A DNA stretch of 64,000 nucleotides from Cyanobacteriota bacterium (lineage in GTDB: Bacteria; Cyanobacteriota; Cyanobacteriia; Cyanobacteriales; Nostocaceae), in the NCBI GenBank assembly GCA_046045965.1, contig JBJOKS010000021.1:49234-113233 (forward strand), read 5' to 3'. Each line of letters begins with the position of its first letter. The first letter of the stretch is position 1. Below the pieces are notes generated by a model that saw only the letters and a list, made by a program, of their open reading frames with translations, ran no database searches and was not told where the DNA came from. The translations under genes were made by a program, and so were the position numbers. Shown here piece by piece: positions 1 to 64,000 of the stretch.

Positions 1-1183
1 TCCTGGTGCTTTGTTACTTGATGGACCTAACATTAAGTTTACTTCAGCAGAACAAGTATTTTCTAAAGTTTCTGGTCAAAAACATAATAATCAATTTATA
101 GTAAGTATTGGAATCGAAAATAATCAATCTATTGAAAATAAATTTATAAAGTATCCAAGAAAGTCTTTAGAAATTATTGAAATGATTCATGAAAAAGACG
201 ATAAAAAAATTGTGCTTTCACCTGAAATTTTACCAGGAGATATTAAAGATATTTTACCAGAAATTTATTCGGAAATTGAGCAAACACTTAAAAATTTAGA
301 AGAGCTAAAAAATACCAGTATATATTGGATTATTGACCGTAATCGTTGTTTTTTAAATTTTTACTTGGTTATAAATGGATACAAAATGAATGAAATTTTT
401 CCATTGCTTAACCCGGTACATAACACTCTATATCCTAGTCATTCTGAAATATTTGGAAACTATATCAGAAAAATAATCCACTTACCTGGATTACGAGGAA
501 ATCCTGAACGTAACTACAAAACTACTGCTATAGGAGATGAATTTCCTGGTACATTTGATAATTATGTTGCTAGTATTATCAATCATTGGCAAAAACCTAG
601 AGATAAACGTCTTCAAGAGTTAGCTAATTTACTGGAAAATCTGGGACTAACTTGTAAAGTTCACGCTAAACAAGTTAATGATACACAAGTTGAGCTTAGA
701 GTTGGTCGTTTACCAAGAAACTCGGATGCAAAAGATGATATGGTCAATATTGCCGATGTTGGTTTTGGTGTTTCCCAAACTTTACCTGTTTTAGTCGCTT
801 TGCTAGTCGCTAAACCAGGACAATTAGTTTATATTGAACAACCAGAAATACATTTACATCCCCGCGCTCAAGTTGCTATGGCGGAAATATTAGCAAATGC
901 TGCAAAACGGGGAGTAAAAGTAGTTATAGAAACTCATAGTGATAGATTAATTTTAGCAATTCAGTCTTTAGTCGCTGAAGGTAATTTATCGCCAGATTTA
1001 GTCAAACTGCACTGGTTTACACGGCAAGATGATGGTATAACAAGAGTCAATAGTGCTGATTTAGATGAAACTGGCGCTTTTGGAGATTGGCCAGAGGATT
1101 TTGGTGATATATCTCTACAACTGGAAAACCGTTATTTAAGTGCTGCGGAAGCTCGTTTAATGCAAGGGATACATGGGGGATAA
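1..1183 (+). CDS. ABC/AAA-type ATPase (AAA_21-like, C-terminal DUF3696-like region), 5'-truncated by window edge
   Basis: Signature-like NIADVGFGVSQTLP, Walker B LVYIEQPE, H-loop ETHSD; no Walker A in view and the frame is open to position 2. Confidence 0.8.
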   Translation, partial: PGALLLDGPNIKFTSAEQVFSKVSGQKHNNQFIVSIGIENNQSIENKFIKYPRKSLEIIEMIHEKDDKKIVLSPEILPGDIKDILPEIYSEIEQTLKNLEELKNTSIYWIIDRNRCFLNFYLVINGYKMNEIFPLLNPVHNTLYPSHSEIFGNYIRKIIHLPGLRGNPERNYKTTAIGDEFPGTFDNYVASIINHWQKPRDKRLQELANLLENLGLTCKVHAKQVNDTQVELRVGRLPRNSDAKDDMVNIADVGFGVSQTLPVLVALLVAKPGQLVYIEQPEIHLHPRAQVAMAEILANAAKRGVKVVIETHSDRLILAIQSLVAEGNLSPDLVKLHWFTRQDDGITRVNSADLDETGAFGDWPEDFGDISLQLENRYLSAAEARLMQGIHGG

Positions 1184-1736
1184 AGTAGATTCTAAGCGTT
1201 TGGTAATTGATGCTTCTGTTGCACGTTCATGTGGTACTAATGAAGCAACTTATCCAACTTCAGTAAACTGCCGTAATTTTCTGATGGCGGTTTTGCAAAT
1301 TTGTCACCAAATTGTGATGACACCAGATATTAAAAAAGAGTGGGATAAACATCAATCACCATTTGCTCGAAAATGGCTTACTCAAATGGTGGCTAAGAAA
1401 AAATTTAAATATTTAGATATTTCGATTGATAGTGATTTATGGAGTCAAGTAGAAAGTATTGCTGCCAATGTGAGTAATAAAAGAATTGAAGAAATGACGA
1501 AAGATTTATGTTTAATTGAAGCAGCACTGGCAACAGATAAAATTGTTATATCCCTGGATGATAATACAGCTAGAAAATTTTTTAGTGAAGCATCTGTAAA
1601 AATAGAGGAACTCAGGGATATTGTGTGGGTAAATCCAGATAAAGTAGATGAAGAAAACCCGATTGAATGGCTAAAAAATGGGGCTGAAGCAGAAAGCGAT
1701 CGCTTTTTGATAAATTATAGACGCGAGTTAGATTAA
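1173..1736 (+). CDS. Hypothetical protein, PIN-domain-like
   Basis: N-terminal LVIDASV, central KEW, KDLCLIEAAL and VISLDD match PIN acidic-residue spacing; overlaps the upstream ATPase gene by 11 nt. Confidence 0.6.
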   Translation: MGDKVDSKRLVIDASVARSCGTNEATYPTSVNCRNFLMAVLQICHQIVMTPDIKKEWDKHQSPFARKWLTQMVAKKKFKYLDISIDSDLWSQVESIAANVSNKRIEEMTKDLCLIEAALATDKIVISLDDNTARKFFSEASVKIEELRDIVWVNPDKVDEENPIEWLKNGAEAESDRFLINYRRELD

Positions 1737-1809
1737 TTGACTTGTTACGAAAAAGTTCAATTTGACCCAAAAACTCAACATATTTGTGCTACCCTAGAAC
1801 AGTTGTCTA

Positions 1810-1893
1810 AAATCCGCACATCCGGGAATTCGGGTGTTTCCGTTATGGAAATGCACCTGGGTGGAGGTTTAACCCGAATAGGAGTAAGAAAAT
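1810..1893 (+). promoter_or_regulatory. rpsB 5' leader (S2 autoregulatory leader-like)
   Basis: GC-rich structured leader (CCGCACATCCGGG...GGGTGGAGGTTTAACCC) directly upstream of rpsB; RBS AGGAG. Confidence 0.5.
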
Positions 1894-2688
1894 ATGCCAG
1901 TCGTTTCTTTGGCTCAGATGATGGAGTCAGGTGTTCACTTTGGGCATCAAACCCGACGTTGGAACCCAAAGATGTCTCCTTACATCTACACTTCCCGCAA
2001 TGGTGTACATATCATTGACTTGGTGCAAACAGCCCAGTTGATGGATAACGCCTACAACTATATGCGATCGCAAGCAGAGCAAGGGAAGAAATTCTTGTTT
2101 GTTGGCACAAAACGGCAAGCAGCAGGGATTATTGCTCAAGAAGCTACCCGTTGTGGTTCTCACTACATTAACCAGCGTTGGTTAGGTGGAATGCTCACTA
2201 ACTGGGCTACCATTAAGACCAGAGCAGACCGTCTGAAAGATTTAGAACGTCGGGAAGAAAACGGCGCACTGGATTTATTGCCTAAGAAAGAAGCGTCAAT
2301 GCTGCGTCGGGAAATGACAAAGCTGCAAAAATACTTGGGTGGCATTAAAAATATGCGGAAAGTCCCCGATGTTGTGATCATTGTTGACCAACGACGGGAA
2401 TATAACGCAGTTCAAGAATGCGAAAAATTGGGTATTCCTATTGTGTCCATGTTGGATACAAACTGTGATCCAGATGTAGTAGACATTCCCATTCCAGCTA
2501 ATGATGACGCAATCAGATCAATTAAACTGATTGTTGGCAAATTAGCAGATGCTATTTATGAAGGCCGTCATGGTCAGCTGGAAGCAGAAGGGGATTATGA
2601 AGATTATGAAGGCGCTGAGGAAGAGTACGACTACGACGAAAGTGAGTACGCTGATGCAGCGATTCCCGACGACGAAGATGAAGAATAA
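1894..2688 (+). CDS. rpsB: 30S ribosomal protein S2
   Basis: [34 protein letters not shown]. Confidence 0.99.
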
Positions 2689-2823
2689 TAAGAATTGAGG
2701 ATTTACTAGGGGTTAAGCAATTGGCTTGATCCTTAGAATCATCATTTCTTTAACTGCTGTGGTGGCAATTACTGATTTAAGGTAATTGAGTATTAAAACG
2801 AAACGAAACGGAATTGAGGCAAC

Positions 2824-3765
2824 ATGGCGGAAATATCTGCAAAACTCGTCCAAGAGCTACGCCAAAAAACTGGTGCCGGCATGATGGACTGCAAAAAGGC
2901 GCTGAAAGAAACTGAAGGCAATATAGAAGAAGCCATTGACTGGCTGAGAAAAAAAGGTATTGCTTCAGCAGGTAAAAAAAGCGATCGCATTGCGGCTGAA
3001 GGTCTAGTAGACACCTACATTCAGCCTGATGGTAAGGTGGGTGTACTCATAGAAGTTAACTGCCAAACAGATTTTGTTGCCCGTAACGACGCTTTTAAAT
3101 CCTTAGTTAAGAAACTGGCACAACAAGCGGTAACTGCTGAGAGCATTGAGTCTTTGCTGGCTCAACCTTATATTGAAAATACCAGCGTGACTGTAGATGA
3201 GTTCATCAAAGAAACTATTGCTACCCTGGGTGAAAATATTCAGGTGCGGCGCTTTGTCAACTTTTCTCTTGGTAACACACCAGGAGTAGTAGACAGCTAC
3301 ATTCATACTGGTGGTAGAGTTGGTGTTTTGGTTCAACTGAGCGCCCAAACTGACGCAGCTGCTGGTAACGAAGAGTTCCAAAACTTGGCTAAAAACACAG
3401 CCATGCAAATTGCAGCTTGTCCCAATGTCGAGTATGTCAGTGTAGATCAAATTCCTGCCGAAGTTGTCAAAAAAGAAAAAGACATTGAAATGGGCAAGGA
3501 TGACTTGGGGAATAAACCAGAGAACATTAAAGAAAAGATTGTTCAAGGACGAATTGATAAACGCCTTAAAGAAATGGCTTTGCTGGATCAACCTTACATC
3601 CGTGACCAAAGTATTTCTGTAGAAGACTTGGTGAAGCAAGTTAAATCTAAAGTAGGTGAAGAGATCCAAGTACATCGCTTTGTGCGCTATGTGCTAGGTG
3701 AAGGCATTGAAAAGCAAGAAATTAGCTTTGCTGAAGAAGTAGCTGCTCAAATGGGCGCTAAGTAG
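2824..3765 (+). CDS. tsf: Elongation factor Ts
   Basis: [26 protein letters not shown]; follows rpsB. Confidence 0.99.
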
Positions 3766-3861
3766 TTTAGTTATTAGTCAATAGTCAGTAGTGAGTTGTT
3801 AATAGTATCTAATTAACTAAAACTTCTTGACTATGGACTTTTGACTAATTTCTACTTAAAT

Positions 3862-3897
3862 AACAGGTCTAGCAAACTTTGCTGGCCTGTATTTTAT
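3862..3897 (+). terminator. Probable intrinsic terminator of rpsB-tsf
   Basis: Hairpin ACAGG-TCTAGCAAA-C-TTTGCTGG-CCTGT followed by ATTTTATT. Confidence 0.55.
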
Positions 3898-3927
3898 TAG
3901 CAGTTAGAATGGGATTAATACCAATTC

Positions 3928-3961
3928 ATAATTGATAATTGATAATTGATAATTGATAATT
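3928..3961. repeat. STRR-type heptamer tandem repeat (ATAATTG)n
   Basis: About 5 tandem copies visible. Confidence 0.9.
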
Positions 3962-4104
3962 AAAAAATTCAGATTTTATAGCAAACGCCAAGGTGCTTAA
4001 AAAATCAACTATAATCCAAACTCCAGATGATCTGGATAATTATTTTCACGACAAATTTTCAATTTGTATCAAAATAAAATTCAGATAGAGAAAAAGGGGA
4101 AGAT

Positions 4105-4953
4105 ATGGCCAGATCAATTGAGCGAATAGAACGGGATATTACAGCCATAAAACAGGCGATAAGAGCGATCGCCATAGAACTAAACAGCAATTATGTCAAT
4201 TATTTAAACATTCTGGGAGAAGCTTTACAAAAACAGTTAATTGTGGCAGTTTATCACCTTTGTACTCAAGGCTATCCTGAGAAGTTTCTCAACTTGTCAC
4301 TTAATCAGCGCCAACAATTACAACAAGGCATTCGTAAATTAGGTCAAAAAGGCGCACAACAGTTGCTGGTTTATATTCAGGGTAGTGAAACTGAGGAAAT
4401 TCAGGAAACTGAAGCAACTGAAGAAATTCAGGAAATTCAGGAAACAGACGAGAGTGAAAACAATGAACCATCGAAAATTGAAAATCAAAAATATTTAGAT
4501 CCTTCCAACCCGATAGAACTAGCAAAATGGCATCAGGATTTAGAGGAAGGGATTCAGGATACACTGAAGAAAGTTTCCCATGATGCTAATTCTTTAATCC
4601 AAAAAGCTGGTCTTTTACCCAAAAAATTACCAGAACCGATTTTAGCAGCAGCAGCGGCAGCTTCAGAAGCTTCAGCCGAGGTGATACCGGGTCCTCCTAA
4701 TCTATTAAACTTAGTAATAGAAATCAGTAATGAGCCGGAATCAGAAGATTCTAGCTTGACACAGCTTATGACCCTGAACTTGCGACTAGGAGACATTGAA
4801 TTTGCTGATACCACACTTTTGTCAGGGCGCAAGCAAATTCGTAATATTTTATTGCAACTGAATAAGCTAGGAAGAGAGTATCAGAAAAAACAGCGAGAAC
4901 TCAAAAGTGCGGAAGCTGAAGCTGCCTGGCGTGCCAGTTGGTTTGAGGACTAG
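4105..4953 (+). CDS. Conserved cyanobacterial hypothetical coiled-coil protein
   Basis: 282-aa ORF with acidic EEIQET repeat linker and C-terminal AEAEAAWRASW. Confidence 0.8.
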   Translation: MARSIERIERDITAIKQAIRAIAIELNSNYVNYLNILGEALQKQLIVAVYHLCTQGYPEKFLNLSLNQRQQLQQGIRKLGQKGAQQLLVYIQGSETEEIQETEATEEIQEIQETDESENNEPSKIENQKYLDPSNPIELAKWHQDLEEGIQDTLKKVSHDANSLIQKAGLLPKKLPEPILAAAAAASEASAEVIPGPPNLLNLVIEISNEPESEDSSLTQLMTLNLRLGDIEFADTTLLSGRKQIRNILLQLNKLGREYQKKQRELKSAEAEAAWRASWFED

Positions 4954-5054
4954 CACCGCAAGGCGAACATCAAAAGTCAAAAGTCAAAAGTCAAAATTTA
5001 CAATGAAAGAAATTCTGCCTATTCTCTATTCCCTATTCCCTATTCCCTTGACTA

Positions 5055-7520
5055 ATGATTAATGACACTCCCGATTGGATAAGATTACATAAAGCCTTAG
5101 CCGTAGAGGCAGAATCTGGCTTTACAGATTTGGTGGGTAAGCAATACCGCTTCAGTGAATTTCTGAGTTTGACTTTTGGGAAGTTTCCCCAAGCGTTGCC
5201 TCCAAAAGAACGCTCGCGCTGGTACGAAATAGCAATGCAATTTGCTAACTATTCAAATCTGGAAGTGGAAGCAAGACAGCATTTAGTCGCCGAAGTTAGA
5301 AGATACCTCTACCAATTACAGCAAGAACTAGAGGAGGGGGAGCAGGGGAGAATATATCCAAGTAAAACCATAAATCTCACAACCCCAATTGTTGCCGAAG
5401 TGAGTAAAAAACTAGCTCCAAAAATTGAGCAAAAACTTAGTGATTTGCCGGAAATTGGCATTAAAAAAGCTGAGAATTTAGCGCGGTTGGATTTACTGAC
5501 TGTACGTGATTTGTTGTTCTACTATCCTCGTGATCATATTGATTATGCACGTCAGGTAAATATTCAAGAGTTACAGGGTGGTGAGACGGTAACGATCATA
5601 GCAACTGTAAAGCGGTTTAATTATTTTACTAGCCCGAAAAATAAGAAGTTATCAATTTTAGAATTGATTCTGAAAGATAACACAGGTCAAATTAAAGTTA
5701 GTCGTTTTTTTGCTGGGGCGCGGTTTAGCAGTCGTGGGTGGCAGGAAAGTTTAAAACGCCGCTATGCTGTGGGTAGTGTTTTGGCAGCTTGTGGGTTAGT
5801 AAAAGGTGGTAAATATGGTTTAACTTTAGATAATCCAGAATTGGAAGTGTTAGCAAATCCAGGAGATACAATTGATTCTCTAACTATTGGCCGAGTTGTG
5901 CCGATTTATGCTTTAACTGAGGGAGTGGTGGCAAATACGGTGAGACAAGCTGTAATTGCGGCTTTACCTGCGGCGGCTCATTTGAAAGATCCTTTACCCA
6001 GTGGTTTGCGGAAAAAATATGATTTAATGGAATTGAAGGATGCAATTCCTAATATTCATTTTCCTAAAGATAGTGATACTTTAAAATCTGCCCGTCGGCG
6101 TTTGGTATTTGATGAATTTTTCTATTTGCAAGTTGGTTTATTACAACGTCAGAAAAAAGCTAAGGAAATTCAAACCAGCGCCGTTCTTGCACCGAAGGGC
6201 AAATTATTAGAACAATTTAACGAAATTCTTCCTTTTAAATTTACAGGCGCTCAACAAAGAGTTATTAACGATATTCTTAATGATTTACAAAAACCTACAC
6301 CGATGAATCGTTTAGTTCAAGGTGATGTAGGTTCAGGTAAAACAGTGGTAGCTGTAGTTGCTATTTTAGCTGCTATTCAATCTGGTTATCAAGCTGCTTT
6401 AATGGCTCCGACTGAAGTATTAGCAGAACAACATTATCGCAAATTAGTTAGTTGGTTTAACCTGCTACATTTGCCTGTTGAGTTATTAACAGGTTCGACA
6501 AAAATAGCCAAAAGACGAGAAATTCATTCTCAGTTAGAAACAGGTGAATTACCTTTATTAGTAGGAACTCACGCCTTAATTCAAGATAAAGTTAATTTTC
6601 AAAGTTTGGGTTTAGTTGTTATTGATGAACAGCACCGTTTTGGGGTAGAACAAAGAGCGAAGTTACAACAAAAAGGTGAACAACCTCATGTTTTAACTAT
6701 GACAGCAACTCCCATTCCTCGAACTTTGGCTTTAACAGTACATGGTGATTTAGATGTTAGTCAAATTGATGAATTACCACCAGGAAGACAACAAATTCAA
6801 ACTACTTTATTAAGTGGTCAACAACGACCAAAAGCTTACGATTTAATCCGGCGAGAAGTTGCCCAAGGTAGACAAGTTTATGTAGTTTTACCTTTGGTGG
6901 AAGAGTCAGAAAAATTAGATTTGCGTTCGGCTGTTGATGAACATCAAAAATTACAAGAAAGCGTTTTTCCTGATTTTCAAGTTGGGTTATTGCATGGACG
7001 TATGACTTCAGCAGAGAAGGATGAAGCAATTACCAAATTTAGGGATAATGAAACGCAGATATTAGTTTCTACTACTGTAGTTGAAGTAGGTGTAGATGTA
7101 CCAAATGCCACGGTGATGCTAATTGAACACGCGGAAAGATTTGGGTTATCACAGTTACATCAATTACGGGGGCGTGTGGGACGGGGTGCAGCGCAGTCTT
7201 ATTGTTTATTGATGAGTAGTTCGAGAAGTGCGGATGCTCAACAACGGTTGAAGGTGTTGGAACAGTCTCAGGATGGGTTTTTTATCTCGGAAATGGATAT
7301 GCGTTTTCGTGGTCCTGGGGAAGTGATGGGGACTAGGCAATCTGGGGTAGCGGATTTTACTTTGGCTAGTTTGGTGGAAGATGAGGATGTGTTGCTGTTA
7401 GCGCGACAAGCAGCAGAGAAAGTGATTGATATGGATGCAAGTTTAGCGCGTTGGCCGTTGATGAAGGATGAGTTGCAGTATAGGTATGCGCGGTTAATGG
7501 GTGGAGCGATTTTGACGTAA
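5055..7520 (+). CDS. recG: ATP-dependent DNA helicase RecG
   Basis: QGDVGSGKT, DEQHRFG, MTATPIPRTL, QLRGRVGRG. Confidence 0.98.
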   Translation: MINDTPDWIRLHKALAVEAESGFTDLVGKQYRFSEFLSLTFGKFPQALPPKERSRWYEIAMQFANYSNLEVEARQHLVAEVRRYLYQLQQELEEGEQGRIYPSKTINLTTPIVAEVSKKLAPKIEQKLSDLPEIGIKKAENLARLDLLTVRDLLFYYPRDHIDYARQVNIQELQGGETVTIIATVKRFNYFTSPKNKKLSILELILKDNTGQIKVSRFFAGARFSSRGWQESLKRRYAVGSVLAACGLVKGGKYGLTLDNPELEVLANPGDTIDSLTIGRVVPIYALTEGVVANTVRQAVIAALPAAAHLKDPLPSGLRKKYDLMELKDAIPNIHFPKDSDTLKSARRRLVFDEFFYLQVGLLQRQKKAKEIQTSAVLAPKGKLLEQFNEILPFKFTGAQQRVINDILNDLQKPTPMNRLVQGDVGSGKTVVAVVAILAAIQSGYQAALMAPTEVLAEQHYRKLVSWFNLLHLPVELLTGSTKIAKRREIHSQLETGELPLLVGTHALIQDKVNFQSLGLVVIDEQHRFGVEQRAKLQQKGEQPHVLTMTATPIPRTLALTVHGDLDVSQIDELPPGRQQIQTTLLSGQQRPKAYDLIRREVAQGRQVYVVLPLVEESEKLDLRSAVDEHQKLQESVFPDFQVGLLHGRMTSAEKDEAITKFRDNETQILVSTTVVEVGVDVPNATVMLIEHAERFGLSQLHQLRGRVGRGAAQSYCLLMSSSRSADAQQRLKVLEQSQDGFFISEMDMRFRGPGEVMGTRQSGVADFTLASLVEDEDVLLLARQAAEKVIDMDASLARWPLMKDELQYRYARLMGGAILT

Positions 7521-7558
7521 TTAGGGGAAACGCAACTAAAGTATCTTGAGAAGATTTA

Positions 7559-7725
7559 GGGACTTCCAAGAAATAAATTATCTCGATTAAGGAACCGCAG
7601 AGACGCAGAGAAGCCAGTGCGTTGGGCGGGTTCCCCGACTTGTAGCAACTGGCGCGACACAGAGAAATAAGGGTTTGAGAGATTTTTACGTTAGGTGGTT
7701 GAGTGTTTTTTTATTTGGAAGTCCC
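7559..7725. mobile_element. MITE with terminal inverted repeats and a nested small repeat
   Basis: GGGACTTCCAA...TTGGAAGTCCC TIRs flanked by TTA on both sides; no ORF. Confidence 0.75.
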
Positions 7726-7837
7726 TTAATTCAAATACTTATAAAATCTTTGATTCATCCCTTATTAGTAGATTACTATAAGTAATACTAACTCTATTCT
7801 GATTCTTGAATTCCTACTATTTATTTTAGAAAAAGAA

Positions 7838-9295
7838 ATGTCACAACAGAACACAATTACAAATCCTCAAGAAATCTATGATGTAGTTATCGTTGGTGCT
7901 GGTCCTGTTGGTTTAGCAACTGCGATTGGTTTACGCCAGCGGGGTATAGAAAATATACTTGTTATTGACCAAGCTCGCACTTTTCGTCAAGTTGGTCAAG
8001 TTTTAGACCTTTTACCTAATGGATTAAAAGCACTAAAAGAGTTAGATTTAAATGCCTATACAGCAGTCAAGGATAATGCTATTAAGTTATTTTCTCCTCA
8101 GCAATCTGATGATCAAAAAACCGCTAAAACTTCACCTCAATGGGTTTACAAAAATCTCCAAGGTCAGTTAATTAGATCAATTTCTTTGGGGTTTGATGAT
8201 TGGTTTAAAGATTATGGTGAAGGGAGATTATCATTAGCTTGGTTTGAATTACAAACTACCCTGAGAAACCTTATTCCTCCAGAAACAGTCAAAGCTAACC
8301 ATCGTTGTATTAATTTAGTGGATGAACCAGAAAATGGTTGTGTGCGGGTAGAGTGTGTTTCTGATGGTAATGTTGAAGATAACCCCTATGCCTATTGGGA
8401 AGAAAATTCAACACTAGCGAATAATTCAACTCAAAACTTAGATAACTTACCTCCGAAATTAATATCTAAAACGTTTCGGGGAAAACTAATTATTGGTGCA
8501 GATGGAATTAACTCTAATGTCCGTCAGGTAATCTATAAAGATAGCCCCTACTCTGCGTTTGCTAAACCTCAATACTCTGGCTTTGCGGCTATAATGTGCA
8601 GAGAGATAAAGGGTATTCCTGAACAACTCCAAACTGAAATAGTAAATACATTTTTGCCAGGTACTTTTCTTGCTACCATTAGTAATGATTGCATATCGGA
8701 AAATTCTCCAGATGTAATCGAGCCCAGGATGATGTTATTTTCCAGAATACCAGGTCAATTTGGATATATAATCCATCTACCCGTAACTTTAGAAGCTTTG
8801 CAAAATAAATCTGGACAGGATTTAATTGATTTAGCTTTACAAGAATTAGAAAAAGCCGATTTTCCTGACAGCTTAAAAGAATTAGTGGCAATTTCTCCAT
8901 CGGCAAATATGCAGCAACGTCCTTACTATATTCACCATACTAGCAATGAAACTGATGCTGGCAAAATTACACCTGCATGGAGTCAAGGAAGAGTTATATT
9001 AGTTGGGGATGCAGCACATGGAATGCCACCATTTATGGCGCAAGGTGGAAATCAAGGCTTAGAAGATGCACTAGTAGTAGTGAAAATTATTGCTAATATT
9101 ACCAAGCAGAATTATTGGCATGATATAGAAGCAATCAGTCAACAATTTGCCCAATATGAACATTTACGCCGTCCATTTGTTGCATATATCCAAGCTGCAA
9201 CATTGACAAGATTACCCCAAACTTCCAATCAACAATGGCATGAATATAGCCAAAAAGTTTATACTCGTGATGTCAAAAAAATTATGGCTTTTTGA
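7838..9295 (+). CDS. FAD-dependent monooxygenase (aromatic hydroxylase family)
   Basis: GAGPVG, IGADGINS, LVGDAAHGMPPFMAQGGNQGLED. Confidence 0.92.
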   Translation: MSQQNTITNPQEIYDVVIVGAGPVGLATAIGLRQRGIENILVIDQARTFRQVGQVLDLLPNGLKALKELDLNAYTAVKDNAIKLFSPQQSDDQKTAKTSPQWVYKNLQGQLIRSISLGFDDWFKDYGEGRLSLAWFELQTTLRNLIPPETVKANHRCINLVDEPENGCVRVECVSDGNVEDNPYAYWEENSTLANNSTQNLDNLPPKLISKTFRGKLIIGADGINSNVRQVIYKDSPYSAFAKPQYSGFAAIMCREIKGIPEQLQTEIVNTFLPGTFLATISNDCISENSPDVIEPRMMLFSRIPGQFGYIIHLPVTLEALQNKSGQDLIDLALQELEKADFPDSLKELVAISPSANMQQRPYYIHHTSNETDAGKITPAWSQGRVILVGDAAHGMPPFMAQGGNQGLEDALVVVKIIANITKQNYWHDIEAISQQFAQYEHLRRPFVAYIQAATLTRLPQTSNQQWHEYSQKVYTRDVKKIMAF

Positions 9296-9466
9296 TTGTA
9301 AGTGTAAACTTACGTTTGCCCTACCAACCGTAGCTATTGCAAGCACTTCAATTTGGCGAGTATGTTGTCTTTACCTTTAACAGAATATTCCGTGAAGGTT
9401 ATGGAATATTAAACCGGGGCTTTGTTTCTCAAACATCACCCCTTTATTACCACAACAAAAACCAAA

Positions 9467-10522
9467 TCAACTAAACTCCATCGTCTCCACAAACTCCAGA
9501 ATATTTTGCTTAATGTCCTCAGCTTCATCTAAAATAGAACCGGGAATATCACCGTTAAAAAATGTCCGCTGACTGCTCACTATATACAAAAAGTCTCCAT
9601 TGATAAAGGCTAATAACCCCCGATAGGCATCTAATCTGATGGCATGACCGTTATTTTCTTGCTTGGAAATTGTTGAGCCTTTAGGCATATCAATTAATAC
9701 ATAATAATAGCCTTTTAAAGTATCTTGTAGATATTCTGTATACTTGATTTCTGCACCTTGGACATTGGCAAAAATGGCTTGTGGTAGATATTTATCGATG
9801 AGAATTGAGTGGAGATATGTTTCTTGTCCTTGAGATTTTATTGTTTCTAAATATTCATTCGGGAGCGGATAATAATCAATTCTCAGCAAAGTACCAACAT
9901 CATCAGAAAAGCCGACTATTCCTTCTTGACTTTGAATTTTTCCCCCTTCTTCTGGGATAACTGGGATGGGAACAATAAAATTACCCAAGGGAGATTGATA
10001 TATTTGTTGACCAAATTCATCTAATATTATTGTTTCGTATTCTGTTTCTGTATATTCTTCTTGTTCTTCTGCTTCTTCAATTGCAGCTATTACTTCTTTG
10101 ATAATTTCTTCTGCTTCTATATCTTCTAATTCTAAGGCTTGCTGTAGTTGTTTGATGTAAGGCTGTTTTTGTGTGGGGATAGCGAGAGTTTTGTCGTCTA
10201 AAAGCATGATGACACCAGCTGCAAAGCCATCTAATACTATCTCATCAGCAAGGCTGGCATTGGCGGTATTAAATAATGCTCCTAGTCCTTCATCTTCGGC
10301 GATCGCTGCTAGTCTGTCAACTATTTCCAGCATTTCTTCTTGTGAGTATTCATCAAAAACCTCGAATTCCCAGAGAATATCCGCTAAACTTTCTGCATCT
10401 AAGTCTTCAATGGAAGCATCCACTATTGCGGTAATTACGGCTATGGCAGCTACTGCTTCTTCTGGACTTAGTGATTCTTCTGATATTTCTTTTGACTTGA
10501 AAATTTGATCATACTTTGTCAT
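9467..10522 (-). CDS. TerB-like N-terminal domain protein with extra C-terminal domain
   Basis: LSPEEAVAAIAVITAIVD...QLQQALEL resembles the cyanobacterial TerB family; very acidic. Confidence 0.6.
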   Translation of the reverse strand: MTKYDQIFKSKEISEESLSPEEAVAAIAVITAIVDASIEDLDAESLADILWEFEVFDEYSQEEMLEIVDRLAAIAEDEGLGALFNTANASLADEIVLDGFAAGVIMLLDDKTLAIPTQKQPYIKQLQQALELEDIEAEEIIKEVIAAIEEAEEQEEYTETEYETIILDEFGQQIYQSPLGNFIVPIPVIPEEGGKIQSQEGIVGFSDDVGTLLRIDYYPLPNEYLETIKSQGQETYLHSILIDKYLPQAIFANVQGAEIKYTEYLQDTLKGYYYVLIDMPKGSTISKQENNGHAIRLDAYRGLLAFINGDFLYIVSSQRTFFNGDIPGSILDEAEDIKQNILEFVETMEFS

Positions 10523-10774
10523 AATATTTATCTCCCTCAGTAACTTGTTAGTATTTACCGATGTCTCACGGTAATAATTGTTAGTTTAGCAAGGTTAGAA
10601 ACCTTATCTAGATGATATTTAGTATTTTTAGTAAACTATGTTACTAGGACACGGGACAAGTTGAAGTGGTGTGATAGCGGGGAGCGCCCGCTTGATAGTC
10701 ATCACCCAAGGTAACGAGGAAAAACCATTGATGAGTCAAGAAACGCTCTACTTCCTAAAAAAGCATGTATAAAA

Positions 10775-11179
10775 TCACTTGTTCGGTTGAGCAATACGCA
10801 CTTCAATATCTTCTAATGTGCGTAACAAAAGACGATTGGCTTGTAATTGCCAACCCCATTTCTGAATTCTAAAAGCTGCAACTGTGCCAATTATAGCTGC
10901 TAACAAACCTATCGGTTGATTGAGAGAAATTCCAAATAACAAACCTAAACCAGCAATACCCCAAAATGGTAAGGCTGCTGCCTGTCTTTGCTCCTCAACT
11001 ATTTCTGCAATTTTACTGTTTTGCATTGTAGCTAATAATTCTGCTTTAATTTGCCTCTGTTCTGCTAAGGATAGGGATAAACTGATCTTCCTGCGTAGTT
11101 TTTCCATCTTACGAGCATCAGTGCTGTATTCTGTGAGCTCATCTTCTGCCATTTTCAACAGATGTTCTAATTTTGACAT
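10775..11179 (-). CDS. Hypothetical membrane protein
   Basis: 134-aa ORF; coiled N-terminus plus two hydrophobic segments. Confidence 0.75.
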   Translation of the reverse strand: MSKLEHLLKMAEDELTEYSTDARKMEKLRRKISLSLSLAEQRQIKAELLATMQNSKIAEIVEEQRQAAALPFWGIAGLGLLFGISLNQPIGLLAAIIGTVAAFRIQKWGWQLQANRLLLRTLEDIEVRIAQPNK

Positions 11180-11352
11180 GGTGCATTGTCCACGTTATTT
11201 TTCTACAGTGATTATCGAGAATAATTGTTAATTTTTCTTGACCAGAGTATTATAATCAAATCTATAGCCTAAAATTACAACTCTACAATTAAATATAGGT
11301 AAAATAATAAGTAAAAATTGACAACTGATAACTGATAACTGATAAATAACCA

Positions 11353-12846
11353 ATGACTAAAAAATGGTTTCGGATAGGTATGACAGTGATATTCATCCTG
11401 TCATTTAGCTTACGCTTTTGGGGATTAGAACGATTTAATACCCTCGTATTTGATGAAATTTACTTTGCCCAATTTGGTAATAATTATCTTACCAAAACGC
11501 CCTTTTTTAATGCTCATCCACCACTTAGTCAATATATCATTGGTCTAGGAATTTGGATTGGTAATCATATTCCCTTTTGGCAAAATACTATTAATGGTGC
11601 AACAGGTTCTTTATTATCTCCTTGGAGTTATCGTTGGGCAAATGCTTTTACAGGTTCATTAATTCCCTTAATAGTTATTTTACTGACTTATCAGTTAAGT
11701 TATCGTCGTGGTTTTGCTTTATTAGCAGGTTTATTTACAGCTTTGGATGGTTTATTTTTGGTTGAATCTCGCTATGCTTTAAGTAATATCTATATAGTTA
11801 TTTTTGGTTTGATTGGACAATGGTTTTTATTATTAGCATTAGAAAAACAAAATCAAAAACGTTGGTTTGCTTTAGTGATAGCAGGGATTAGTTTTGGGGC
11901 TTCAATTGGGACAAAATGGAATGGTTTATGGTTTCTTACAGGTGCTTATGGAATGTGGATAGCAGCTTGGATAATTCGTTGGTTGCAATCTTTTTCACCG
12001 TCACCAAGATTACCTTTATTTTCTTATTTGCGTCCTTATAAAGAACACATTGAAACCCAGGTAAATACTGTGAAAATCCCACTGCAAAAAATTACGCAAA
12101 TAAATATTTTGCAAATGGGATTTTTTCTAGGAATTGTCCCGATAATAATTTACAGTTTAATTTGGATTCCTCACCTACAACTAGATACAAGGTATGGATT
12201 TATAGAAGTTCATAAACAAATTTTAGGATTTCATCTTCAATTGGGTGGTAATGATGCAAGCGTACATCCTTACTGTGCTGCATGGTATAAATGGCCATTA
12301 TTAACTCGGCCAATGGCTTATTATTATGAAACCACTCAAAGCTTTAAAGATCCCATTCCTGTATTTGGTCCTCCTTTACCTCCTAGTGCTGGAAAAGTGG
12401 TTTATGATGTTCATGCAATGGGTAATCCTTTCCTCTGGTGGTTTGGTATTGCAGCAATTATATTTTTAATAGGAATGTTATTGGTAAAAATAATTTTACC
12501 GGGAATACAGCAACAACGGTTATTTATTTCCAAAAATCTGAGTGTTGATACTTGGATTGCTTTATATATAGTTATTAATTATGCGGCTAACTTCTTACCT
12601 TGGATCAAGGTAAATCGCTGTGTGTTTATCTACCATTATATGTGTGCGGTGGTTTTCACATTTATTGCTCTTGCTTGGTTTGTTGATCAGTGTCTGCGTA
12701 GTTATTATAGAGGGATGCGTATATTTGGTTTGACAATCACTTTTACAATTATAGTTGCTTTCATTTTCTGGCTACCTATTTATTTAGGTTTACCTCTTTC
12801 TATGGAAGATTATCACCTACGGATGTGGTTTAGAAGTTGGATATAA
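11353..12846 (+). CDS. Protein O-mannosyltransferase family (GT39/PMT) glycosyltransferase
   Basis: VFDEIYF, HPPL, TKWNG, HPY, GNPFLWW, FIYHY; multi-TM. Confidence 0.9.
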   Translation: MTKKWFRIGMTVIFILSFSLRFWGLERFNTLVFDEIYFAQFGNNYLTKTPFFNAHPPLSQYIIGLGIWIGNHIPFWQNTINGATGSLLSPWSYRWANAFTGSLIPLIVILLTYQLSYRRGFALLAGLFTALDGLFLVESRYALSNIYIVIFGLIGQWFLLLALEKQNQKRWFALVIAGISFGASIGTKWNGLWFLTGAYGMWIAAWIIRWLQSFSPSPRLPLFSYLRPYKEHIETQVNTVKIPLQKITQINILQMGFFLGIVPIIIYSLIWIPHLQLDTRYGFIEVHKQILGFHLQLGGNDASVHPYCAAWYKWPLLTRPMAYYYETTQSFKDPIPVFGPPLPPSAGKVVYDVHAMGNPFLWWFGIAAIIFLIGMLLVKIILPGIQQQRLFISKNLSVDTWIALYIVINYAANFLPWIKVNRCVFIYHYMCAVVFTFIALAWFVDQCLRSYYRGMRIFGLTITFTIIVAFIFWLPIYLGLPLSMEDYHLRMWFRSWI

Positions 12847-13212
12847 ACCCAGAAAATTGTCCGCGTGATTTTACTTAATATATCTACATAATCAAGCGTT
12901 TAGTTAATCATCCATATTTTACATTTCTTATCTGTAGTCAGAATAACCACCTGTTACACTGTAAGCAGTTGAGCAATTCGGGTAACTCTACCCAATTACA
13001 AAATAGCAAGGGAATGATATAGACCTGACCAGAAAATTAAACAAGCTTGGAAATAACAAATGAGAAGTTAGCTAAATATCTCATTCAGTTGATCAGCTAC
13101 TTAATTAGCTGCCAGTTAATTTAATAGTAAATTTAAAAGTGCTAAGAGAGTTAAATCCGCGTAAGTTACTAAACCTGATAGGTGAAAAAATCTATCGCTA
13201 ACTCTACTCTTA

Positions 13213-15549
13213 ATGCACCTAGATAATAGAGGGGAAATTGTGATGGATATCGGCTTAAAAATGCAACCTGTTTCAGCTATTAATATAACTAGCTTGAAAG
13301 AAGCACCAATTCACCTTTCGAGCAAAATTCAACCTCATGGTATTGTGTTGGTTTTAGAAGAACCCGAGTTAAAAGTATTACAAGTTAGCAATAATACCTT
13401 AAATGTTTTCGGCATTTCTCCCGAAAATATGGTGCAGAAAAGATTAGAAGATTTAGTAGATTCATTCCAGTTAGAGAGAATTAAATCTGGGATATCAGAG
13501 CAAAATTTAGATTTTATCAACCCTACCAAACTTTGGATTAGAAAAAAAGGTGATGAATACACAGTATTCGATGCTGTATTTCATCGAAATTCTGAAGGAT
13601 TTTTAATTTTAGAATTAGAACCTGCAATTTCGCAAGAAAATATTCCGTTTCTCAGTTTTTATCATTTAGCCAGAGCTTCGATCAATCGTTTAGAAAGTAC
13701 GAAAAATCTGCGGGAATTTTGTCAAATTATTGTCCAAGAAGTGCGACAAGTGACTGGATTTGACAGAGTAATGCTATATAAATTCGATGATGATGGACAT
13801 GGTTCTGTTATCGCTGAAGAAAAAATAGCCGAATTAGAGCCTTATTTGGGGTTACACTATCCAGAGTCAGATATTCCCAAACCTGCGAGAAACTTATTTA
13901 TTTCCAATTCCATTAGATTAATCCCCGATGCTAATGTAGAACCTGTACAAATTTTTCCCGATCATAATCCTGTAACTAATCGTCCCATTGATTTAACTAA
14001 CTCTAGTCTGAGAAGTCCTGCATCTTGCCATATAGAATATCTACATAATATGGGTGTTGGTGCTTCTTTGACAATTTCTTTGATTAAAGATCAAAAACTT
14101 TGGGGTTTAATTGCTTGTCATCATCAAACACCCAAATATGTTTCCTATGAATTACGAAAAGCTTGCGAATTTTTAGGAAGAGTGATATTTTCCGAAATTT
14201 CTGCCAGAGAAGAAACAGAAGATTACGATTATAGAATGAGTTTGACATATATTCAATCACTCTTAGTTGAATATATGTCCCAAGAAGATAACTTCATTGA
14301 TGGTTTGGTCAAAAACCAGCCTAATCTTCTAGATTTAACCAGTGCTAAAGGAGCAGCAGTTTGTTTTGGGGGACATTACACTCTGATTGGTGAAACTCCC
14401 AAAGAAGAAGAACTGAATTTTTTAGTTGAATGGCTGAAAAATAATGTAGAAGATGAAGTATTTTATACGGATTCTCTTCCTAATATTTATCCCGATGCGA
14501 TTAGCTTCAAAAACGTTGCTAGTGGTTTATTAGCTATTCCCATTTCCCAACGCAATTATGTTTTATGGTTTAGACCAGAAGTAATTCAAACTGTGAATTG
14601 GGGTGGTGATCCAAATAAAGCTTTTGAAGTCAATCAATCCCAGGGAAATTTGCAACTGTGTCCCCGAAAATCATTTGAACTGTGGAAAGAAACAGTTAGG
14701 TTAACATCTTTACCTTGGCGATATGTAGAAGTAAAAGCAGCATTGGAATTACGGAAAGCAATCGTCAATATTGTGCTGCGTCAAGCGGATGAATTAGCAC
14801 AGTTGGCACATGATTTAGAAAGGTCTAATGCGGAATTGAAAAAGTTTGCTTATGTCGCTTCCCATGATTTGCAAGAACCACTTAATCAAGTAGCAAATTA
14901 TGTGCAGCTTTTAGAGATGCGTTATGAGTCCGAACTTGATGAAGATGCGAAGGAATTTATTAATTATGCAGTCGAGGGAGTGAGCTTAATGCAAACCTTG
15001 ATTGATGATGTATTAGCATATTCCAAAGTAGATACTCAAGCGATCGCATTTCAAGCAACTGAAGTAGAAACAGCCTTAGAACGAGCATTAAGCAATTTAC
15101 GCAAACGCATTTCCGAAACTGGGACAACTATTATCCATGACTCCTTACCCACTGTCATGGCTGATGGTACTCAACTGATGCAATTATTTTTAAATTTGAT
15201 CGGTAACGCCATCAAATTCCGCTCTCACGAACCACCGCAAATTCATATAGGTGCAGAAAGATTAGAAGATGAATGGTTGTTCTCAGTGCGCGATAATGGA
15301 ATTGGCATAGATCCGCAATTTAGCGATCGCATTTTTATTATCTTTCAACGCCTACACACCAGGGATGAATATCCCGGTACTGGTATGGGTTTAGCAATTT
15401 GTAAAAAAATTATTGAATGCCATCGGGGGCGGATCTGGGTAGAGTCACAACTCGGACAGGGCGCAACCTTCTACTTTACCATTCCAGCCGGAGGACGTGA
15501 TCGTGAGCGTAGAAACGGAAGAAACACACAAAATAATCTTTTTAGTTGA
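13213..15549 (+). CDS. cph1: Cyanobacterial phytochrome histidine kinase (Cph1/AphA/CphA type, PAS-GAF-PHY-HK)
   Basis: IQPHG, YPESDIP, chromophore site [16 protein letters not shown] tongue, SHDLQEPL H-box; start may be 13240 or 13243. Confidence 0.95.
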
Positions 15550-15949
15550 GGATAATAAAGCCGATATCCGTCTGATTCAAGAAGCATTAAAAACTAGTTC
15601 ATTACCTCATCAGGTAGTAACAGTAAGGGATGGAATAGACGCTATGGCCTATCTCCGTCAAGAAGGTGAATATGCTGATGCAATACGCCCCGACCTGATC
15701 TTGCTAGACTTGAATTTACCAAGGAAAGATGGCCGAGAAGTATTGGCAGAAATTAAATCTGATCCCAAACTCAAACGCATACCCGTAGTTGTATTAACAA
15801 CTTCCAAAAATGAAGATGACATTTACCACAGTTACGACTTGCACGTAAACTGCTACATTACCAAATCCCGCAACCTCACTCAATTATTCCAAATCGTCAA
15901 AGGTATTGAGGAATTTTGGTTCTCTACCGCTACCTTACCATCGGAATAA
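15503..15949 (+). CDS. rcp1: Single-domain response regulator Rcp1/RcpA
   Basis: LVEDN, LLDLNLP, C-terminal FW...LP motif; overlaps phytochrome gene; GTG start after GGAGGA. Confidence 0.92.
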
Positions 15950-15974
15950 ATTCATAATTTATAATTCATAACAA

Positions 15975-15997
15975 TGCCTCCGGCACGCTACGCGAAC
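15975..15997. repeat. Small dispersed repeat (SDR-like, 23 nt)
   Basis: TGCCTCCGGCACGCTACGCGAAC; second copy at 17212-17234. Confidence 0.7.
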
Positions 15998-16018
15998 AAA
16001 AACTCCTGACTCCTGAAA

Positions 16019-17185
16019 ATGATGGCTGTAACCTGCTCAGTAAAAATCTTGTTGATTGAAGACAACTTGGCGGAAGCTAGGTTGTTACAAGAGTTTCTGA
16101 AGCAAGCCCAATCTAAAGAGTTTAGTTTAGTTCATGTCCAAAGATTACGAGACGCATTTCATGAGTTAAATCAGCAAAGCTATGATGTAATTTTGCTGGA
16201 TTTAACTTTACCTGATAGTCAAGGATTATCATCCCTACCATTACTAATAAGTCAAGCTCCTAGCACTCCAATTGTTGTTCTGACAAATACAAATGATGAA
16301 GAATTAGCCATTGAAGCCGTGCGAGAAGGAGCGCAAGATTATCTAGTTAAAAGGCAAGTAAAACCAGATGTTTTAGTTCGCTCCGTGCAGTATGCGATCG
16401 CCCGAAAACAAGTTTTAGAACAATTACGTACAGTCAATCAAACATTAGAAACAACAGTTGAAGAAAGAACTGCTCAACTGGAAAAAGCTCAAGAACTCTA
16501 TCAATTTAAATCTGACTTTGTTTCCATGCTTTCCCATGACATTCGTAATCCATTGAATACTATACTCTTAGCTGCGGGATTACTACAAAATAATGATGAC
16601 AAACTAACTCAAGAGAAAAAAATCAATCATTTAAAAATGATTCGCTCTGCTATCAAAAACATGGCGCAATTATTAGATGAAGTCTCATTCATGGGTAAAG
16701 CTGATTCTGGTAAATTACAAAGTCAACTCAGTCCCTTAGATTTAGAAGCATTTTGTCACCAAATACTAGAAGATATTCATTTAACGGCTTTAGAAAAGCA
16801 AGTGACTATAGACTTTACAAGTCATGGTGACTTTAGCTCAACCCTTTGGGATGAAGGTTTATTAAGGCACATTTTAGGAAATCTCCTCAGTAATGCTATT
16901 AAGTATTCCCACCCTGATAGCAAAGTAAATTTTGAATTAATTAGACAAGATAAAACAGCCATTTTCAGAATTCAAGATTGGGGAATTGGCATTTCCAAAA
17001 AAGACCAAAACCAACTATTTATTCCCTTTCATCGTGGGGATAACGTCGGTGGTATTTCCGGCACAGGTATGGGTTTAGCAATTGTGAAAAAGTGTGTTGA
17101 GGCGCATGGTGGTGAAATTTTAGTTGATAGTCAAATTGATGTAGGGACAACATTTACTGTGACTTTACCTTTAATTCAAATTTAA
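16019..17185 (+). CDS. Hybrid REC-histidine kinase
   Basis: N-terminal receiver (LLDLTLPD), SHDIRNPL, NLLSNAIKYS, GTGMGL. Confidence 0.93.
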   Translation: MMAVTCSVKILLIEDNLAEARLLQEFLKQAQSKEFSLVHVQRLRDAFHELNQQSYDVILLDLTLPDSQGLSSLPLLISQAPSTPIVVLTNTNDEELAIEAVREGAQDYLVKRQVKPDVLVRSVQYAIARKQVLEQLRTVNQTLETTVEERTAQLEKAQELYQFKSDFVSMLSHDIRNPLNTILLAAGLLQNNDDKLTQEKKINHLKMIRSAIKNMAQLLDEVSFMGKADSGKLQSQLSPLDLEAFCHQILEDIHLTALEKQVTIDFTSHGDFSSTLWDEGLLRHILGNLLSNAIKYSHPDSKVNFELIRQDKTAIFRIQDWGIGISKKDQNQLFIPFHRGDNVGGISGTGMGLAIVKKCVEAHGGEILVDSQIDVGTTFTVTLPLIQI

Positions 17186-17211
17186 GCAACTTCTTATTCG
17201 TAGATCAACTA

Positions 17212-17234
17212 TCCCTACGGGACGCTACGCGAAC
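17212..17234. repeat. Small dispersed repeat (SDR-like, 23 nt)
   Basis: TCCCTACGGGACGCTACGCGAAC; shares its 3' 13-mer with 15975-15997. Confidence 0.7.
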
Positions 17235-17352
17235 GATGGCATAGTAGCAAATTATATTGATCTAATACTTAGAGTTGTTGATGCTAATGCAGTTGGAATT
17301 ATTGAGACAGAGATGGTTAAAATAGATGAAAAGTCTATTTTGAAAACCTGTC

Positions 17353-17526
17353 ATGTCTACAGAATTAAACATTGAAGACGTACAAGCACCAATTACAACT
17401 GCACCACCGGAAGTCAAGCAGATAATTGAACGAGTATGTAAATTAGAAAAATCGAGATTAGCACGAAAAAGCAAAGGTGCAATTAACGATGATATTTTAA
17501 CCATAGTTAAGGAAGCAGTACAATGA
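17353..17526 (+). CDS. Small 57-aa protein coupled to the SMC-like ATPase (PbeB-like); absent from the ORF track
   Basis: MSTELNIEDVQAPITTAPPEVKQIIERVCKLEKSRLARKSKGAINDDILTIVKEAVQ*; stop overlaps the next start (ATGA). Confidence 0.75.
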   Translation: MSTELNIEDVQAPITTAPPEVKQIIERVCKLEKSRLARKSKGAINDDILTIVKEAVQ

Positions 17527-19589
17527 AATTGACTTCCATTAAACTTTGCAATTTTCGCTCTTTTTATGGTCAGACACCAGAAATTGTCATTGCTAGTGGA
17601 GACTTTCGCAATACTACAATTATTCACGGTAATAATGGTGCAGGAAAAACCAGTTTATTAAATGCTTTTACCTGGGTTTTATATGAAAAATTTACTGCTG
17701 CTTTTGCTGCGATAGAACAGTTAGTTAATAAACGCGCAATTTGCGAAGCTGAAGAAAATCAAGCAGTAGAATGTTGGGTAGAAGTTGGTTGGGAACATGA
17801 AGGAATACGCTACCGTGCAAAACGCACTTGTCGAGTTTATAAAAATTCTGCCACATTGGAAGCAACGAAAACGAAATTAACAATTCAATATGCTAATGAA
17901 GAAGGTAAATGGGGTTTTCCCATAGAACCAGCAGAAGAAATTATCAATAATATTTTACCAGCAAGTTTACATCAATATTTCTTTTTTGATGGGGAAAGAA
18001 TTGAAGAAATAGTCCGTTCTGATAAAAAAACAGAAATTGCAGAAGCAACAGAAACATTTTTAGGTGTGAAAGTCATTGACTTAGCTATTAGACATTTAAA
18101 AGAAGCCAAGAAAACCTTAGATAATGACTTAGCAGCTATTGGTGATGCGGAAACCAAACAGTTATTAAAAGAACAAACTAAACTAGAACAAGAAATTGAA
18201 AGAATTACCCAACGACAAACTGAAATTAAACAAGAGTTGGAAAATCAACAGACGTTTAAAAAAGATGTCAGTAACCGATTGATAGAATTAACTGCGGTTA
18301 AAGAATTACAAGAAAGACGACAAAATTTAGAAACTCAAAAACGCACAAATCAGGAAGAACTAAGAAAAAATAAGGATGCACTCAAAAAGATTATTTCTAA
18401 ACAAGCTTACACAGTTTTATTGGATGAGACTAACCATGAGTTTCGGAAAATAATTACCGATTTAAAACAAAGAGGAGAATTAAAATCGGGAATTTCTAAA
18501 GAATTTGTCGCAGATTTAATTCAATCTGGACGCTGTATTTGTGGTGCAGATTTAAAAGAAGGTGGAAATGGACATTTTCACGTTAAATCTCTCCTGAAAA
18601 AAACAGGTTCTTCTTCAGTGGAAGAAACAGCAATTAGAATGGGAGCGCAAATTGATGATATTGATAAACAAGCAAGTTTATTTTGGGAAAATGTTGATAG
18701 GGAACAAGCAAGAATTAGTCAGCTAAAAGAAGCTCTTGCTCAAATTGAACGTGAATTAGATAACATCCAGGAGATTTTACGAAAAGACCCCAATGAAGAT
18801 ATTAGCGGTTTGCAAAAACGGTTAGATGACATTGAAGCAAAAATTGATGATTTAAATCGAGAACAAGGTGCAAATCAACAGGAAGTTTCTCACATCAAAG
18901 CAGACATTGATGTTTTGGTGAAACAAATTTCTAAACAAAAGCAGAATGAAGAAAAACAAGTATTAGCACAGCGTCGGATGAATGCTGCTCAAGATGCAAT
19001 TGAAAGATTAATTGAGGTAAAAAATAGACAGGAAAACCAATTTAGATTGCAGTTAGAAAAGCGAGTACAGGAAATATTTTCAGAAATTTCTGTGACTCCT
19101 TATATTCCCAAGATTACCGAAAAATATGAACTAACTTTAGTCGAAAATACCACAGGAATAGAAGCACCAGTTGCAGCTTCCACGGGAGAAAATCAAATTC
19201 TCAGTCTGTCCTTTATCGCAAGTATTATTGATAAAGTTAGAGAATGGAGTGAAAAGCGAAAAATCATGATGGTTCCTGATAGTAGCACTTTTCCTATTGT
19301 CATGGATTCACCTTTTGGAAGTTTGGATGCTAATTCTCGTCGTCACATTGCACAAACTATTCCTAAGTTAGCAAATCAGTTGGTTGTTTTGGTGACAAAA
19401 ACTCAATGGAGGGTGGAAGTTGAGGAGGAAATTCTTGATAGAATTGGTAAGGAATATGTGCTGACTTATTATTCTTCTAAACCTGACTGTGAACAGGATT
19501 TTATTGATGTTGGTGGGGAAAAATATGCTTTAATTAGGCAAAGTCCTAATGGTTTTGAGTATACTGAAATTGTGGAGGTGGAAAGGTAG
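17523..19589 (+). CDS. SMC/SbcC-like ABC ATPase, DndD paralogue (PbeC-like)
   Basis: GNNGAGKT, FFFDGERI, long coiled coil with central RCICG, ASTGENQ signature, MDSPFGSLD. Confidence 0.85.
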   Translation: MKLTSIKLCNFRSFYGQTPEIVIASGDFRNTTIIHGNNGAGKTSLLNAFTWVLYEKFTAAFAAIEQLVNKRAICEAEENQAVECWVEVGWEHEGIRYRAKRTCRVYKNSATLEATKTKLTIQYANEEGKWGFPIEPAEEIINNILPASLHQYFFFDGERIEEIVRSDKKTEIAEATETFLGVKVIDLAIRHLKEAKKTLDNDLAAIGDAETKQLLKEQTKLEQEIERITQRQTEIKQELENQQTFKKDVSNRLIELTAVKELQERRQNLETQKRTNQEELRKNKDALKKIISKQAYTVLLDETNHEFRKIITDLKQRGELKSGISKEFVADLIQSGRCICGADLKEGGNGHFHVKSLLKKTGSSSVEETAIRMGAQIDDIDKQASLFWENVDREQARISQLKEALAQIERELDNIQEILRKDPNEDISGLQKRLDDIEAKIDDLNREQGANQQEVSHIKADIDVLVKQISKQKQNEEKQVLAQRRMNAAQDAIERLIEVKNRQENQFRLQLEKRVQEIFSEISVTPYIPKITEKYELTLVENTTGIEAPVAASTGENQILSLSFIASIIDKVREWSEKRKIMMVPDSSTFPIVMDSPFGSLDANSRRHIAQTIPKLANQLVVLVTKTQWRVEVEEEILDRIGKEYVLTYYSSKPDCEQDFIDVGGEKYALIRQSPNGFEYTEIVEVER

Positions 19590-19757
19590 AAGATGAAACG
19601 AACCGCAGAGACGCAGAGGACACAGAGGAAGAGAAGAAATTTATCTGCGTTTATCTGTGTTCATCTGCGTTCAATTTTTTATCTCGCGCAAAGACGCAAA
19701 GGAAAAAAGAAAAAATCATCCGTGTTCATCTGCGTTTAGTTTGAATTATTATCAGGT

Positions 19758-21656
19758 GTGAAAATGTCAATCAAAAAAATCTCATTCATCATCTTTTTAA
19801 GTCTCTTATCTTCCCCAGTTTTAGCGTTTTCTGATACTCGAAATTATTGGGGTAATGATTGTATTAAAATATTAGGAGAACGAAAATTATTAACCGGTTA
19901 TCCTGATGGTAGTTTTCGTCCTAATGCAACTGTTACCCGTGCGGAAGCAGCAGTTTTAATGTTAAATGCTTTTCCTGATGCTCCTATTCAACGCAATGCG
20001 GTAATATTTAAAGATGTACCTAGCAATTTTTGGGCTAATAAAGCTATTAATACTGCTTATCAAAAAGGGTTTTTCTCTGGTTATCCAGGTGGTATTTTTC
20101 AACCTAACCAACAAATTCCTAGAGCGCAAATTATTGGTGTGATAGCTGGGGGTAAAAATTATAATTCTGTTGCTAACCCAGCGCAAATATTACAACGTTA
20201 TTTTGATGATGCTCAACAAATTCCTAATTATGCTCAAAGTTCTATAGCTGCGGGAACAATTAATAGTATTGTTGTTAATTATCCTAATGTTAAACAATTG
20301 AAACCTCTGCAACCAGTAACTAGAGGAGAAGTTGCAGCTTTGATCTGTCGAGCTTTAAATATTTATGCTGTTCCTCCTCAATATATTGCAGGTGTGGAAG
20401 TTCAACCCCAAGAGGTTCGCACTTTACCAGGAAAATTAGACACTATTCCTACTTTTAATAGTAATAGTCCTGAACTTGTGAATACTGATGGAATTTTACT
20501 TTCTACTTTTTCACCAGATGGAAAACAAGTAAAAAATGCACATTTAAATTATCTTTTTCAAGGTCGGTTTGATGTCTTTTCTCATCATATTGTCAGAGCA
20601 GAAAATTCCTCTCAGAATCGTACAGTTTATCAAGGTATAATTGTCCATAACCCTGGTAATGAACCTGCAACTTTACAAGTTTTAAATGCTGCAAGTTATC
20701 TTTCTAGGGAAGCACCTTTTATTGAGTTACCGGATATGCTGGATAATTCCCAAGGAACGGTTTATGCTGGTCCTGGAAGTAGAACTATGAATGATGTTTT
20801 ACGGGGAATTAGACAGGGGATATTTCCCGAAAAGTTGGTGCTAGAACCTGGAAAAACGCAAATTTTAGCTAATTTACCAATTTCTGTCCAAGCACCTTCT
20901 TCCAATGGTCGCACGGTGATGATGCGTTTGAGTAGCGATCGCCCCATTTTTATGGCAAACTTAGCTATGAGTAGTCAAACTCCCCCCACCGTCGTAGCAT
21001 GGGAAAAGCTTCTCAATACTGGCAGTTTAGCAGGAAAACGTGACCCTATCCCCACACCTTTGGACCCTCCCAGAGAACCCACAGTATTTAGTCGCGTTGC
21101 TGGTGTATCTGAGGGGACAAGATGGGAAGCAAATATTACAGATAATACAAGTGTAAATAATTTAACTTTACCCCAACCAGGAAAATCGTTTTCTTATCCT
21201 TTGGGAACTGTACATTTAATCACTCTTAGCACCGGACAAATACAGAGTGCAAAAATGTTAAAACGTTATCCTGATACGGCGTATTTTGCCCATAGTAATT
21301 ATGGTGTAGAGTATAATTTAAGTCTGCCTTTATTCAATTCTAGCAGTCAAGTTAGAAATGTAACAGTGTCAATGCAAACACCTGTTAAGGATGAGGGTGG
21401 TACTGATAGATTATTGTTTTTAAAACCACCTGTGGAACAAGTATTTTTCCGGGGGACGGTGCGGGTACGTTATCGGGATGATAGAGGAAGTGAACAAACG
21501 CGCTATGTCCATTTAGTGCAGCGTCGCGGACAACCGGGGGATGCTTTGGTAAATTTAAAGTTAGCACCAGGGGAAAAAAGACAGGTTCAGGTAGATTTTT
21601 TGTATCCTCCTGATTCTACTCCTCCGCAAGTTTTGACGGTGAAAACTGAGGGGTAA
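19758..21656 (+). CDS. Secreted S-layer homology (SLH) domain protein with DUF3370-like C-terminal region
   Basis: Signal peptide, three SLH repeats (GYPDGSFRPNATVTRAE), FNSNSPE and YPPDSTPPQVLTV. Confidence 0.85.
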   Translation: MKMSIKKISFIIFLSLLSSPVLAFSDTRNYWGNDCIKILGERKLLTGYPDGSFRPNATVTRAEAAVLMLNAFPDAPIQRNAVIFKDVPSNFWANKAINTAYQKGFFSGYPGGIFQPNQQIPRAQIIGVIAGGKNYNSVANPAQILQRYFDDAQQIPNYAQSSIAAGTINSIVVNYPNVKQLKPLQPVTRGEVAALICRALNIYAVPPQYIAGVEVQPQEVRTLPGKLDTIPTFNSNSPELVNTDGILLSTFSPDGKQVKNAHLNYLFQGRFDVFSHHIVRAENSSQNRTVYQGIIVHNPGNEPATLQVLNAASYLSREAPFIELPDMLDNSQGTVYAGPGSRTMNDVLRGIRQGIFPEKLVLEPGKTQILANLPISVQAPSSNGRTVMMRLSSDRPIFMANLAMSSQTPPTVVAWEKLLNTGSLAGKRDPIPTPLDPPREPTVFSRVAGVSEGTRWEANITDNTSVNNLTLPQPGKSFSYPLGTVHLITLSTGQIQSAKMLKRYPDTAYFAHSNYGVEYNLSLPLFNSSSQVRNVTVSMQTPVKDEGGTDRLLFLKPPVEQVFFRGTVRVRYRDDRGSEQTRYVHLVQRRGQPGDALVNLKLAPGEKRQVQVDFLYPPDSTPPQVLTVKTEG

Positions 21657-21769
21657 ATTTATGATTTTTTCTCACGCAGAGTCGCAGAGTCGCAGAGAGA
21701 ATAACGCAAAGGTTTTGTTTTAGTTAATGCAATTTGCTGTAAGATAGTTGGAGTTTAGATTTTATTTTT

Positions 21770-22243
21770 ATGGCTGAATCTGGTAGAATCAGAGTTGCAA
21801 AAGATAAGGCTGATTTGGTTAAGGCTTTAATTTCTTCTGATGGTGGATATGGTCCTTTTCAGACTTTCGCTGATGTGATTGTTTTTGCTGCTGCTTTGGG
21901 GGTAAAGTATAAGAAGCGTGTTCCTTTTGATGAGGTTTCTAAACGTGAACCAGCACCAATTAGGTTGGAAACTTTTATATCAATGGGATATGATATTTTA
22001 ATTAAATTATTGGGAATTACAGAAACTCAAAATATTCAAGTTTTATCCCCTAATGAGGAAGAATATGAAAAACAACGTCATGAAATTTTTGAAGAATACG
22101 CTAATGGTGGTTTAGAAATTTTGCAAGGTGAACTTAGAGGTTCAATTGATTATTCAGACACCATTTTATTATTTTTGATTTCTGATAAAGAGGCTAAAAA
22201 TGAAGAACCTGGAGAATTTGATTTAAGAAAATTTCTAAATTAA
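21770..22243 (+). CDS. DNA phosphorothioation-associated protein 4 (PbeD-like)
   Basis: GPFQTFADVIVFAAALG and IFEEYANGGLEIL motifs; dnd context. Confidence 0.8.
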   Translation: MAESGRIRVAKDKADLVKALISSDGGYGPFQTFADVIVFAAALGVKYKKRVPFDEVSKREPAPIRLETFISMGYDILIKLLGITETQNIQVLSPNEEEYEKQRHEIFEEYANGGLEILQGELRGSIDYSDTILLFLISDKEAKNEEPGEFDLRKFLN

Positions 22244-22283
22244 CAATTTGCAATGTAATTACATTCAATCAATTTTCTAAAAT

Positions 22284-23207
22284 ATGGACACTTTAACATT
22301 ATACTGTCAGAAATTATCTAAACTGAATGTAAGTAGCAGTAAAAAACGTGGTACTGCTCTACATAAACCTATATTAGTGTTATCCGTTATAGATTTAATT
22401 AGTAGAGATATTATTGAAAATAATGAAATTAGAGTATCAGATGAATTAATTGAAACATTTGAAAAATATTGGCAGATAATAGGTTCACATTCTTATACAG
22501 GAGGTTTACATTATCCTTTTTTCCATTTACAAAGTGAAGGTTTTTGGCACTTACAATTTAAATTAGATTTTAATGGCTTACAACCAAAAACAACTAACAG
22601 ATTAAAACAAGCTGTTGAATATGCTTATTTAGATAGTGAATTATTTGAATTGTTGCAAAATGAACTCTCTAGACAAGAATTACTAGATGCACTGATAGCA
22701 GCTTTCTTTCCTGATAGAGATAACCAAATAGATAGCATTTTACAAATTAATCAGAATTTTGAAGATGAAAAAATACTTGCTGAGTATACTGAAAGCAAAC
22801 CTAAGTATACTTTGAAAAAAACAATAATTAGAAATGCTTTCTTTAGAAAAGCAGTTGTTTCTGTCTATGGTTGTCAATGTGCTTTTTGTGGCTTAATAGT
22901 TAACAAAACCATTACTCAAAATATAGTTGATGGCGCACATATAAAACCATTTTCCCAATTTTATGACAGTAGAATACATAACGGCATAGCCTTATGTAAA
23001 AATCATCATTGGGCATTTGATAGAGGTTGGTTTGCTGTTGATGAGAAATACAAAATTATAGTTAGTCAAGACTTAGAAGAAGTATCTCCCCACGCTAAAC
23101 CAATAAAAGATTTTCATGGTGAAAAACTCACACTTCCTAGAATAGAGAAATACTTTCCAGATATTGAAGCTTTAGAATGGCATCGTCAAAACATTTTTCA
23201 ACCCTAA
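22284..23207 (+). CDS. SBD-HNH endonuclease (phosphorothioate-dependent type IV restriction enzyme-like)
   Basis: N-terminal ALHKPILVLSVI and YPFFHLQSEGFW; C-terminal FRKAV..Y..QCAFCG, GAHIKP, NGIALCKNHHWAFDRG. Confidence 0.85.
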   Translation: MDTLTLYCQKLSKLNVSSSKKRGTALHKPILVLSVIDLISRDIIENNEIRVSDELIETFEKYWQIIGSHSYTGGLHYPFFHLQSEGFWHLQFKLDFNGLQPKTTNRLKQAVEYAYLDSELFELLQNELSRQELLDALIAAFFPDRDNQIDSILQINQNFEDEKILAEYTESKPKYTLKKTIIRNAFFRKAVVSVYGCQCAFCGLIVNKTITQNIVDGAHIKPFSQFYDSRIHNGIALCKNHHWAFDRGWFAVDEKYKIIVSQDLEEVSPHAKPIKDFHGEKLTLPRIEKYFPDIEALEWHRQNIFQP

Positions 23208-23230
23208 CTATTAAAGTATCTTCACACATC

Positions 23231-23403
23231 AGCCAGGGAATAAATTAAGAGTCTCAAAGCTAAAGTCGGTTTTAACCGACTATGTAACCTTTATTTTTTC
23301 TATGTGAAAAATAAATTTTGATTGTATTTTGGTTTAATTCGATATCAAAATATAGTACGTTTTAACGTACTTTAGCTATTAGCCCGGAAATTAATTTCCG
23401 GGC
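23231..23403. repeat. REP-like inverted palindrome doublet
   Basis: AGCTAAAGTCGGTTTTAACCGACTA with inverted partner TAGTACGTTTTAACGTACTTTAGCT, plus palindrome GCCCGGAAATTAATTTCCGGGC. Confidence 0.7.
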
Positions 23404-23435
23404 AGGTATGTCAGCAAAAAAATAAATGTTTTCAA

Positions 23436-25034
23436 CTATAAAACTGCTGGTAAACCAACATCTTGCTGTTCAACCAACTTCCCATCAAAACCAATAGTAT
23501 TATCTTCCATAGTTCTAGCATCAGCTAAAGCCTTACGCAAAGCAGCAACTTCCATCTTTTCAGTCATTCCCCCCACAATATAAACTAATAACTTCACCGC
23601 TAAATCTTTTCCTGCAACCTGTACCCGCTTCTTATTAGGGTCATATAAAACCCCATACCATAAAGAATGGGGAAATTCCATTTCACTAAAACCACCTTGA
23701 CGGTCAAATTTTCGCAACTTCTTAAAAATAGCTTCTAACGTAAAACCTTTTTTAAAAACCAAAATTCCCAAAGCTTGCGCTAAAGCAACTTGAGCAACCG
23801 GACGAAATAACATATTTCCTTCACCACCACCTTTTTCAAAACTAAATCTTCGCAAAACTGGCGTATCTTCATGTTCTAAAATCTTATAACTAGGAAGACT
23901 CGCTAAATAATCAAATAACTCCCTAAAATCTGCAATTCCTTCCTGCAATTCTTCATCATCTGGACGCATAGGAATTAGCCCTTTTTCCAAAGGTTTCCAA
24001 TGGGGGAATTTTTGCCCTAAATATCGTTCAGACATATCTTGTAAAGCTTGCAGCGTCGTTAACACAGTAGAATTAGTTGCTACTGTTGCACTATTCCAAT
24101 TTATGCGTTCTTTCCGATTCTCTTTATCTTCTAAAAGTGGATGTGTAACCGCAATTTTTCGCGCTACAATAGCAAAACCATCATCCTCATTTAATTGTGT
24201 TAACTGACCCTTAGTTAAAGGTGCAGCCATTAAATTTACATGAACAAAAATCGACCTTACCCGTCGTTTTGCTTCTGTGTAAGTTTCCCCAGCATCAACC
24301 GCACAAATAAACTCAATGCCAATTTTTTCTTGGGGTATTTTTTGTAACTCAGTTTCACTTACTTGATAATGTTCTAGTAAATCTGATAAAGTAATAAAAC
24401 TATCATTAGGCGTTTTATCCTTTTTACAACGTCTCAATTTTCCAGTTTTAATTAATTCTAATAAACCCTTAACTCCCATCAATCTATGTTGACCATCTAA
24501 TGCATAAATGCTGATATTTTCTTCAGCAACATTCAACAAACCAACTGTGCCATTTTCATCTAAAGGTGTAAAAACAGTAGTAGCTTTTTTAGCAATTCCC
24601 TGACTATCCCACTCATCCGCTTTTGCATTATCAACCCAAGGTTGATTAATTACAACCAATACTGGGGGGAACTTATGATTTTTTCTAGCTGCTAAATATT
24701 GTACTAACGGTGCTTGACGTGACCAGTCAAGAGGACGCTGCTGAACTTCATCAATACTATCCGCATCAATTTCAATATTTTCTGTATCCGGGTTGTAATT
24801 TTTTTGCAACAATGGTAAAGCTGAAGCAAACTGAACTCTGTTTGCAAACCATTCCAATGTAACAGAACCTACATAAGCTTCAATACCACCCATCTGGGTT
24901 TGCTGTACAAGAATTTGATCTTTTTTACCTAAAAACTGCTCTAGTAATACAGATAACGTCTGTTGGTTCTGATTATCGTTTTCTGGATATTGTTGAGAAA
25001 TGTTACGATTTGGTTCAGATGTGGTATCAATCAT
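23436..25034 (-). CDS. DGQHR-domain protein (DndB-like)
   Basis: QQRPLD, ALDGQHRL, IFVHVN; divergent from dndC. Confidence 0.88.
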   Translation of the reverse strand: MIDTTSEPNRNISQQYPENDNQNQQTLSVLLEQFLGKKDQILVQQTQMGGIEAYVGSVTLEWFANRVQFASALPLLQKNYNPDTENIEIDADSIDEVQQRPLDWSRQAPLVQYLAARKNHKFPPVLVVINQPWVDNAKADEWDSQGIAKKATTVFTPLDENGTVGLLNVAEENISIYALDGQHRLMGVKGLLELIKTGKLRRCKKDKTPNDSFITLSDLLEHYQVSETELQKIPQEKIGIEFICAVDAGETYTEAKRRVRSIFVHVNLMAAPLTKGQLTQLNEDDGFAIVARKIAVTHPLLEDKENRKERINWNSATVATNSTVLTTLQALQDMSERYLGQKFPHWKPLEKGLIPMRPDDEELQEGIADFRELFDYLASLPSYKILEHEDTPVLRRFSFEKGGGEGNMLFRPVAQVALAQALGILVFKKGFTLEAIFKKLRKFDRQGGFSEMEFPHSLWYGVLYDPNKKRVQVAGKDLAVKLLVYIVGGMTEKMEVAALRKALADARTMEDNTIGFDGKLVEQQDVGLPAVL

Positions 25035-25225
25035 AGTAGTTTTTAAAAACTTATTCCCAGAGTAGATAGCTTATTTTTCCAAAAAAATGGATACTAGGAT
25101 TATAGTTTTTGAAAACTATTTTGGGAAATTAATGTAAACTAACTTAGTATAATTAGTTTCCTGTGCTTACATTTGCTTCTATAGGAAGAATTAATTCATA
25201 TCCATGTATTTACAGGTATAAAGTC

Positions 25226-26833
25226 ATGAATACAGCACAACAACCAGACAGTAAAACTCAGCAAAATCGCACTGTAGCAGAATTAGTAGACTATATTCAA
25301 GTTCTCACTACAGAAATTCAAGAATTATATTGTTTAGATGCTATCCCTTGGGTTGTCGGTTATTCCGGTGGAAAAGACAGTACAGCAACTTTACAACTTA
25401 TTTGGAATGCAATTTCTGGACTTCCACCGGAAAAAAGAACTAAAACTATTCATGTCATTACCACAGATACAGGTGTAGAAAATCCTTATGTTTCTGCTTG
25501 GGTAAGTAATTCATTAAAACAAATGGAAATTGCTGCTCAAGAACAAAAAATGCCAATGACACCACATTTACTACAACCAGAAACTAAACAAACATATTGG
25601 GCAGGTTTAATAGGTAAAGGTTATCCTGCACCCCGTCATACATTTCGCTGGTGTACAGGAAGGCTAAAAATTGATCCTTCTAACCGTTTTATTCGTGATG
25701 TGGTTAGAGCTAGTGGTGAAACAATTGTTATATTAGGAACTCGCAAAACTGAAAGTAAAAATCGCGCTTTAATTATGACAAAGAGAGAAGAGGGAAGAGT
25801 CAGAGATAGGCTTTGTCCTCATCCTAGTCTCATTAATTCTTTGTTATATACACCTATTGAAGATTGGCGTAATGATGAAGTTTGGCTATATTTAATGCAA
25901 TGGGAAAATCCTTGGAGACATAGTAATAAAGATTTATTTAATATGTATAGAGAGTCAACAGCAGATAATGAATGTCCTTTAGTTGTTGATACATCTACTC
26001 CTAGTTGTGGTAACTCTCGTTTTGGGTGTTGGGTTTGCACATTAGTTAGCAGTGACAAATCTTTAAACGCCATGATTCAAAATGATGAAGAAAAAGAATG
26101 GATGCAACCAATAGTTGATTTTCGTCGAGAATTAGACATTGAACATGATAGAGAGAAAAGAGATTTTCGCCGGATCTGGGGAGAAGTTCAATTATTTGAA
26201 CGTAATAAAAACGGTGAAACATCTGTTGAACCAATACCAGGACCATATACAAAATATTGGCGTGAGTATTGGTTAAGAAAACTATTAACAGCGCAAACCG
26301 AAATGCGGCAAAACGCCCCAGAAAATATGCGCGACATTACCTTAATTTCTATGGAAGAACTCAGCGAAATTCGCCGGATCTGGCTAGAAGAAAAACACGA
26401 ATTTGATGATAGTTTACCCCGTATCTATCAAGAAGTCACAGGAGAAGCATTTAAAGATCCCCGTCCTGGTTCAGATTATAGCCTACTTGGTAGCGATGAA
26501 TGGGAAGTATTAGAAGAAATTTGTGATGGTGATGGAATGCAATTAGAACTGATGGCTAAATTACTAGATACAGAACGCCAATTTAAGAAAAAAACGCGCC
26601 GTGTGGGAATTTATGAAAGTTTAGAAAAATGCTTTGATACAAGTTCTCGTTCTCAAGAGGAAGCCATTAAAAATGCCCATTTAAAACGGGATTTAAGAGA
26701 AGCCGCTAGTAAAGGTGATGTGGCGACAATTCGCGCAGCATTTAAACAATTAAATATCGGTGAAACTCCAGCAAAGGAAGAGAATAAACCCGATAGTTTT
26801 GCAGGTAGGAAGTTTAAGAAAAAGGAAGAGTGA
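25226..26833 (+). CDS. dndC: DNA phosphorothioation sulfurtransferase DndC
   Basis: PWVVGYSGGKDS, GKGYPAP..FRWCTGRLKI, CGNSRFGCWVCT; ATG at 25226 preferred over GTG at 25163. Confidence 0.96.
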   Translation: MNTAQQPDSKTQQNRTVAELVDYIQVLTTEIQELYCLDAIPWVVGYSGGKDSTATLQLIWNAISGLPPEKRTKTIHVITTDTGVENPYVSAWVSNSLKQMEIAAQEQKMPMTPHLLQPETKQTYWAGLIGKGYPAPRHTFRWCTGRLKIDPSNRFIRDVVRASGETIVILGTRKTESKNRALIMTKREEGRVRDRLCPHPSLINSLLYTPIEDWRNDEVWLYLMQWENPWRHSNKDLFNMYRESTADNECPLVVDTSTPSCGNSRFGCWVCTLVSSDKSLNAMIQNDEEKEWMQPIVDFRRELDIEHDREKRDFRRIWGEVQLFERNKNGETSVEPIPGPYTKYWREYWLRKLLTAQTEMRQNAPENMRDITLISMEELSEIRRIWLEEKHEFDDSLPRIYQEVTGEAFKDPRPGSDYSLLGSDEWEVLEEICDGDGMQLELMAKLLDTERQFKKKTRRVGIYESLEKCFDTSSRSQEEAIKNAHLKRDLREAASKGDVATIRAAFKQLNIGETPAKEENKPDSFAGRKFKKKEE

Positions 26834-26845
26834 TAATAAATCCTT

Positions 26846-26957
26846 TCTCGTTCCTAGACTCTGGCTAGGAATGCCTAATGTGAGGCTCTGCCTCAGACAG
26901 TTATAAACGAGGCAGAGCCTCTTGTACAGCGTTCCCAGGCAGAGCCAGGGAACGAGA
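26846..26957. repeat. 112-bp palindromic REP/MITE-like element between dndC and dndD
   Basis: TCTCGTTCC...GGAACGAGA termini with internal GAGGCTCTGCCTC/GAGGCAGAGCCTC inverted pair. Confidence 0.8.
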
Positions 26958-26982
26958 TCATTATTAAAAAACCACCCAAACC

Positions 26983-28971
26983 ATGATATTCCTCGAACTC
27001 GTACTGCAAAATTTTGGTCCCTATGCTGGGAGACAAGTTATCAACCTCAACCCCAAAATAGATGATGATAATATCCGCCCTATCATTCTTTTAGGTGGTA
27101 TGAATGGTGGTGGAAAAACCACCCTCATGGATGCTATTCGTCTGGCTTTATATGGACATCGCGCTCAATGTTCAACTCGTGGTAATCTCAGTTATAGTGA
27201 TTTTTTAAATCAATGCGTTAATAGCAAAGCTAACCCCATTGATAAAACTCGAATTGAGTTAGTTTTTGAACATATTGAAGACGATAAACCAGTTAAATAT
27301 CGTGTTGTCAGAACTTGGGAAAAAAATCCTAAAGATGGTAAAGACTCTTTAGGTATTTTAGGAGAGGATGATACTTGGCCTATTGATTCTTTAGCGAATA
27401 TCTGGGATGAATATATAGAAAATATTTTACCTTTAGGTATTTCTAATTTATTTCTGTTTGACGGTGAACAAGTCAAGGAACTAGCAGAACAAGAAACACC
27501 TCCCCCTCTTGTTATAGATGCCATTAACGGACTTTTAGGATTAGAATTAGCTGATAAATTAGCAATAGATTTAGAAATATTAGTCAATCGTAAAAAAAAG
27601 GAAAGTGCAGATAATCAAGATTTAGCTAAATTAGAAGAAATTGAAAACCGTCTTAGTCAAAAACTGGAAGATGAAGAAACTGCGAAAGAAGAATTAGAAG
27701 CATTAAATAGTAAATTAGAAGAATTAGAAATAAAACACGAAGAAGCTTTAAATAAGTTCGTTTCAGAAGGTGGTAAAATTGCTGCTGAACGCAGTCAATT
27801 GGAAACACAAACGCAAGATAAAACTAAGATTACAGAAAATATCCGTCAATCTTTATGTGAAGTAGCGGCTGATGTTTTACCTTTGGCTTTAATTCCTAAT
27901 TTATTATCTCAAGTTCAAACCCAATGTGAAAGAGAATTTCGTATTCAACAAATTCAATTAGCTAAAGATATATTAATTGCTAGAGATCAAAGATTAATTG
28001 ATTGGTTAAATCAGTCTAATTTGGAATCAGATAAACTGAATAATATTCAATCTTTCTTAGCTGAAGACATAAATAAACTATATGCAGCTAATTCATCTAC
28101 AGAAACTAATTGGTTAAATGCTGATGAAGAAACTTTAACTTTACTTGACAATTTCATATATCGTCTCCAAATTAACCAAGATACTGCCCAAAAGCAGTTA
28201 ATTGAACTAAATAATTATGAGGAGGAAATTCTCACCCTAGAAAGACAAATGCAAACAGCCGCAGAACCAGAAGAATATACAAAGCTAAAAAATGATTTGC
28301 AGAAAGCGCAAACAGAACTGAATAAAGTACAAACTCAAAGAGAAATAACCAGCCGTAATTTAATAGAATTAGAAACAGTAATTAATCAAACCAAAAAAGA
28401 GCTAAATAATTATACGAGCGAAAATCTCAAATATCAAAGTAATGAACATTTGATTAATGCAGCTACTCAAGTACAGAATACATTAAAAATATTTAGAGAA
28501 AGATTGACTTTGAGGAAATTAAATAAATTAGAAGAAGAAGTAAAAAATTGTTTCTTGTATTTATTACATAAATCAGATTTAGTCCATCGTATTGCTATTG
28601 ATGCTAAAACCTTCAGCCTATCATTATATGATTTAAACGGTAAACCAGTAGCCAAACATCGACTTTCCGCCGGAGAAAAACAACTATTAGCGATCGCCTT
28701 CCTGTGGGGTTTAGCAAAAGTATCAGGAAAACGCCTCCCAGTCGCTATTGACACACCTTTAGGAAGACTCGACTCATCCCATAGAAACAACCTAGTAGAA
28801 AGATACTTTCCCTCAGCTAGCCATCAAGTAATTCTCCTTTCCACCGACACCGAAATAGCTAAAAAAGAATATCAAACCCTCCAAGAAACCGAAGCGATCG
28901 CCCGCGAATACCTCCTCAAATACGACTCCAGCAAACGAGAAACCACCATCAAACCCGGTTATTTTTGGTAA
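26983..28971 (+). CDS. dndD: DNA sulfur modification ATPase DndD
   Basis: GGMNGGGKTT, LFLFDGEQ, LSAGEKQL, IDTPLGRLDSSHR, LLSTDTEI, C-terminal GYFW. Confidence 0.96.
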   Translation: MIFLELVLQNFGPYAGRQVINLNPKIDDDNIRPIILLGGMNGGGKTTLMDAIRLALYGHRAQCSTRGNLSYSDFLNQCVNSKANPIDKTRIELVFEHIEDDKPVKYRVVRTWEKNPKDGKDSLGILGEDDTWPIDSLANIWDEYIENILPLGISNLFLFDGEQVKELAEQETPPPLVIDAINGLLGLELADKLAIDLEILVNRKKKESADNQDLAKLEEIENRLSQKLEDEETAKEELEALNSKLEELEIKHEEALNKFVSEGGKIAAERSQLETQTQDKTKITENIRQSLCEVAADVLPLALIPNLLSQVQTQCEREFRIQQIQLAKDILIARDQRLIDWLNQSNLESDKLNNIQSFLAEDINKLYAANSSTETNWLNADEETLTLLDNFIYRLQINQDTAQKQLIELNNYEEEILTLERQMQTAAEPEEYTKLKNDLQKAQTELNKVQTQREITSRNLIELETVINQTKKELNNYTSENLKYQSNEHLINAATQVQNTLKIFRERLTLRKLNKLEEEVKNCFLYLLHKSDLVHRIAIDAKTFSLSLYDLNGKPVAKHRLSAGEKQLLAIAFLWGLAKVSGKRLPVAIDTPLGRLDSSHRNNLVERYFPSASHQVILLSTDTEIAKKEYQTLQETEAIAREYLLKYDSSKRETTIKPGYFW

Positions 28972-29032
28972 ATCTTTCCTTCCTTCTTTCCTCTGTGTCC
29001 TCTGCGCCTCTGCGGTTCGTTAATCAAAAATC

Positions 29033-29431
29033 ATGGAATCACCAATAGAACGCATTAAAATCTCCCAAACAGCCAAAGAACAACTGATCAAACTCAAACG
29101 CCACACCAAAATAGAACAATGGAATATACTATGTCGTTGGGCGTTTTGTCGTTCCCTCGCCGAACCAGCCGCACCCACCCCCGTACCCATACCCCAAGAT
29201 AGCAACGTCGAAATGACCTGGCGTGTATTTGGTGGCGAAATAGCCGATATATTGCTTCTAGCACTCAAACAACGCTGTCACAACGACGGCTTAGACACAG
29301 ACAAAGAAACCCTCATCACCCAATTTCGCCTACATTTACATCGGGGTATAGGATATTTAGCAGGAGATCCAAATATTAAGAGAATTGAAGATTTAATCGA
29401 ACTGGCAACAAAGAAAGTAAAATCCTCCTGA
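29033..29431 (+). CDS. dndE: DNA sulfur modification protein DndE
   Basis: KLKRHTKIEQWNILCRWAFCRSL, EMTWRVFGG, HLHRGIGYL. Confidence 0.96.
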   Translation: MESPIERIKISQTAKEQLIKLKRHTKIEQWNILCRWAFCRSLAEPAAPTPVPIPQDSNVEMTWRVFGGEIADILLLALKQRCHNDGLDTDKETLITQFRLHLHRGIGYLAGDPNIKRIEDLIELATKKVKSS

Positions 29432-29511
29432 CTTCACAAAAAACAGAAGTTACTTAATTTTGACTTTATTGGCCTCATCTGTTCCCTATTCCCTGTTCCC
29501 TGTTCCCTCCC

Positions 29512-31026
29512 ATGAAAGAAATTCAAGCACTGCGACAGGCATTTCAAAGCCGAAAAATGTCTGGTTTGCTGTTACTAGGCTTTGCCTCTGGACTGCCATT
29601 ATTCTTAACAACCCGCACACTTCAACTATGGATGAAAGATGCCGATGTTGACGTTGCCAAAATCACATTATTTGGATTGGTTAGTTTACCATACTCCTTA
29701 AAATTCATTTGGTCGCCTTTAATTGATAGATTTTCTCCCCCATTTTTAGGAGGCAGAAAAGGTTGGTTATTTTTAACTCAAATCGGGTTAGTAATAGCTA
29801 TATTAGCAATGGCATTACAACAACCAAGCCAGAACACACAAATATTAATGACATTAGCAATTACATCATTTATAATTGCTTTTTTAAGTGCAACTCAAGA
29901 TATTGCTGGTGACGCTTATCGCACAGAAATTTTAAATCCTTTGGAATTGGAAACAGGCGCTTCTCTCTGGGTCTTAGGTTATCGTGTTGCCCTGTTTATC
30001 GCCTTTTCCCTAGCAGCATGGTTAGCCGGATTTATGCCTTGGAATATAGTTTATTTATTCATGGCAGGATTTATGTCAATTGGTTTAATTACTACTCTTT
30101 TCGTACCATCAGAACCACAAATAGAAAATAGTTCTATAGCCGCAAATAACAGATCCTTAAAAAGTAAAGATATTATATTTCTCTTAGTGATCATCACCAT
30201 CATTACAAGTTTAGTAGGTGGTGTGATTTCCGAATTTATTCCCTTAAAAGTATTTTATTGGATATTAGGTGGATTGCTCATAACTTGGATTAGCGCCTCA
30301 ATTATTCTCCCCAAACCTCAACTAAATGAAAATCAGGAGAATATCACACCCCAAACATTACAAGAAGCAGTAATTTTACCATTACAAATATTCTTAGAAA
30401 AATTCGGCATCACCAAAGCATTGATAATTCTCATATTTATCATTCTCTATAAACTGGGTGACTCCCTAGTAGGCATTACAGCTAACTTATTCGCTAAAGA
30501 GATTAAATTTGATAACCAAGAACTCGCAACAGTTTATATTATTGGTTTGGTTGCCACTACCGTAGGAGTCATCTTAGGTGGGATAATAATGTCCAGAATC
30601 GGCATCTATCGCGCCCTTTGGATATTTGGCGCACTGCAATTACTCAGCAACTTGGGTTATTATGCACTAGCTATCACTGGTAAAGATTACTCTATGTTAG
30701 CGATCGCCATCATGATTGAAAATACCAGCGCCGGATTAGTCACAGTGGCAACCGTAGCTTATTTAATGAGTTTATGCAGCCACAACTTCACCACCACACA
30801 ATTTGCCCTCTTTTCTAGCCTTATGGCCTTAAGTCGAGACGTTCTTTCCGCACCCGCAGGAGATTTAGCCAAAGCCACAGGCTGGCCTTCATTCTTCCTG
30901 ATCTCTATGGTAGCAGCCCTACCTGGATTGCTGCTATTACCCCTAGTTGCTCCCTGGAACTCAAAACCATTAGCATTCACCAGACCAGGACTTGAAGCAG
31001 AAGAGGATTTATGGGGAACCAAGTAG
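29512..31026 (+). CDS. ampG: AmpG-family muropeptide MFS permease
   Basis: GFASGLP, KFIWSPLIDR, SATQDI, TTQFALFSS. Confidence 0.9.
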   Translation: MKEIQALRQAFQSRKMSGLLLLGFASGLPLFLTTRTLQLWMKDADVDVAKITLFGLVSLPYSLKFIWSPLIDRFSPPFLGGRKGWLFLTQIGLVIAILAMALQQPSQNTQILMTLAITSFIIAFLSATQDIAGDAYRTEILNPLELETGASLWVLGYRVALFIAFSLAAWLAGFMPWNIVYLFMAGFMSIGLITTLFVPSEPQIENSSIAANNRSLKSKDIIFLLVIITIITSLVGGVISEFIPLKVFYWILGGLLITWISASIILPKPQLNENQENITPQTLQEAVILPLQIFLEKFGITKALIILIFIILYKLGDSLVGITANLFAKEIKFDNQELATVYIIGLVATTVGVILGGIIMSRIGIYRALWIFGALQLLSNLGYYALAITGKDYSMLAIAIMIENTSAGLVTVATVAYLMSLCSHNFTTTQFALFSSLMALSRDVLSAPAGDLAKATGWPSFFLISMVAALPGLLLLPLVAPWNSKPLAFTRPGLEAEEDLWGTK

Positions 31027-31412
31027 TAATTCTTGTCGGTACATTTGTCCTCGTTGTCACAGGGTTATTACTGGGGTACGTACTCTCCCAATTAGTTCTA
31101 GGATATCTTGCGTTTAACCTCCTCACCCTCCTGGGAACAATTAGCCTGGTCTTAATTTTTGGCACACTTTACTACGTTTTATTTTGGCAGTTGCGACGAG
31201 AGCAGTTACAACCAGTCAATCGCACTCCACTCACCCAAGTAGACGAAGAAATAACCGGAAACTACTTGAAAAACCGACTCATCGCCAGATTATCTGGTGA
31301 CGTAGCCGCAGCAGAACGGTTAATTGAGCAAGCCAAACAGAATTATCCCGGAATGCCAGAAAATTGGTATTGTGAACGAGTCCTTGATGATTTAGATCGG
31401 GATGAGCGTTAA
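31011..31412 (+). CDS. Hypothetical membrane protein
   Basis: Two TM helices plus C-terminal LSGDVAAAERL...WYCERVLDDL domain; overlaps ampG. Confidence 0.75.
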   Translation: MGNQVVILVGTFVLVVTGLLLGYVLSQLVLGYLAFNLLTLLGTISLVLIFGTLYYVLFWQLRREQLQPVNRTPLTQVDEEITGNYLKNRLIARLSGDVAAAERLIEQAKQNYPGMPENWYCERVLDDLDRDER

Positions 31413-31515
31413 CCTTGTTTTTCCCTGTCCCCAAAATCGCTACAATAAATTAAGAAAACTTCACAAATCTTAAGTTAGATTTTCTTACAAGTCCTTGGTT
31501 AACTAAAATCCAAAT

Positions 31516-31665
31516 ATGTCTATTTTTCGTCAATACATCGCCCCCCTCCTCGTCGTCTTAGTATTTTTGATTGCCCTAGTCGCAGTCAGCGCCCGTATTT
31601 TCTTACCTGCCGACATGGCAGCACCCGCACCTATCGGCATGATCTTCATAATTCATAATTCATAA
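31516..31665 (+). CDS. Small 49-aa single-TM protein; absent from the ORF track
   Basis: MSIFRQYIAPLLVVLVFLIALVAVSARIFLPADMAAPAPIGMIFIIHNS*. Confidence 0.65.
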   Translation: MSIFRQYIAPLLVVLVFLIALVAVSARIFLPADMAAPAPIGMIFIIHNS

Positions 31666-31734
31666 TTCATAATTACTACCCAGTCCCCAGTTCCCAGTCC
31701 CTAGTCCCTAGTCCCCAGTCCCCATTACCACACT

Positions 31735-32280
31735 TTGACTTTTGACTTTCCCCAGCCAGGCTATTCTATTCGCCGAGGCTCTACCCTAGACAAAGCACTC
31801 TTGGTTAAGTTCATCCAGCGAACTTACCAGGAACTATTTCCTGAACAGGATTTTTCCCACCTATCCCGTACAGTTGAGCAATACTTCTCCACTGATACCC
31901 CTTTATGGTGGGTATATGAAGAGGCAAGAGAGCAGGAAACCGGGAGCAAAGGAGCAGAGGAGCAGAGGAGCAAAGGAGAATTTACCCGATCCCCAGTCCC
32001 CAGTCCCCAGTCCCCGATAGCTTGTTTGTGGGCAGGTAACGCCATCGATCAAGTTACAGGCAGTCGTCATGCTCACATCTTTATACTTTACGTTGTACCC
32101 GCACATCGCCGTCGCGGAATCGGTACAGCTTTAATGCAATATATAGAAAATTGGGCAAAACAAAGGGGCGATCACCAAATCGGATTACAAGTATTTGCGT
32201 CCAACACACCCGCATTAAATCTTTATCAACAACTGGGTTATCAAACACAATCCCTCTGGATGATAAAATTACTTCATTAG
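31735..32280 (+). CDS. GNAT-family N-acetyltransferase with STRR-derived in-frame insert
   Basis: YVVPAHRRRGIGTALM, NTPALNLYQQLGY. Confidence 0.88.
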   Translation: MTFDFPQPGYSIRRGSTLDKALLVKFIQRTYQELFPEQDFSHLSRTVEQYFSTDTPLWWVYEEAREQETGSKGAEEQRSKGEFTRSPVPSPQSPIACLWAGNAIDQVTGSRHAHIFILYVVPAHRRRGIGTALMQYIENWAKQRGDHQIGLQVFASNTPALNLYQQLGYQTQSLWMIKLLH

Positions 32281-32374
32281 GGAACAGGGAACAGGCAACA
32301 GGGAACAGGCATAAGATAACCCTTATTCCTCAGCCTCCTCACCTTACCTGACTCCTGCTATATAATTCATCTTT

Positions 32375-32747
32375 TTGACACTCTGCGTCCTAAAGGAGCG
32401 CAGATTCTTAGTTCAACGAGTCCACTTAGTTTAGATCCCTTGCGGTGTCTAACAAGCGAGGTGGTTCTCTCCCTAAGCGTTACTTTCCCCCTGCCCGGAG
32501 GTAGTTGGATTATTCCAAATTTTGTTTGAATTTAAATTCTGTGTTGTCTAGCTTCCATGAAGATTTTACCTATTCCTGGCAAGGAACTAGAACTATGGAA
32601 TAGAACCCCATATCTTCAATTGTCAAGGTACAGATTGCCGTTAGGCAGTTAGGTTTTTATACAGGTTGATTACCGTTCCTGTTAAAAACAATATACCATG
32701 ACTGCCCCTGAAGGGGCAATCCGTTCACCTACATCCACCGCCTGAAG
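32375..32747 (-). mobile_element. Non-autonomous IS200/IS605-family derivative (PATE-like) retaining the right end and omegaRNA region
   Basis: Minus strand ends ...AGAATCTGCGCTCCTTTAGGACGCAGAGTGTCAA (subterminal hairpin + TCAA); remnant of a TnpB-like tail LPPGRGKVTLRE; no tnpA/tnpB ORF. Confidence 0.7.
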
Positions 32748-32828
32748 TACAATAAAGTATCTCAGCCAAGCTCCGATACTTTATCTCGGTGGTTTTGGCT
32801 CACTTGATTTTCTTATAAAAAAAATATT

Positions 32829-33587
32829 ATGTACGACGAAGACGATATAAACCTACTTGATACTGAGGCGGATTTAGAAAGCCCCCTAGACCAAATAGAA
32901 CCAATTACCGCTGAATCAGAAATAGCCAAACCTGATCCAGACTTAATGCTGGCACTTTTGGAAGATCCTCTGTCCCAGCAACGAATGTTAGCAGCACGGG
33001 CATTTTGTGATATTCAAGATCAACGGGCAATTCCCCATTTAATTCGCCTATTAACTGATAATTGTCCCCTAGTGCGAGTCAGTGCCGCCTATGCCATCGG
33101 ACGCAATACCAGTTCAGATGCCGTTGAGCCATTGATTAATCAACTCAATCGTGATTTTAATGGCTATGTGCGAAAAGGCGTAGTTTGGGCTTTAGGAAAC
33201 TGTCGCGATCGCCGTTCCTTAATACCCCTGGCAGATGCCCTCAGAACCGATATTTCCGCCGTGCGTCTCTGGTCGGCCAGCGCCCTAGCACAAATGGCAG
33301 GAGTCGGTTATGAAGTAGTTGTCGGCGCAATACCACCCTTAATTGAAGCCCTAGTTCAAGACCCCACAGCCGCAGTGCGAAGTAACTCCGCTTGGGCAAT
33401 AGGCCAACTGTGTAAGGAATTACCTTCTAATGTAGTTTATGCCACAGCTATCGACGCATTAATTCAAGCCTTTGCCGAAGATAAGGACTTGGGTGTTAGA
33501 GAAGATGCCAAAGCCTCACTCCTGGGAGTCGGTGATCCCCGTGGCTTACAATTAATTGAAACCCTAGAACAAGAAGGTTGGTTTTAA
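32829..33587 (+). CDS. HEAT-repeat (PBS lyase HEAT-like) protein
   Basis: Repeated D..VR..AA.ALG units. Confidence 0.88.
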   Translation: MYDEDDINLLDTEADLESPLDQIEPITAESEIAKPDPDLMLALLEDPLSQQRMLAARAFCDIQDQRAIPHLIRLLTDNCPLVRVSAAYAIGRNTSSDAVEPLINQLNRDFNGYVRKGVVWALGNCRDRRSLIPLADALRTDISAVRLWSASALAQMAGVGYEVVVGAIPPLIEALVQDPTAAVRSNSAWAIGQLCKELPSNVVYATAIDALIQAFAEDKDLGVREDAKASLLGVGDPRGLQLIETLEQEGWF

Positions 33588-33594
33588 CAGAAAG

Positions 33595-33710
33595 CAGGAG
33601 TCAGGAGTCAGGAGTCAGGGAGCAGGGAGCAGGGAGCAGGGAGCAGGGAGCAGAGGGAAAAGATTTTTACCAATTACCAATTACCAATTACCAATTACCC
33701 AATTCCCAAT
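33595..33710. repeat. STRR heptamer arrays (CAGGAGT/CAGGGAG and TTACCAA)
   Basis: Tandem 7-mers between convergent genes, running into the ung stop. Confidence 0.9.
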
Positions 33711-34368
33711 CAATTTCCGGTTTACCACAAGAGCGCAAAGCAGCATTAATAGCTGAAAAAGGTTTACTGCCAAAAAATCCATTATGTGCAGACAGCGGTG
33801 AAGGATGAGCCGACTGTATAACAATATGTCGAGTTGTATCAATCAACTTCAACTTCTTTTGTGCATATCCACCCCACAACACAAAAACCACTGGATCAGG
33901 TTTCTGATTCACCTTATTAATCACCGCATCCGTGAAAATTTCCCAACCTTTATTTTTATGAGAATTTGGTGTATGCGCTCTCACAGTCAGCACCGCATTT
34001 AACATCAACATACCCTGTTTAGCCCAATTCACCAAATAACCATGATTGGGAATATCAAAACCCACATCCGTTTTTAGTTCTTTAAAAATATTCATCAGTG
34101 ATGGAGGTGGTTTAATCCCTGGTTTAACAGAAAAGCATAATCCATGAGCTTGGTTTTGATTATGGTACGGATCTTGCCCTAATAACAAAACATTTACCTG
34201 CTCATAACTCGTTAATTCCAAGGCAGAAAAAATATTTTCTGTTGGTGGATAAATAGTATAGGTTTCCTGTTCCTGCGCTAAGAAATCTTGCAGTTTACCA
34301 AAGTATGGTTTTTCCAGTTCTTCAGCTAAAATAGCTGTCCAAGAAATAGGTAGTTGCAGATTTTTCAT
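33688..34368 (-). CDS. ung: Uracil-DNA glycosylase, family 1
   Basis: GQDPYH, AHGLCFSV, HPSPLS. Confidence 0.97.
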   Translation of the reverse strand: MKNLQLPISWTAILAEELEKPYFGKLQDFLAQEQETYTIYPPTENIFSALELTSYEQVNVLLLGQDPYHNQNQAHGLCFSVKPGIKPPPSLMNIFKELKTDVGFDIPNHGYLVNWAKQGMLMLNAVLTVRAHTPNSHKNKGWEIFTDAVINKVNQKPDPVVFVLWGGYAQKKLKLIDTTRHIVIQSAHPSPLSAHNGFFGSKPFSAINAALRSCGKPEIDWELGNW

Positions 34369-34754
34369 TCAACTGGAGTTAGTTCAAAAGGACGTTCTGT
34401 ATCATCTTCACCCAAATACTCACCATTTTGAATTTCCAGAATCACTAGAGGAATAGAACCGGGATTTTCTACCTTATGCAAAGTTGCTGCTGGTACATAA
34501 GTTGACTGATTACAATTCAGCAATATCTCTTCATCACCACAAGTTACCTTGGCTACACCAGAAACTACCACCCAATGTTCATGACGATGATAATGGATTT
34601 GGGCTTTAATTCCATGTCGAGGTTTAATTTCCACCCGACTAATTCTATAATTTTCTCCTTGTTCTATTACTTCAACGTTTCCCCAGTAACGTTCACCTGA
34701 ATGAGAACAAGATTCATCTATATTGACATTCATTTCATTTGGTTGCTGATTCAT
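34365..34754 (-). CDS. Cupin, mannose-6-phosphate isomerase type II C-terminal-like
   Basis: QIHYHRHEHWVVVSG, EIQNGEYLGEDD. Confidence 0.88.
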   Translation of the reverse strand: MNQQPNEMNVNIDESCSHSGERYWGNVEVIEQGENYRISRVEIKPRHGIKAQIHYHRHEHWVVVSGVAKVTCGDEEILLNCNQSTYVPAATLHKVENPGSIPLVILEIQNGEYLGEDDTERPFELTPVE

Positions 34755-34822
34755 AAATGATTTTTACCTGTACTAATTGTTAGATTTTAAACTGTGCATT
34801 TTAGATTGGATAACTGGCATTT

Positions 34823-36049
34823 TTAAGAATGCCTATTCTGTATAGATAAAGTTTTATTAGAAAATAAAAGTTGTTCAAATTCTATTTTTGGTAATGGACG
34901 ACTGAATAAAAAACCTTGAATAGCATCACATTTATTTTCTCGCAAGAATAATAATTCTGATTCTGTTTCTACCCCTTCAGCAATAATTTTAAGATTTAAA
35001 TCCTGAGCCATTTTAATCATTGATTTAGTAATGATTGACTTGGGGTAATCTTTATAGACATCTTGAACAAAAGCACGATCAATTTTGATAGTATTAACAG
35101 GGAAAAGTTGCAGATAGTTTAAAGCCGAGTGTCCTGTACCAAAATCGTCAATTGCAATTTTCACTCCTAGTGAACGTAACTGTTTCATAATAGCGATCGC
35201 ACAACTTACATTCTCCATAATCATTGTTTCAGTAACTTCAATTTCTAAGCAATTGGTATCTAAATCATTAGTTTCTATCAAGTTAATAATTTGAGAACTT
35301 AAATCCGTTTGATTAAACTCAATTGCTGATAAATTGACAGCAAAAGTCAAAGAATTAATCCCTAAATCGCGCCAAATTTTAATTTGTTGACAGACATTTT
35401 TTAATACCCAGTTGTCAATGTTAAAAATTAACCCATTTGCCTCTGCTAAAGGAATAAATTCTGCGGGAGAAATAAAACCTAACTCATAACTATGCCAACG
35501 TAATAAACTTTCAGCCCCAGTTATTCTGCCAGTATTGATATCAACAATTGGTTGGTAATAAATCTCAAACTCTTTAAAATCATGATTGAAAATCGCTTGG
35601 TGTAATTCTTTATTTAATAACTGCATTCTGGGGGTTAATTTATGAACCGCAGTTTGCACTGATAAATGTTTTTTTAAATTGGCATATTTTTCTAATTTGT
35701 TCATAATCGCACTCAATAACTCAGAGCGGGTGAACGGCTTAGTTAAATAATCATCTGCACCCATATCCATGCCTTGACGAATATCAGATTTAGCAGATTT
35801 TGCCGTCAAAAAAATAAAGGGAATTGTCGAAGTTATTGGTTGTTGACGTACTGCTTTTAATACTTCATAACCATCAAGCTCTGGCATCATCATGTCACAT
35901 AAAATTAAATCTGGAACTTCAGAAATAGCTAAATTCAAGCCAATTTTTCCGTTAGCAGCAGAAACTGTTTCAAACTCCTCAGCCATTAACAAATCTAACA
36001 GGTTTTCCCGCACGGATTCTTCATCTTCTATGACTAAAATTTTGGGCAT
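34823..36049 (-). CDS. REC-EAL response regulator (c-di-GMP phosphodiesterase)
   Basis: Receiver domain then YYQP, ESLLRW, DDFGTG, IKIDRAF, EGVE, QGFLF. Confidence 0.92.
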   Translation of the reverse strand: MPKILVIEDEESVRENLLDLLMAEEFETVSAANGKIGLNLAISEVPDLILCDMMMPELDGYEVLKAVRQQPITSTIPFIFLTAKSAKSDIRQGMDMGADDYLTKPFTRSELLSAIMNKLEKYANLKKHLSVQTAVHKLTPRMQLLNKELHQAIFNHDFKEFEIYYQPIVDINTGRITGAESLLRWHSYELGFISPAEFIPLAEANGLIFNIDNWVLKNVCQQIKIWRDLGINSLTFAVNLSAIEFNQTDLSSQIINLIETNDLDTNCLEIEVTETMIMENVSCAIAIMKQLRSLGVKIAIDDFGTGHSALNYLQLFPVNTIKIDRAFVQDVYKDYPKSIITKSMIKMAQDLNLKIIAEGVETESELLFLRENKCDAIQGFLFSRPLPKIEFEQLLFSNKTLSIQNRHS

Positions 36050-36057
36050 AATTAACC

Positions 36058-39000
36058 TCATATTGTATATTTTTTTAAAGGTAGTTGAACAATAAATTTT
36101 GTACCTGTGCCAATTTTGCTATTCACAGAAATTTCACCTTGGTAAATATCTACACATTTTTTTACAATCGCTAGTCCTAATCCAGTACCTAAAATATTAC
36201 CGACATTTCTAGCACGGTGGAAAGATTCAAATAAGTGCAGAAGGTCTTCTTCTGGAATCCCAATTCCTCGGTCTTGAACTTCAAATGTAGCTTGTTCATC
36301 TCTACAAGCAAGTGTAAATTTGACTAAGCTATCATCGGCAGAATATTTAATTGCATTTGAGAGTAAGTTACTGAGAATATGTCCTAATAATTTGTCATCC
36401 ATATAGCAAGACATAGATTCACAGTTACTGCTAAAGGATATCAAATGCTGAGTCCTCAAATTCAACCGGATTTCTTCTACTAATTGACGACAGTATTTCA
36501 CCAAGTCAAAAGATGAAGGTCTGTATTCCAGTTTTCCTGCTTCTGCCTTACCACTCACCAAGATATCATCTAACATTTCTGTCATGCGGTGGACAGCGGT
36601 TTGAATCCGACGCAGATGAGTTAATTGCTTCTCCTGTGTCCATCTGTAACGGTAGTGTTCTAGCAACTCCGAAGAAGACAGGATGGTACTCAAAGGGGTG
36701 CGAAATTCGTGGGAAGTCATGGAGATAAAACGGGATTTCAGCTCGTTGAGTTCTTTTTCTTTTTCTAGAGCTACTCTCAGTTCTTGCTCTAATTGCTTGC
36801 GACTGGTAATATCTGCCCAGTATCCCACAAGTTCTAAAGGGTTGCCAGCGTCATCCCAAACTACCTTACCTTGATCATATACCCAGCGATAAGTACCATC
36901 TTGGTGTAAAAAGCGATATTCTAGATTATACTGTGTGTTCTCTAAAACCTCTGAGAGTTCTGTCAGTACAGATGGAGCATCTTCAGGGTGAATATGAGCA
37001 TACCAAAAACTGGAATCTTCAACAAATTCCCGTGCTGCATAGCCTACCATACCTTTGATATTATCACTGATAAAAATAGCACCAAAATCTTCTGTGACTT
37101 TGCTGGTATAGATCACAGCTGGACTAGCTGTGAGTAAGTATTGTAGCCTTTGTTGGCTAATCAATAAAGCTGTTTCTGTTTGCTTGCGTTCAGTAATATC
37201 ATTTTGAATACCGATATAGTGTGTAAGATAACCATATACATCATAGACAGGAGAAATATTTAACTCATGCCAAAATAAGTTCCCATCTTGACTATAATTA
37301 CGTAAAACAACTGTACAGTCTTGTCCTGCTTCCATAGCAGTTCTCAGTTCTTCTAAAGCTTGTTGATTGATATCAACATCTTGAACAAAGGGAAAATGCT
37401 GCCCTAAAACCTCAGCAACCGAGTAACCAGTCATGCGTTCAAAAGCAGAATTGACGTAGATAATTGAACTCTCAGGACTGGTAACATCAGCAATAACAAT
37501 GCCATTACTACTAGCAGCGATCGCTCGATCACGCAGTCGTAAACCTTCCTCGATTAATTTGCGCTGGGTTATATCTGTACAAATACTAATAACTGCCACA
37601 ATATCACCAGTAGCATCTTTAATGGCATCTGTACGCAAGTCAATTTTTACACTCTCTCCATTGCGAGTTTTCATAGTTACTTCGCCATGCCAAGACTGAC
37701 CTTGCTGGACTGTCTGAAATACTCTCTTAAATAACTCTTTATTCCTAAAATTAGCTGCCAGACCACCATAGGCATTTAATTGAATTCCCGTATAATCAAA
37801 TACTTCTCTAAAGGCAGGATTAACATAGATAGCCTGACCTGCAATATCTGTAATACTAATAGCATCACTTGTACTTTCTATTGCTTTCTGCAACCTTAAT
37901 AAAGACTTTTCTGTTAATTTACGTTCTGTGATATCGCGAGTAACCTGAGAGAAACCTCGTAGCTGTCCATTTTCATCATGCAATGGAGTTAAAATACAAT
38001 TTGCCCAAAAGTGAGAGCCATCTTTGCGAACAAAAATACTCTCACATTCACATCTGTCATTAGTCTTGGCTATTTCTAGTTGTTGTTTGGGAATATGATT
38101 TAAAATATCTTCCTGTCGGAAAAAGCAACAGAAATTATGCCCAATAATTTCTGATGACTGATATCCAGTAATACATTCTGCCCCAGAATTCCAACTCATC
38201 ACCTTCCCTTCAGGGTCAAGCATATAAATTGCATAATCTTTCACACCTTCAACCAATAGACGTAAATATTCTTCACTTTTACGTAATTCTTGTTCAGCCA
38301 GTTTTCGGTCTGTAATATCTGTGGAAATACCACAAACAGCATAAGTAATACCATTGACATCTTTTAAAGGAAACTTCACAGACAAATAGTTGTGTAAGCC
38401 ATCTGGGTGAGTAGCAAATTCTTCAAATTCTTGAGGAATACCACCAGCAATAACCTCAGCATTGTTGACGACAAATGCTTCAGCAATATCATGAGGCCAG
38501 ATATCATATAAACTTTTACCTGATACCTGCTCTTGAGTAGTATGAAAGAGCTTTTCATATTGGCGGTTAACTAGCAGGTATTTATTTTCCCTGTCCAGTA
38601 AATACACAACTCCTGGGAAATTATCCAAAATTGCCTGTAGCTGCTGTTGGGTTTCCCATAATTTAGCCGCTTCCTGTTTACGAACAGTGATATCTCGATC
38701 AATACCACGATAACCACAAAATTTACCCTGGACATCAAAAATGGGTACTCCGTTAGTTTCCAGAAACACTAAATGACCATCTTTATGCACATTAGTATTT
38801 TCCAGACATTTAAAACATCCTCTGACAGCAAAAATCGGCACTAAAATATTGCCCACACGCTCTGCTTCTTCAGGTGACATTAGTGCAAATGGAGTTTTTC
38901 CTAAAACTTCCTGGGGTTCATAACCTAACATTTCCCGTACTTTAGGACTAACATAGGTATAAACGGCATTTTCATCAATTTCCCATACCCAATCACTACT

Positions 39001-40254
39001 AGCTTCAACTAAATTGCGGAAACGTTCTTCACTCTCTCTCAGCGCAATTTCTGTGGATACGCGATCATGAATATCTGTGTTAGTTCCGAACCAATTAATA
39101 ATTTGTCCTTGGCGATCGCGCAATGGTAAAGCACGTCCTAAATGCCAGCGATAGCTTCCTGAAGCTTTTTCCCACAACCGAAATTCTATTTCGTAATTTG
39201 TACCTGTGGCTAAAGATTGATTCCAAGCATTGATACTTGCTGGTAAGTCATCAGGATGCACCCAATTCTGCCACTGCTCTCCTAGAACTTGCTCTGGAAT
39301 ACAGCCGAAGTAATTAAGAGTACGTTGGTTTATATACTCAAGACTACCATCAGTATTAGCAATCCAGACTTGTTGGGGAATAGATTCAGCTAGAAAGCGA
39401 AAACGTTCCGCACTTTTTTCTAAAGCTTCCTGTTCCTGCATCCGCTCGGTAATATCTTCCATTGTTCCCAGCATACCTACTACTTTTCCTTCAGTATCTA
39501 AGAGGGGAACTTTATTAGTTTCTAGCCAAATCTGACTGCCATCAGCTTGCTGTTTAGTTCCAATAGCATGATATTCAGCCTGGTTATTTTGCATCACCAC
39601 CGCATCATAAGCACGATAAAATTCGGCTTCTTCCTGGTGGGGAACTAGATCATAGTCTGTTTTCCCAACAATTTCTTCTGGATTTTCAACACCAACCATT
39701 TGGGCAAATTTGCGATTGCAACCCAAGAAGTTGGAATTAATATCTTTCCAGAAAATACTATGGGGCATGGTATTCATAATTAATTGCAACATCTGCTGAG
39801 ATTGCAGAAGTTGATTTTCTACTATCTGATCCTGGCTAATTTGCTCTTGTACTTGTGCCAGTGCCAGACAAATACTTTCCGGCGTAATCACTCCCACAAT
39901 TTGATCATGCTCATCTACAACCGATAATAATTGCCACTCAGACTGAAACAACAGAGATGCTACAGTTGCCAAAGCGTTAACGGACTGTATTTTTATTTCA
40001 CTAACAGAAGTCTGCATCACTTCAGCAATTTTGGCAGTTTTCAAGTCAGATCCTAAAGCGATCAGTCTTACTATATCTTTTTGTGTTAAGTATCCTACTA
40101 ATAGGGATGCTGACTTTACCAACACAGCTTTACCGTGTCTTGCCATCAGCGCGATCGCATCTAAAACAGTTGTTTCCAGCGCAACCGTCAGCGGCGAATA
40201 GTCAATAATTGACTCTAAGCTTTGTAGGACAAGATAGTTAGGCGATGCTTGCAT
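36058..40254 (-). CDS. CBS/multi-PAS sensor histidine kinase
   Basis: N-terminal CBS pair, many PAS-PAC repeats (DITERK), SHEFRTPL, GTGLGL. Confidence 0.93.
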   Translation of the reverse strand: MQASPNYLVLQSLESIIDYSPLTVALETTVLDAIALMARHGKAVLVKSASLLVGYLTQKDIVRLIALGSDLKTAKIAEVMQTSVSEIKIQSVNALATVASLLFQSEWQLLSVVDEHDQIVGVITPESICLALAQVQEQISQDQIVENQLLQSQQMLQLIMNTMPHSIFWKDINSNFLGCNRKFAQMVGVENPEEIVGKTDYDLVPHQEEAEFYRAYDAVVMQNNQAEYHAIGTKQQADGSQIWLETNKVPLLDTEGKVVGMLGTMEDITERMQEQEALEKSAERFRFLAESIPQQVWIANTDGSLEYINQRTLNYFGCIPEQVLGEQWQNWVHPDDLPASINAWNQSLATGTNYEIEFRLWEKASGSYRWHLGRALPLRDRQGQIINWFGTNTDIHDRVSTEIALRESEERFRNLVEASSDWVWEIDENAVYTYVSPKVREMLGYEPQEVLGKTPFALMSPEEAERVGNILVPIFAVRGCFKCLENTNVHKDGHLVFLETNGVPIFDVQGKFCGYRGIDRDITVRKQEAAKLWETQQQLQAILDNFPGVVYLLDRENKYLLVNRQYEKLFHTTQEQVSGKSLYDIWPHDIAEAFVVNNAEVIAGGIPQEFEEFATHPDGLHNYLSVKFPLKDVNGITYAVCGISTDITDRKLAEQELRKSEEYLRLLVEGVKDYAIYMLDPEGKVMSWNSGAECITGYQSSEIIGHNFCCFFRQEDILNHIPKQQLEIAKTNDRCECESIFVRKDGSHFWANCILTPLHDENGQLRGFSQVTRDITERKLTEKSLLRLQKAIESTSDAISITDIAGQAIYVNPAFREVFDYTGIQLNAYGGLAANFRNKELFKRVFQTVQQGQSWHGEVTMKTRNGESVKIDLRTDAIKDATGDIVAVISICTDITQRKLIEEGLRLRDRAIAASSNGIVIADVTSPESSIIYVNSAFERMTGYSVAEVLGQHFPFVQDVDINQQALEELRTAMEAGQDCTVVLRNYSQDGNLFWHELNISPVYDVYGYLTHYIGIQNDITERKQTETALLISQQRLQYLLTASPAVIYTSKVTEDFGAIFISDNIKGMVGYAAREFVEDSSFWYAHIHPEDAPSVLTELSEVLENTQYNLEYRFLHQDGTYRWVYDQGKVVWDDAGNPLELVGYWADITSRKQLEQELRVALEKEKELNELKSRFISMTSHEFRTPLSTILSSSELLEHYRYRWTQEKQLTHLRRIQTAVHRMTEMLDDILVSGKAEAGKLEYRPSSFDLVKYCRQLVEEIRLNLRTQHLISFSSNCESMSCYMDDKLLGHILSNLLSNAIKYSADDSLVKFTLACRDEQATFEVQDRGIGIPEEDLLHLFESFHRARNVGNILGTGLGLAIVKKCVDIYQGEISVNSKIGTGTKFIVQLPLKKYTI

Positions 40255-40279
40255 ATTTTCCCAAAAAGATAAATATTCC

Positions 40280-43132
40280 CTATTCCCTATTCCCTATTTG
40301 ATTAATTACTCTCCTCTCACCGTAACGTAATAACCTTTCTATAGTTAACAGCCGATTTTCCCATACTTTAACTCGATAGGGATTGTCTTTGGCCGCTGAA
40401 CTCATCCAAATTTTAAATTTAGCCTGGAAACGAGTAAGTTCTCCTCTGGCAATAATTAAATTACTCGCAGAAGGAAAAGCTGCCAACTGATTTAAAGCAT
40501 TTTGCAACTTCTGGGACTGATTCTCAAAATCAGCAATTGTAGTTACCGACTTAGACAATTGTTCATTATTTTCTCTTACAAACTGCCATTCTTGCTGTAA
40601 AGCAGTAAAACGAAAAGCCGCAGTCCGAAATGGTTGACGTTGAGGAATAGGTTCAGTATGTGAACGTTGTATCTTACCTTGAGTATTACTCAATAATTCA
40701 TCTAATGCACTGTTAAAATTCTCCGCCGCAAACAAGGCATAACCGCTAACAGGTAAATCCCTCAGTAATTGTAGTTGATCAAAAGCTCCCACCGTCGGCA
40801 AAGAAAGCAAACGAATCCCTGGAACTAATAAAGTAGAACCTAACTGAGTAGAATTAATCCAAGGTTGGGCTAGTCTTTGAAAACGAGGAGTATCCAAAGC
40901 ATAAGTCATTGGCACAATTAAATCTATATCACCTCTTCTAGCCCAAACTTCCCAATGCTGTTGAATCTTTTGAACTCGTTCATATTCTCCCAAAGGAAAC
41001 ACAGCTACTGACAAAATTAAAGAAGATCGCTTTTTTCGCAGCATCTGTGAAACTTCAGCCACAAAACTATCAACTTTTTCAGTGCGGAATGCAGTCCACT
41101 TTTGCCACAAGTCCCGCTGACTAGGAATAATATTCACAGGATCTACACCATTCTGCTGTTGAAATTGCTCCCTTGCTGCTTTACCATAACCGTAAATTCT
41201 ACCAGAAAAAGGATCTTGGAAAGGATAGCGAATATAGTCGAGTTGTATGCCATCAACTTGATATTTACTAACTATTTCTGCGTACAGCTTTAATAAATAT
41301 TGTCTAACTTCGGGATTAGCAGGATCTAAAAAAGGCTTAGTTTGACCAGCAGGAATCATTTGACCTCTTTGATCATAATTTGCCCAATTAGGATTAGCTG
41401 CTAATACAGGACCTGGATAATCAGAATTAACCCCAATAATTTCATTATGACGGACATTTCCAGCAGCAAAAGTCCACACCCAAGCGTGTAATTCCATCCC
41501 CCTTGCATGGGCTAATTTAACAGCTGATGCCAGTGGGTCCCAGTCTTTAATCAAAGGGTTCTGTTGTGGTGCAACCTGACTCGGATAAATAGTATAACTA
41601 GCATTAACAGTTTCAAAAAATACGGTATTAATTCCTGCTTTCGCCAAGCGATCAAAAATCTGTCTTAATCCCGCTTCATTCCCTGCATTAACTATTGTCC
41701 CTCTGTCTAACCAAACTGCGCGAATTTCTGGTTGAGCTATGCGCTGATTAACAGGAAACTGCTGCCATAAATTCCTCTTTGTATTTAACCATTGCTGACG
41801 TGCCAAGGCATAATTTTTTTGGGAAATTAACACAGGAATATTTTTGGCAACTTCCCTCGCTTGGGCTAAAGTTTCCTCTAAACTTGGATTTGTTATAGTG
41901 GTAGATGTTTTTGCACTTTCTCCCGTCAAAGATGGAGAGTTCCTATTGTTAGTCGCACCACCAGCTAAAGCTGCTAAATGGGTGCTTTCTACTCTACCAA
42001 TTAGATTTTCTAACTCTTGTTGTAAAGCTATTGCATCACTACTAGAAATTGGTTGATGAGAATTAGGTATAACATCTAATCTTACTGTTGTTTGCAGTAA
42101 ATCAATTTCTTCCTGCAAGTTTTGAGGTGTGACTTTAAGAATAGGCTGGGGTTGAGGCTTTATATTCTCTACAGTTACCCGTCCAGTTTGAGTTGCTGGT
42201 TTTGATGGATTAGGTTTTTTACTAACAGTTACCCGTCTGTTTTGAGTTGCTAATTTTGGTGAATTGGGTTTTTTGCTAACAGTTACCCGTCTGTTTTGAT
42301 TTCCTGGTTTAGTTGGATTTTTTTTACTAATTGCCGGAGTTTTTATTGTATTTTTATTAACTGACGACGGTGGACAGTTTAAAGTAGGATTTACCCCTTG
42401 TGCAGTTGATAATTTTAAATAACTATTGAGTAAAGCTTTCAACCAAGCAGTATCTAACTCTTTTGTAGAAGCTGTATCTGTTCCCCAGCGCCAACCTAAA
42501 AAAGTCGAACGTTCAGTTATTAATACTGCTGCTGCCTGATCTTGAGAATTCCAAACAGCCGCAATCTGAGTGTTAGAATTATCAGGAATCATCACCGCAC
42601 CCAGCACTTTACTAAAGAGTTCTTTTTGGGTTGCCCATTCCTGTGTATTGGTTTTTGCAGGTTGTAATTCTTGAGCATCATTGAGGTTAAAACCCCAATA
42701 ACCACCTAGCATATTTCGTAATGATTGGCGCACTCCTAAACTTGATAAAGTACCTACAGAACCACTGGCAATTAAACGCCCTCCTCTTCTCATCCATTCC
42801 TCTAAAGCCATCGCTTGTACTGGCGTTAATGTCTCCACATTTGGCAATAACAATACCCGTTGTTGACCTATATCTTCCACATTATTGATATGAGCTAGAG
42901 GAATTACACAATATTTTGCACCTACAGCCTGTAAGCGTTTATTAATCTCTGTCCATTGCTCGACATTTTCCTGGCTTTGAATTACATTCAATACTCCTGT
43001 TGGTGTTGCCGCATTTGCGGGTAATATTCCCCAAATATTAAACATTAAAAAATTCAACTTTAAACAAAATAATCCCACTGTCTTGAATGGGAATTTCATA
43101 TAGTTTCTAAATTTTAATTCGTGAGTATTCAC
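40280..43132 (-). CDS. Glycoside hydrolase-like protein (GHL10/DUF187 family)
   Basis: EIRAVWLD, MELHAW, LDPANPEVR, DGIQLDYIRYP. Confidence 0.88.
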   Translation of the reverse strand: MNTHELKFRNYMKFPFKTVGLFCLKLNFLMFNIWGILPANAATPTGVLNVIQSQENVEQWTEINKRLQAVGAKYCVIPLAHINNVEDIGQQRVLLLPNVETLTPVQAMALEEWMRRGGRLIASGSVGTLSSLGVRQSLRNMLGGYWGFNLNDAQELQPAKTNTQEWATQKELFSKVLGAVMIPDNSNTQIAAVWNSQDQAAAVLITERSTFLGWRWGTDTASTKELDTAWLKALLNSYLKLSTAQGVNPTLNCPPSSVNKNTIKTPAISKKNPTKPGNQNRRVTVSKKPNSPKLATQNRRVTVSKKPNPSKPATQTGRVTVENIKPQPQPILKVTPQNLQEEIDLLQTTVRLDVIPNSHQPISSSDAIALQQELENLIGRVESTHLAALAGGATNNRNSPSLTGESAKTSTTITNPSLEETLAQAREVAKNIPVLISQKNYALARQQWLNTKRNLWQQFPVNQRIAQPEIRAVWLDRGTIVNAGNEAGLRQIFDRLAKAGINTVFFETVNASYTIYPSQVAPQQNPLIKDWDPLASAVKLAHARGMELHAWVWTFAAGNVRHNEIIGVNSDYPGPVLAANPNWANYDQRGQMIPAGQTKPFLDPANPEVRQYLLKLYAEIVSKYQVDGIQLDYIRYPFQDPFSGRIYGYGKAAREQFQQQNGVDPVNIIPSQRDLWQKWTAFRTEKVDSFVAEVSQMLRKKRSSLILSVAVFPLGEYERVQKIQQHWEVWARRGDIDLIVPMTYALDTPRFQRLAQPWINSTQLGSTLLVPGIRLLSLPTVGAFDQLQLLRDLPVSGYALFAAENFNSALDELLSNTQGKIQRSHTEPIPQRQPFRTAAFRFTALQQEWQFVRENNEQLSKSVTTIADFENQSQKLQNALNQLAAFPSASNLIIARGELTRFQAKFKIWMSSAAKDNPYRVKVWENRLLTIERLLRYGERRVINQIGNRE
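42171..42331. repeat. Three 54-bp in-frame tandem repeats in the GHL10 gene linker
   Basis: ACAGTTACCCGTC recurs at 42171, 42225 and 42279. Confidence 0.9.
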
Positions 43133-43261
43133 GACTTCTTCCTCACATATTAATATATAACAATAGATAGACCCCCAAGTTCTCTAAGAAGTCGGGGATC
43201 TGGGTATTATTCCCTATTAAAATTTCCCTACAACTAACAACTGACTACTGACTACTGACTT

Positions 43262-44575
43262 CTAACAACAAGTATTGATTAAATCCTCAACTCCCGCTAC
43301 AGGGAATATGCTGATATTCAATTGACGAGATACTTCCTCAACAGTCATATCATCTAAAAATATTAACTCCCCATGTTTGAGCATAACGCTAGGTAATAAA
43401 ATACCCTCTCCTAAATCTTGCCCTTTTAAATGGAAAAGTAAATCATGTCCGGTTAATAATCCAGTAACACTGATATTTTGACCCCAATAATCGCTACATA
43501 AAGCACGCATATTGACTTCTAAACCTTCCACAGCATTTAACTGTTTAACAAGTGGTTGAAATGCATTTTCCACTGCGTTACCTACAACCCAAGTTAATTT
43601 TCTGGAAGGTGAAACTTTTGGTGGTAGTAATTCCTTAGCAACACTGGTAAATTGTTTAATAAACAAACGAATTGAACCAACACCATTATCTATTTGCGGA
43701 TATTCTTCATATTCTGCTTCGCTGGGTAATTCTTCACCAGCAATTAAAAACCATTCATCTGCTAACCAAGCTACACTAGAACCAAATTTTTTCCGAAATT
43801 CTTGAGTTAGTAATTTGACTTGAGATATTACTTCTTTGGCTTTTTCTCGCGTCACAGGAATCAGTTCATCTTCCTGGGGACGAAATCGCGTTAACCCAAC
43901 GGGAACAACTGCTACTGATGCTACTGCTGGTATTTCTCCTGTATGGAAAGATGTTAAATCTCTTAGTGTTTGTTCCAGATGTTCACCATCATTTATCCCC
44001 GGACAAACTACTACTTGAGCATGAATTTGTAACCGTCTTTCTTGAAACCATTGGAGTTGTTGTAAAATTTGTCCTGCACGGTTATTTTTTAAGAGTCTAA
44101 TTCTCACTTCTGGTTCTGTCGCATGAACAGAAACATATAACGGAGATAACCGCATTTGTTCAATGCGCTGCCATTCTTTTTCTGGTAAATTAGTTAATGT
44201 TAAATAAGAACCATATAAGAAACTCAAACGGTAATCATCATCTTTTAAATACAAACTAGACCGTTTACCTGGTGGTTGTTGATCAATAAAGCAAAAGGGA
44301 CAACGGTTATTACATTGAATTAAATTATCAAATAATGCCGTGGCAAATTCTAGACCTAAATCATCATCATAATCTTTTTCAATTTCAATATGATGAGTTT
44401 TTCCAGCAGTATCTAATACTTCTAGTTCTAAAATTTCATCTGCACACAAAAACTGATAATCAATTAAATCACGGGGTTTTACCCCATTAATAGCAACAAT
44501 CGCATCACCAACTTCAAAGCCAATTTCAGCAGCGATGGATTCGGGAAGCACCTTGGTAATTTTCGCAGGATTCAT
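43262..44575 (-). CDS. PDZ + DUF512 Fe-S (radical-SAM-like) protein
   Basis: N-terminal PDZ-like segment, CNNRCPFCFIDQ, KDDDYRLSFLYG. Confidence 0.9.
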   Translation of the reverse strand: MNPAKITKVLPESIAAEIGFEVGDAIVAINGVKPRDLIDYQFLCADEILELEVLDTAGKTHHIEIEKDYDDDLGLEFATALFDNLIQCNNRCPFCFIDQQPPGKRSSLYLKDDDYRLSFLYGSYLTLTNLPEKEWQRIEQMRLSPLYVSVHATEPEVRIRLLKNNRAGQILQQLQWFQERRLQIHAQVVVCPGINDGEHLEQTLRDLTSFHTGEIPAVASVAVVPVGLTRFRPQEDELIPVTREKAKEVISQVKLLTQEFRKKFGSSVAWLADEWFLIAGEELPSEAEYEEYPQIDNGVGSIRLFIKQFTSVAKELLPPKVSPSRKLTWVVGNAVENAFQPLVKQLNAVEGLEVNMRALCSDYWGQNISVTGLLTGHDLLFHLKGQDLGEGILLPSVMLKHGELIFLDDMTVEEVSRQLNISIFPVAGVEDLINTCC

Positions 44576-44587
44576 GGTAGTAAGTTA

Positions 44588-44695
44588 TCAGGGAATAGGT
44601 AATAGGGAATAGGTAATAGGGAATAGGTAATAGGGAACAGGTAACAGGTAATAGGTAATATTTATCTTTCTCCTGACTCCTGACTCCTGACTCCT
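44588..44695. repeat. STRR heptamer arrays
   Basis: (GGGAATA/GGTAATA)n and (CTCCTGA)n. Confidence 0.9.
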
Positions 44696-44701
44696 TCAAT
44701 A

Positions 44702-45610
44702 TTATCCTTGCCAACCATTTGCGATCGCTAATAAAATGGCACAGCCAAAAGCCAATCTATACCAAACAAAAACAAGGGTATTTTTGGTTTGTAAGTATCT
44801 AATCAGAAATGCAATTGACAGGTAGGAAAAAATAAAGGTAGAAACAATCCCGATACCTAATAGTAAAACTATGTTATCTGGTAATTGTTGTTCCTGAAAT
44901 AGCTTAAATATTTTCAGGCTTTTATATAAGGTAGCTATCGTCAGAGTAGGAAAACCTAACAAAAATGAAAACTTCGCGGCTGTATCACGTTCTAATCCTA
45001 AAAACAAGGACGTAGTTAAGGTTGAACCAGAACGAGAAACGCCAGGAATTAAAGCTAGAGTTTGTCCTAATCCTACTAATATACCATCTCGAATTTGCAA
45101 GGAATTAAAATCACGCTTGCGAGTGCCAATTTTTTCTGCTAACCCTAACAAAATAGCCATGATAACTGACATTATAGCAATAATTAATGCACTTTCAGGT
45201 AAAACGTCTTTCAACAGAAAGCCAACCATTAATGCCGGCATTGTGCCTACAGCAATACCCACAAAAATTTTCCATTCTTCCCGTTCCCAATCTTTATCCT
45301 TGAATGCGGTAATTGCACCTTTAACAATACTAGAAATCAGTGACCAAAAATATAACAAAATTGCAATCACACTACCAAATTGAATGGCATCAACAAAATC
45401 TTTAGAGCCTAGTTCTTTCCAAGCAAATATTTTGGTGACTATTAACAGATGTGCTGTACTGCTAATCGGTAAAAACTCTGTAATACCTTGCACAATACCT
45501 AAAATAAACGCCTGCAACCATTCCGGGGTGATGTTTTCCATATTTTCTGCCACGGCCAGCAGTTGCGAGCATAGTAAACCTATACTATTTGCTTCTAAGA
45601 TTGACTCCAT
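44702..45610 (-). CDS. uppP: Undecaprenyl-diphosphate phosphatase
   Basis: GIVQGITEFLPISSTAH, PGVSRSGST; start uncertain. Confidence 0.95.
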   Translation of the reverse strand: MESILEANSIGLLCSQLLAVAENMENITPEWLQAFILGIVQGITEFLPISSTAHLLIVTKIFAWKELGSKDFVDAIQFGSVIAILLYFWSLISSIVKGAITAFKDKDWEREEWKIFVGIAVGTMPALMVGFLLKDVLPESALIIAIMSVIMAILLGLAEKIGTRKRDFNSLQIRDGILVGLGQTLALIPGVSRSGSTLTTSLFLGLERDTAAKFSFLLGFPTLTIATLYKSLKIFKLFQEQQLPDNIVLLLGIGIVSTFIFSYLSIAFLIRYLQTKNTLVFVWYRLAFGCAILLAIANGWQG

Positions 45611-45698
45611 TAACCAAACTCCCAAAATGAATGCGTAATTCTAGCAAATTATCCAACCTGATCCACTGTTGTCATCAATTTTTCCGGGCAAGATTTTT

Positions 45699-45773
45699 AG
45701 GAGGCAGGAGGCAGGAGGCAGAAGGCAGAAGGCAGGAGGCAGAAGGCAGAAGGCAGGAGGCAGAAGGCAGGAG
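45699..45773. repeat. STRR heptamer array (AGGCAGA/AGGCAGG)n
   Basis: About 10 tandem 7-mers. Confidence 0.9.
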
Positions 45774-45920
45774 GTAAATATTTATTTCTCCCCATCTTCC
45801 CATCTCCCCACCTTCCTTGATATCTACTGAAATTTCTAGTATAATTAAGATGCCCCAGGGGGGGATTTAAGAATGTGATATTGTAAGATAAGTAAAGTTT
45901 AGTAACAAATATTAAAAACT

Positions 45921-46700
45921 TTGATTAATAATACGTTGTCATCCTACACCACTGCTAACTCTGCTATTGATACTGACTTGCATACCGCTGACACCAAGCA
46001 AAGAGGTATCAAAGAATTAGAGTCTACCCTTTTGTTGTCGCCTTCGCTACTGGCTCCCGTTGCTGGTAGGAAAAGCTGGTTAGTGTTTATGGCCGCAGTG
46101 TTTTTGGTATCAGTACCAGTATTTATAGAAGCGCCGCTAGTGCGATCGCTACCCAGTCTTAGTTTAGTCATCACCGGATTTTGGATTTGGCTGAGTTTGA
46201 CATTAATGTCACGACCGCAAACCTACCTCTGGGGAGATTTACTGTTAGGATTTAGCTTAAGTTGGTTAACAGGCGCAATTTACTGGGGTTGGTTACGTTG
46301 GGAACCCATCTGGCACTTACCCATAGAATCAATCGGCCTACCCTTTGCTATTTGGTGTTTGTGCAGAAACTGGGGCAAAGTCGGCAACTGGTTTTATCTC
46401 GGTTCTCTATTCGGCACAGTTTTAACAGACATATACTTTTACCTAGTAGACTTAATGCCCTATTGGCGGCAAATTATGAGAACAGATGCCAGTGGAGCGT
46501 CACAAATCTTAAAAAATGCCTTAGCACAAGTGCAAACTCCCTGGGGAGAAGCTTGGGCAATCATTTTGGCCTTAACGCTATTGACAGTCGGACTGGTATC
46601 TTTAGGTAAAAAGCAACGACATTGGTACGCCTTTAGTGGAGCAGTTTTGAGTACAATTTTAGTAGACAGTCTGTTTTTACTAGCTGCTGTTCTTGCGTGA
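45921..46700 (+). CDS. DUF3120-like cyanobacterial membrane protein
   Basis: [30 protein letters not shown]; start uncertain. Confidence 0.8.
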
Positions 46701-47043
46701 ATTTATCAGCCACGGAAGATCAACAATTAGTAATAAATTTTTACAAAGTCAAATCAAAAAAAAATCCCTAACGTGGTAATAGCGAGTAATACCCGAATTT
46801 TCAACTTCAAGTACAGCTAAGTTGGGTAGTTCACTAAGCTGTATATTAGTTTTTGATGACTGCTATGTGTTGATTCAGCTATCAGCTATTAACCAAAGCA
46901 TGAACTCAGAGGAACCTAGTAATTTATCAGCCTGAACTTCAGCAGGGTGAAAATATTACTTCATGCCTCGCACTTATGCCCATAGTTGAAAGCTTGTAGT
47001 TGAAAGCTTTGATTTCTGTTTGATGAAAAGAGGTAGAAAAATC

Positions 47044-47472
47044 GTGAAAGGATTGGTACGTTTATTAACAGTATTTAGTTTGTTGCTAGGCTGCTGGGGA
47101 TTTCTGGGAACAACCCAAACAGCCCAAGCTGCGAGTTTTAGCAACCTGGCTTGGCCTCAAGTCCAAGTTTTGGCAATTGCACGCCAAAACAAGGCAGATC
47201 AGAAGCTGGCAACAGAATTTGGTAAAAAAATAGATTTGAATAACACCAATATTGCTGCTTTTCAACAGTATCCAGGGCTTTATCCCACCCTGGCTAAGAA
47301 AATCATCAAGAATGCTCCTTACAAGAGTGTAGAGGATGTATTGAATCTGGCAGGATTGAGCGATCGCCAAAAACAGACCCTGCAAGCTAACTTAGGCAAC
47401 TTTACCGTGACAGAATACGAGCCTAACTTCAACGAAGGAGACGATCGCATTAACAACGGTATCTATAGATAA
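47044..47472 (+). CDS. psbU: Photosystem II 12 kDa extrinsic protein PsbU
   Basis: Signal peptide, [24 protein letters not shown] start after AGAGGT. Confidence 0.97.
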
Positions 47473-47485
47473 CCCTGATTGGTAA

Positions 47486-47631
<146 letters not shown>

Positions 47632-47645
47632 CTCCTTTTATCATT

Positions 47646-49316
47646 TTGAATTTATTAGATATTCCTAACCAATTTGATGTATTAGTAGTCGGCGCTGGTG
47701 CTGCTGGACTATATACAGCACTGTGCCTACCTAAATCCTTACGAGTAGGTTTAATTACTAAAGAAACTGTTACTTTATCCGCAAGTGATTGGGCGCAAGG
47801 CGGTATTGCCGCTGCTGTCTCCCCAGAGGACTCACCGCAACTGCACATTAAAGACACATTACAGGCCGGAGCAGGTTTATGTGATCTCAAAGCTGTAGAA
47901 TTTTTGGCCGAACAAGCCCCTAGCTGTATTCAATCCTTAGTTAACTTAGGGGTAGCCTTTGACCGTCATGGTAAAACTTTAGCTTTAACTTTGGAAGCTG
48001 CCCATTCTCGTCATCGAGTTCTCCACGCCGCAGATACCACAGGTAGGGAAGTAACCACCACTCTCACAGCCCAAGTATTGCGCCGTCAAAATATCCAAGT
48101 TATTCAACAAGCTTTAGCTTTATCTTTATGGATAGAACCAGAAACTGGGCGCTGTCAGGGAATCAGCCTGTTTTATCAAGGTAAAGTTACTCATGTAAGG
48201 GCGGGTGCTGTAGTGTTAGCAACCGGTGGAGGTGGTCAAGTATTTGCCCAAACTACTAACCCCGCTGTCAGTACAGGTGATGGGGTGGCGATAGCTTGGC
48301 GTGCTGGAGCTATTCTCCGCGATTTAGAATTTGTCCAATTTCATCCCACTGCCCTCACCAAACCAGGGCGCTTTCTCATTAGTGAAGCTGTACGTGGTGA
48401 AGGAGCGCACCTTGTTGATGACGAAGGGCGACGTTTTGCTTTTGATTACGATCCAGCAGGTGAACTTGCTCCGCGAGATGTGGTGAGTAGAGCTATTTTC
48501 AGTCATTTGCAACGCACAGCAGATGATATTGCTACTGCCAATGTCTGGTTAGATATGCGCCCTATTCCTGCTGATAAAATTCGTCAACGGTTTCCCAATA
48601 TTATTAAAGTTTGTCAGCATTGGGGTATTGATGTTTTTAATCAACCAATTCCTGTGGCTCCTGCGGCTCATTACTGGATGGGTGGTATTCTCACAGATTT
48701 ACAAAATCGCACCAATATCCCCGGTTTGTATGCTGTGGGAGAAACTGCTAGTACGGGAGTTCACGGCGCTAATCGTCTAGCTAGTAATTCTCTGTTGGAA
48801 TGTATCGTATTTGGGGCGCAGATGGCTAATTTAGAGCTGGAAGGGTTAATGCAAGATGAGGTGAAGCCATCAGATTTACAGCCTATTCCTTTATCCTGTG
48901 AGTTGTCTGCAACTGATTGGCAGAATCAACAAGCACAGATGGAAGCTCTTAGGGAAAAGTTACCGCGTTTAGTTTGGCAAGGTGCGGGTATTTGTCGAGA
49001 ACAATCAAGTTTGGAAAATGCGATCGCTACAATTGTATCTTGGCAACAGGATTTTGCTAATTTACCTTTGAGTCGATTCTTGCAAGGTTTACCTCCCACT
49101 GCACCAGCTATTTTCAATCTACCCAATATTGATCAGCAATTGCGGCTTTGGGCAGAAACTCGGAATTTATTAGATGTAGCTTATTTAATTCTTAAAAGTG
49201 CCGCTTTTAGAACTGAAAGTAGGGGTGGACACTACCGCTTAGATTATCCTCAACCCAACCCTGATTGGCAAGTTCACACAATTGTTCAAAATCATCGTTG
49301 GTGGCAATCTCACTAA
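47646..49316 (+). CDS. nadB: L-aspartate oxidase
   Basis: WAQGGIAAA, QFHPT, ELAPRDVV, HGANRLASNSLLE, ESRGGHYR. Confidence 0.97.
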   Translation: MNLLDIPNQFDVLVVGAGAAGLYTALCLPKSLRVGLITKETVTLSASDWAQGGIAAAVSPEDSPQLHIKDTLQAGAGLCDLKAVEFLAEQAPSCIQSLVNLGVAFDRHGKTLALTLEAAHSRHRVLHAADTTGREVTTTLTAQVLRRQNIQVIQQALALSLWIEPETGRCQGISLFYQGKVTHVRAGAVVLATGGGGQVFAQTTNPAVSTGDGVAIAWRAGAILRDLEFVQFHPTALTKPGRFLISEAVRGEGAHLVDDEGRRFAFDYDPAGELAPRDVVSRAIFSHLQRTADDIATANVWLDMRPIPADKIRQRFPNIIKVCQHWGIDVFNQPIPVAPAAHYWMGGILTDLQNRTNIPGLYAVGETASTGVHGANRLASNSLLECIVFGAQMANLELEGLMQDEVKPSDLQPIPLSCELSATDWQNQQAQMEALREKLPRLVWQGAGICREQSSLENAIATIVSWQQDFANLPLSRFLQGLPPTAPAIFNLPNIDQQLRLWAETRNLLDVAYLILKSAAFRTESRGGHYRLDYPQPNPDWQVHTIVQNHRWWQSH

Positions 49317-49327
49317 ATATAACAAGC

Positions 49328-49603
49328 TTATCGTGTACCGCTACCATGTTGACTGTCAGGCGCACCATAGTTTGGTGGAATATACATATCTTGATCAAAA
49401 CTCTTTATGTCATGAGTCTTGAGGTGAGGTCTTTCAGTATCGCTAAAACTATTCAAAATTAAAATTTGAAAGTTTAAAGTATTAAAGTTTATTGCTACTT
49501 CTGCCATTCTCGGCATTAAGATCAACGTACCCAGTATACACAAGATCACGAGACTTGTGATCTTTACATTTGTTTCGATATATTTCAGTAGAGTTACTAA
49601 CAT
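49328..49603 (-). CDS. Small putatively secreted peptide ending YIPPNYGAPDSQHGSGTR
   Basis: Hydrophobic signal-like segment KITSLVILCILGTLILMP and a Pro/Gly-rich C-terminal motif; start uncertain. Confidence 0.65.
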   Translation of the reverse strand: MLVTLLKYIETNVKITSLVILCILGTLILMPRMAEVAINFNTLNFQILILNSFSDTERPHLKTHDIKSFDQDMYIPPNYGAPDSQHGSGTR

Positions 49604-50295
49604 ATCAATGCGTCCTGATTTTTAAACTGGCAAATGTATACTGATTAAGTTATTAATAAACAAATCAAAACTTAATGAAATTGGTGCTACTAGTAAATAG
49701 ATATTTAAACTAGAAAAGACTTGTACTAGCTTGGTGCCCAGAGGGGGGAATATAATCCTTAAGCAATCCACATTATTAAGAAATATTACTGATAATATGG
49801 ACTTTTCAGCATCAGTCATCAGATGGATATTCATTATTTATCAGGATAAAATTATCAAATCGGTTTATTTTTAACCAAAGCTTAATTTTTGACCGTGAAA
49901 ATACTAATTTTTTTACATCAAACACTACAAAAAGTTAAGAATATTTATTAATTTTTATATAAATTAAAATAAATTAGGCTGAAAACCCTGGCATCTAAAC
50001 CTAAAAACCCCGAACTTTCAGAAATAAAACTTAAGATTTATTATTTTTTTAGTAGAAATATTGATAAATAAATACAAAACTTAATTTTTGCAAAAATTGT
50101 GTAAAATTAGACAATAAAGTATTTCCAATCCCTAATTTTTTCCAGCAGTGGGGTGATAAAGTGAAATTTTTGATAAGTACCCACGCAAAATTAATTGTAC
50201 ATATTGATTGAAAACAAAAATGTCTGTATTCCTTACCTATTCCCTATTCCCTATTCCCTCTCCTAACTATAAAATTTATTTTGTACTACTACTGA

Positions 50296-52506
50296 TCATC
50301 CAGCAAACTCATAGCGATTTTTTCCCAAATTTTTTGCCCGGTACATTGCTGTGTCAGCTTGTGTAATTAAGGTTTCACTGTTTTCGCTGTTTATTGGGTA
50401 AATACTAATGCCAATGCTGGCAGAAATTATAGTAATATGACCATTCAAAATAATTGGCTCAGTTATGACACTTAAAAGTTTTTCTGCCACTGTTGCAGCT
50501 ACTTGCTTGTTAGTAATAGCCCGTAAAATTACAGTAAATTCATCACCACCCAAACGAGAAATTGTATCACTGGCACGTAAGGCATTATTCAGGCGTTGAG
50601 CAATAATAACCAGTAAGCGATCGCCCATGTCATGTCCCAAAGTATCATTAATTTTTTTAAAGCCATCTAAATCAATAAATAATAATCCCAACATGAAATT
50701 ATGAGTTTGCGACCAATTAAAAGATTCAGAAAGTTGTTCATGGAAAAATTTGCGATTGTATAAACCAGTGAGAGGGTCATGGTATGCTAATTGGCGCAAT
50801 TGGACTTCCTGGAGTTTCAATTCATGATTGGAGCGAAATAAATCATCAGCAGTACGCTTGAGTTCTTCCTCCATTTGTTTGCGTTGAGTGATATCTCTAA
50901 TCACACCAACTAGAAATAAATTACCAGCTGCATCTTTGTGGAGCGATCGCTTAGTAGCTATCAAATGAATCTTACCATAAGCATCAGTAAATTCCTCTTC
51001 ATTTTCCTGGGTTTGTTGAGTCTGAAAAACCTGATTATCTTGTTCCCTAAATACATCGGCTTGATGTTGTGGAAAAAGGTCATAGTCTGATTTTTCCATC
51101 AATAAATTATAGGGATAACCGATAAATTGACAATAGGCTTCGTTTAAAACAATCCACTGATATTTTTCATTTTTGACAAAAATCGGATCAGAAATTGTAT
51201 TGATAACTTGATGTAAAAACTCCTGAGAGCGTTTTAGTTCTTCCTGTATATAAGCAATATAAAAAGTCATAGCGATCGCTGAACTGCAAAAAGTCAACAT
51301 GGCGGGAACAATGGGTATCCACCACCCAAATAAAAAGGCAATATAAACAGTTATGATCAACACCAAAACAGAAAGTAAAAATATGAATATACTATTTATA
51401 GGCTGTTTAATTCGTGATATAATTACCGAGCCAAACAAAGACCAAATCACAATCCATAAGCTTTCTGAAAAATCAGACCAAACTTTAAGTAAAGGTCTTC
51501 CTTCTAAAGCAGCAGAAATTAATTCACTGATAAAATAAGCTTGCAATTGGACACCAGCTACAGGTTTAGCCTCACTCATACCTATCAAACGACTGGAGTA
51601 AGGAATAAATACAAAATCCTGAAGACTAGGAGCAGTAGAACCGATGAGTATAATGCGATCGCGAATCAATTTTTCTGAAACTTTATTATCTAATACATCA
51701 CTTAAAGATACATGAGCATAACCACAAGGTTGGACAGATGAATTGTGACAAAGAGGTTTAGGAAAATTAGACAGAATTTGGTAGCCTCTAGCATCAGCAC
51801 CTACATAAGCACCATTATTACTTTCAAACCGAGTAAACACAGCCTTACCTAACTGCAAATATTCAGGATTTTTGGCAGATTTTTGAGGTGTAATGCCCTC
51901 GGACTTCAGATATAATAAAGCTAGTTTCAAAGCAAAACTTTGATAAGCTTGATTATTAAAATGCAGATATAACAAACTGCGACGGACTTTGCCATCAGGA
52001 TCATACAACAAATTGTTGAAACCCACCTGAACACTTTGATTTAATTCTGGAGCAGGTAAAACCCTATTATCTTTGTTAGTGGTCAGTAATTCAATTCCGA
52101 TTAAATTTGGTATGGAATTATAAGCATTTACCAGTTTTTCATGACCAGATTTTACAGGCAAATCTCTATAAATATCTAAGCCAATTGCACGGGGTTTATA
52201 GTCTTTTAATTTTAACAACACCTGAGCTATTTTCTGATCAGAAATCGGCCAAGAACCAGCTTGACGAACCGACTTTTCATCAATAGCAACTATAGTGATG
52301 CGTTCATCTGCTGCTTCATAGGGACGTAAGCGAAAAAATTGATCTAAAGCTGCTAACTCCAAAGACTGTAATAGTCCCAAAAATCGCAACAGCAGTACAC
52401 AAATGCTAATCACCCCAACAGTTATTAATTCTTTGCGTCCTTGACTCAACTTGTGTTTAATTTCTGATATAACTTGCAGAACATGACTGCTTAACTGCTG
52501 ATTCAT
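50296..52506 (-). CDS. CHASE2-PAS-GGDEF diguanylate cyclase
   Basis: CHASE2 (ITIVAIDE, WP, AIGLDIYRDLPV, DPDGKVRR), 3 TM, PAS, HDPLTGL, RASD I-site, RLGGDEF. Confidence 0.93.
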   Translation of the reverse strand: MNQQLSSHVLQVISEIKHKLSQGRKELITVGVISICVLLLRFLGLLQSLELAALDQFFRLRPYEAADERITIVAIDEKSVRQAGSWPISDQKIAQVLLKLKDYKPRAIGLDIYRDLPVKSGHEKLVNAYNSIPNLIGIELLTTNKDNRVLPAPELNQSVQVGFNNLLYDPDGKVRRSLLYLHFNNQAYQSFALKLALLYLKSEGITPQKSAKNPEYLQLGKAVFTRFESNNGAYVGADARGYQILSNFPKPLCHNSSVQPCGYAHVSLSDVLDNKVSEKLIRDRIILIGSTAPSLQDFVFIPYSSRLIGMSEAKPVAGVQLQAYFISELISAALEGRPLLKVWSDFSESLWIVIWSLFGSVIISRIKQPINSIFIFLLSVLVLIITVYIAFLFGWWIPIVPAMLTFCSSAIAMTFYIAYIQEELKRSQEFLHQVINTISDPIFVKNEKYQWIVLNEAYCQFIGYPYNLLMEKSDYDLFPQHQADVFREQDNQVFQTQQTQENEEEFTDAYGKIHLIATKRSLHKDAAGNLFLVGVIRDITQRKQMEEELKRTADDLFRSNHELKLQEVQLRQLAYHDPLTGLYNRKFFHEQLSESFNWSQTHNFMLGLLFIDLDGFKKINDTLGHDMGDRLLVIIAQRLNNALRASDTISRLGGDEFTVILRAITNKQVAATVAEKLLSVITEPIILNGHITIISASIGISIYPINSENSETLITQADTAMYRAKNLGKNRYEFAG

Positions 52507-52714
52507 GAAAACCTCGTTTGAGTGCAATACAAAAATTACACCAATAGCTGATAGGTAAATAACGGACACATTTTGATTTTTGCTTCCTCAAGATATAGCA
52601 GAAGGCAAGAGGCAATAGGCAAAAGGCAAGAGTAAAACCCTTATTATTCTTTGGTTTCAAGGACTAATTATGTCCTAATTATCTTGGCTACAGCTATATT
52701 TTAAGCGGAATTAG

Positions 52715-52752
52715 CAAAATCCCCAGCTTCAGTTATTACTTAAGCCGGGGAT
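52715..52752 (-). terminator. Possible terminator downstream of the VKOR gene
   Basis: ATCCCC.GCTT...AAGC.GGGGAT hairpin followed by TTTT on the minus strand. Confidence 0.45.
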
Positions 52753-52809
52753 AGAGTCATGTATTAGCAGTATCAGATTTCAGTCATCATCCAAGACTTT
52801 ATCAGTGGT

Positions 52810-53802
52810 TTACCTAAAATACTTGAAGTTTCGAGAACCTGTATAACTAGTAAGATTTGCCAGTTCTTCTAAGTTCTGCACTCCGCTATAGATTTTACCA
52901 TTGATAATCCACGAGGGGAAACCTTGAATTTTCGCAGCTTGACATAATTCTGGCTTACCTTTGGGACTGTCCGCAGCACACTCTACAGCAATATTATCAC
53001 TGATGATTTTATAAGCTTCTTTACCAAACAGCAGCTTTTGTTCGTGACAATGAGGACACCAATAGGCTACATATTCCTGAGCGCCAACTTTGACTAAATG
53101 CTCTGCCAAAGCAATTTCAGCTTCTCCAGAAATGGTGTTTATTTCCCATCCAAATTCAGGGTTGGGTTTTTTCTGGGGAACAGGGGGAATTCTTCCTTCT
53201 GTTATAGGTGAGGAACCAGCATCAGGATTGGGATTAATACCAGAATAAACGCCTAAAGTACCAATCAGCGTCACCATGACGACAATAACGCCTGTAAAGA
53301 GGATTTGCCCTACATCTTCCCAGTCACGTCCCAGGATGGTGAGGGTGAGCATACTCAAAGCAAAGAGAGCCGAAGCAATACAGTAGTAACATAGGGCTTG
53401 GAGTTTAAATGCCAGAACATACATTAAATATGCACTAAATACTGACATAGCGATCGCTCCCACCAACAGCAACCACCAAGTCAGATTTTCTATTTGTTTA
53501 GTATTTTTCTTGCTTTCTTTCTCTTCTGATTTTAATGCCAGGGGAGCTAAAGCCAAGACGAACATACCAATGTATGCCAGCAAGCCAAACAGAGCTAAAG
53601 GCTGACCAAAAACCGTACCCCAAGGGCTGGAAAGTACATCAGTACAACCTTTAACACCTTCTGGTGTAGTACAAACAGCATTACCTCCTGTGAGCTTTTC
53701 AAAGGTGAGATAACCTGTGTTGAGGATACCCAGCCCAGCGATCGCCCCAATTAACGGACGCGACCATTTATGAATCCAAGGAGTAGAACGACGGCGAATC
53801 AT
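52810..53802 (-). CDS. VKOR-thioredoxin fusion (disulfide-bond formation, DsbAB-like)
   Basis: C..GCTDVLSSPWG, CYYC, WCPHC. Confidence 0.93.
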   Translation of the reverse strand: MIRRRSTPWIHKWSRPLIGAIAGLGILNTGYLTFEKLTGGNAVCTTPEGVKGCTDVLSSPWGTVFGQPLALFGLLAYIGMFVLALAPLALKSEEKESKKNTKQIENLTWWLLLVGAIAMSVFSAYLMYVLAFKLQALCYYCIASALFALSMLTLTILGRDWEDVGQILFTGVIVVMVTLIGTLGVYSGINPNPDAGSSPITEGRIPPVPQKKPNPEFGWEINTISGEAEIALAEHLVKVGAQEYVAYWCPHCHEQKLLFGKEAYKIISDNIAVECAADSPKGKPELCQAAKIQGFPSWIINGKIYSGVQNLEELANLTSYTGSRNFKYFR

Positions 53803-53942
53803 AGTTATTAGTTATTAGTCATTAGTCAGGAGTCATTAGTCATTAGTCATTAGTTGTTTCTTCCCCTGCCTCCCCTGCCTCCCCTGCCTCCCTTGCTTTC
53901 TGTACCCAGTCAACGGTCCCCAGTCAAGGGTCCCCACAGTCC

Positions 53943-54791
53943 CTAAGAATGTAACTTTACAGAGGGGCTTGATTTAGTTTCACCTTTGGAATTCCAACTC
54001 CGGTGAGCAGCTTCCACAAATTGACTGACGCGAATTGGATCAATGGGTTGCGAAATTTGACCATGACGTTTTAAAGAACTGGAAACAATCACACCATCTG
54101 CTGCTTGCATCAGCGTACCAACATTTTCCCAATTAGCTCCACTACCAATAAATACTGGTGTACCAGCCGCCGCACCAGAAGCTAGTTCTAAATCTTCTAA
54201 ATTGGGAGGGCTACCAGTTGCCCAGCCTGATAAAATTACCCCATCTGCCAGTCCTCTTTCTATTGTGTCTTTAACAGCAACTGTTAGGTTAGGAGAACTT
54301 AAAGGACGGGCGTGTTTGACGAGGACATCAGCCAGGATTTGCACATCAGAACCTAGTTCTCGCCGATAGCGGAGTAATTGATGAGCTTCTCCCTCTATTA
54401 ATCCTTGATCGGTAGCCATCACACCTGTGAGGACGTTAACCCGGATAAATTGGGCTTTTACACAACTAGCGATCGCCATTGCACTTTTCCCATCATTCCT
54501 TAAAACATTTAAACCCACAGGCAAAGTCACTAAATTCTGTATTCGTTGCACCACCACAGTCATCGCACTGACCACAGCCGGATCAACTTGGTTTTTAGTA
54601 AACGGAGCATCGAAGAAATTTTCTACAATTAAGCCGTCTACCCCTCCACTGGCAAGGGCTGTAGCTTCTTGTTCAGCGCGGTCAATTACCGCTTTCAGGC
54701 TACCTCCCCAACGAGCTGAGGTAGGTAAGGGTAGCAGGTGAACTACGCCAATAATCGGTTTGCGAGTTTTGAATAGTTGATATAAGTCCAC
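53943..54791 (-). CDS. btpA: Photosystem I biogenesis protein BtpA
   Basis: IIGVVHLLPLP, ENFFDAPF, NVLRND, DVLVKHA; GTG start (MDLYQLF). Confidence 0.95.
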   Translation of the reverse strand: MDLYQLFKTRKPIIGVVHLLPLPTSARWGGSLKAVIDRAEQEATALASGGVDGLIVENFFDAPFTKNQVDPAVVSAMTVVVQRIQNLVTLPVGLNVLRNDGKSAMAIASCVKAQFIRVNVLTGVMATDQGLIEGEAHQLLRYRRELGSDVQILADVLVKHARPLSSPNLTVAVKDTIERGLADGVILSGWATGSPPNLEDLELASGAAAGTPVFIGSGANWENVGTLMQAADGVIVSSSLKRHGQISQPIDPIRVSQFVEAAHRSWNSKGETKSSPSVKLHS

Positions 54792-55695
54792 GTCTTTAAT
54801 TTGCTTGGCAAAGTCCAGTGTTGAAAATTTTTTTTCCAGCCTCAAAGCTCAAAAGGTGAGAATACTTATCTGCTTTGGCGTGTTATTCAGAAGTTAATCA
54901 ATCTCCTCCTGCTCAAGATGGAAATTGGCGTTAAACCTTTCATAAGATATGTTAAGATAAAACTTGGCTACAAGAGGAGTTTGCCACTCACAAGACGCAA
55001 GGCAGCTTCCCGTGGTTTGGGCATCTTGTCCGCGCATCGTCGCAGCACCAGCCTGAAGTAGGGTAGCATTACTGCTTTATGGGCGCAGTCGCGTTCGCGA
55101 TTTCCCTGAGGGTAGCGACTTCTCACAAACAGCCCTTTGGGCGGCTTCCCGATGGGTAAATTAACAACGCACACGCTGGGGTAATATAAAATACCAATAA
55201 GCGAATCGTTAAAAAATATTAAGAGTGTCACAAATACCCAAAGACACTTAAATTTACCCTGGGAAACAGATTAATAAAAACATCATAACATGACCTCTAT
55301 ATCTTTACTGATTAGGGTCATACGTCCACGGGCATTTACAAAGAACTACTGGTAGTGGAAATTTACTGAGGTAGCTTGCTAGTTAGGGAAAAGGTGACAG
55401 GTGAGTCAAAACTTGATTGGGGGGGTTTACTCCATCAGGGACTGGCTTTAACCCCAGGAAGACAAAGCAGAGAGAGAACACAAAGAATATTTATATTTTT
55501 TGCTTCTGCTTTTTACCGATTACCAATTACCGATTACGGTTTACCGATTACGGATTACCAATTACCAGCCTAAACTAGACAAATAGCAACTTGGGTTATT
55601 ACTGCTGTGTCCTGATGAGGGATCGGGAAAAAGTACCTACTTAATGTTTGTAATGATTGAATACAAGAGAAAAAAACTGAAGATACTTTCAAAAT

Positions 55696-57018
55696 ATGGG
55701 TGACAAGCCAACAATTGCCATTTCTCACCTGGGCTGCGAGAAAAACCGAATAGATACAGAACATATGTTAGGACTGCTGGTAGAAGCAGGATATGGTGTA
55801 GACACAAATGAAGAGTTAGCTGATTATGTAATTGTAAATACTTGTAGTTTTATCGAAGCCGCCAGGGAAGAATCGGTAAGAACTTTAGTAGAATTAGCAG
55901 AAGCTAATAAAAAAGTAGTGATTACTGGTTGCATGGCGCAACACTTTCAAGAACAATTATTGGAAGAGTTGCCAGAAGCAGTAGCCGTGGTTGGCACAGG
56001 TGACTATCACAAAATTGTCAATGTAATTGAGCGAGTAGAACAGGGAGAGCGAGTTAAACAAATTAGCGCCGAACCCACCTATATAGCTGATGAAACTACA
56101 CCACGCTACCGGACAACAACTGAAGGAGTAGCATACCTGAGAGTTGCCGAAGGATGCGATTATCGTTGTGCATTTTGTATAATTCCTTATTTAAGAGGAA
56201 ACCAGCGATCGCGTACTATTGAATCAATAGTTGCTGAAGCCGAGCAATTGGCAAGCCAAGGGGTAAAAGAAATTATTCTAATTTCCCAAATCACCACTAA
56301 TTATGGTTTGGATATTTACGGTAAGCCAAAGTTAGCGGAATTGCTTCGCGCTTTAGGGAAAGTAGACGTACCGTGGATCAGAATACATTATGCTTATCCT
56401 ACCGGACTCACCCCAGATGTGATCGCGGCAATTCAAGAAACACCAAATGTTCTGCCTTATTTAGATTTGCCCTTGCAGCATTCTCATCCAGAGATTCTCC
56501 GCGCTATGAATCGTCCTTGGCAGGGACGGGTAAATGATGGAATTATTGAGCGCATCAAAGCTGCGCTACCATCAGCAGTGTTGCGAACCACATTTATTGT
56601 TGGTTTCCCTGGAGAGACAGAGGCGCATTTTCAGCATTTACTAGAGTTTACCAAGCGACACGAATTTGATCATGTTGGTGTCTTCACCTTTTCACCGGAA
56701 GAGGAAACCCCCGCCTACAATTTGCCAAATCAACTACCACAAGAACTGATGGTAGAGCGTCGTGATCAACTCATGGCACTTCAGCAACCCATTTCCCTGC
56801 ACAGAAATCAACAGGAAATTGGCAAAATAGTTGATGTCCTGATTGAGCAACAAAACCCCGAAAGTGGAGAATTAATCGGCCGTTCCGGCAGATTTTCCCC
56901 AGAAGTCGATGGTCTGGTCTATGTTAAAGGCGACGCAGGGCTAGGAACTATAGTACCAGTCAAAATCCACAGTGCCGATGCCTACGACCTCTATGGTGAA
57001 GTTGTCATTAGTCATTAG
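55696..57018 (+). CDS. rimO: Ribosomal protein S12 methylthiotransferase RimO
   Basis: [35 protein letters not shown] domain. Confidence 0.97.
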
Positions 57019-57121
57019 TCATTGGTCATTGGTTATATCTTTAATTTCCCATGACCTAATTTTCAAATAAGTATCGGTTTACAAGACCCAAACTCACAAT
57101 CAATAAAATCGAGGAGAATTA

Positions 57122-58666
57122 ATGAATCTTACCTTTCAAGAACTAGGCATTTCCCAAGAGCGTGTTGAAATTCTAGAAAAACTTGGCTTTACCACACCCA
57201 CAAATATTCAGGCTCAAGCTGTTCCCCAGCTGTTAGCAGGTCGTGATGTGGTTGGTCAATCACAAACAGGAACAGGCAAAACAGCAGCCTTTTCACTGCC
57301 AATGTTAGAAAAACTGGATGTGAGCAAAAGGGCTGTACAAGCCATTGTGCTAACACCTACCCGTGAATTAGCAATGCAAGTTCACGATGCTATTTCCCAA
57401 TTCATGGGTAATGACGGACTGCGCGTTTTGGCTATTTACGGTGGTCAGTCAATTGACCGTCAAATGATGCAACTAAAACGCGGTGTTCATGTTGTCGTAG
57501 GTACACCAGGGCGAGTAATCGACTTGCTAGAGCGTGGTAGTTTAAAACTCGACCAGGTGAAATGGTTTGTTTTAGATGAAGCTGATGAAATGTTGAGCAT
57601 GGGCTTTATCGATGATGTGATCAGAATTTTGTCCCAAGCGCCTGAAGATCGGCAAACGGCTTTATTCTCGGCAACTATGCCCCCATCCATTCGCCAATTG
57701 GTGAACAAGTTTTTAAACTCTCCAGTGACTGTCACCGTTGAGCAACAAAAAGCTTCACCCAATAAAATCAATCAGGTAGCTTACCTGATTCCCCGCCACT
57801 GGACAAAAGCTAAAGCTTTACAGCCAATTCTGGAAATGGAAGATCCAGAAACAGCTTTAATCTTTGTTCGCACCAGACGCACAGCCGCAGAATTGACCAA
57901 TCAATTGCAAGCTGCTGGTCATAGTGTGGATGAATATCATGGTGACTTGTCCCAACAAGCGCGGGAAAGATTATTGACCCGTTTCCGTAATCGCCAAGTA
58001 CGCTGGGTGGTAGCGACTGATATTGCTGCACGGGGTTTAGATGTGGATCTACTTTCCCACGTGATCAACTTTGATTTACCCGATAGCGTGGAAACCTACG
58101 TTCACAGAATTGGCCGGACAGGTCGTGCTGGTAAAGAAGGAACTGCGATTTCTTTGGTACAACCCTTTGAACGCCGCAAACAACAGGCATTTGAACGCCA
58201 TAACCGCCAAAATTGGCAGGTGTTAACAATTCCTACCAGAGCGCAAATTGAAGCCAGACACATCAAAAAATTGCAAGAACAGGTAGCAGAAGCGTTAACT
58301 GGTGAACGTCTAGCTTCATTTTTACCAATCATTAGTGAATTGATTGAAAAATATGATGCTCAAGCGATCGCTGCTGCGGCTTTGCAAATTGCTTATGATC
58401 AAACCCGTCCTGACTGGTTGCAATCTGGTGTAGACCTTCCCCAAGAAGAACCATCTCCCAAACCTAAGCTCAACAAGCGTCGTGATGGTGGTGAACAACC
58501 ACGCAGCAGTGGTGAACGTGGTGAACGTATTGGACGTTCTTCTTGGTCTAAATCTGACAACAATGGTGATGAAGGACGGGGATCAGCCAAACCCAAGTTA
58601 CGAACAAACCGCCGCGAACCTTCTGTTACACCTAGCAATCAAAAACTAGGTTCACATAGGGAATAG
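57122..58666 (+). CDS. crhR: Cyanobacterial DEAD-box RNA helicase (CrhR/CrhB type)
   Basis: QTGTGKT, PTRELA, DEAD, SAT, HRIGRTGR; rimO-helicase pairing as known in cyanobacteria. Confidence 0.92.
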   Translation: MNLTFQELGISQERVEILEKLGFTTPTNIQAQAVPQLLAGRDVVGQSQTGTGKTAAFSLPMLEKLDVSKRAVQAIVLTPTRELAMQVHDAISQFMGNDGLRVLAIYGGQSIDRQMMQLKRGVHVVVGTPGRVIDLLERGSLKLDQVKWFVLDEADEMLSMGFIDDVIRILSQAPEDRQTALFSATMPPSIRQLVNKFLNSPVTVTVEQQKASPNKINQVAYLIPRHWTKAKALQPILEMEDPETALIFVRTRRTAAELTNQLQAAGHSVDEYHGDLSQQARERLLTRFRNRQVRWVVATDIAARGLDVDLLSHVINFDLPDSVETYVHRIGRTGRAGKEGTAISLVQPFERRKQQAFERHNRQNWQVLTIPTRAQIEARHIKKLQEQVAEALTGERLASFLPIISELIEKYDAQAIAAAALQIAYDQTRPDWLQSGVDLPQEEPSPKPKLNKRRDGGEQPRSSGERGERIGRSSWSKSDNNGDEGRGSAKPKLRTNRREPSVTPSNQKLGSHRE

Positions 58667-58780
58667 GGGTTTGAGTTAATTTTGGATTTTGGATTTTGGA
58701 TTGAAATTTAGGAATTGATGGAATTGTAAACTGTTCATTTTTCGTAATCTAAAATCACCAATCTAAAATCTAAAATTGTG

Positions 58781-59716
58781 TCAAGGGCGGGTAATTGTGT
58801 CTAACTCGCCTAATTCATCATTTGTCATTTGCCAACCTAAAGCGCCAACATTCTGTTTTACTTGTTCGGCGTTTTTAACCCCAGCAATGGGTATTACGTT
58901 CCCCTGAGCGATTAACCAGTTAAGGGCTACTTGGGCAGGGGTGCGACCATATTTTTCACCTATTTTCTGTAATAAAGATAATACTGGGGCAATTTTATTT
59001 AAACCATCTTGACTAAATCGCGGGTCTATGCTTCTTGCACCTGTGGGTTTGTAGGCGGTGGTATATTTGCCTGTTAATAATCCCTGAGCTAAGGGACTAT
59101 AAGCTAAAATTGTGACATTTAAATCACGGGCAGTTTGGAAAATACCGTTTGTTTCAATTTGGCGTGTTAATAGAGAATAACGCACCTGGTTAACGGCTAA
59201 AGGTACTCCTCTGGCAGCTAATATTTGATGTGCTTCTTGCATTTGTGATGCAGAATAATTACTGACACCTACTGCACCGATTCTTCCCTTATGCACTTCA
59301 TCAGCTAAGGTGTTCATCAAAGTTTCTTGAGAAAGAAAGAAAGCAAATGGCCAATGAACTTGGTATAATTCAATTCTTTCAAGTTGTAGACGTTGGAGAC
59401 TTGCTGTTAACGCTTCAGATACAGATTTTCCATCCCAACGCCAAGGTAATGGTCCAAATTTAGTCGCAATTTGGATTTTTTGGGATGTTTGTTTGATGAA
59501 CTTTCCTAAAAACTCTTCCGAAAGTCCTAAACCGTAAACTTCCGCAGTATCGAAAAAAGTGACACCAGCATCTAAAGCTGCGGTAAAAGCTGCTTGTAGC
59601 TGTTCTTCACCGTAACTATCACCATAGTTCCAAAAAAGTTTATCACCCCAAGCCCATGTTCCTATACACAAAGGAGGAACAGCTACGCCATTTTGACCTA
59701 ATGCGATCGCTTCCAT
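58781..59716 (-). CDS. Aldo/keto reductase
   Basis: GTWAWG, FDTAEVYG, IATKF, AYSPLAQGLLTGKY. Confidence 0.93.
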   Translation of the reverse strand: MEAIALGQNGVAVPPLCIGTWAWGDKLFWNYGDSYGEEQLQAAFTAALDAGVTFFDTAEVYGLGLSEEFLGKFIKQTSQKIQIATKFGPLPWRWDGKSVSEALTASLQRLQLERIELYQVHWPFAFFLSQETLMNTLADEVHKGRIGAVGVSNYSASQMQEAHQILAARGVPLAVNQVRYSLLTRQIETNGIFQTARDLNVTILAYSPLAQGLLTGKYTTAYKPTGARSIDPRFSQDGLNKIAPVLSLLQKIGEKYGRTPAQVALNWLIAQGNVIPIAGVKNAEQVKQNVGALGWQMTNDELGELDTITRP

Positions 59717-59864
59717 TTTGCTAAAATAGATTATATTTACATTTCTTTACTTATTTAGTTTAGCGTTTTCCCTTAACCTGTTCAGGTGACTCCACAGTGG
59801 TTGAACATTTCGGTTTATCTTGATTAATGAGATTAAATTCTGTAAACCATCTCAAACAGTAGCT

Positions 59865-61298
59865 ATGACAATTGACGATACATTTAATACCCCAAAAGAC
59901 TCTCTAGCAGTCCCAAAGGTCGATATACCGACCATGTTTAGGTTAGGATTTTTTCAGATGGGGTTGAGTATGATGTCTATTTTGACTCTGGGGGTATTAA
60001 ACAGAGTCATGATTCAGGAAATAGCGATTCCGGCTACAATAGTGGCTTTAGTGTTAGCTATACCTGCTTTTGTATCTCCTACCCGGATTTTATTTGGACA
60101 GATGTCAGATGCTAAACCGTTGTTAGGTTATCATCGTACTGCTTATGTGTGGGTGGGAGCAGGAATATTTGCGATCGCTGCTTTTTTAGCTGTACAAGTA
60201 ATATGGCAGTTAAACGCCGCAAGTAGTGGTGATAGCTGGGTATGGACAACTACAACTATTGCTTGGACAGGAGTTTTAGGTTTAGTGTTCGCTGTTTATG
60301 GTTTAGCAATTTGCGTCAGTGGGACGACATTTGCAGCTTTGTTAGTAGATATTTCCGAAGAAGATAACCGTTCCCAAGTCGTTGGTATTGTTTGGTCAAT
60401 GCTAATGGTAGGTATTATAGTTGGGGCTATTGTTAGTTCTAGTTTATTAAAACAACTGGATGGAAATGCACCTTTAGAAACTTTACAATCTGCCATTAAT
60501 AGACTATTTATCATTGTTCCCAGTGTGGTATTTAGTTTATCAATAATTGCTACTTTGGGTGTAGAAAAAAAATATTCTCGTTTTTCTAATCGTTCCACAC
60601 CAGGAAACAGAGAAGATAATATTAGCATTAGTAAAGCTTGGTCAATATTAACAGCTAGTCCGCAAACAGGGATATTTTTCACCTTTTTATTGGTGATGAC
60701 TATCAGCTTGTTTATGCAAGATCCAATTTTAGAACCTTATGCGGGTGAAGTATTTAATATGCCGTTAGCTGAAAGTACCCAACTCAACGTTTTTTATGGT
60801 ATAGGTATTTTAATTGCTTATGGGATCACAGGATTTTTCATTGTTCCACGTTTGGGTAAACGGAGAACTATCAAATTAGGCTGTATTTTAGTAGCTTTTT
60901 CTGCTTTATTACTCAGCTTTTCTGGCTTTTCTGCTAATCCTAATTTCCTAAAATTTGGTTTAGTGATATTTGGTTTATCTACAGGTTTTTTAACTACAGC
61001 AGCAGTGAGTTTAATGTTAGATTTAACAGTAGCAGAAGCAGCAGGTACTTTTATTGGTGCATGGGGACTAGCACAATCTATATCTAGAGGAATAGCTGTA
61101 GTAATTGGTGGTACTGTTTTAGATATTGGTCGCAATTTGTTTGCTAATAATTTAGTATTAGCTTATGGTATGGTTTTTTGTTTGGAAGCTTTGGGAATGA
61201 TCATTTCTCTTTGGTTCTTAAAGCGAGTCAATGTGACAGAATTTCAAACCAATACTAAACAAGCTTTAGCTTCTGTTTTAGAAAGTGATTTAGATTAA
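59865..61298 (+). CDS. PucC-like/BCD family MFS transporter
   Basis: RLGFFQ, LNRVMI.E, QDPILEPY, GTFIGAWG.AQ. Confidence 0.9.
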   Translation: MTIDDTFNTPKDSLAVPKVDIPTMFRLGFFQMGLSMMSILTLGVLNRVMIQEIAIPATIVALVLAIPAFVSPTRILFGQMSDAKPLLGYHRTAYVWVGAGIFAIAAFLAVQVIWQLNAASSGDSWVWTTTTIAWTGVLGLVFAVYGLAICVSGTTFAALLVDISEEDNRSQVVGIVWSMLMVGIIVGAIVSSSLLKQLDGNAPLETLQSAINRLFIIVPSVVFSLSIIATLGVEKKYSRFSNRSTPGNREDNISISKAWSILTASPQTGIFFTFLLVMTISLFMQDPILEPYAGEVFNMPLAESTQLNVFYGIGILIAYGITGFFIVPRLGKRRTIKLGCILVAFSALLLSFSGFSANPNFLKFGLVIFGLSTGFLTTAAVSLMLDLTVAEAAGTFIGAWGLAQSISRGIAVVIGGTVLDIGRNLFANNLVLAYGMVFCLEALGMIISLWFLKRVNVTEFQTNTKQALASVLESDLD

Positions 61299-61381
61299 AG
61301 GGAACAGGGAACAGGGAACAGGGAACAGGGAACAGGGAAGAAAGTAATTACAACTTATAACTGATAACTGATAAATAAAAA

Positions 61382-62188
61382 ATGAACGATTTTTGGAACA
61401 CAATTTTAGATTTTTCCCAAACTACTACAACGAGAGTGGGAAAACAATTAATGCACGATTTTGGGAAAGTGCAAGCTTCTCAAAAAGCAGATGGTAGTTT
61501 AGTTACTCAAGCTGATAAATGGGCTGATCAAGAAATTAGAGATGCTATAGTTTCTACTTTCTCAGGTTACGGAATTTTAAGTGAAGAAAGTGACCAAACT
61601 TTTCCTGATACAGAATGGTGTTGGGTAATTGATCCTTTAGATGGAACAACCAACTTTACACGAGGTATTCCCATTTGGTCAATTTCTTTGGGTTTACTTT
61701 ATCGAGGTACGCCCATTTTTGGTTATGTTCATGTACCACCATTAAATCAAACATTTCATGGTTTTTGGGCTGGTTCTTCAGGTTTAGAAACGCCAACGGG
61801 AGCATTTTTAAATAACCATCCCATCCACACCAGTAAAGATGATCCTAGCAGTAATCACTTTTTTAATCTTTGTTCTCGTAGTACGGGAATTATTCAACCT
61901 GGTTTTCCCTGTAAGTTGCGAATGTTAGGAGTTGCTAGTTATAACTTTTTAACAGTTGCGACTGGTGCGGTTTTGGGAGGTATTGAAGCAACTCCAAAGG
62001 TTTGGGATATTGCAGGTGCTTGGGTAATTGTACAAGCTGCGGGTGGAAGTTGGATATCTTTAAAAGATGAACCTTTTCCATTATCACCTGGTAAAGATTA
62101 TAGCGATCGCTCTTTTCCGACAATGGTTGTTAGTCATCCAAAAATAGAATCTGTATTTACACCATTTCTCTCAAACCTCAAACTTTAA
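61382..62188 (+). CDS. Inositol monophosphatase family protein
   Basis: SEE, WVIDPLDGTTNF, WDIAG. Confidence 0.93.
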   Translation: MNDFWNTILDFSQTTTTRVGKQLMHDFGKVQASQKADGSLVTQADKWADQEIRDAIVSTFSGYGILSEESDQTFPDTEWCWVIDPLDGTTNFTRGIPIWSISLGLLYRGTPIFGYVHVPPLNQTFHGFWAGSSGLETPTGAFLNNHPIHTSKDDPSSNHFFNLCSRSTGIIQPGFPCKLRMLGVASYNFLTVATGAVLGGIEATPKVWDIAGAWVIVQAAGGSWISLKDEPFPLSPGKDYSDRSFPTMVVSHPKIESVFTPFLSNLKL

Positions 62189-62223
62189 GCATTCATCTAT
62201 CATTCATCAGCATTCGGTAAATA

Positions 62224-62289
62224 AGATCCCCGATTTCTTGTTTATATTTTCCATAAATTATGATATTGATCTTAGAAGTCGGGGATCTG
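62224..62289. repeat. AGATCCCCGA.TTCT...AGAAGTCGGGGATCT inverted-repeat element
   Basis: Related compact copy at about 43169-43201. Confidence 0.7.
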
Positions 62290-62318
62290 GCTTTTGCAAA
62301 TTGACAACTAGAAAAATT

Positions 62319-63272
62319 ATGCAAGGACTCTGGTTAGAAAATCAGCAATTACAACTAAAAACAGATATTCCCATTCCCGAACCACCACAGGGAGAAGCTT
62401 TAGTAAAAGTTTTGCGTGCGGGAATTTGTAACACTGACTTAGAATTACTCAGAGGTTATTATCCCTACAAAGGTATTTTAGGACATGAATTTGTCGGTGT
62501 TGTCGAACAAGGTTCAGAAAATTTAATTAATAAAAGAGTTGTTGGTGAAATTAACGCTGCTTGTGGTTATTGTCGGTTTTGTCTGCGGGGAGAACCTACC
62601 CACTGTGAAAATCGCACAGTTTTAGGTATTGTTAACCGTAATGGTGCTTTTGCTGAATATCTGTGTTTACCTGAACAAAACTTGCATCTTGTACCGGAAA
62701 ATGTTTCCACAGACGCAGCAACTTTCACTGAACCTATAGCAGCAGCTTTAGAAATTCAAGAACAGGTAAAAATCAATCCAGATGATAGAGTTTTAGTTGT
62801 AGGAGATGGAAAACTAGGACAATTAATAGCGCAAACTTTAGCCTTAACTGGTTGTGATTTATTGGTAGTAGGAAGACACAAAGATAAATTACAAAATCTG
62901 GAAAATCGAGGAATAAAAACTGGGTTAGCTGATGATATCAAATATAGAACTTTTGATATTTCCGTTGATTGTACAGGAAATCCCGAAGGTTTTGCTACTG
63001 CACGTCGCGCTTTACGTCCCAGAGGTACGTTAGTTTTAAAAAGTACCTATGCTGGTAATTTAAGTGTGGATATGTCTTCATTGGTGGTAGATGAAATTAC
63101 CCTGATAGGTTCTCGTTGTGGACCATTTACCCCAGCATTAGAATTATTAGCGACAAAACAAGTGGATGTAGAACCACTAATTGATGATCGTTATTCTCTA
63201 AATGAAGGGTTAGCTGCTTTTGAAAAAGCGCAAACTAAGGGAGTTTTAAAAGTGTTGTTAGAGATAAATTAG
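62319..63272 (+). CDS. Zn-dependent medium-chain alcohol dehydrogenase
   Basis: GICNTD, GHEFVG, CGYCRFC...HC, GDGKLG; ATG at 62319. Confidence 0.93.
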   Translation: MQGLWLENQQLQLKTDIPIPEPPQGEALVKVLRAGICNTDLELLRGYYPYKGILGHEFVGVVEQGSENLINKRVVGEINAACGYCRFCLRGEPTHCENRTVLGIVNRNGAFAEYLCLPEQNLHLVPENVSTDAATFTEPIAAALEIQEQVKINPDDRVLVVGDGKLGQLIAQTLALTGCDLLVVGRHKDKLQNLENRGIKTGLADDIKYRTFDISVDCTGNPEGFATARRALRPRGTLVLKSTYAGNLSVDMSSLVVDEITLIGSRCGPFTPALELLATKQVDVEPLIDDRYSLNEGLAAFEKAQTKGVLKVLLEIN

Positions 63273-63288
63273 CAAATCATTGAAAATC

Positions 63289-63843
63289 TTACATTGATTC
63301 TGCACCATGTGTAACTAGACGTTTAAATAAAGCTGCTGACCAACCAGTTTCTTTTAAAACAGCAGATGTAGAAACCTCTATATAAGACTGTTCAATAAAT
63401 GCCAAATCTATCATACAGATTTTACCTAAAGCGTCTTTTAATTCCTCTGGTTTTCCTTCTACTTTGAGTTTTTTACCGACTTCATTAACTACGGTGGCCA
63501 TAGCTGGAACTATATGCTGAGGTTGAATTCCCACCTTGACATGAACAATGCCAATTTGCCAACGACGTTGAGAATATTCACCACCCCAATTATCAATTCC
63601 TGTAAACATTTCATGAAACCATAGCACGAATGTTTCCCGTAGACGATGAATTCTACCATCGGTTGCATTTAAAATAGCATTCATTTCTGCATCATGTCCT
63701 AGATAAGTATAGAAATGATCTGCCATTTCTGGAGCAATTGTTAGCCCCCATTCTGCATTTAATTTCAGAATAGATTTATCTTCAGAGGTAAACTCCATTC
63801 TTTGTTCTAGGGTACTCATGAAAGCACGAGGATCTATAGCCAT
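63289..63843 (-). CDS. Stand-alone protoglobin/sensor-globin domain protein
   Basis: MEFTSEDK, FYTYL, IGIVHVKVGI (proximal His), CMIDLAFIEQSY. Confidence 0.82.
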   Translation of the reverse strand: MAIDPRAFMSTLEQRMEFTSEDKSILKLNAEWGLTIAPEMADHFYTYLGHDAEMNAILNATDGRIHRLRETFVLWFHEMFTGIDNWGGEYSQRRWQIGIVHVKVGIQPQHIVPAMATVVNEVGKKLKVEGKPEELKDALGKICMIDLAFIEQSYIEVSTSAVLKETGWSAALFKRLVTHGAESM

Positions 63844-64000
63844 AATTAGTTCTTTTTCCTTTGTCAGTTAAAAGCAGGACTTACGCAACTGGCACAGGCG
63901 ATCGCTATATTATAGTATTTTTGTACTGCAACAAGTGACGCAACTGGCACAAATAGCGGGCGTGGCTTCGCGGAAGCAATGCGGCAAATTGAATCAAACC

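Follow-up and report, generated by a model that had tools for sequence, protein, structure and literature searches.

The 64,000-nucleotide stretch of DNA analyzed here (the window) carries the Dnd-Pbe locus that is found family-wide in Nostocaceae, and we are highly confident that in this genome the locus is broken between pbeA and pbeB. The best overall explanation, to which we assign a probability of about 0.5, combines this architecture with a mechanism directed at foreign phosphorothioate (PT): the SBD-HNH nuclease would be an accessory enzyme that cuts DNA carrying foreign-type PT, beside a DndCDE writer and a Pbe scanner. We rate this mechanism itself at slightly below even odds.

A family-wide Dnd-Pbe locus

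The features of the locus are as follows (positions in the window):

17186..17352, no strand: rearrangement junction; a histidine-kinase gene (16019-17185) occupies the place of pbeA in relatives
17353..17526, + strand: pbeB, 57 aa; stop codon overlapping the start of pbeC; assigned by position and orthology
17523..19589, + strand: pbeC, CxC-type ABC ATPase, 688 aa; PADLOC PbeC, 1122 bits
19758..21656, + strand: SLH + DUF3370 gene, 632 aa (Pfam); patchy passenger in the pbeC/pbeD interval
21770..22243, + strand: pbeD, 157 aa; TIGR04062, 192 bits (cut-off 74); predicted DndE-fold ribbon-helix-helix
22284..23207, + strand: SBD-HNH nuclease gene, 307 aa, without an SRA domain
23436..25034, - strand: long DGQHR/DndB-like gene, 532 aa; TIGR03187, 195 bits
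25226..26833, + strand: dndC; TIGR03183, 702 bits; ATG at 25226, upstream GTG at 25163
26983..28971, + strand: dndD, 662 aa; TIGR03185, 729 bits
29033..29431, + strand: dndE, 132 aa; TIGR03184, 139 bits; PF08870

The usual order in Nostocaceae is argF-lexA-pbeA-pbeB-pbeC-(passengers)-pbeD-(slot)-DGQHR (reverse)-dndC-dndD-dndE. The Pbe genes studied here do not form a single four-gene unit beside dnd: pbeA and pbeB are split, and a passenger lies between pbeC and pbeD. Likeness to relatives at the junction starts at about 17290.

The genes named in the preliminary description (small ORF, ATPase, TIGR04062 protein, SBD-HNH, DGQHR and dndC-D-E) are all real and lie where it had placed them. As claimed there, dndC, dndD and dndE are present, all above the NCBIfam cut-offs and without stops. 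Its naming of PbeB, PbeC and PbeD was borne out by 53, 51 and 45% identity, respectively, to their counterparts in G173, a genome whose pbeA-B-C-D operon is intact, together with the predicted DndE-like fold of PbeD. It had also proposed a small protein coupled to an SMC-like ATPase; the overlapping pair stands, but the ATPase is of the CxC/zinc-hook rather than the SMC type (CIC at residue 338). The DGQHR gene is divergent from dndC, as described, and is also convergent with the HNH gene. The SLH + DUF3370 gene (19758-21656) had been overlooked; gene maps show that it is patchy across relatives.

Separation of pbeA from pbeB

No pbeA was found within the 64-kb window, in agreement with the earlier remark that the window has no PLD-nuclease/SF2-helicase gene. 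An intact pbeA, free of stops, is located behind lexA on another contig (C34:11631-12977; TIGR04095, 671.5 bits, cut-off 600; PADLOC PbeA profile, 544 bits). Thus, the alternative already considered in the preliminary description, that PbeA is encoded elsewhere, was right. Of the two observations that it had set against its own proposal, an intact pbeA elsewhere was indeed found, whereas HNH adjacency is not sporadic, since 73 of 80 relatives lie directly behind pbeD.

In all three same-genus genomes (G001, G002 and G003), pbeA-pbeB-pbeC are contiguous. Among 34 fetched pbeA loci, 22 have pbeC no more than 1.2 kb behind pbeA, and 21 have lexA. The breakpoint falls in the pbeA/pbeB spacer. We conclude that pbeA was separated through a rearrangement at this spacer. 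Misassembly is disfavored as an explanation, because each break lies within a contig, the two new neighbors at the breaks are adjacent to each other in G001 to G003, and the window junction is bridged by a contig (17090-17584) of X3, an independent run belonging to another study, as well as by a contig of X1, possibly the source sample. The split in this single window is a local rearrangement only.

A helicase-only PbeA

According to its sequence, the resident PbeA of the order is an intact SF2 helicase whose N-terminal PLD nuclease domain was probably lost in an ancestor of the order. The match of the C34 PbeA spans only positions 241-681 of the 682-position profile, and the N-terminal PLD/HKD nuclease domain is absent. 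Such short PbeA proteins, starting at profile position 218-245, were detected in 44 of 151 genomes of the phylum, and full-length copies in 5. Walker A is identical in 34/34 copies, and PLDc_2 was recognized in three full-length controls. The full-length PbeA of G173 is 69% identical and is sister to 33 short copies (FastTree support 99). Its 269-aa N terminus had no match in this genome (92% complete), which also yielded no separately encoded PLD protein that could partner the short PbeA. When 41 genomes were searched with this N terminus, 14 matched, 13 of them at 32-42% identity and mostly in frames of >1000 aa. A whole order with helicase-only PbeA is relevant to the disputed question of DNA cleavage by Pbe.

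Pbe and Dnd proteins

A small protein just before pbeC, as expected for PbeABCD, is present: the 57-aa PbeB matched none of the family profiles (PADLOC, NCBIfam, Pfam) and is 53% identical to the product of the second gene of the G173 operon. PbeC, detected in 39/41 genomes, has Walker A at residue 36, CxC at 338, the signature at 553 and Walker B near 594. PbeD was left unmatched by the PADLOC search of the window. Its model (pLDDT 85.8) is structurally closest to DndE (7X4E; Z 9.0, rmsd 3.6, 111 aligned), followed by a second DndE (5WTU; Z 8.0), with the next-ranked match at Z 5.7; modeling thus indicates that PbeD is a DndE-fold cognate protein. Searches of solved structures by sequence, with the PbeD profile or with DndC, returned nothing useful. 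The PbeD allele of the window has the motif IRLETF. A careful tree method was applied to PbeD and a quick tree to PbeC, and all other trees were made with FastTree. The Pbe genes occur as widely as dndC does and are single copy in 38-39 of 41 genomes.

For dndA, no match above the TIGR03235 cut-off (480 bits) was found in the genome; three IscS/NifS-like genes scoring 329-430 bits are candidate sulfur donors. With TIGR03237 alone (no positive control; genome 92% complete), nothing was found for dndFGH. The DGQHR gene product is the only PF14072 match of the genome. Using the specificity-loop definition of PMC12193691, we found that the triad of the window DndC is R-H-T, an exact fit to none of the three published patterns. 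The published loop rule predicts GGCC for most DndCs, including the HNH-free class 3 and the HNH-bearing class 4, and therefore the DndC classes may not differ in motif.

Among the sequence signals, no strict LexA box was found in window positions 17001-29600. Upstream of this genome's lexA, the expected position has only a one-mismatch LexA site, and 19 kb contain 5 sites of this kind versus 4.8 by chance. A promoter/terminator scan was at chance level (42 versus 41.8 expected; 10 versus 8.5 expected). GGCC was the most under-represented four-base word (rho 0.42); it was given no weight, GGCC under-representation being common in bacteria.

SBD-HNH occupies a swappable slot

The window SBD-HNH has a complete sulfur pocket (H27, K28, Y77, P78 and H81, aligned to H25, K26, L75, P76 and H79 of Hga) and the HNH residues C199, C202, H219, N233, C238, H241 and H242, of which all but C202 are invariant in the rows of 80/80 relatives. 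Its SBD model superimposes on the Hga SBD (PDB 8H0L) with an rmsd of 1.9 over 143 columns (fold match E 4.9e-9). The dN/dS is 0.11-0.37 in 11 pairs, with pocket and catalytic residues intact. The NF045808 score (125.4 bits) is below the curated cut-off of 180. Since the conserved pocket His is replaced by Tyr or Asn in 72/80 rows, PT binding is possibly altered in most of the family.

All 80 closest relatives are located in pbe/dnd loci, and the window gene starts 40 bases past pbeD. We conclude that SBD-HNH is the occupant of a swappable slot and no stray gene. Among 81 family loci, the slot holds a full SBD-HNH in 23, a remnant in 3, DndB alone in 21, none of the queried genes in 19 and other content in 15. 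Slot-type defense cargo across loci comprises AIPR/AbiU-like, GIY-YIG, HNH and DrmA/DrmB genes. No trace of SBD-HNH is present in 55 of the 81, although pbeD and dndC are kept, so it cannot be a general effector. A predicted complex of PbeD and SBD-HNH, with its controls not folded, scored 0.01 against a mark of 0.32 and was given no weight on either side of the binding question. Contigs of the RNA run X4, whose library may contain DNA, overlap pbeB-pbeC, pbeD and a portion of the HNH gene; small-share runs were set aside.

Matched DndC, PbeD and SBD alleles

As the main result of the analysis, sequence comparison indicates matched co-variation of three elements, the specificity region of DndC, PbeD and the SBD domain, in which the HNH domain takes no part. 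Against PbeD, the partial r was 0.90 for the SBD versus 0.05 for the HNH domain, and against the DndC specificity region it was 0.72 versus 0.19 (n=50). The matched PbeD-DndC variation spans a conserved gene lying between them. In a smaller set of 23 genomes, the PbeD-DndC signal was weak and without specificity for the specificity region (partial r 0.21, versus 0.25 for the DndC C terminus). On the DndD tree (74 rows), DndC class switched at least 35 times. With DndC classes grouped after seeing the data, full SBD-HNH was found in 0/49 loci of classes 2, 3 and 6 and in 23/32 of classes 1, 4 and 5; because the grouping was post hoc, the Fisher test was left unused.

The base-reading loop of the Y-type SBD is almost constant, and this SBD type accompanies ten distinct DndC loop signatures, a pattern more in keeping with tolerance than with one-to-one reading. 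The N/L-type SBD pairs with the RNR DndC loop in 14/14. PbeD type and SBD type are the same in classes 1 and 4, which therefore may write one motif. The matched versions may set which DNA counts as foreign, and they lend themselves to allele swaps, with clearly predicted outcomes, in cyanobacteria that are amenable to genetics.

Proposed mechanism and alternatives

In the proposed mechanism, the swappable DndC region would determine the motif or context in which DndCDE writes PT, with sulfur from housekeeping IscS/NifS. PbeC and PbeD would scan DNA together with PbeA as a helicase-only partner, and PbeD and DndC would need to be of compatible alleles. The Pbe proteins would probably stall invader DNA without cutting, as in the reported archaeal system. 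SBD-HNH would be a type IV-like add-on that binds PT in a non-host context and cuts nearby, destroying DNA or phage grown in bacteria of another PT type; its tie to pbeD and dndC would arise because it is tolerated only alongside compatible DndC alleles. In line with this, characterized SBD-HNH enzymes cleave next to PT and do so sequence-selectively, and Lutz et al. (PMC7461809) name differing specificity as one route to coexistence with dnd. The mechanism touches two open questions, self/non-self recognition by Pbe and the presence of a PT-cutting nuclease beside PT-writing genes.

A wider version of the scheme appears rather unlikely to hold in full. It posits an order-wide, nuclease-less Pbe scanner with PbeD as its specificity subunit and at least five PT self types. 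Specificity would lie in swappable sets of a DndC writer, a PbeD reader and, where present, an SBD, exchanged between genera while the intervening DNA recombines freely, and slot effectors (SBD-HNH, GIY-YIG, AIPR, DndB-like) would replace the lost PLD.

Alternatively, though with less probability than the foreign-PT mechanism, SBD-HNH could be the nuclease of the helicase-only Pbe machine, reading the host's own PT and restrained until PbeABCD meets an invader, when it would cut invader or host DNA (abortive infection). This stays viable because the resident PbeA lacks a nuclease domain and no free PLD copy was found in the genome. The allele co-variation with PbeD and the DndC specificity region, seen for the SBD and not for the HNH domain, would also fit an effector reading the host's own PT; yet one identical PbeD allele is found with HNH, with AIPR or with an empty slot. 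The proximity to pbeD and the linkage of 80/80 best relatives to dnd/pbe (versus <3.6% for the SBD-HNH sets of PMC7461809) point the same way, but 7/80 relatives precede dndC instead of following pbeD, and the 55 family loci without SBD-HNH retain pbeD and dndC. Restriction or suicide roles were proposed for such nucleases by Rakesh et al. (PMC10853773); cutting at the host's own PT would, however, be lethal unless inhibited, and any inhibitor is hypothetical.

It is less probable still that SBD-HNH merely travels by adjacency in an order-wide system that was domesticated to maintain DNA (against oxidative damage or through PT turnover), the matched alleles reflecting protein-protein fit or descent. 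Long vertical descent and an antioxidant role were argued in PMC8569181. The single copy in most genomes, the fit of most DndC loops to one published motif and the 21 loci with lexA immediately upstream, of which 16 have a strict LexA box, are consistent with such a role, but the at least 35 DndC class changes, the PbeD-DndC match across a conserved gene and the defense-type slot cargo are not. Rapid matched swapping is typical for restriction specificity and was likewise counted against it.

Finally, a new PbeA-less architecture with SBD-HNH in its place, as the preliminary description had proposed from a window without pbeA, is refuted to near certainty by the intact gene on C34 and by relatives, in which pbeA adjoins pbeC (G001, G002 and G003) and lies in the 6-kb flank of 43/80 HNH loci, so that SBD-HNH is no substitute for it.

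Comparison with known systems

In the archaeal DndCDEA-PbeABCD system of Haloterrigena jeotgali A29, deletion of pbeA left weak resistance, and viral DNA was uncut (Xiong et al. 2019, PMC6459918). A CxC ABC-ATPase/DndE-cognate system is described by Rakesh et al. 2024 (PMC10853773). As in these systems, a small protein, a CxC ATPase, a DndE-fold protein and an SF2 helicase accompany dndCDE here, and like in the archaeal system no DndH-type gene was found (TIGR03237 search, no positive control). Unlike there, PbeA is without PLD, pbeA is unlinked in this genome and placed after lexA, a passenger gene separates pbeD from pbeC, dndA is absent above the cut-off, and the system is near-universal in the order instead of sporadic. 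Furthermore, PbeD tracks DndC alleles here, whereas Xiong et al. found no DndCD-PbeAC co-evolution, with PbeD outside their test.

The nuclease shares with SprMcrA, EcoWI, Mae9806I and Hga the SBD-linker-HNH layout, the full sulfur pocket (in the window copy) and the zinc-finger HNH. It differs from known SBD-HNH endonucleases in the dnd/pbe linkage of 80/80 relatives, the NF045808 score below cut-off, the match of its SBD to DndC and, in 72/80 rows, the Tyr or Asn at the pocket His. SBD-HNH genes in dnd neighborhoods are themselves already on record: section 17 of PMC10853773 reports wHTH(SBD)+SAD/SRA+HNH proteins in dnd neighborhoods of 698 taxa. Common to these and the present protein is a PT-reader HNH nuclease in a dnd locus, here of 307 aa and without SRA.

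Like the cyanobacterial "solitary" dnd clusters (Jian et al. 2021, PMC8569181), the locus is enriched in Nostocales, shows no dndFGH (TIGR03237 search), varies in gene order and shows vertical descent. In the main text of that paper, pbe has 0 occurrences and restriction is treated as absent, whereas here Pbe is as widespread as dndC. The order-wide helicase-only PbeA is relevant also to the view of cyanobacterial PT as an orphan antioxidant mark.

Gene content of the locus and position of pbeA

The locus in the window comprises the following genes, compared where possible with the intact pbeA-B-C-D operon of genome G173.

17353-17526: PbeB, 57-aa protein, 53% identical to gene 2 of the G173 operon
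17523-19589: PbeC, 688-aa ABC ATPase with CxC motif, PADLOC PbeC 1122 bits, 51% identical to gene 3
19758-21656: SLH and DUF3370 protein, between pbeC and pbeD
21770-22243: PbeD, 157-aa TIGR04062 protein, 45% identical to gene 4
22284-23207: SBD-HNH protein, 307 aa, after pbeD
23436-25034, reverse strand: DGQHR protein, before dndC
Past the DGQHR gene, at the end of the locus: dndC, dndD and dndE, in that order

The best fold matches of the TIGR04062 protein model were two DndE structures (Z 9.0 and 8.0; next 5.7), which fits the DndE-like fold expected for PbeD from section 16 of PMC10853773. On the basis of the fold, the PbeC model and the operon identities, we conclude that the 57-aa, 688-aa and 157-aa proteins are PbeB, PbeC and PbeD, as the preliminary description had suggested. 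The genes it named are present; it left out the SLH and DUF3370 gene, which also separates pbeC from pbeD in many relatives and lies near an unlinked SBD-HNH gene in one relative, G037. The long DGQHR protein is encoded head to head with dndC in almost every locus read. It is better conserved than the adjacent genes and matches DndB only weakly (PF14072, 43 bits). The HNH and DGQHR genes converge on a spacer with two inverted repeats (23264-23281 and 23354-23371), each a perfect 7-bp match around a 4-base loop. At approximately 25916, in dndC, contigs from two sequencing runs (X1 and the RNA run X4) both diverge, sharing an identical 255-base loose end; an insertion or another strain within the population is possible. 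A TIGR04096 dnd-associated putative methyltransferase gene (C63:6554-8521), in a frame of 741 aa that contains another partial match, is unlinked to the locus in the source genome and lies 3′ of dndE in some relatives.

The preliminary description had proposed an architecture without PbeA, in which SBD-HNH takes its place. However, a profile search of the genome detected pbeA on another contig (C34:11631-12977; TIGR04095 above cut-off, no stops), in agreement with its alternative that PbeA is encoded elsewhere. The product has 493 aa (PADLOC PbeA, 544 bits). In three genomes of the same genus (G001 to G003), pbeA is directly upstream of pbeB-pbeC. The first part of the G002 locus maps to C34 as far as the pbeA stop, and the remainder maps to the window, starting approximately 60 bases upstream of pbeB. 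The genes that have become neighbors at the break encode a histidine kinase and a metallophosphoesterase; in G001 to G003 they are 0.75 to 12.5 kb from each other. The window junction is spanned by a contig from a separate study. We conclude that the pbeA/pbeB split is a recent rearrangement; the claimed architecture is not real, and the window holds a locally split copy of the known Dnd-Pbe system. Among 41 genomes (the source genome and 40 relatives), pbeC, pbeD and dndC were each detected in 39, and pbeA in 38; pbeD was present in 98 of 101 family genomes.

Genes for a 778-aa sensor kinase, which by eye looks like a phytochrome, a response regulator and a hybrid kinase (13213-17185) now adjoin pbeB, and therefore pbeBC may be transcribed from a new promoter. 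On C34, pbeA is downstream of lexA, in the order argF-lexA-pbeA (locus stretch L007:8620-11977, minus strand). Of the 34 pbeA loci fetched, 21 have lexA directly before pbeA, with a gap of 17 to 311 bases, and 16 of these 21 have a strict LexA box; SOS control of pbeA is therefore possible. A one-mismatch LexA-box-like site is located 33 to 46 bases upstream of lexA in the source genome, where PCC 7120 has a published box.

PbeA is reduced to its helicase part

The PbeA match in the source genome covers only positions 241 to 681 of the 682-position profile. All 34 fetched orthologues have 377 to 558 aa and an invariant Walker A motif. Among 151 genomes of the phylum, 47 matched the profile: 44, all from the order of the source genome, had a short PbeA starting at profile position 218 to 245, and five had a full-length PbeA, two of them together with a short copy. 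PLDc_2 was recognized in all three full-length proteins tested, above cut-off in two and below it in that of G173. The G173 PbeA is 69% identical and sister to 33 short rows in a tree with long branches elsewhere; its N-terminal 269 aa had no match in the source genome (92% complete). The resident PbeA has no nuclease domain. An order-wide loss of the PLD domain was not found described in the main-text literature searched. G037, which likewise has the short PbeA and whose SBD-HNH gene is not linked to pbeD, has a free-standing 179-aa frame (C43:3656-4195) with 66% identity to the lost domain, possibly a relic of PbeA fission.

SBD-HNH occupies a variable slot behind pbeD

The SBD-HNH N-terminus aligns to the Hga SBD (E 1.2e-17; model rmsd 1.9), with all five sulfur-pocket positions defined in PMC10602919 present (H27, K28, Y77, P78 and H81). 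The HNH residues do not vary across 80 rows, which represent the window and 79 other loci; one split locus was excluded, and two of the rows contain a stop. The dN/dS ratio was 0.11 to 0.37 in 11 pairs. We read the best 80 of 414 related stretches. All 80 are in pbe/dnd loci, 73 of them at most 300 bases behind pbeD, confirming a recurrent pbeD-SBD-HNH adjacency, and seven just upstream of dndC. Since pbeA was in the 6-kb flank of 43 of these 80, SBD-HNH co-occurs with pbeA.

A sample of the family yielded 98 loci, 81 of which could be read all the way through the slot. In these 81, the slot contained full SBD-HNH in 23, remnants in 3, DndB alone in 21, none of the queried genes in 19 and others in 15. 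Further cargo included AIPR, GIY-YIG, a different HNH and DrmA/DrmB-like genes. In two stretches (L017:8633-10627 and L018:10188-10868), a 664-aa DndB-like gene and a GIY-YIG-like gene fill the slot, together with an RNQ DndC loop; the same filling occurs in G038, from another family. In G016 (L037:4268-12194), the slot holds a four-gene DrmE/DrmA/DrmB-like block, and a search of this genome for pbeA found none.

Matched alleles of dndC, pbeD and the SBD

In six different-allele pairs of close relatives, DNA identity across pbeD and the SBD-coding half of the HNH gene was approximately 63 to 77%; it returned to approximately 90% or more over the remaining HNH gene and the DGQHR gene. In all five pairs reaching that far, it dropped once more over the first half of dndC, while three same-allele pairs were highly identical throughout. 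This half of dndC encodes the specificity loop, mutation of which abolishes PT (PMC12193691). With PbeC and DGQHR distances removed (n = 50, few allele types dominating), SBD distance tracked PbeD (0.90) and the DndC region (0.72), but HNH-domain distance did not (0.05 and 0.19). DndE (−0.13) and DndD (0.08) did not track the DndC region (n = 16).

The DndC region falls into six classes among 81 family loci. On the DGQHR tree, 10 of 11 independent pairs combined class 5 with PbeD class 7, and none showed the reverse (p 0.002). For class 3 and PbeD class 9, the count was about 9 of 12 (median p 0.012). The p value for class 1 was 0.06, and there was no significant result for classes 2, 4 and 6. 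On the DndD tree (74 rows), where DndC class changes 35 times, the match held in all four tested classes (p 0.002 to 0.03), with PbeD motifs picked from the same data. The N/L-type SBD accompanied an RNR loop in 14 of 14 cases. Against the matching, a 23-genome subset gave a weak PbeD signal that lacked region specificity (0.21 versus 0.25), and G001 and G002 combine the pbeD-HNH type of the source genome with class 4 DndC. Since the published loop rule (PMC12193691) assigns GGCC to most classes here, we only infer that PT motifs may differ among DndC classes. No paper describing the allele matching was found in the literature searched.

Possible role of SBD-HNH

Characterised SBD-HNH enzymes cut near PT. 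By analogy with known families, PT would be written by DndCDE, supplied with sulfur by an IscS-like donor; in the source genome nothing exceeded the dndA cut-off, and there are three IscS-like candidates. PbeD would read the site written by DndC, and PbeC with the helicase-only PbeA would form a scanner that is served by PbeD and blocks, rather than cuts, DNA. Xiong et al. (PMC6459918) report no DNA cleavage and weak defence without pbeA.

Gene content, split, domain loss, conserved linkage and co-variation are observations. The simplest reading of SBD-HNH, to which we assign a probability of roughly 45%, is an accessory enzyme against DNA with foreign-type PT, retained only with compatible writers. 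Full SBD-HNH was present in 11/12, 6/8 and 6/12 loci of DndC classes 1, 4 and 5, respectively, and in 0/28, 0/15 and 0/6 loci of classes 3, 6 and 2; in independent pairs, p was below 0.05 for class 1 only. Less probable is the alternative that SBD-HNH is an effector that reads the host's own PT and, in some lineages, stands in for the PLD domain that PbeA has lost. That SBD-HNH is a passenger of a domesticated system is more doubtful still.

What remains is a variant of the known Dnd-Pbe system with a helicase-only PbeA, a swappable slot and matched specificity alleles, which makes an open question testable. The system itself is already known, and SBD-type HNH genes with an SRA domain have been described in dnd loci of 698 taxa (PMC10853773). 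While Lutz et al. (PMC7461809) give less than 3.6% of their SBD-HNH homologues as near dnd, each of the best 80 relatives here is linked to dnd or pbe genes.
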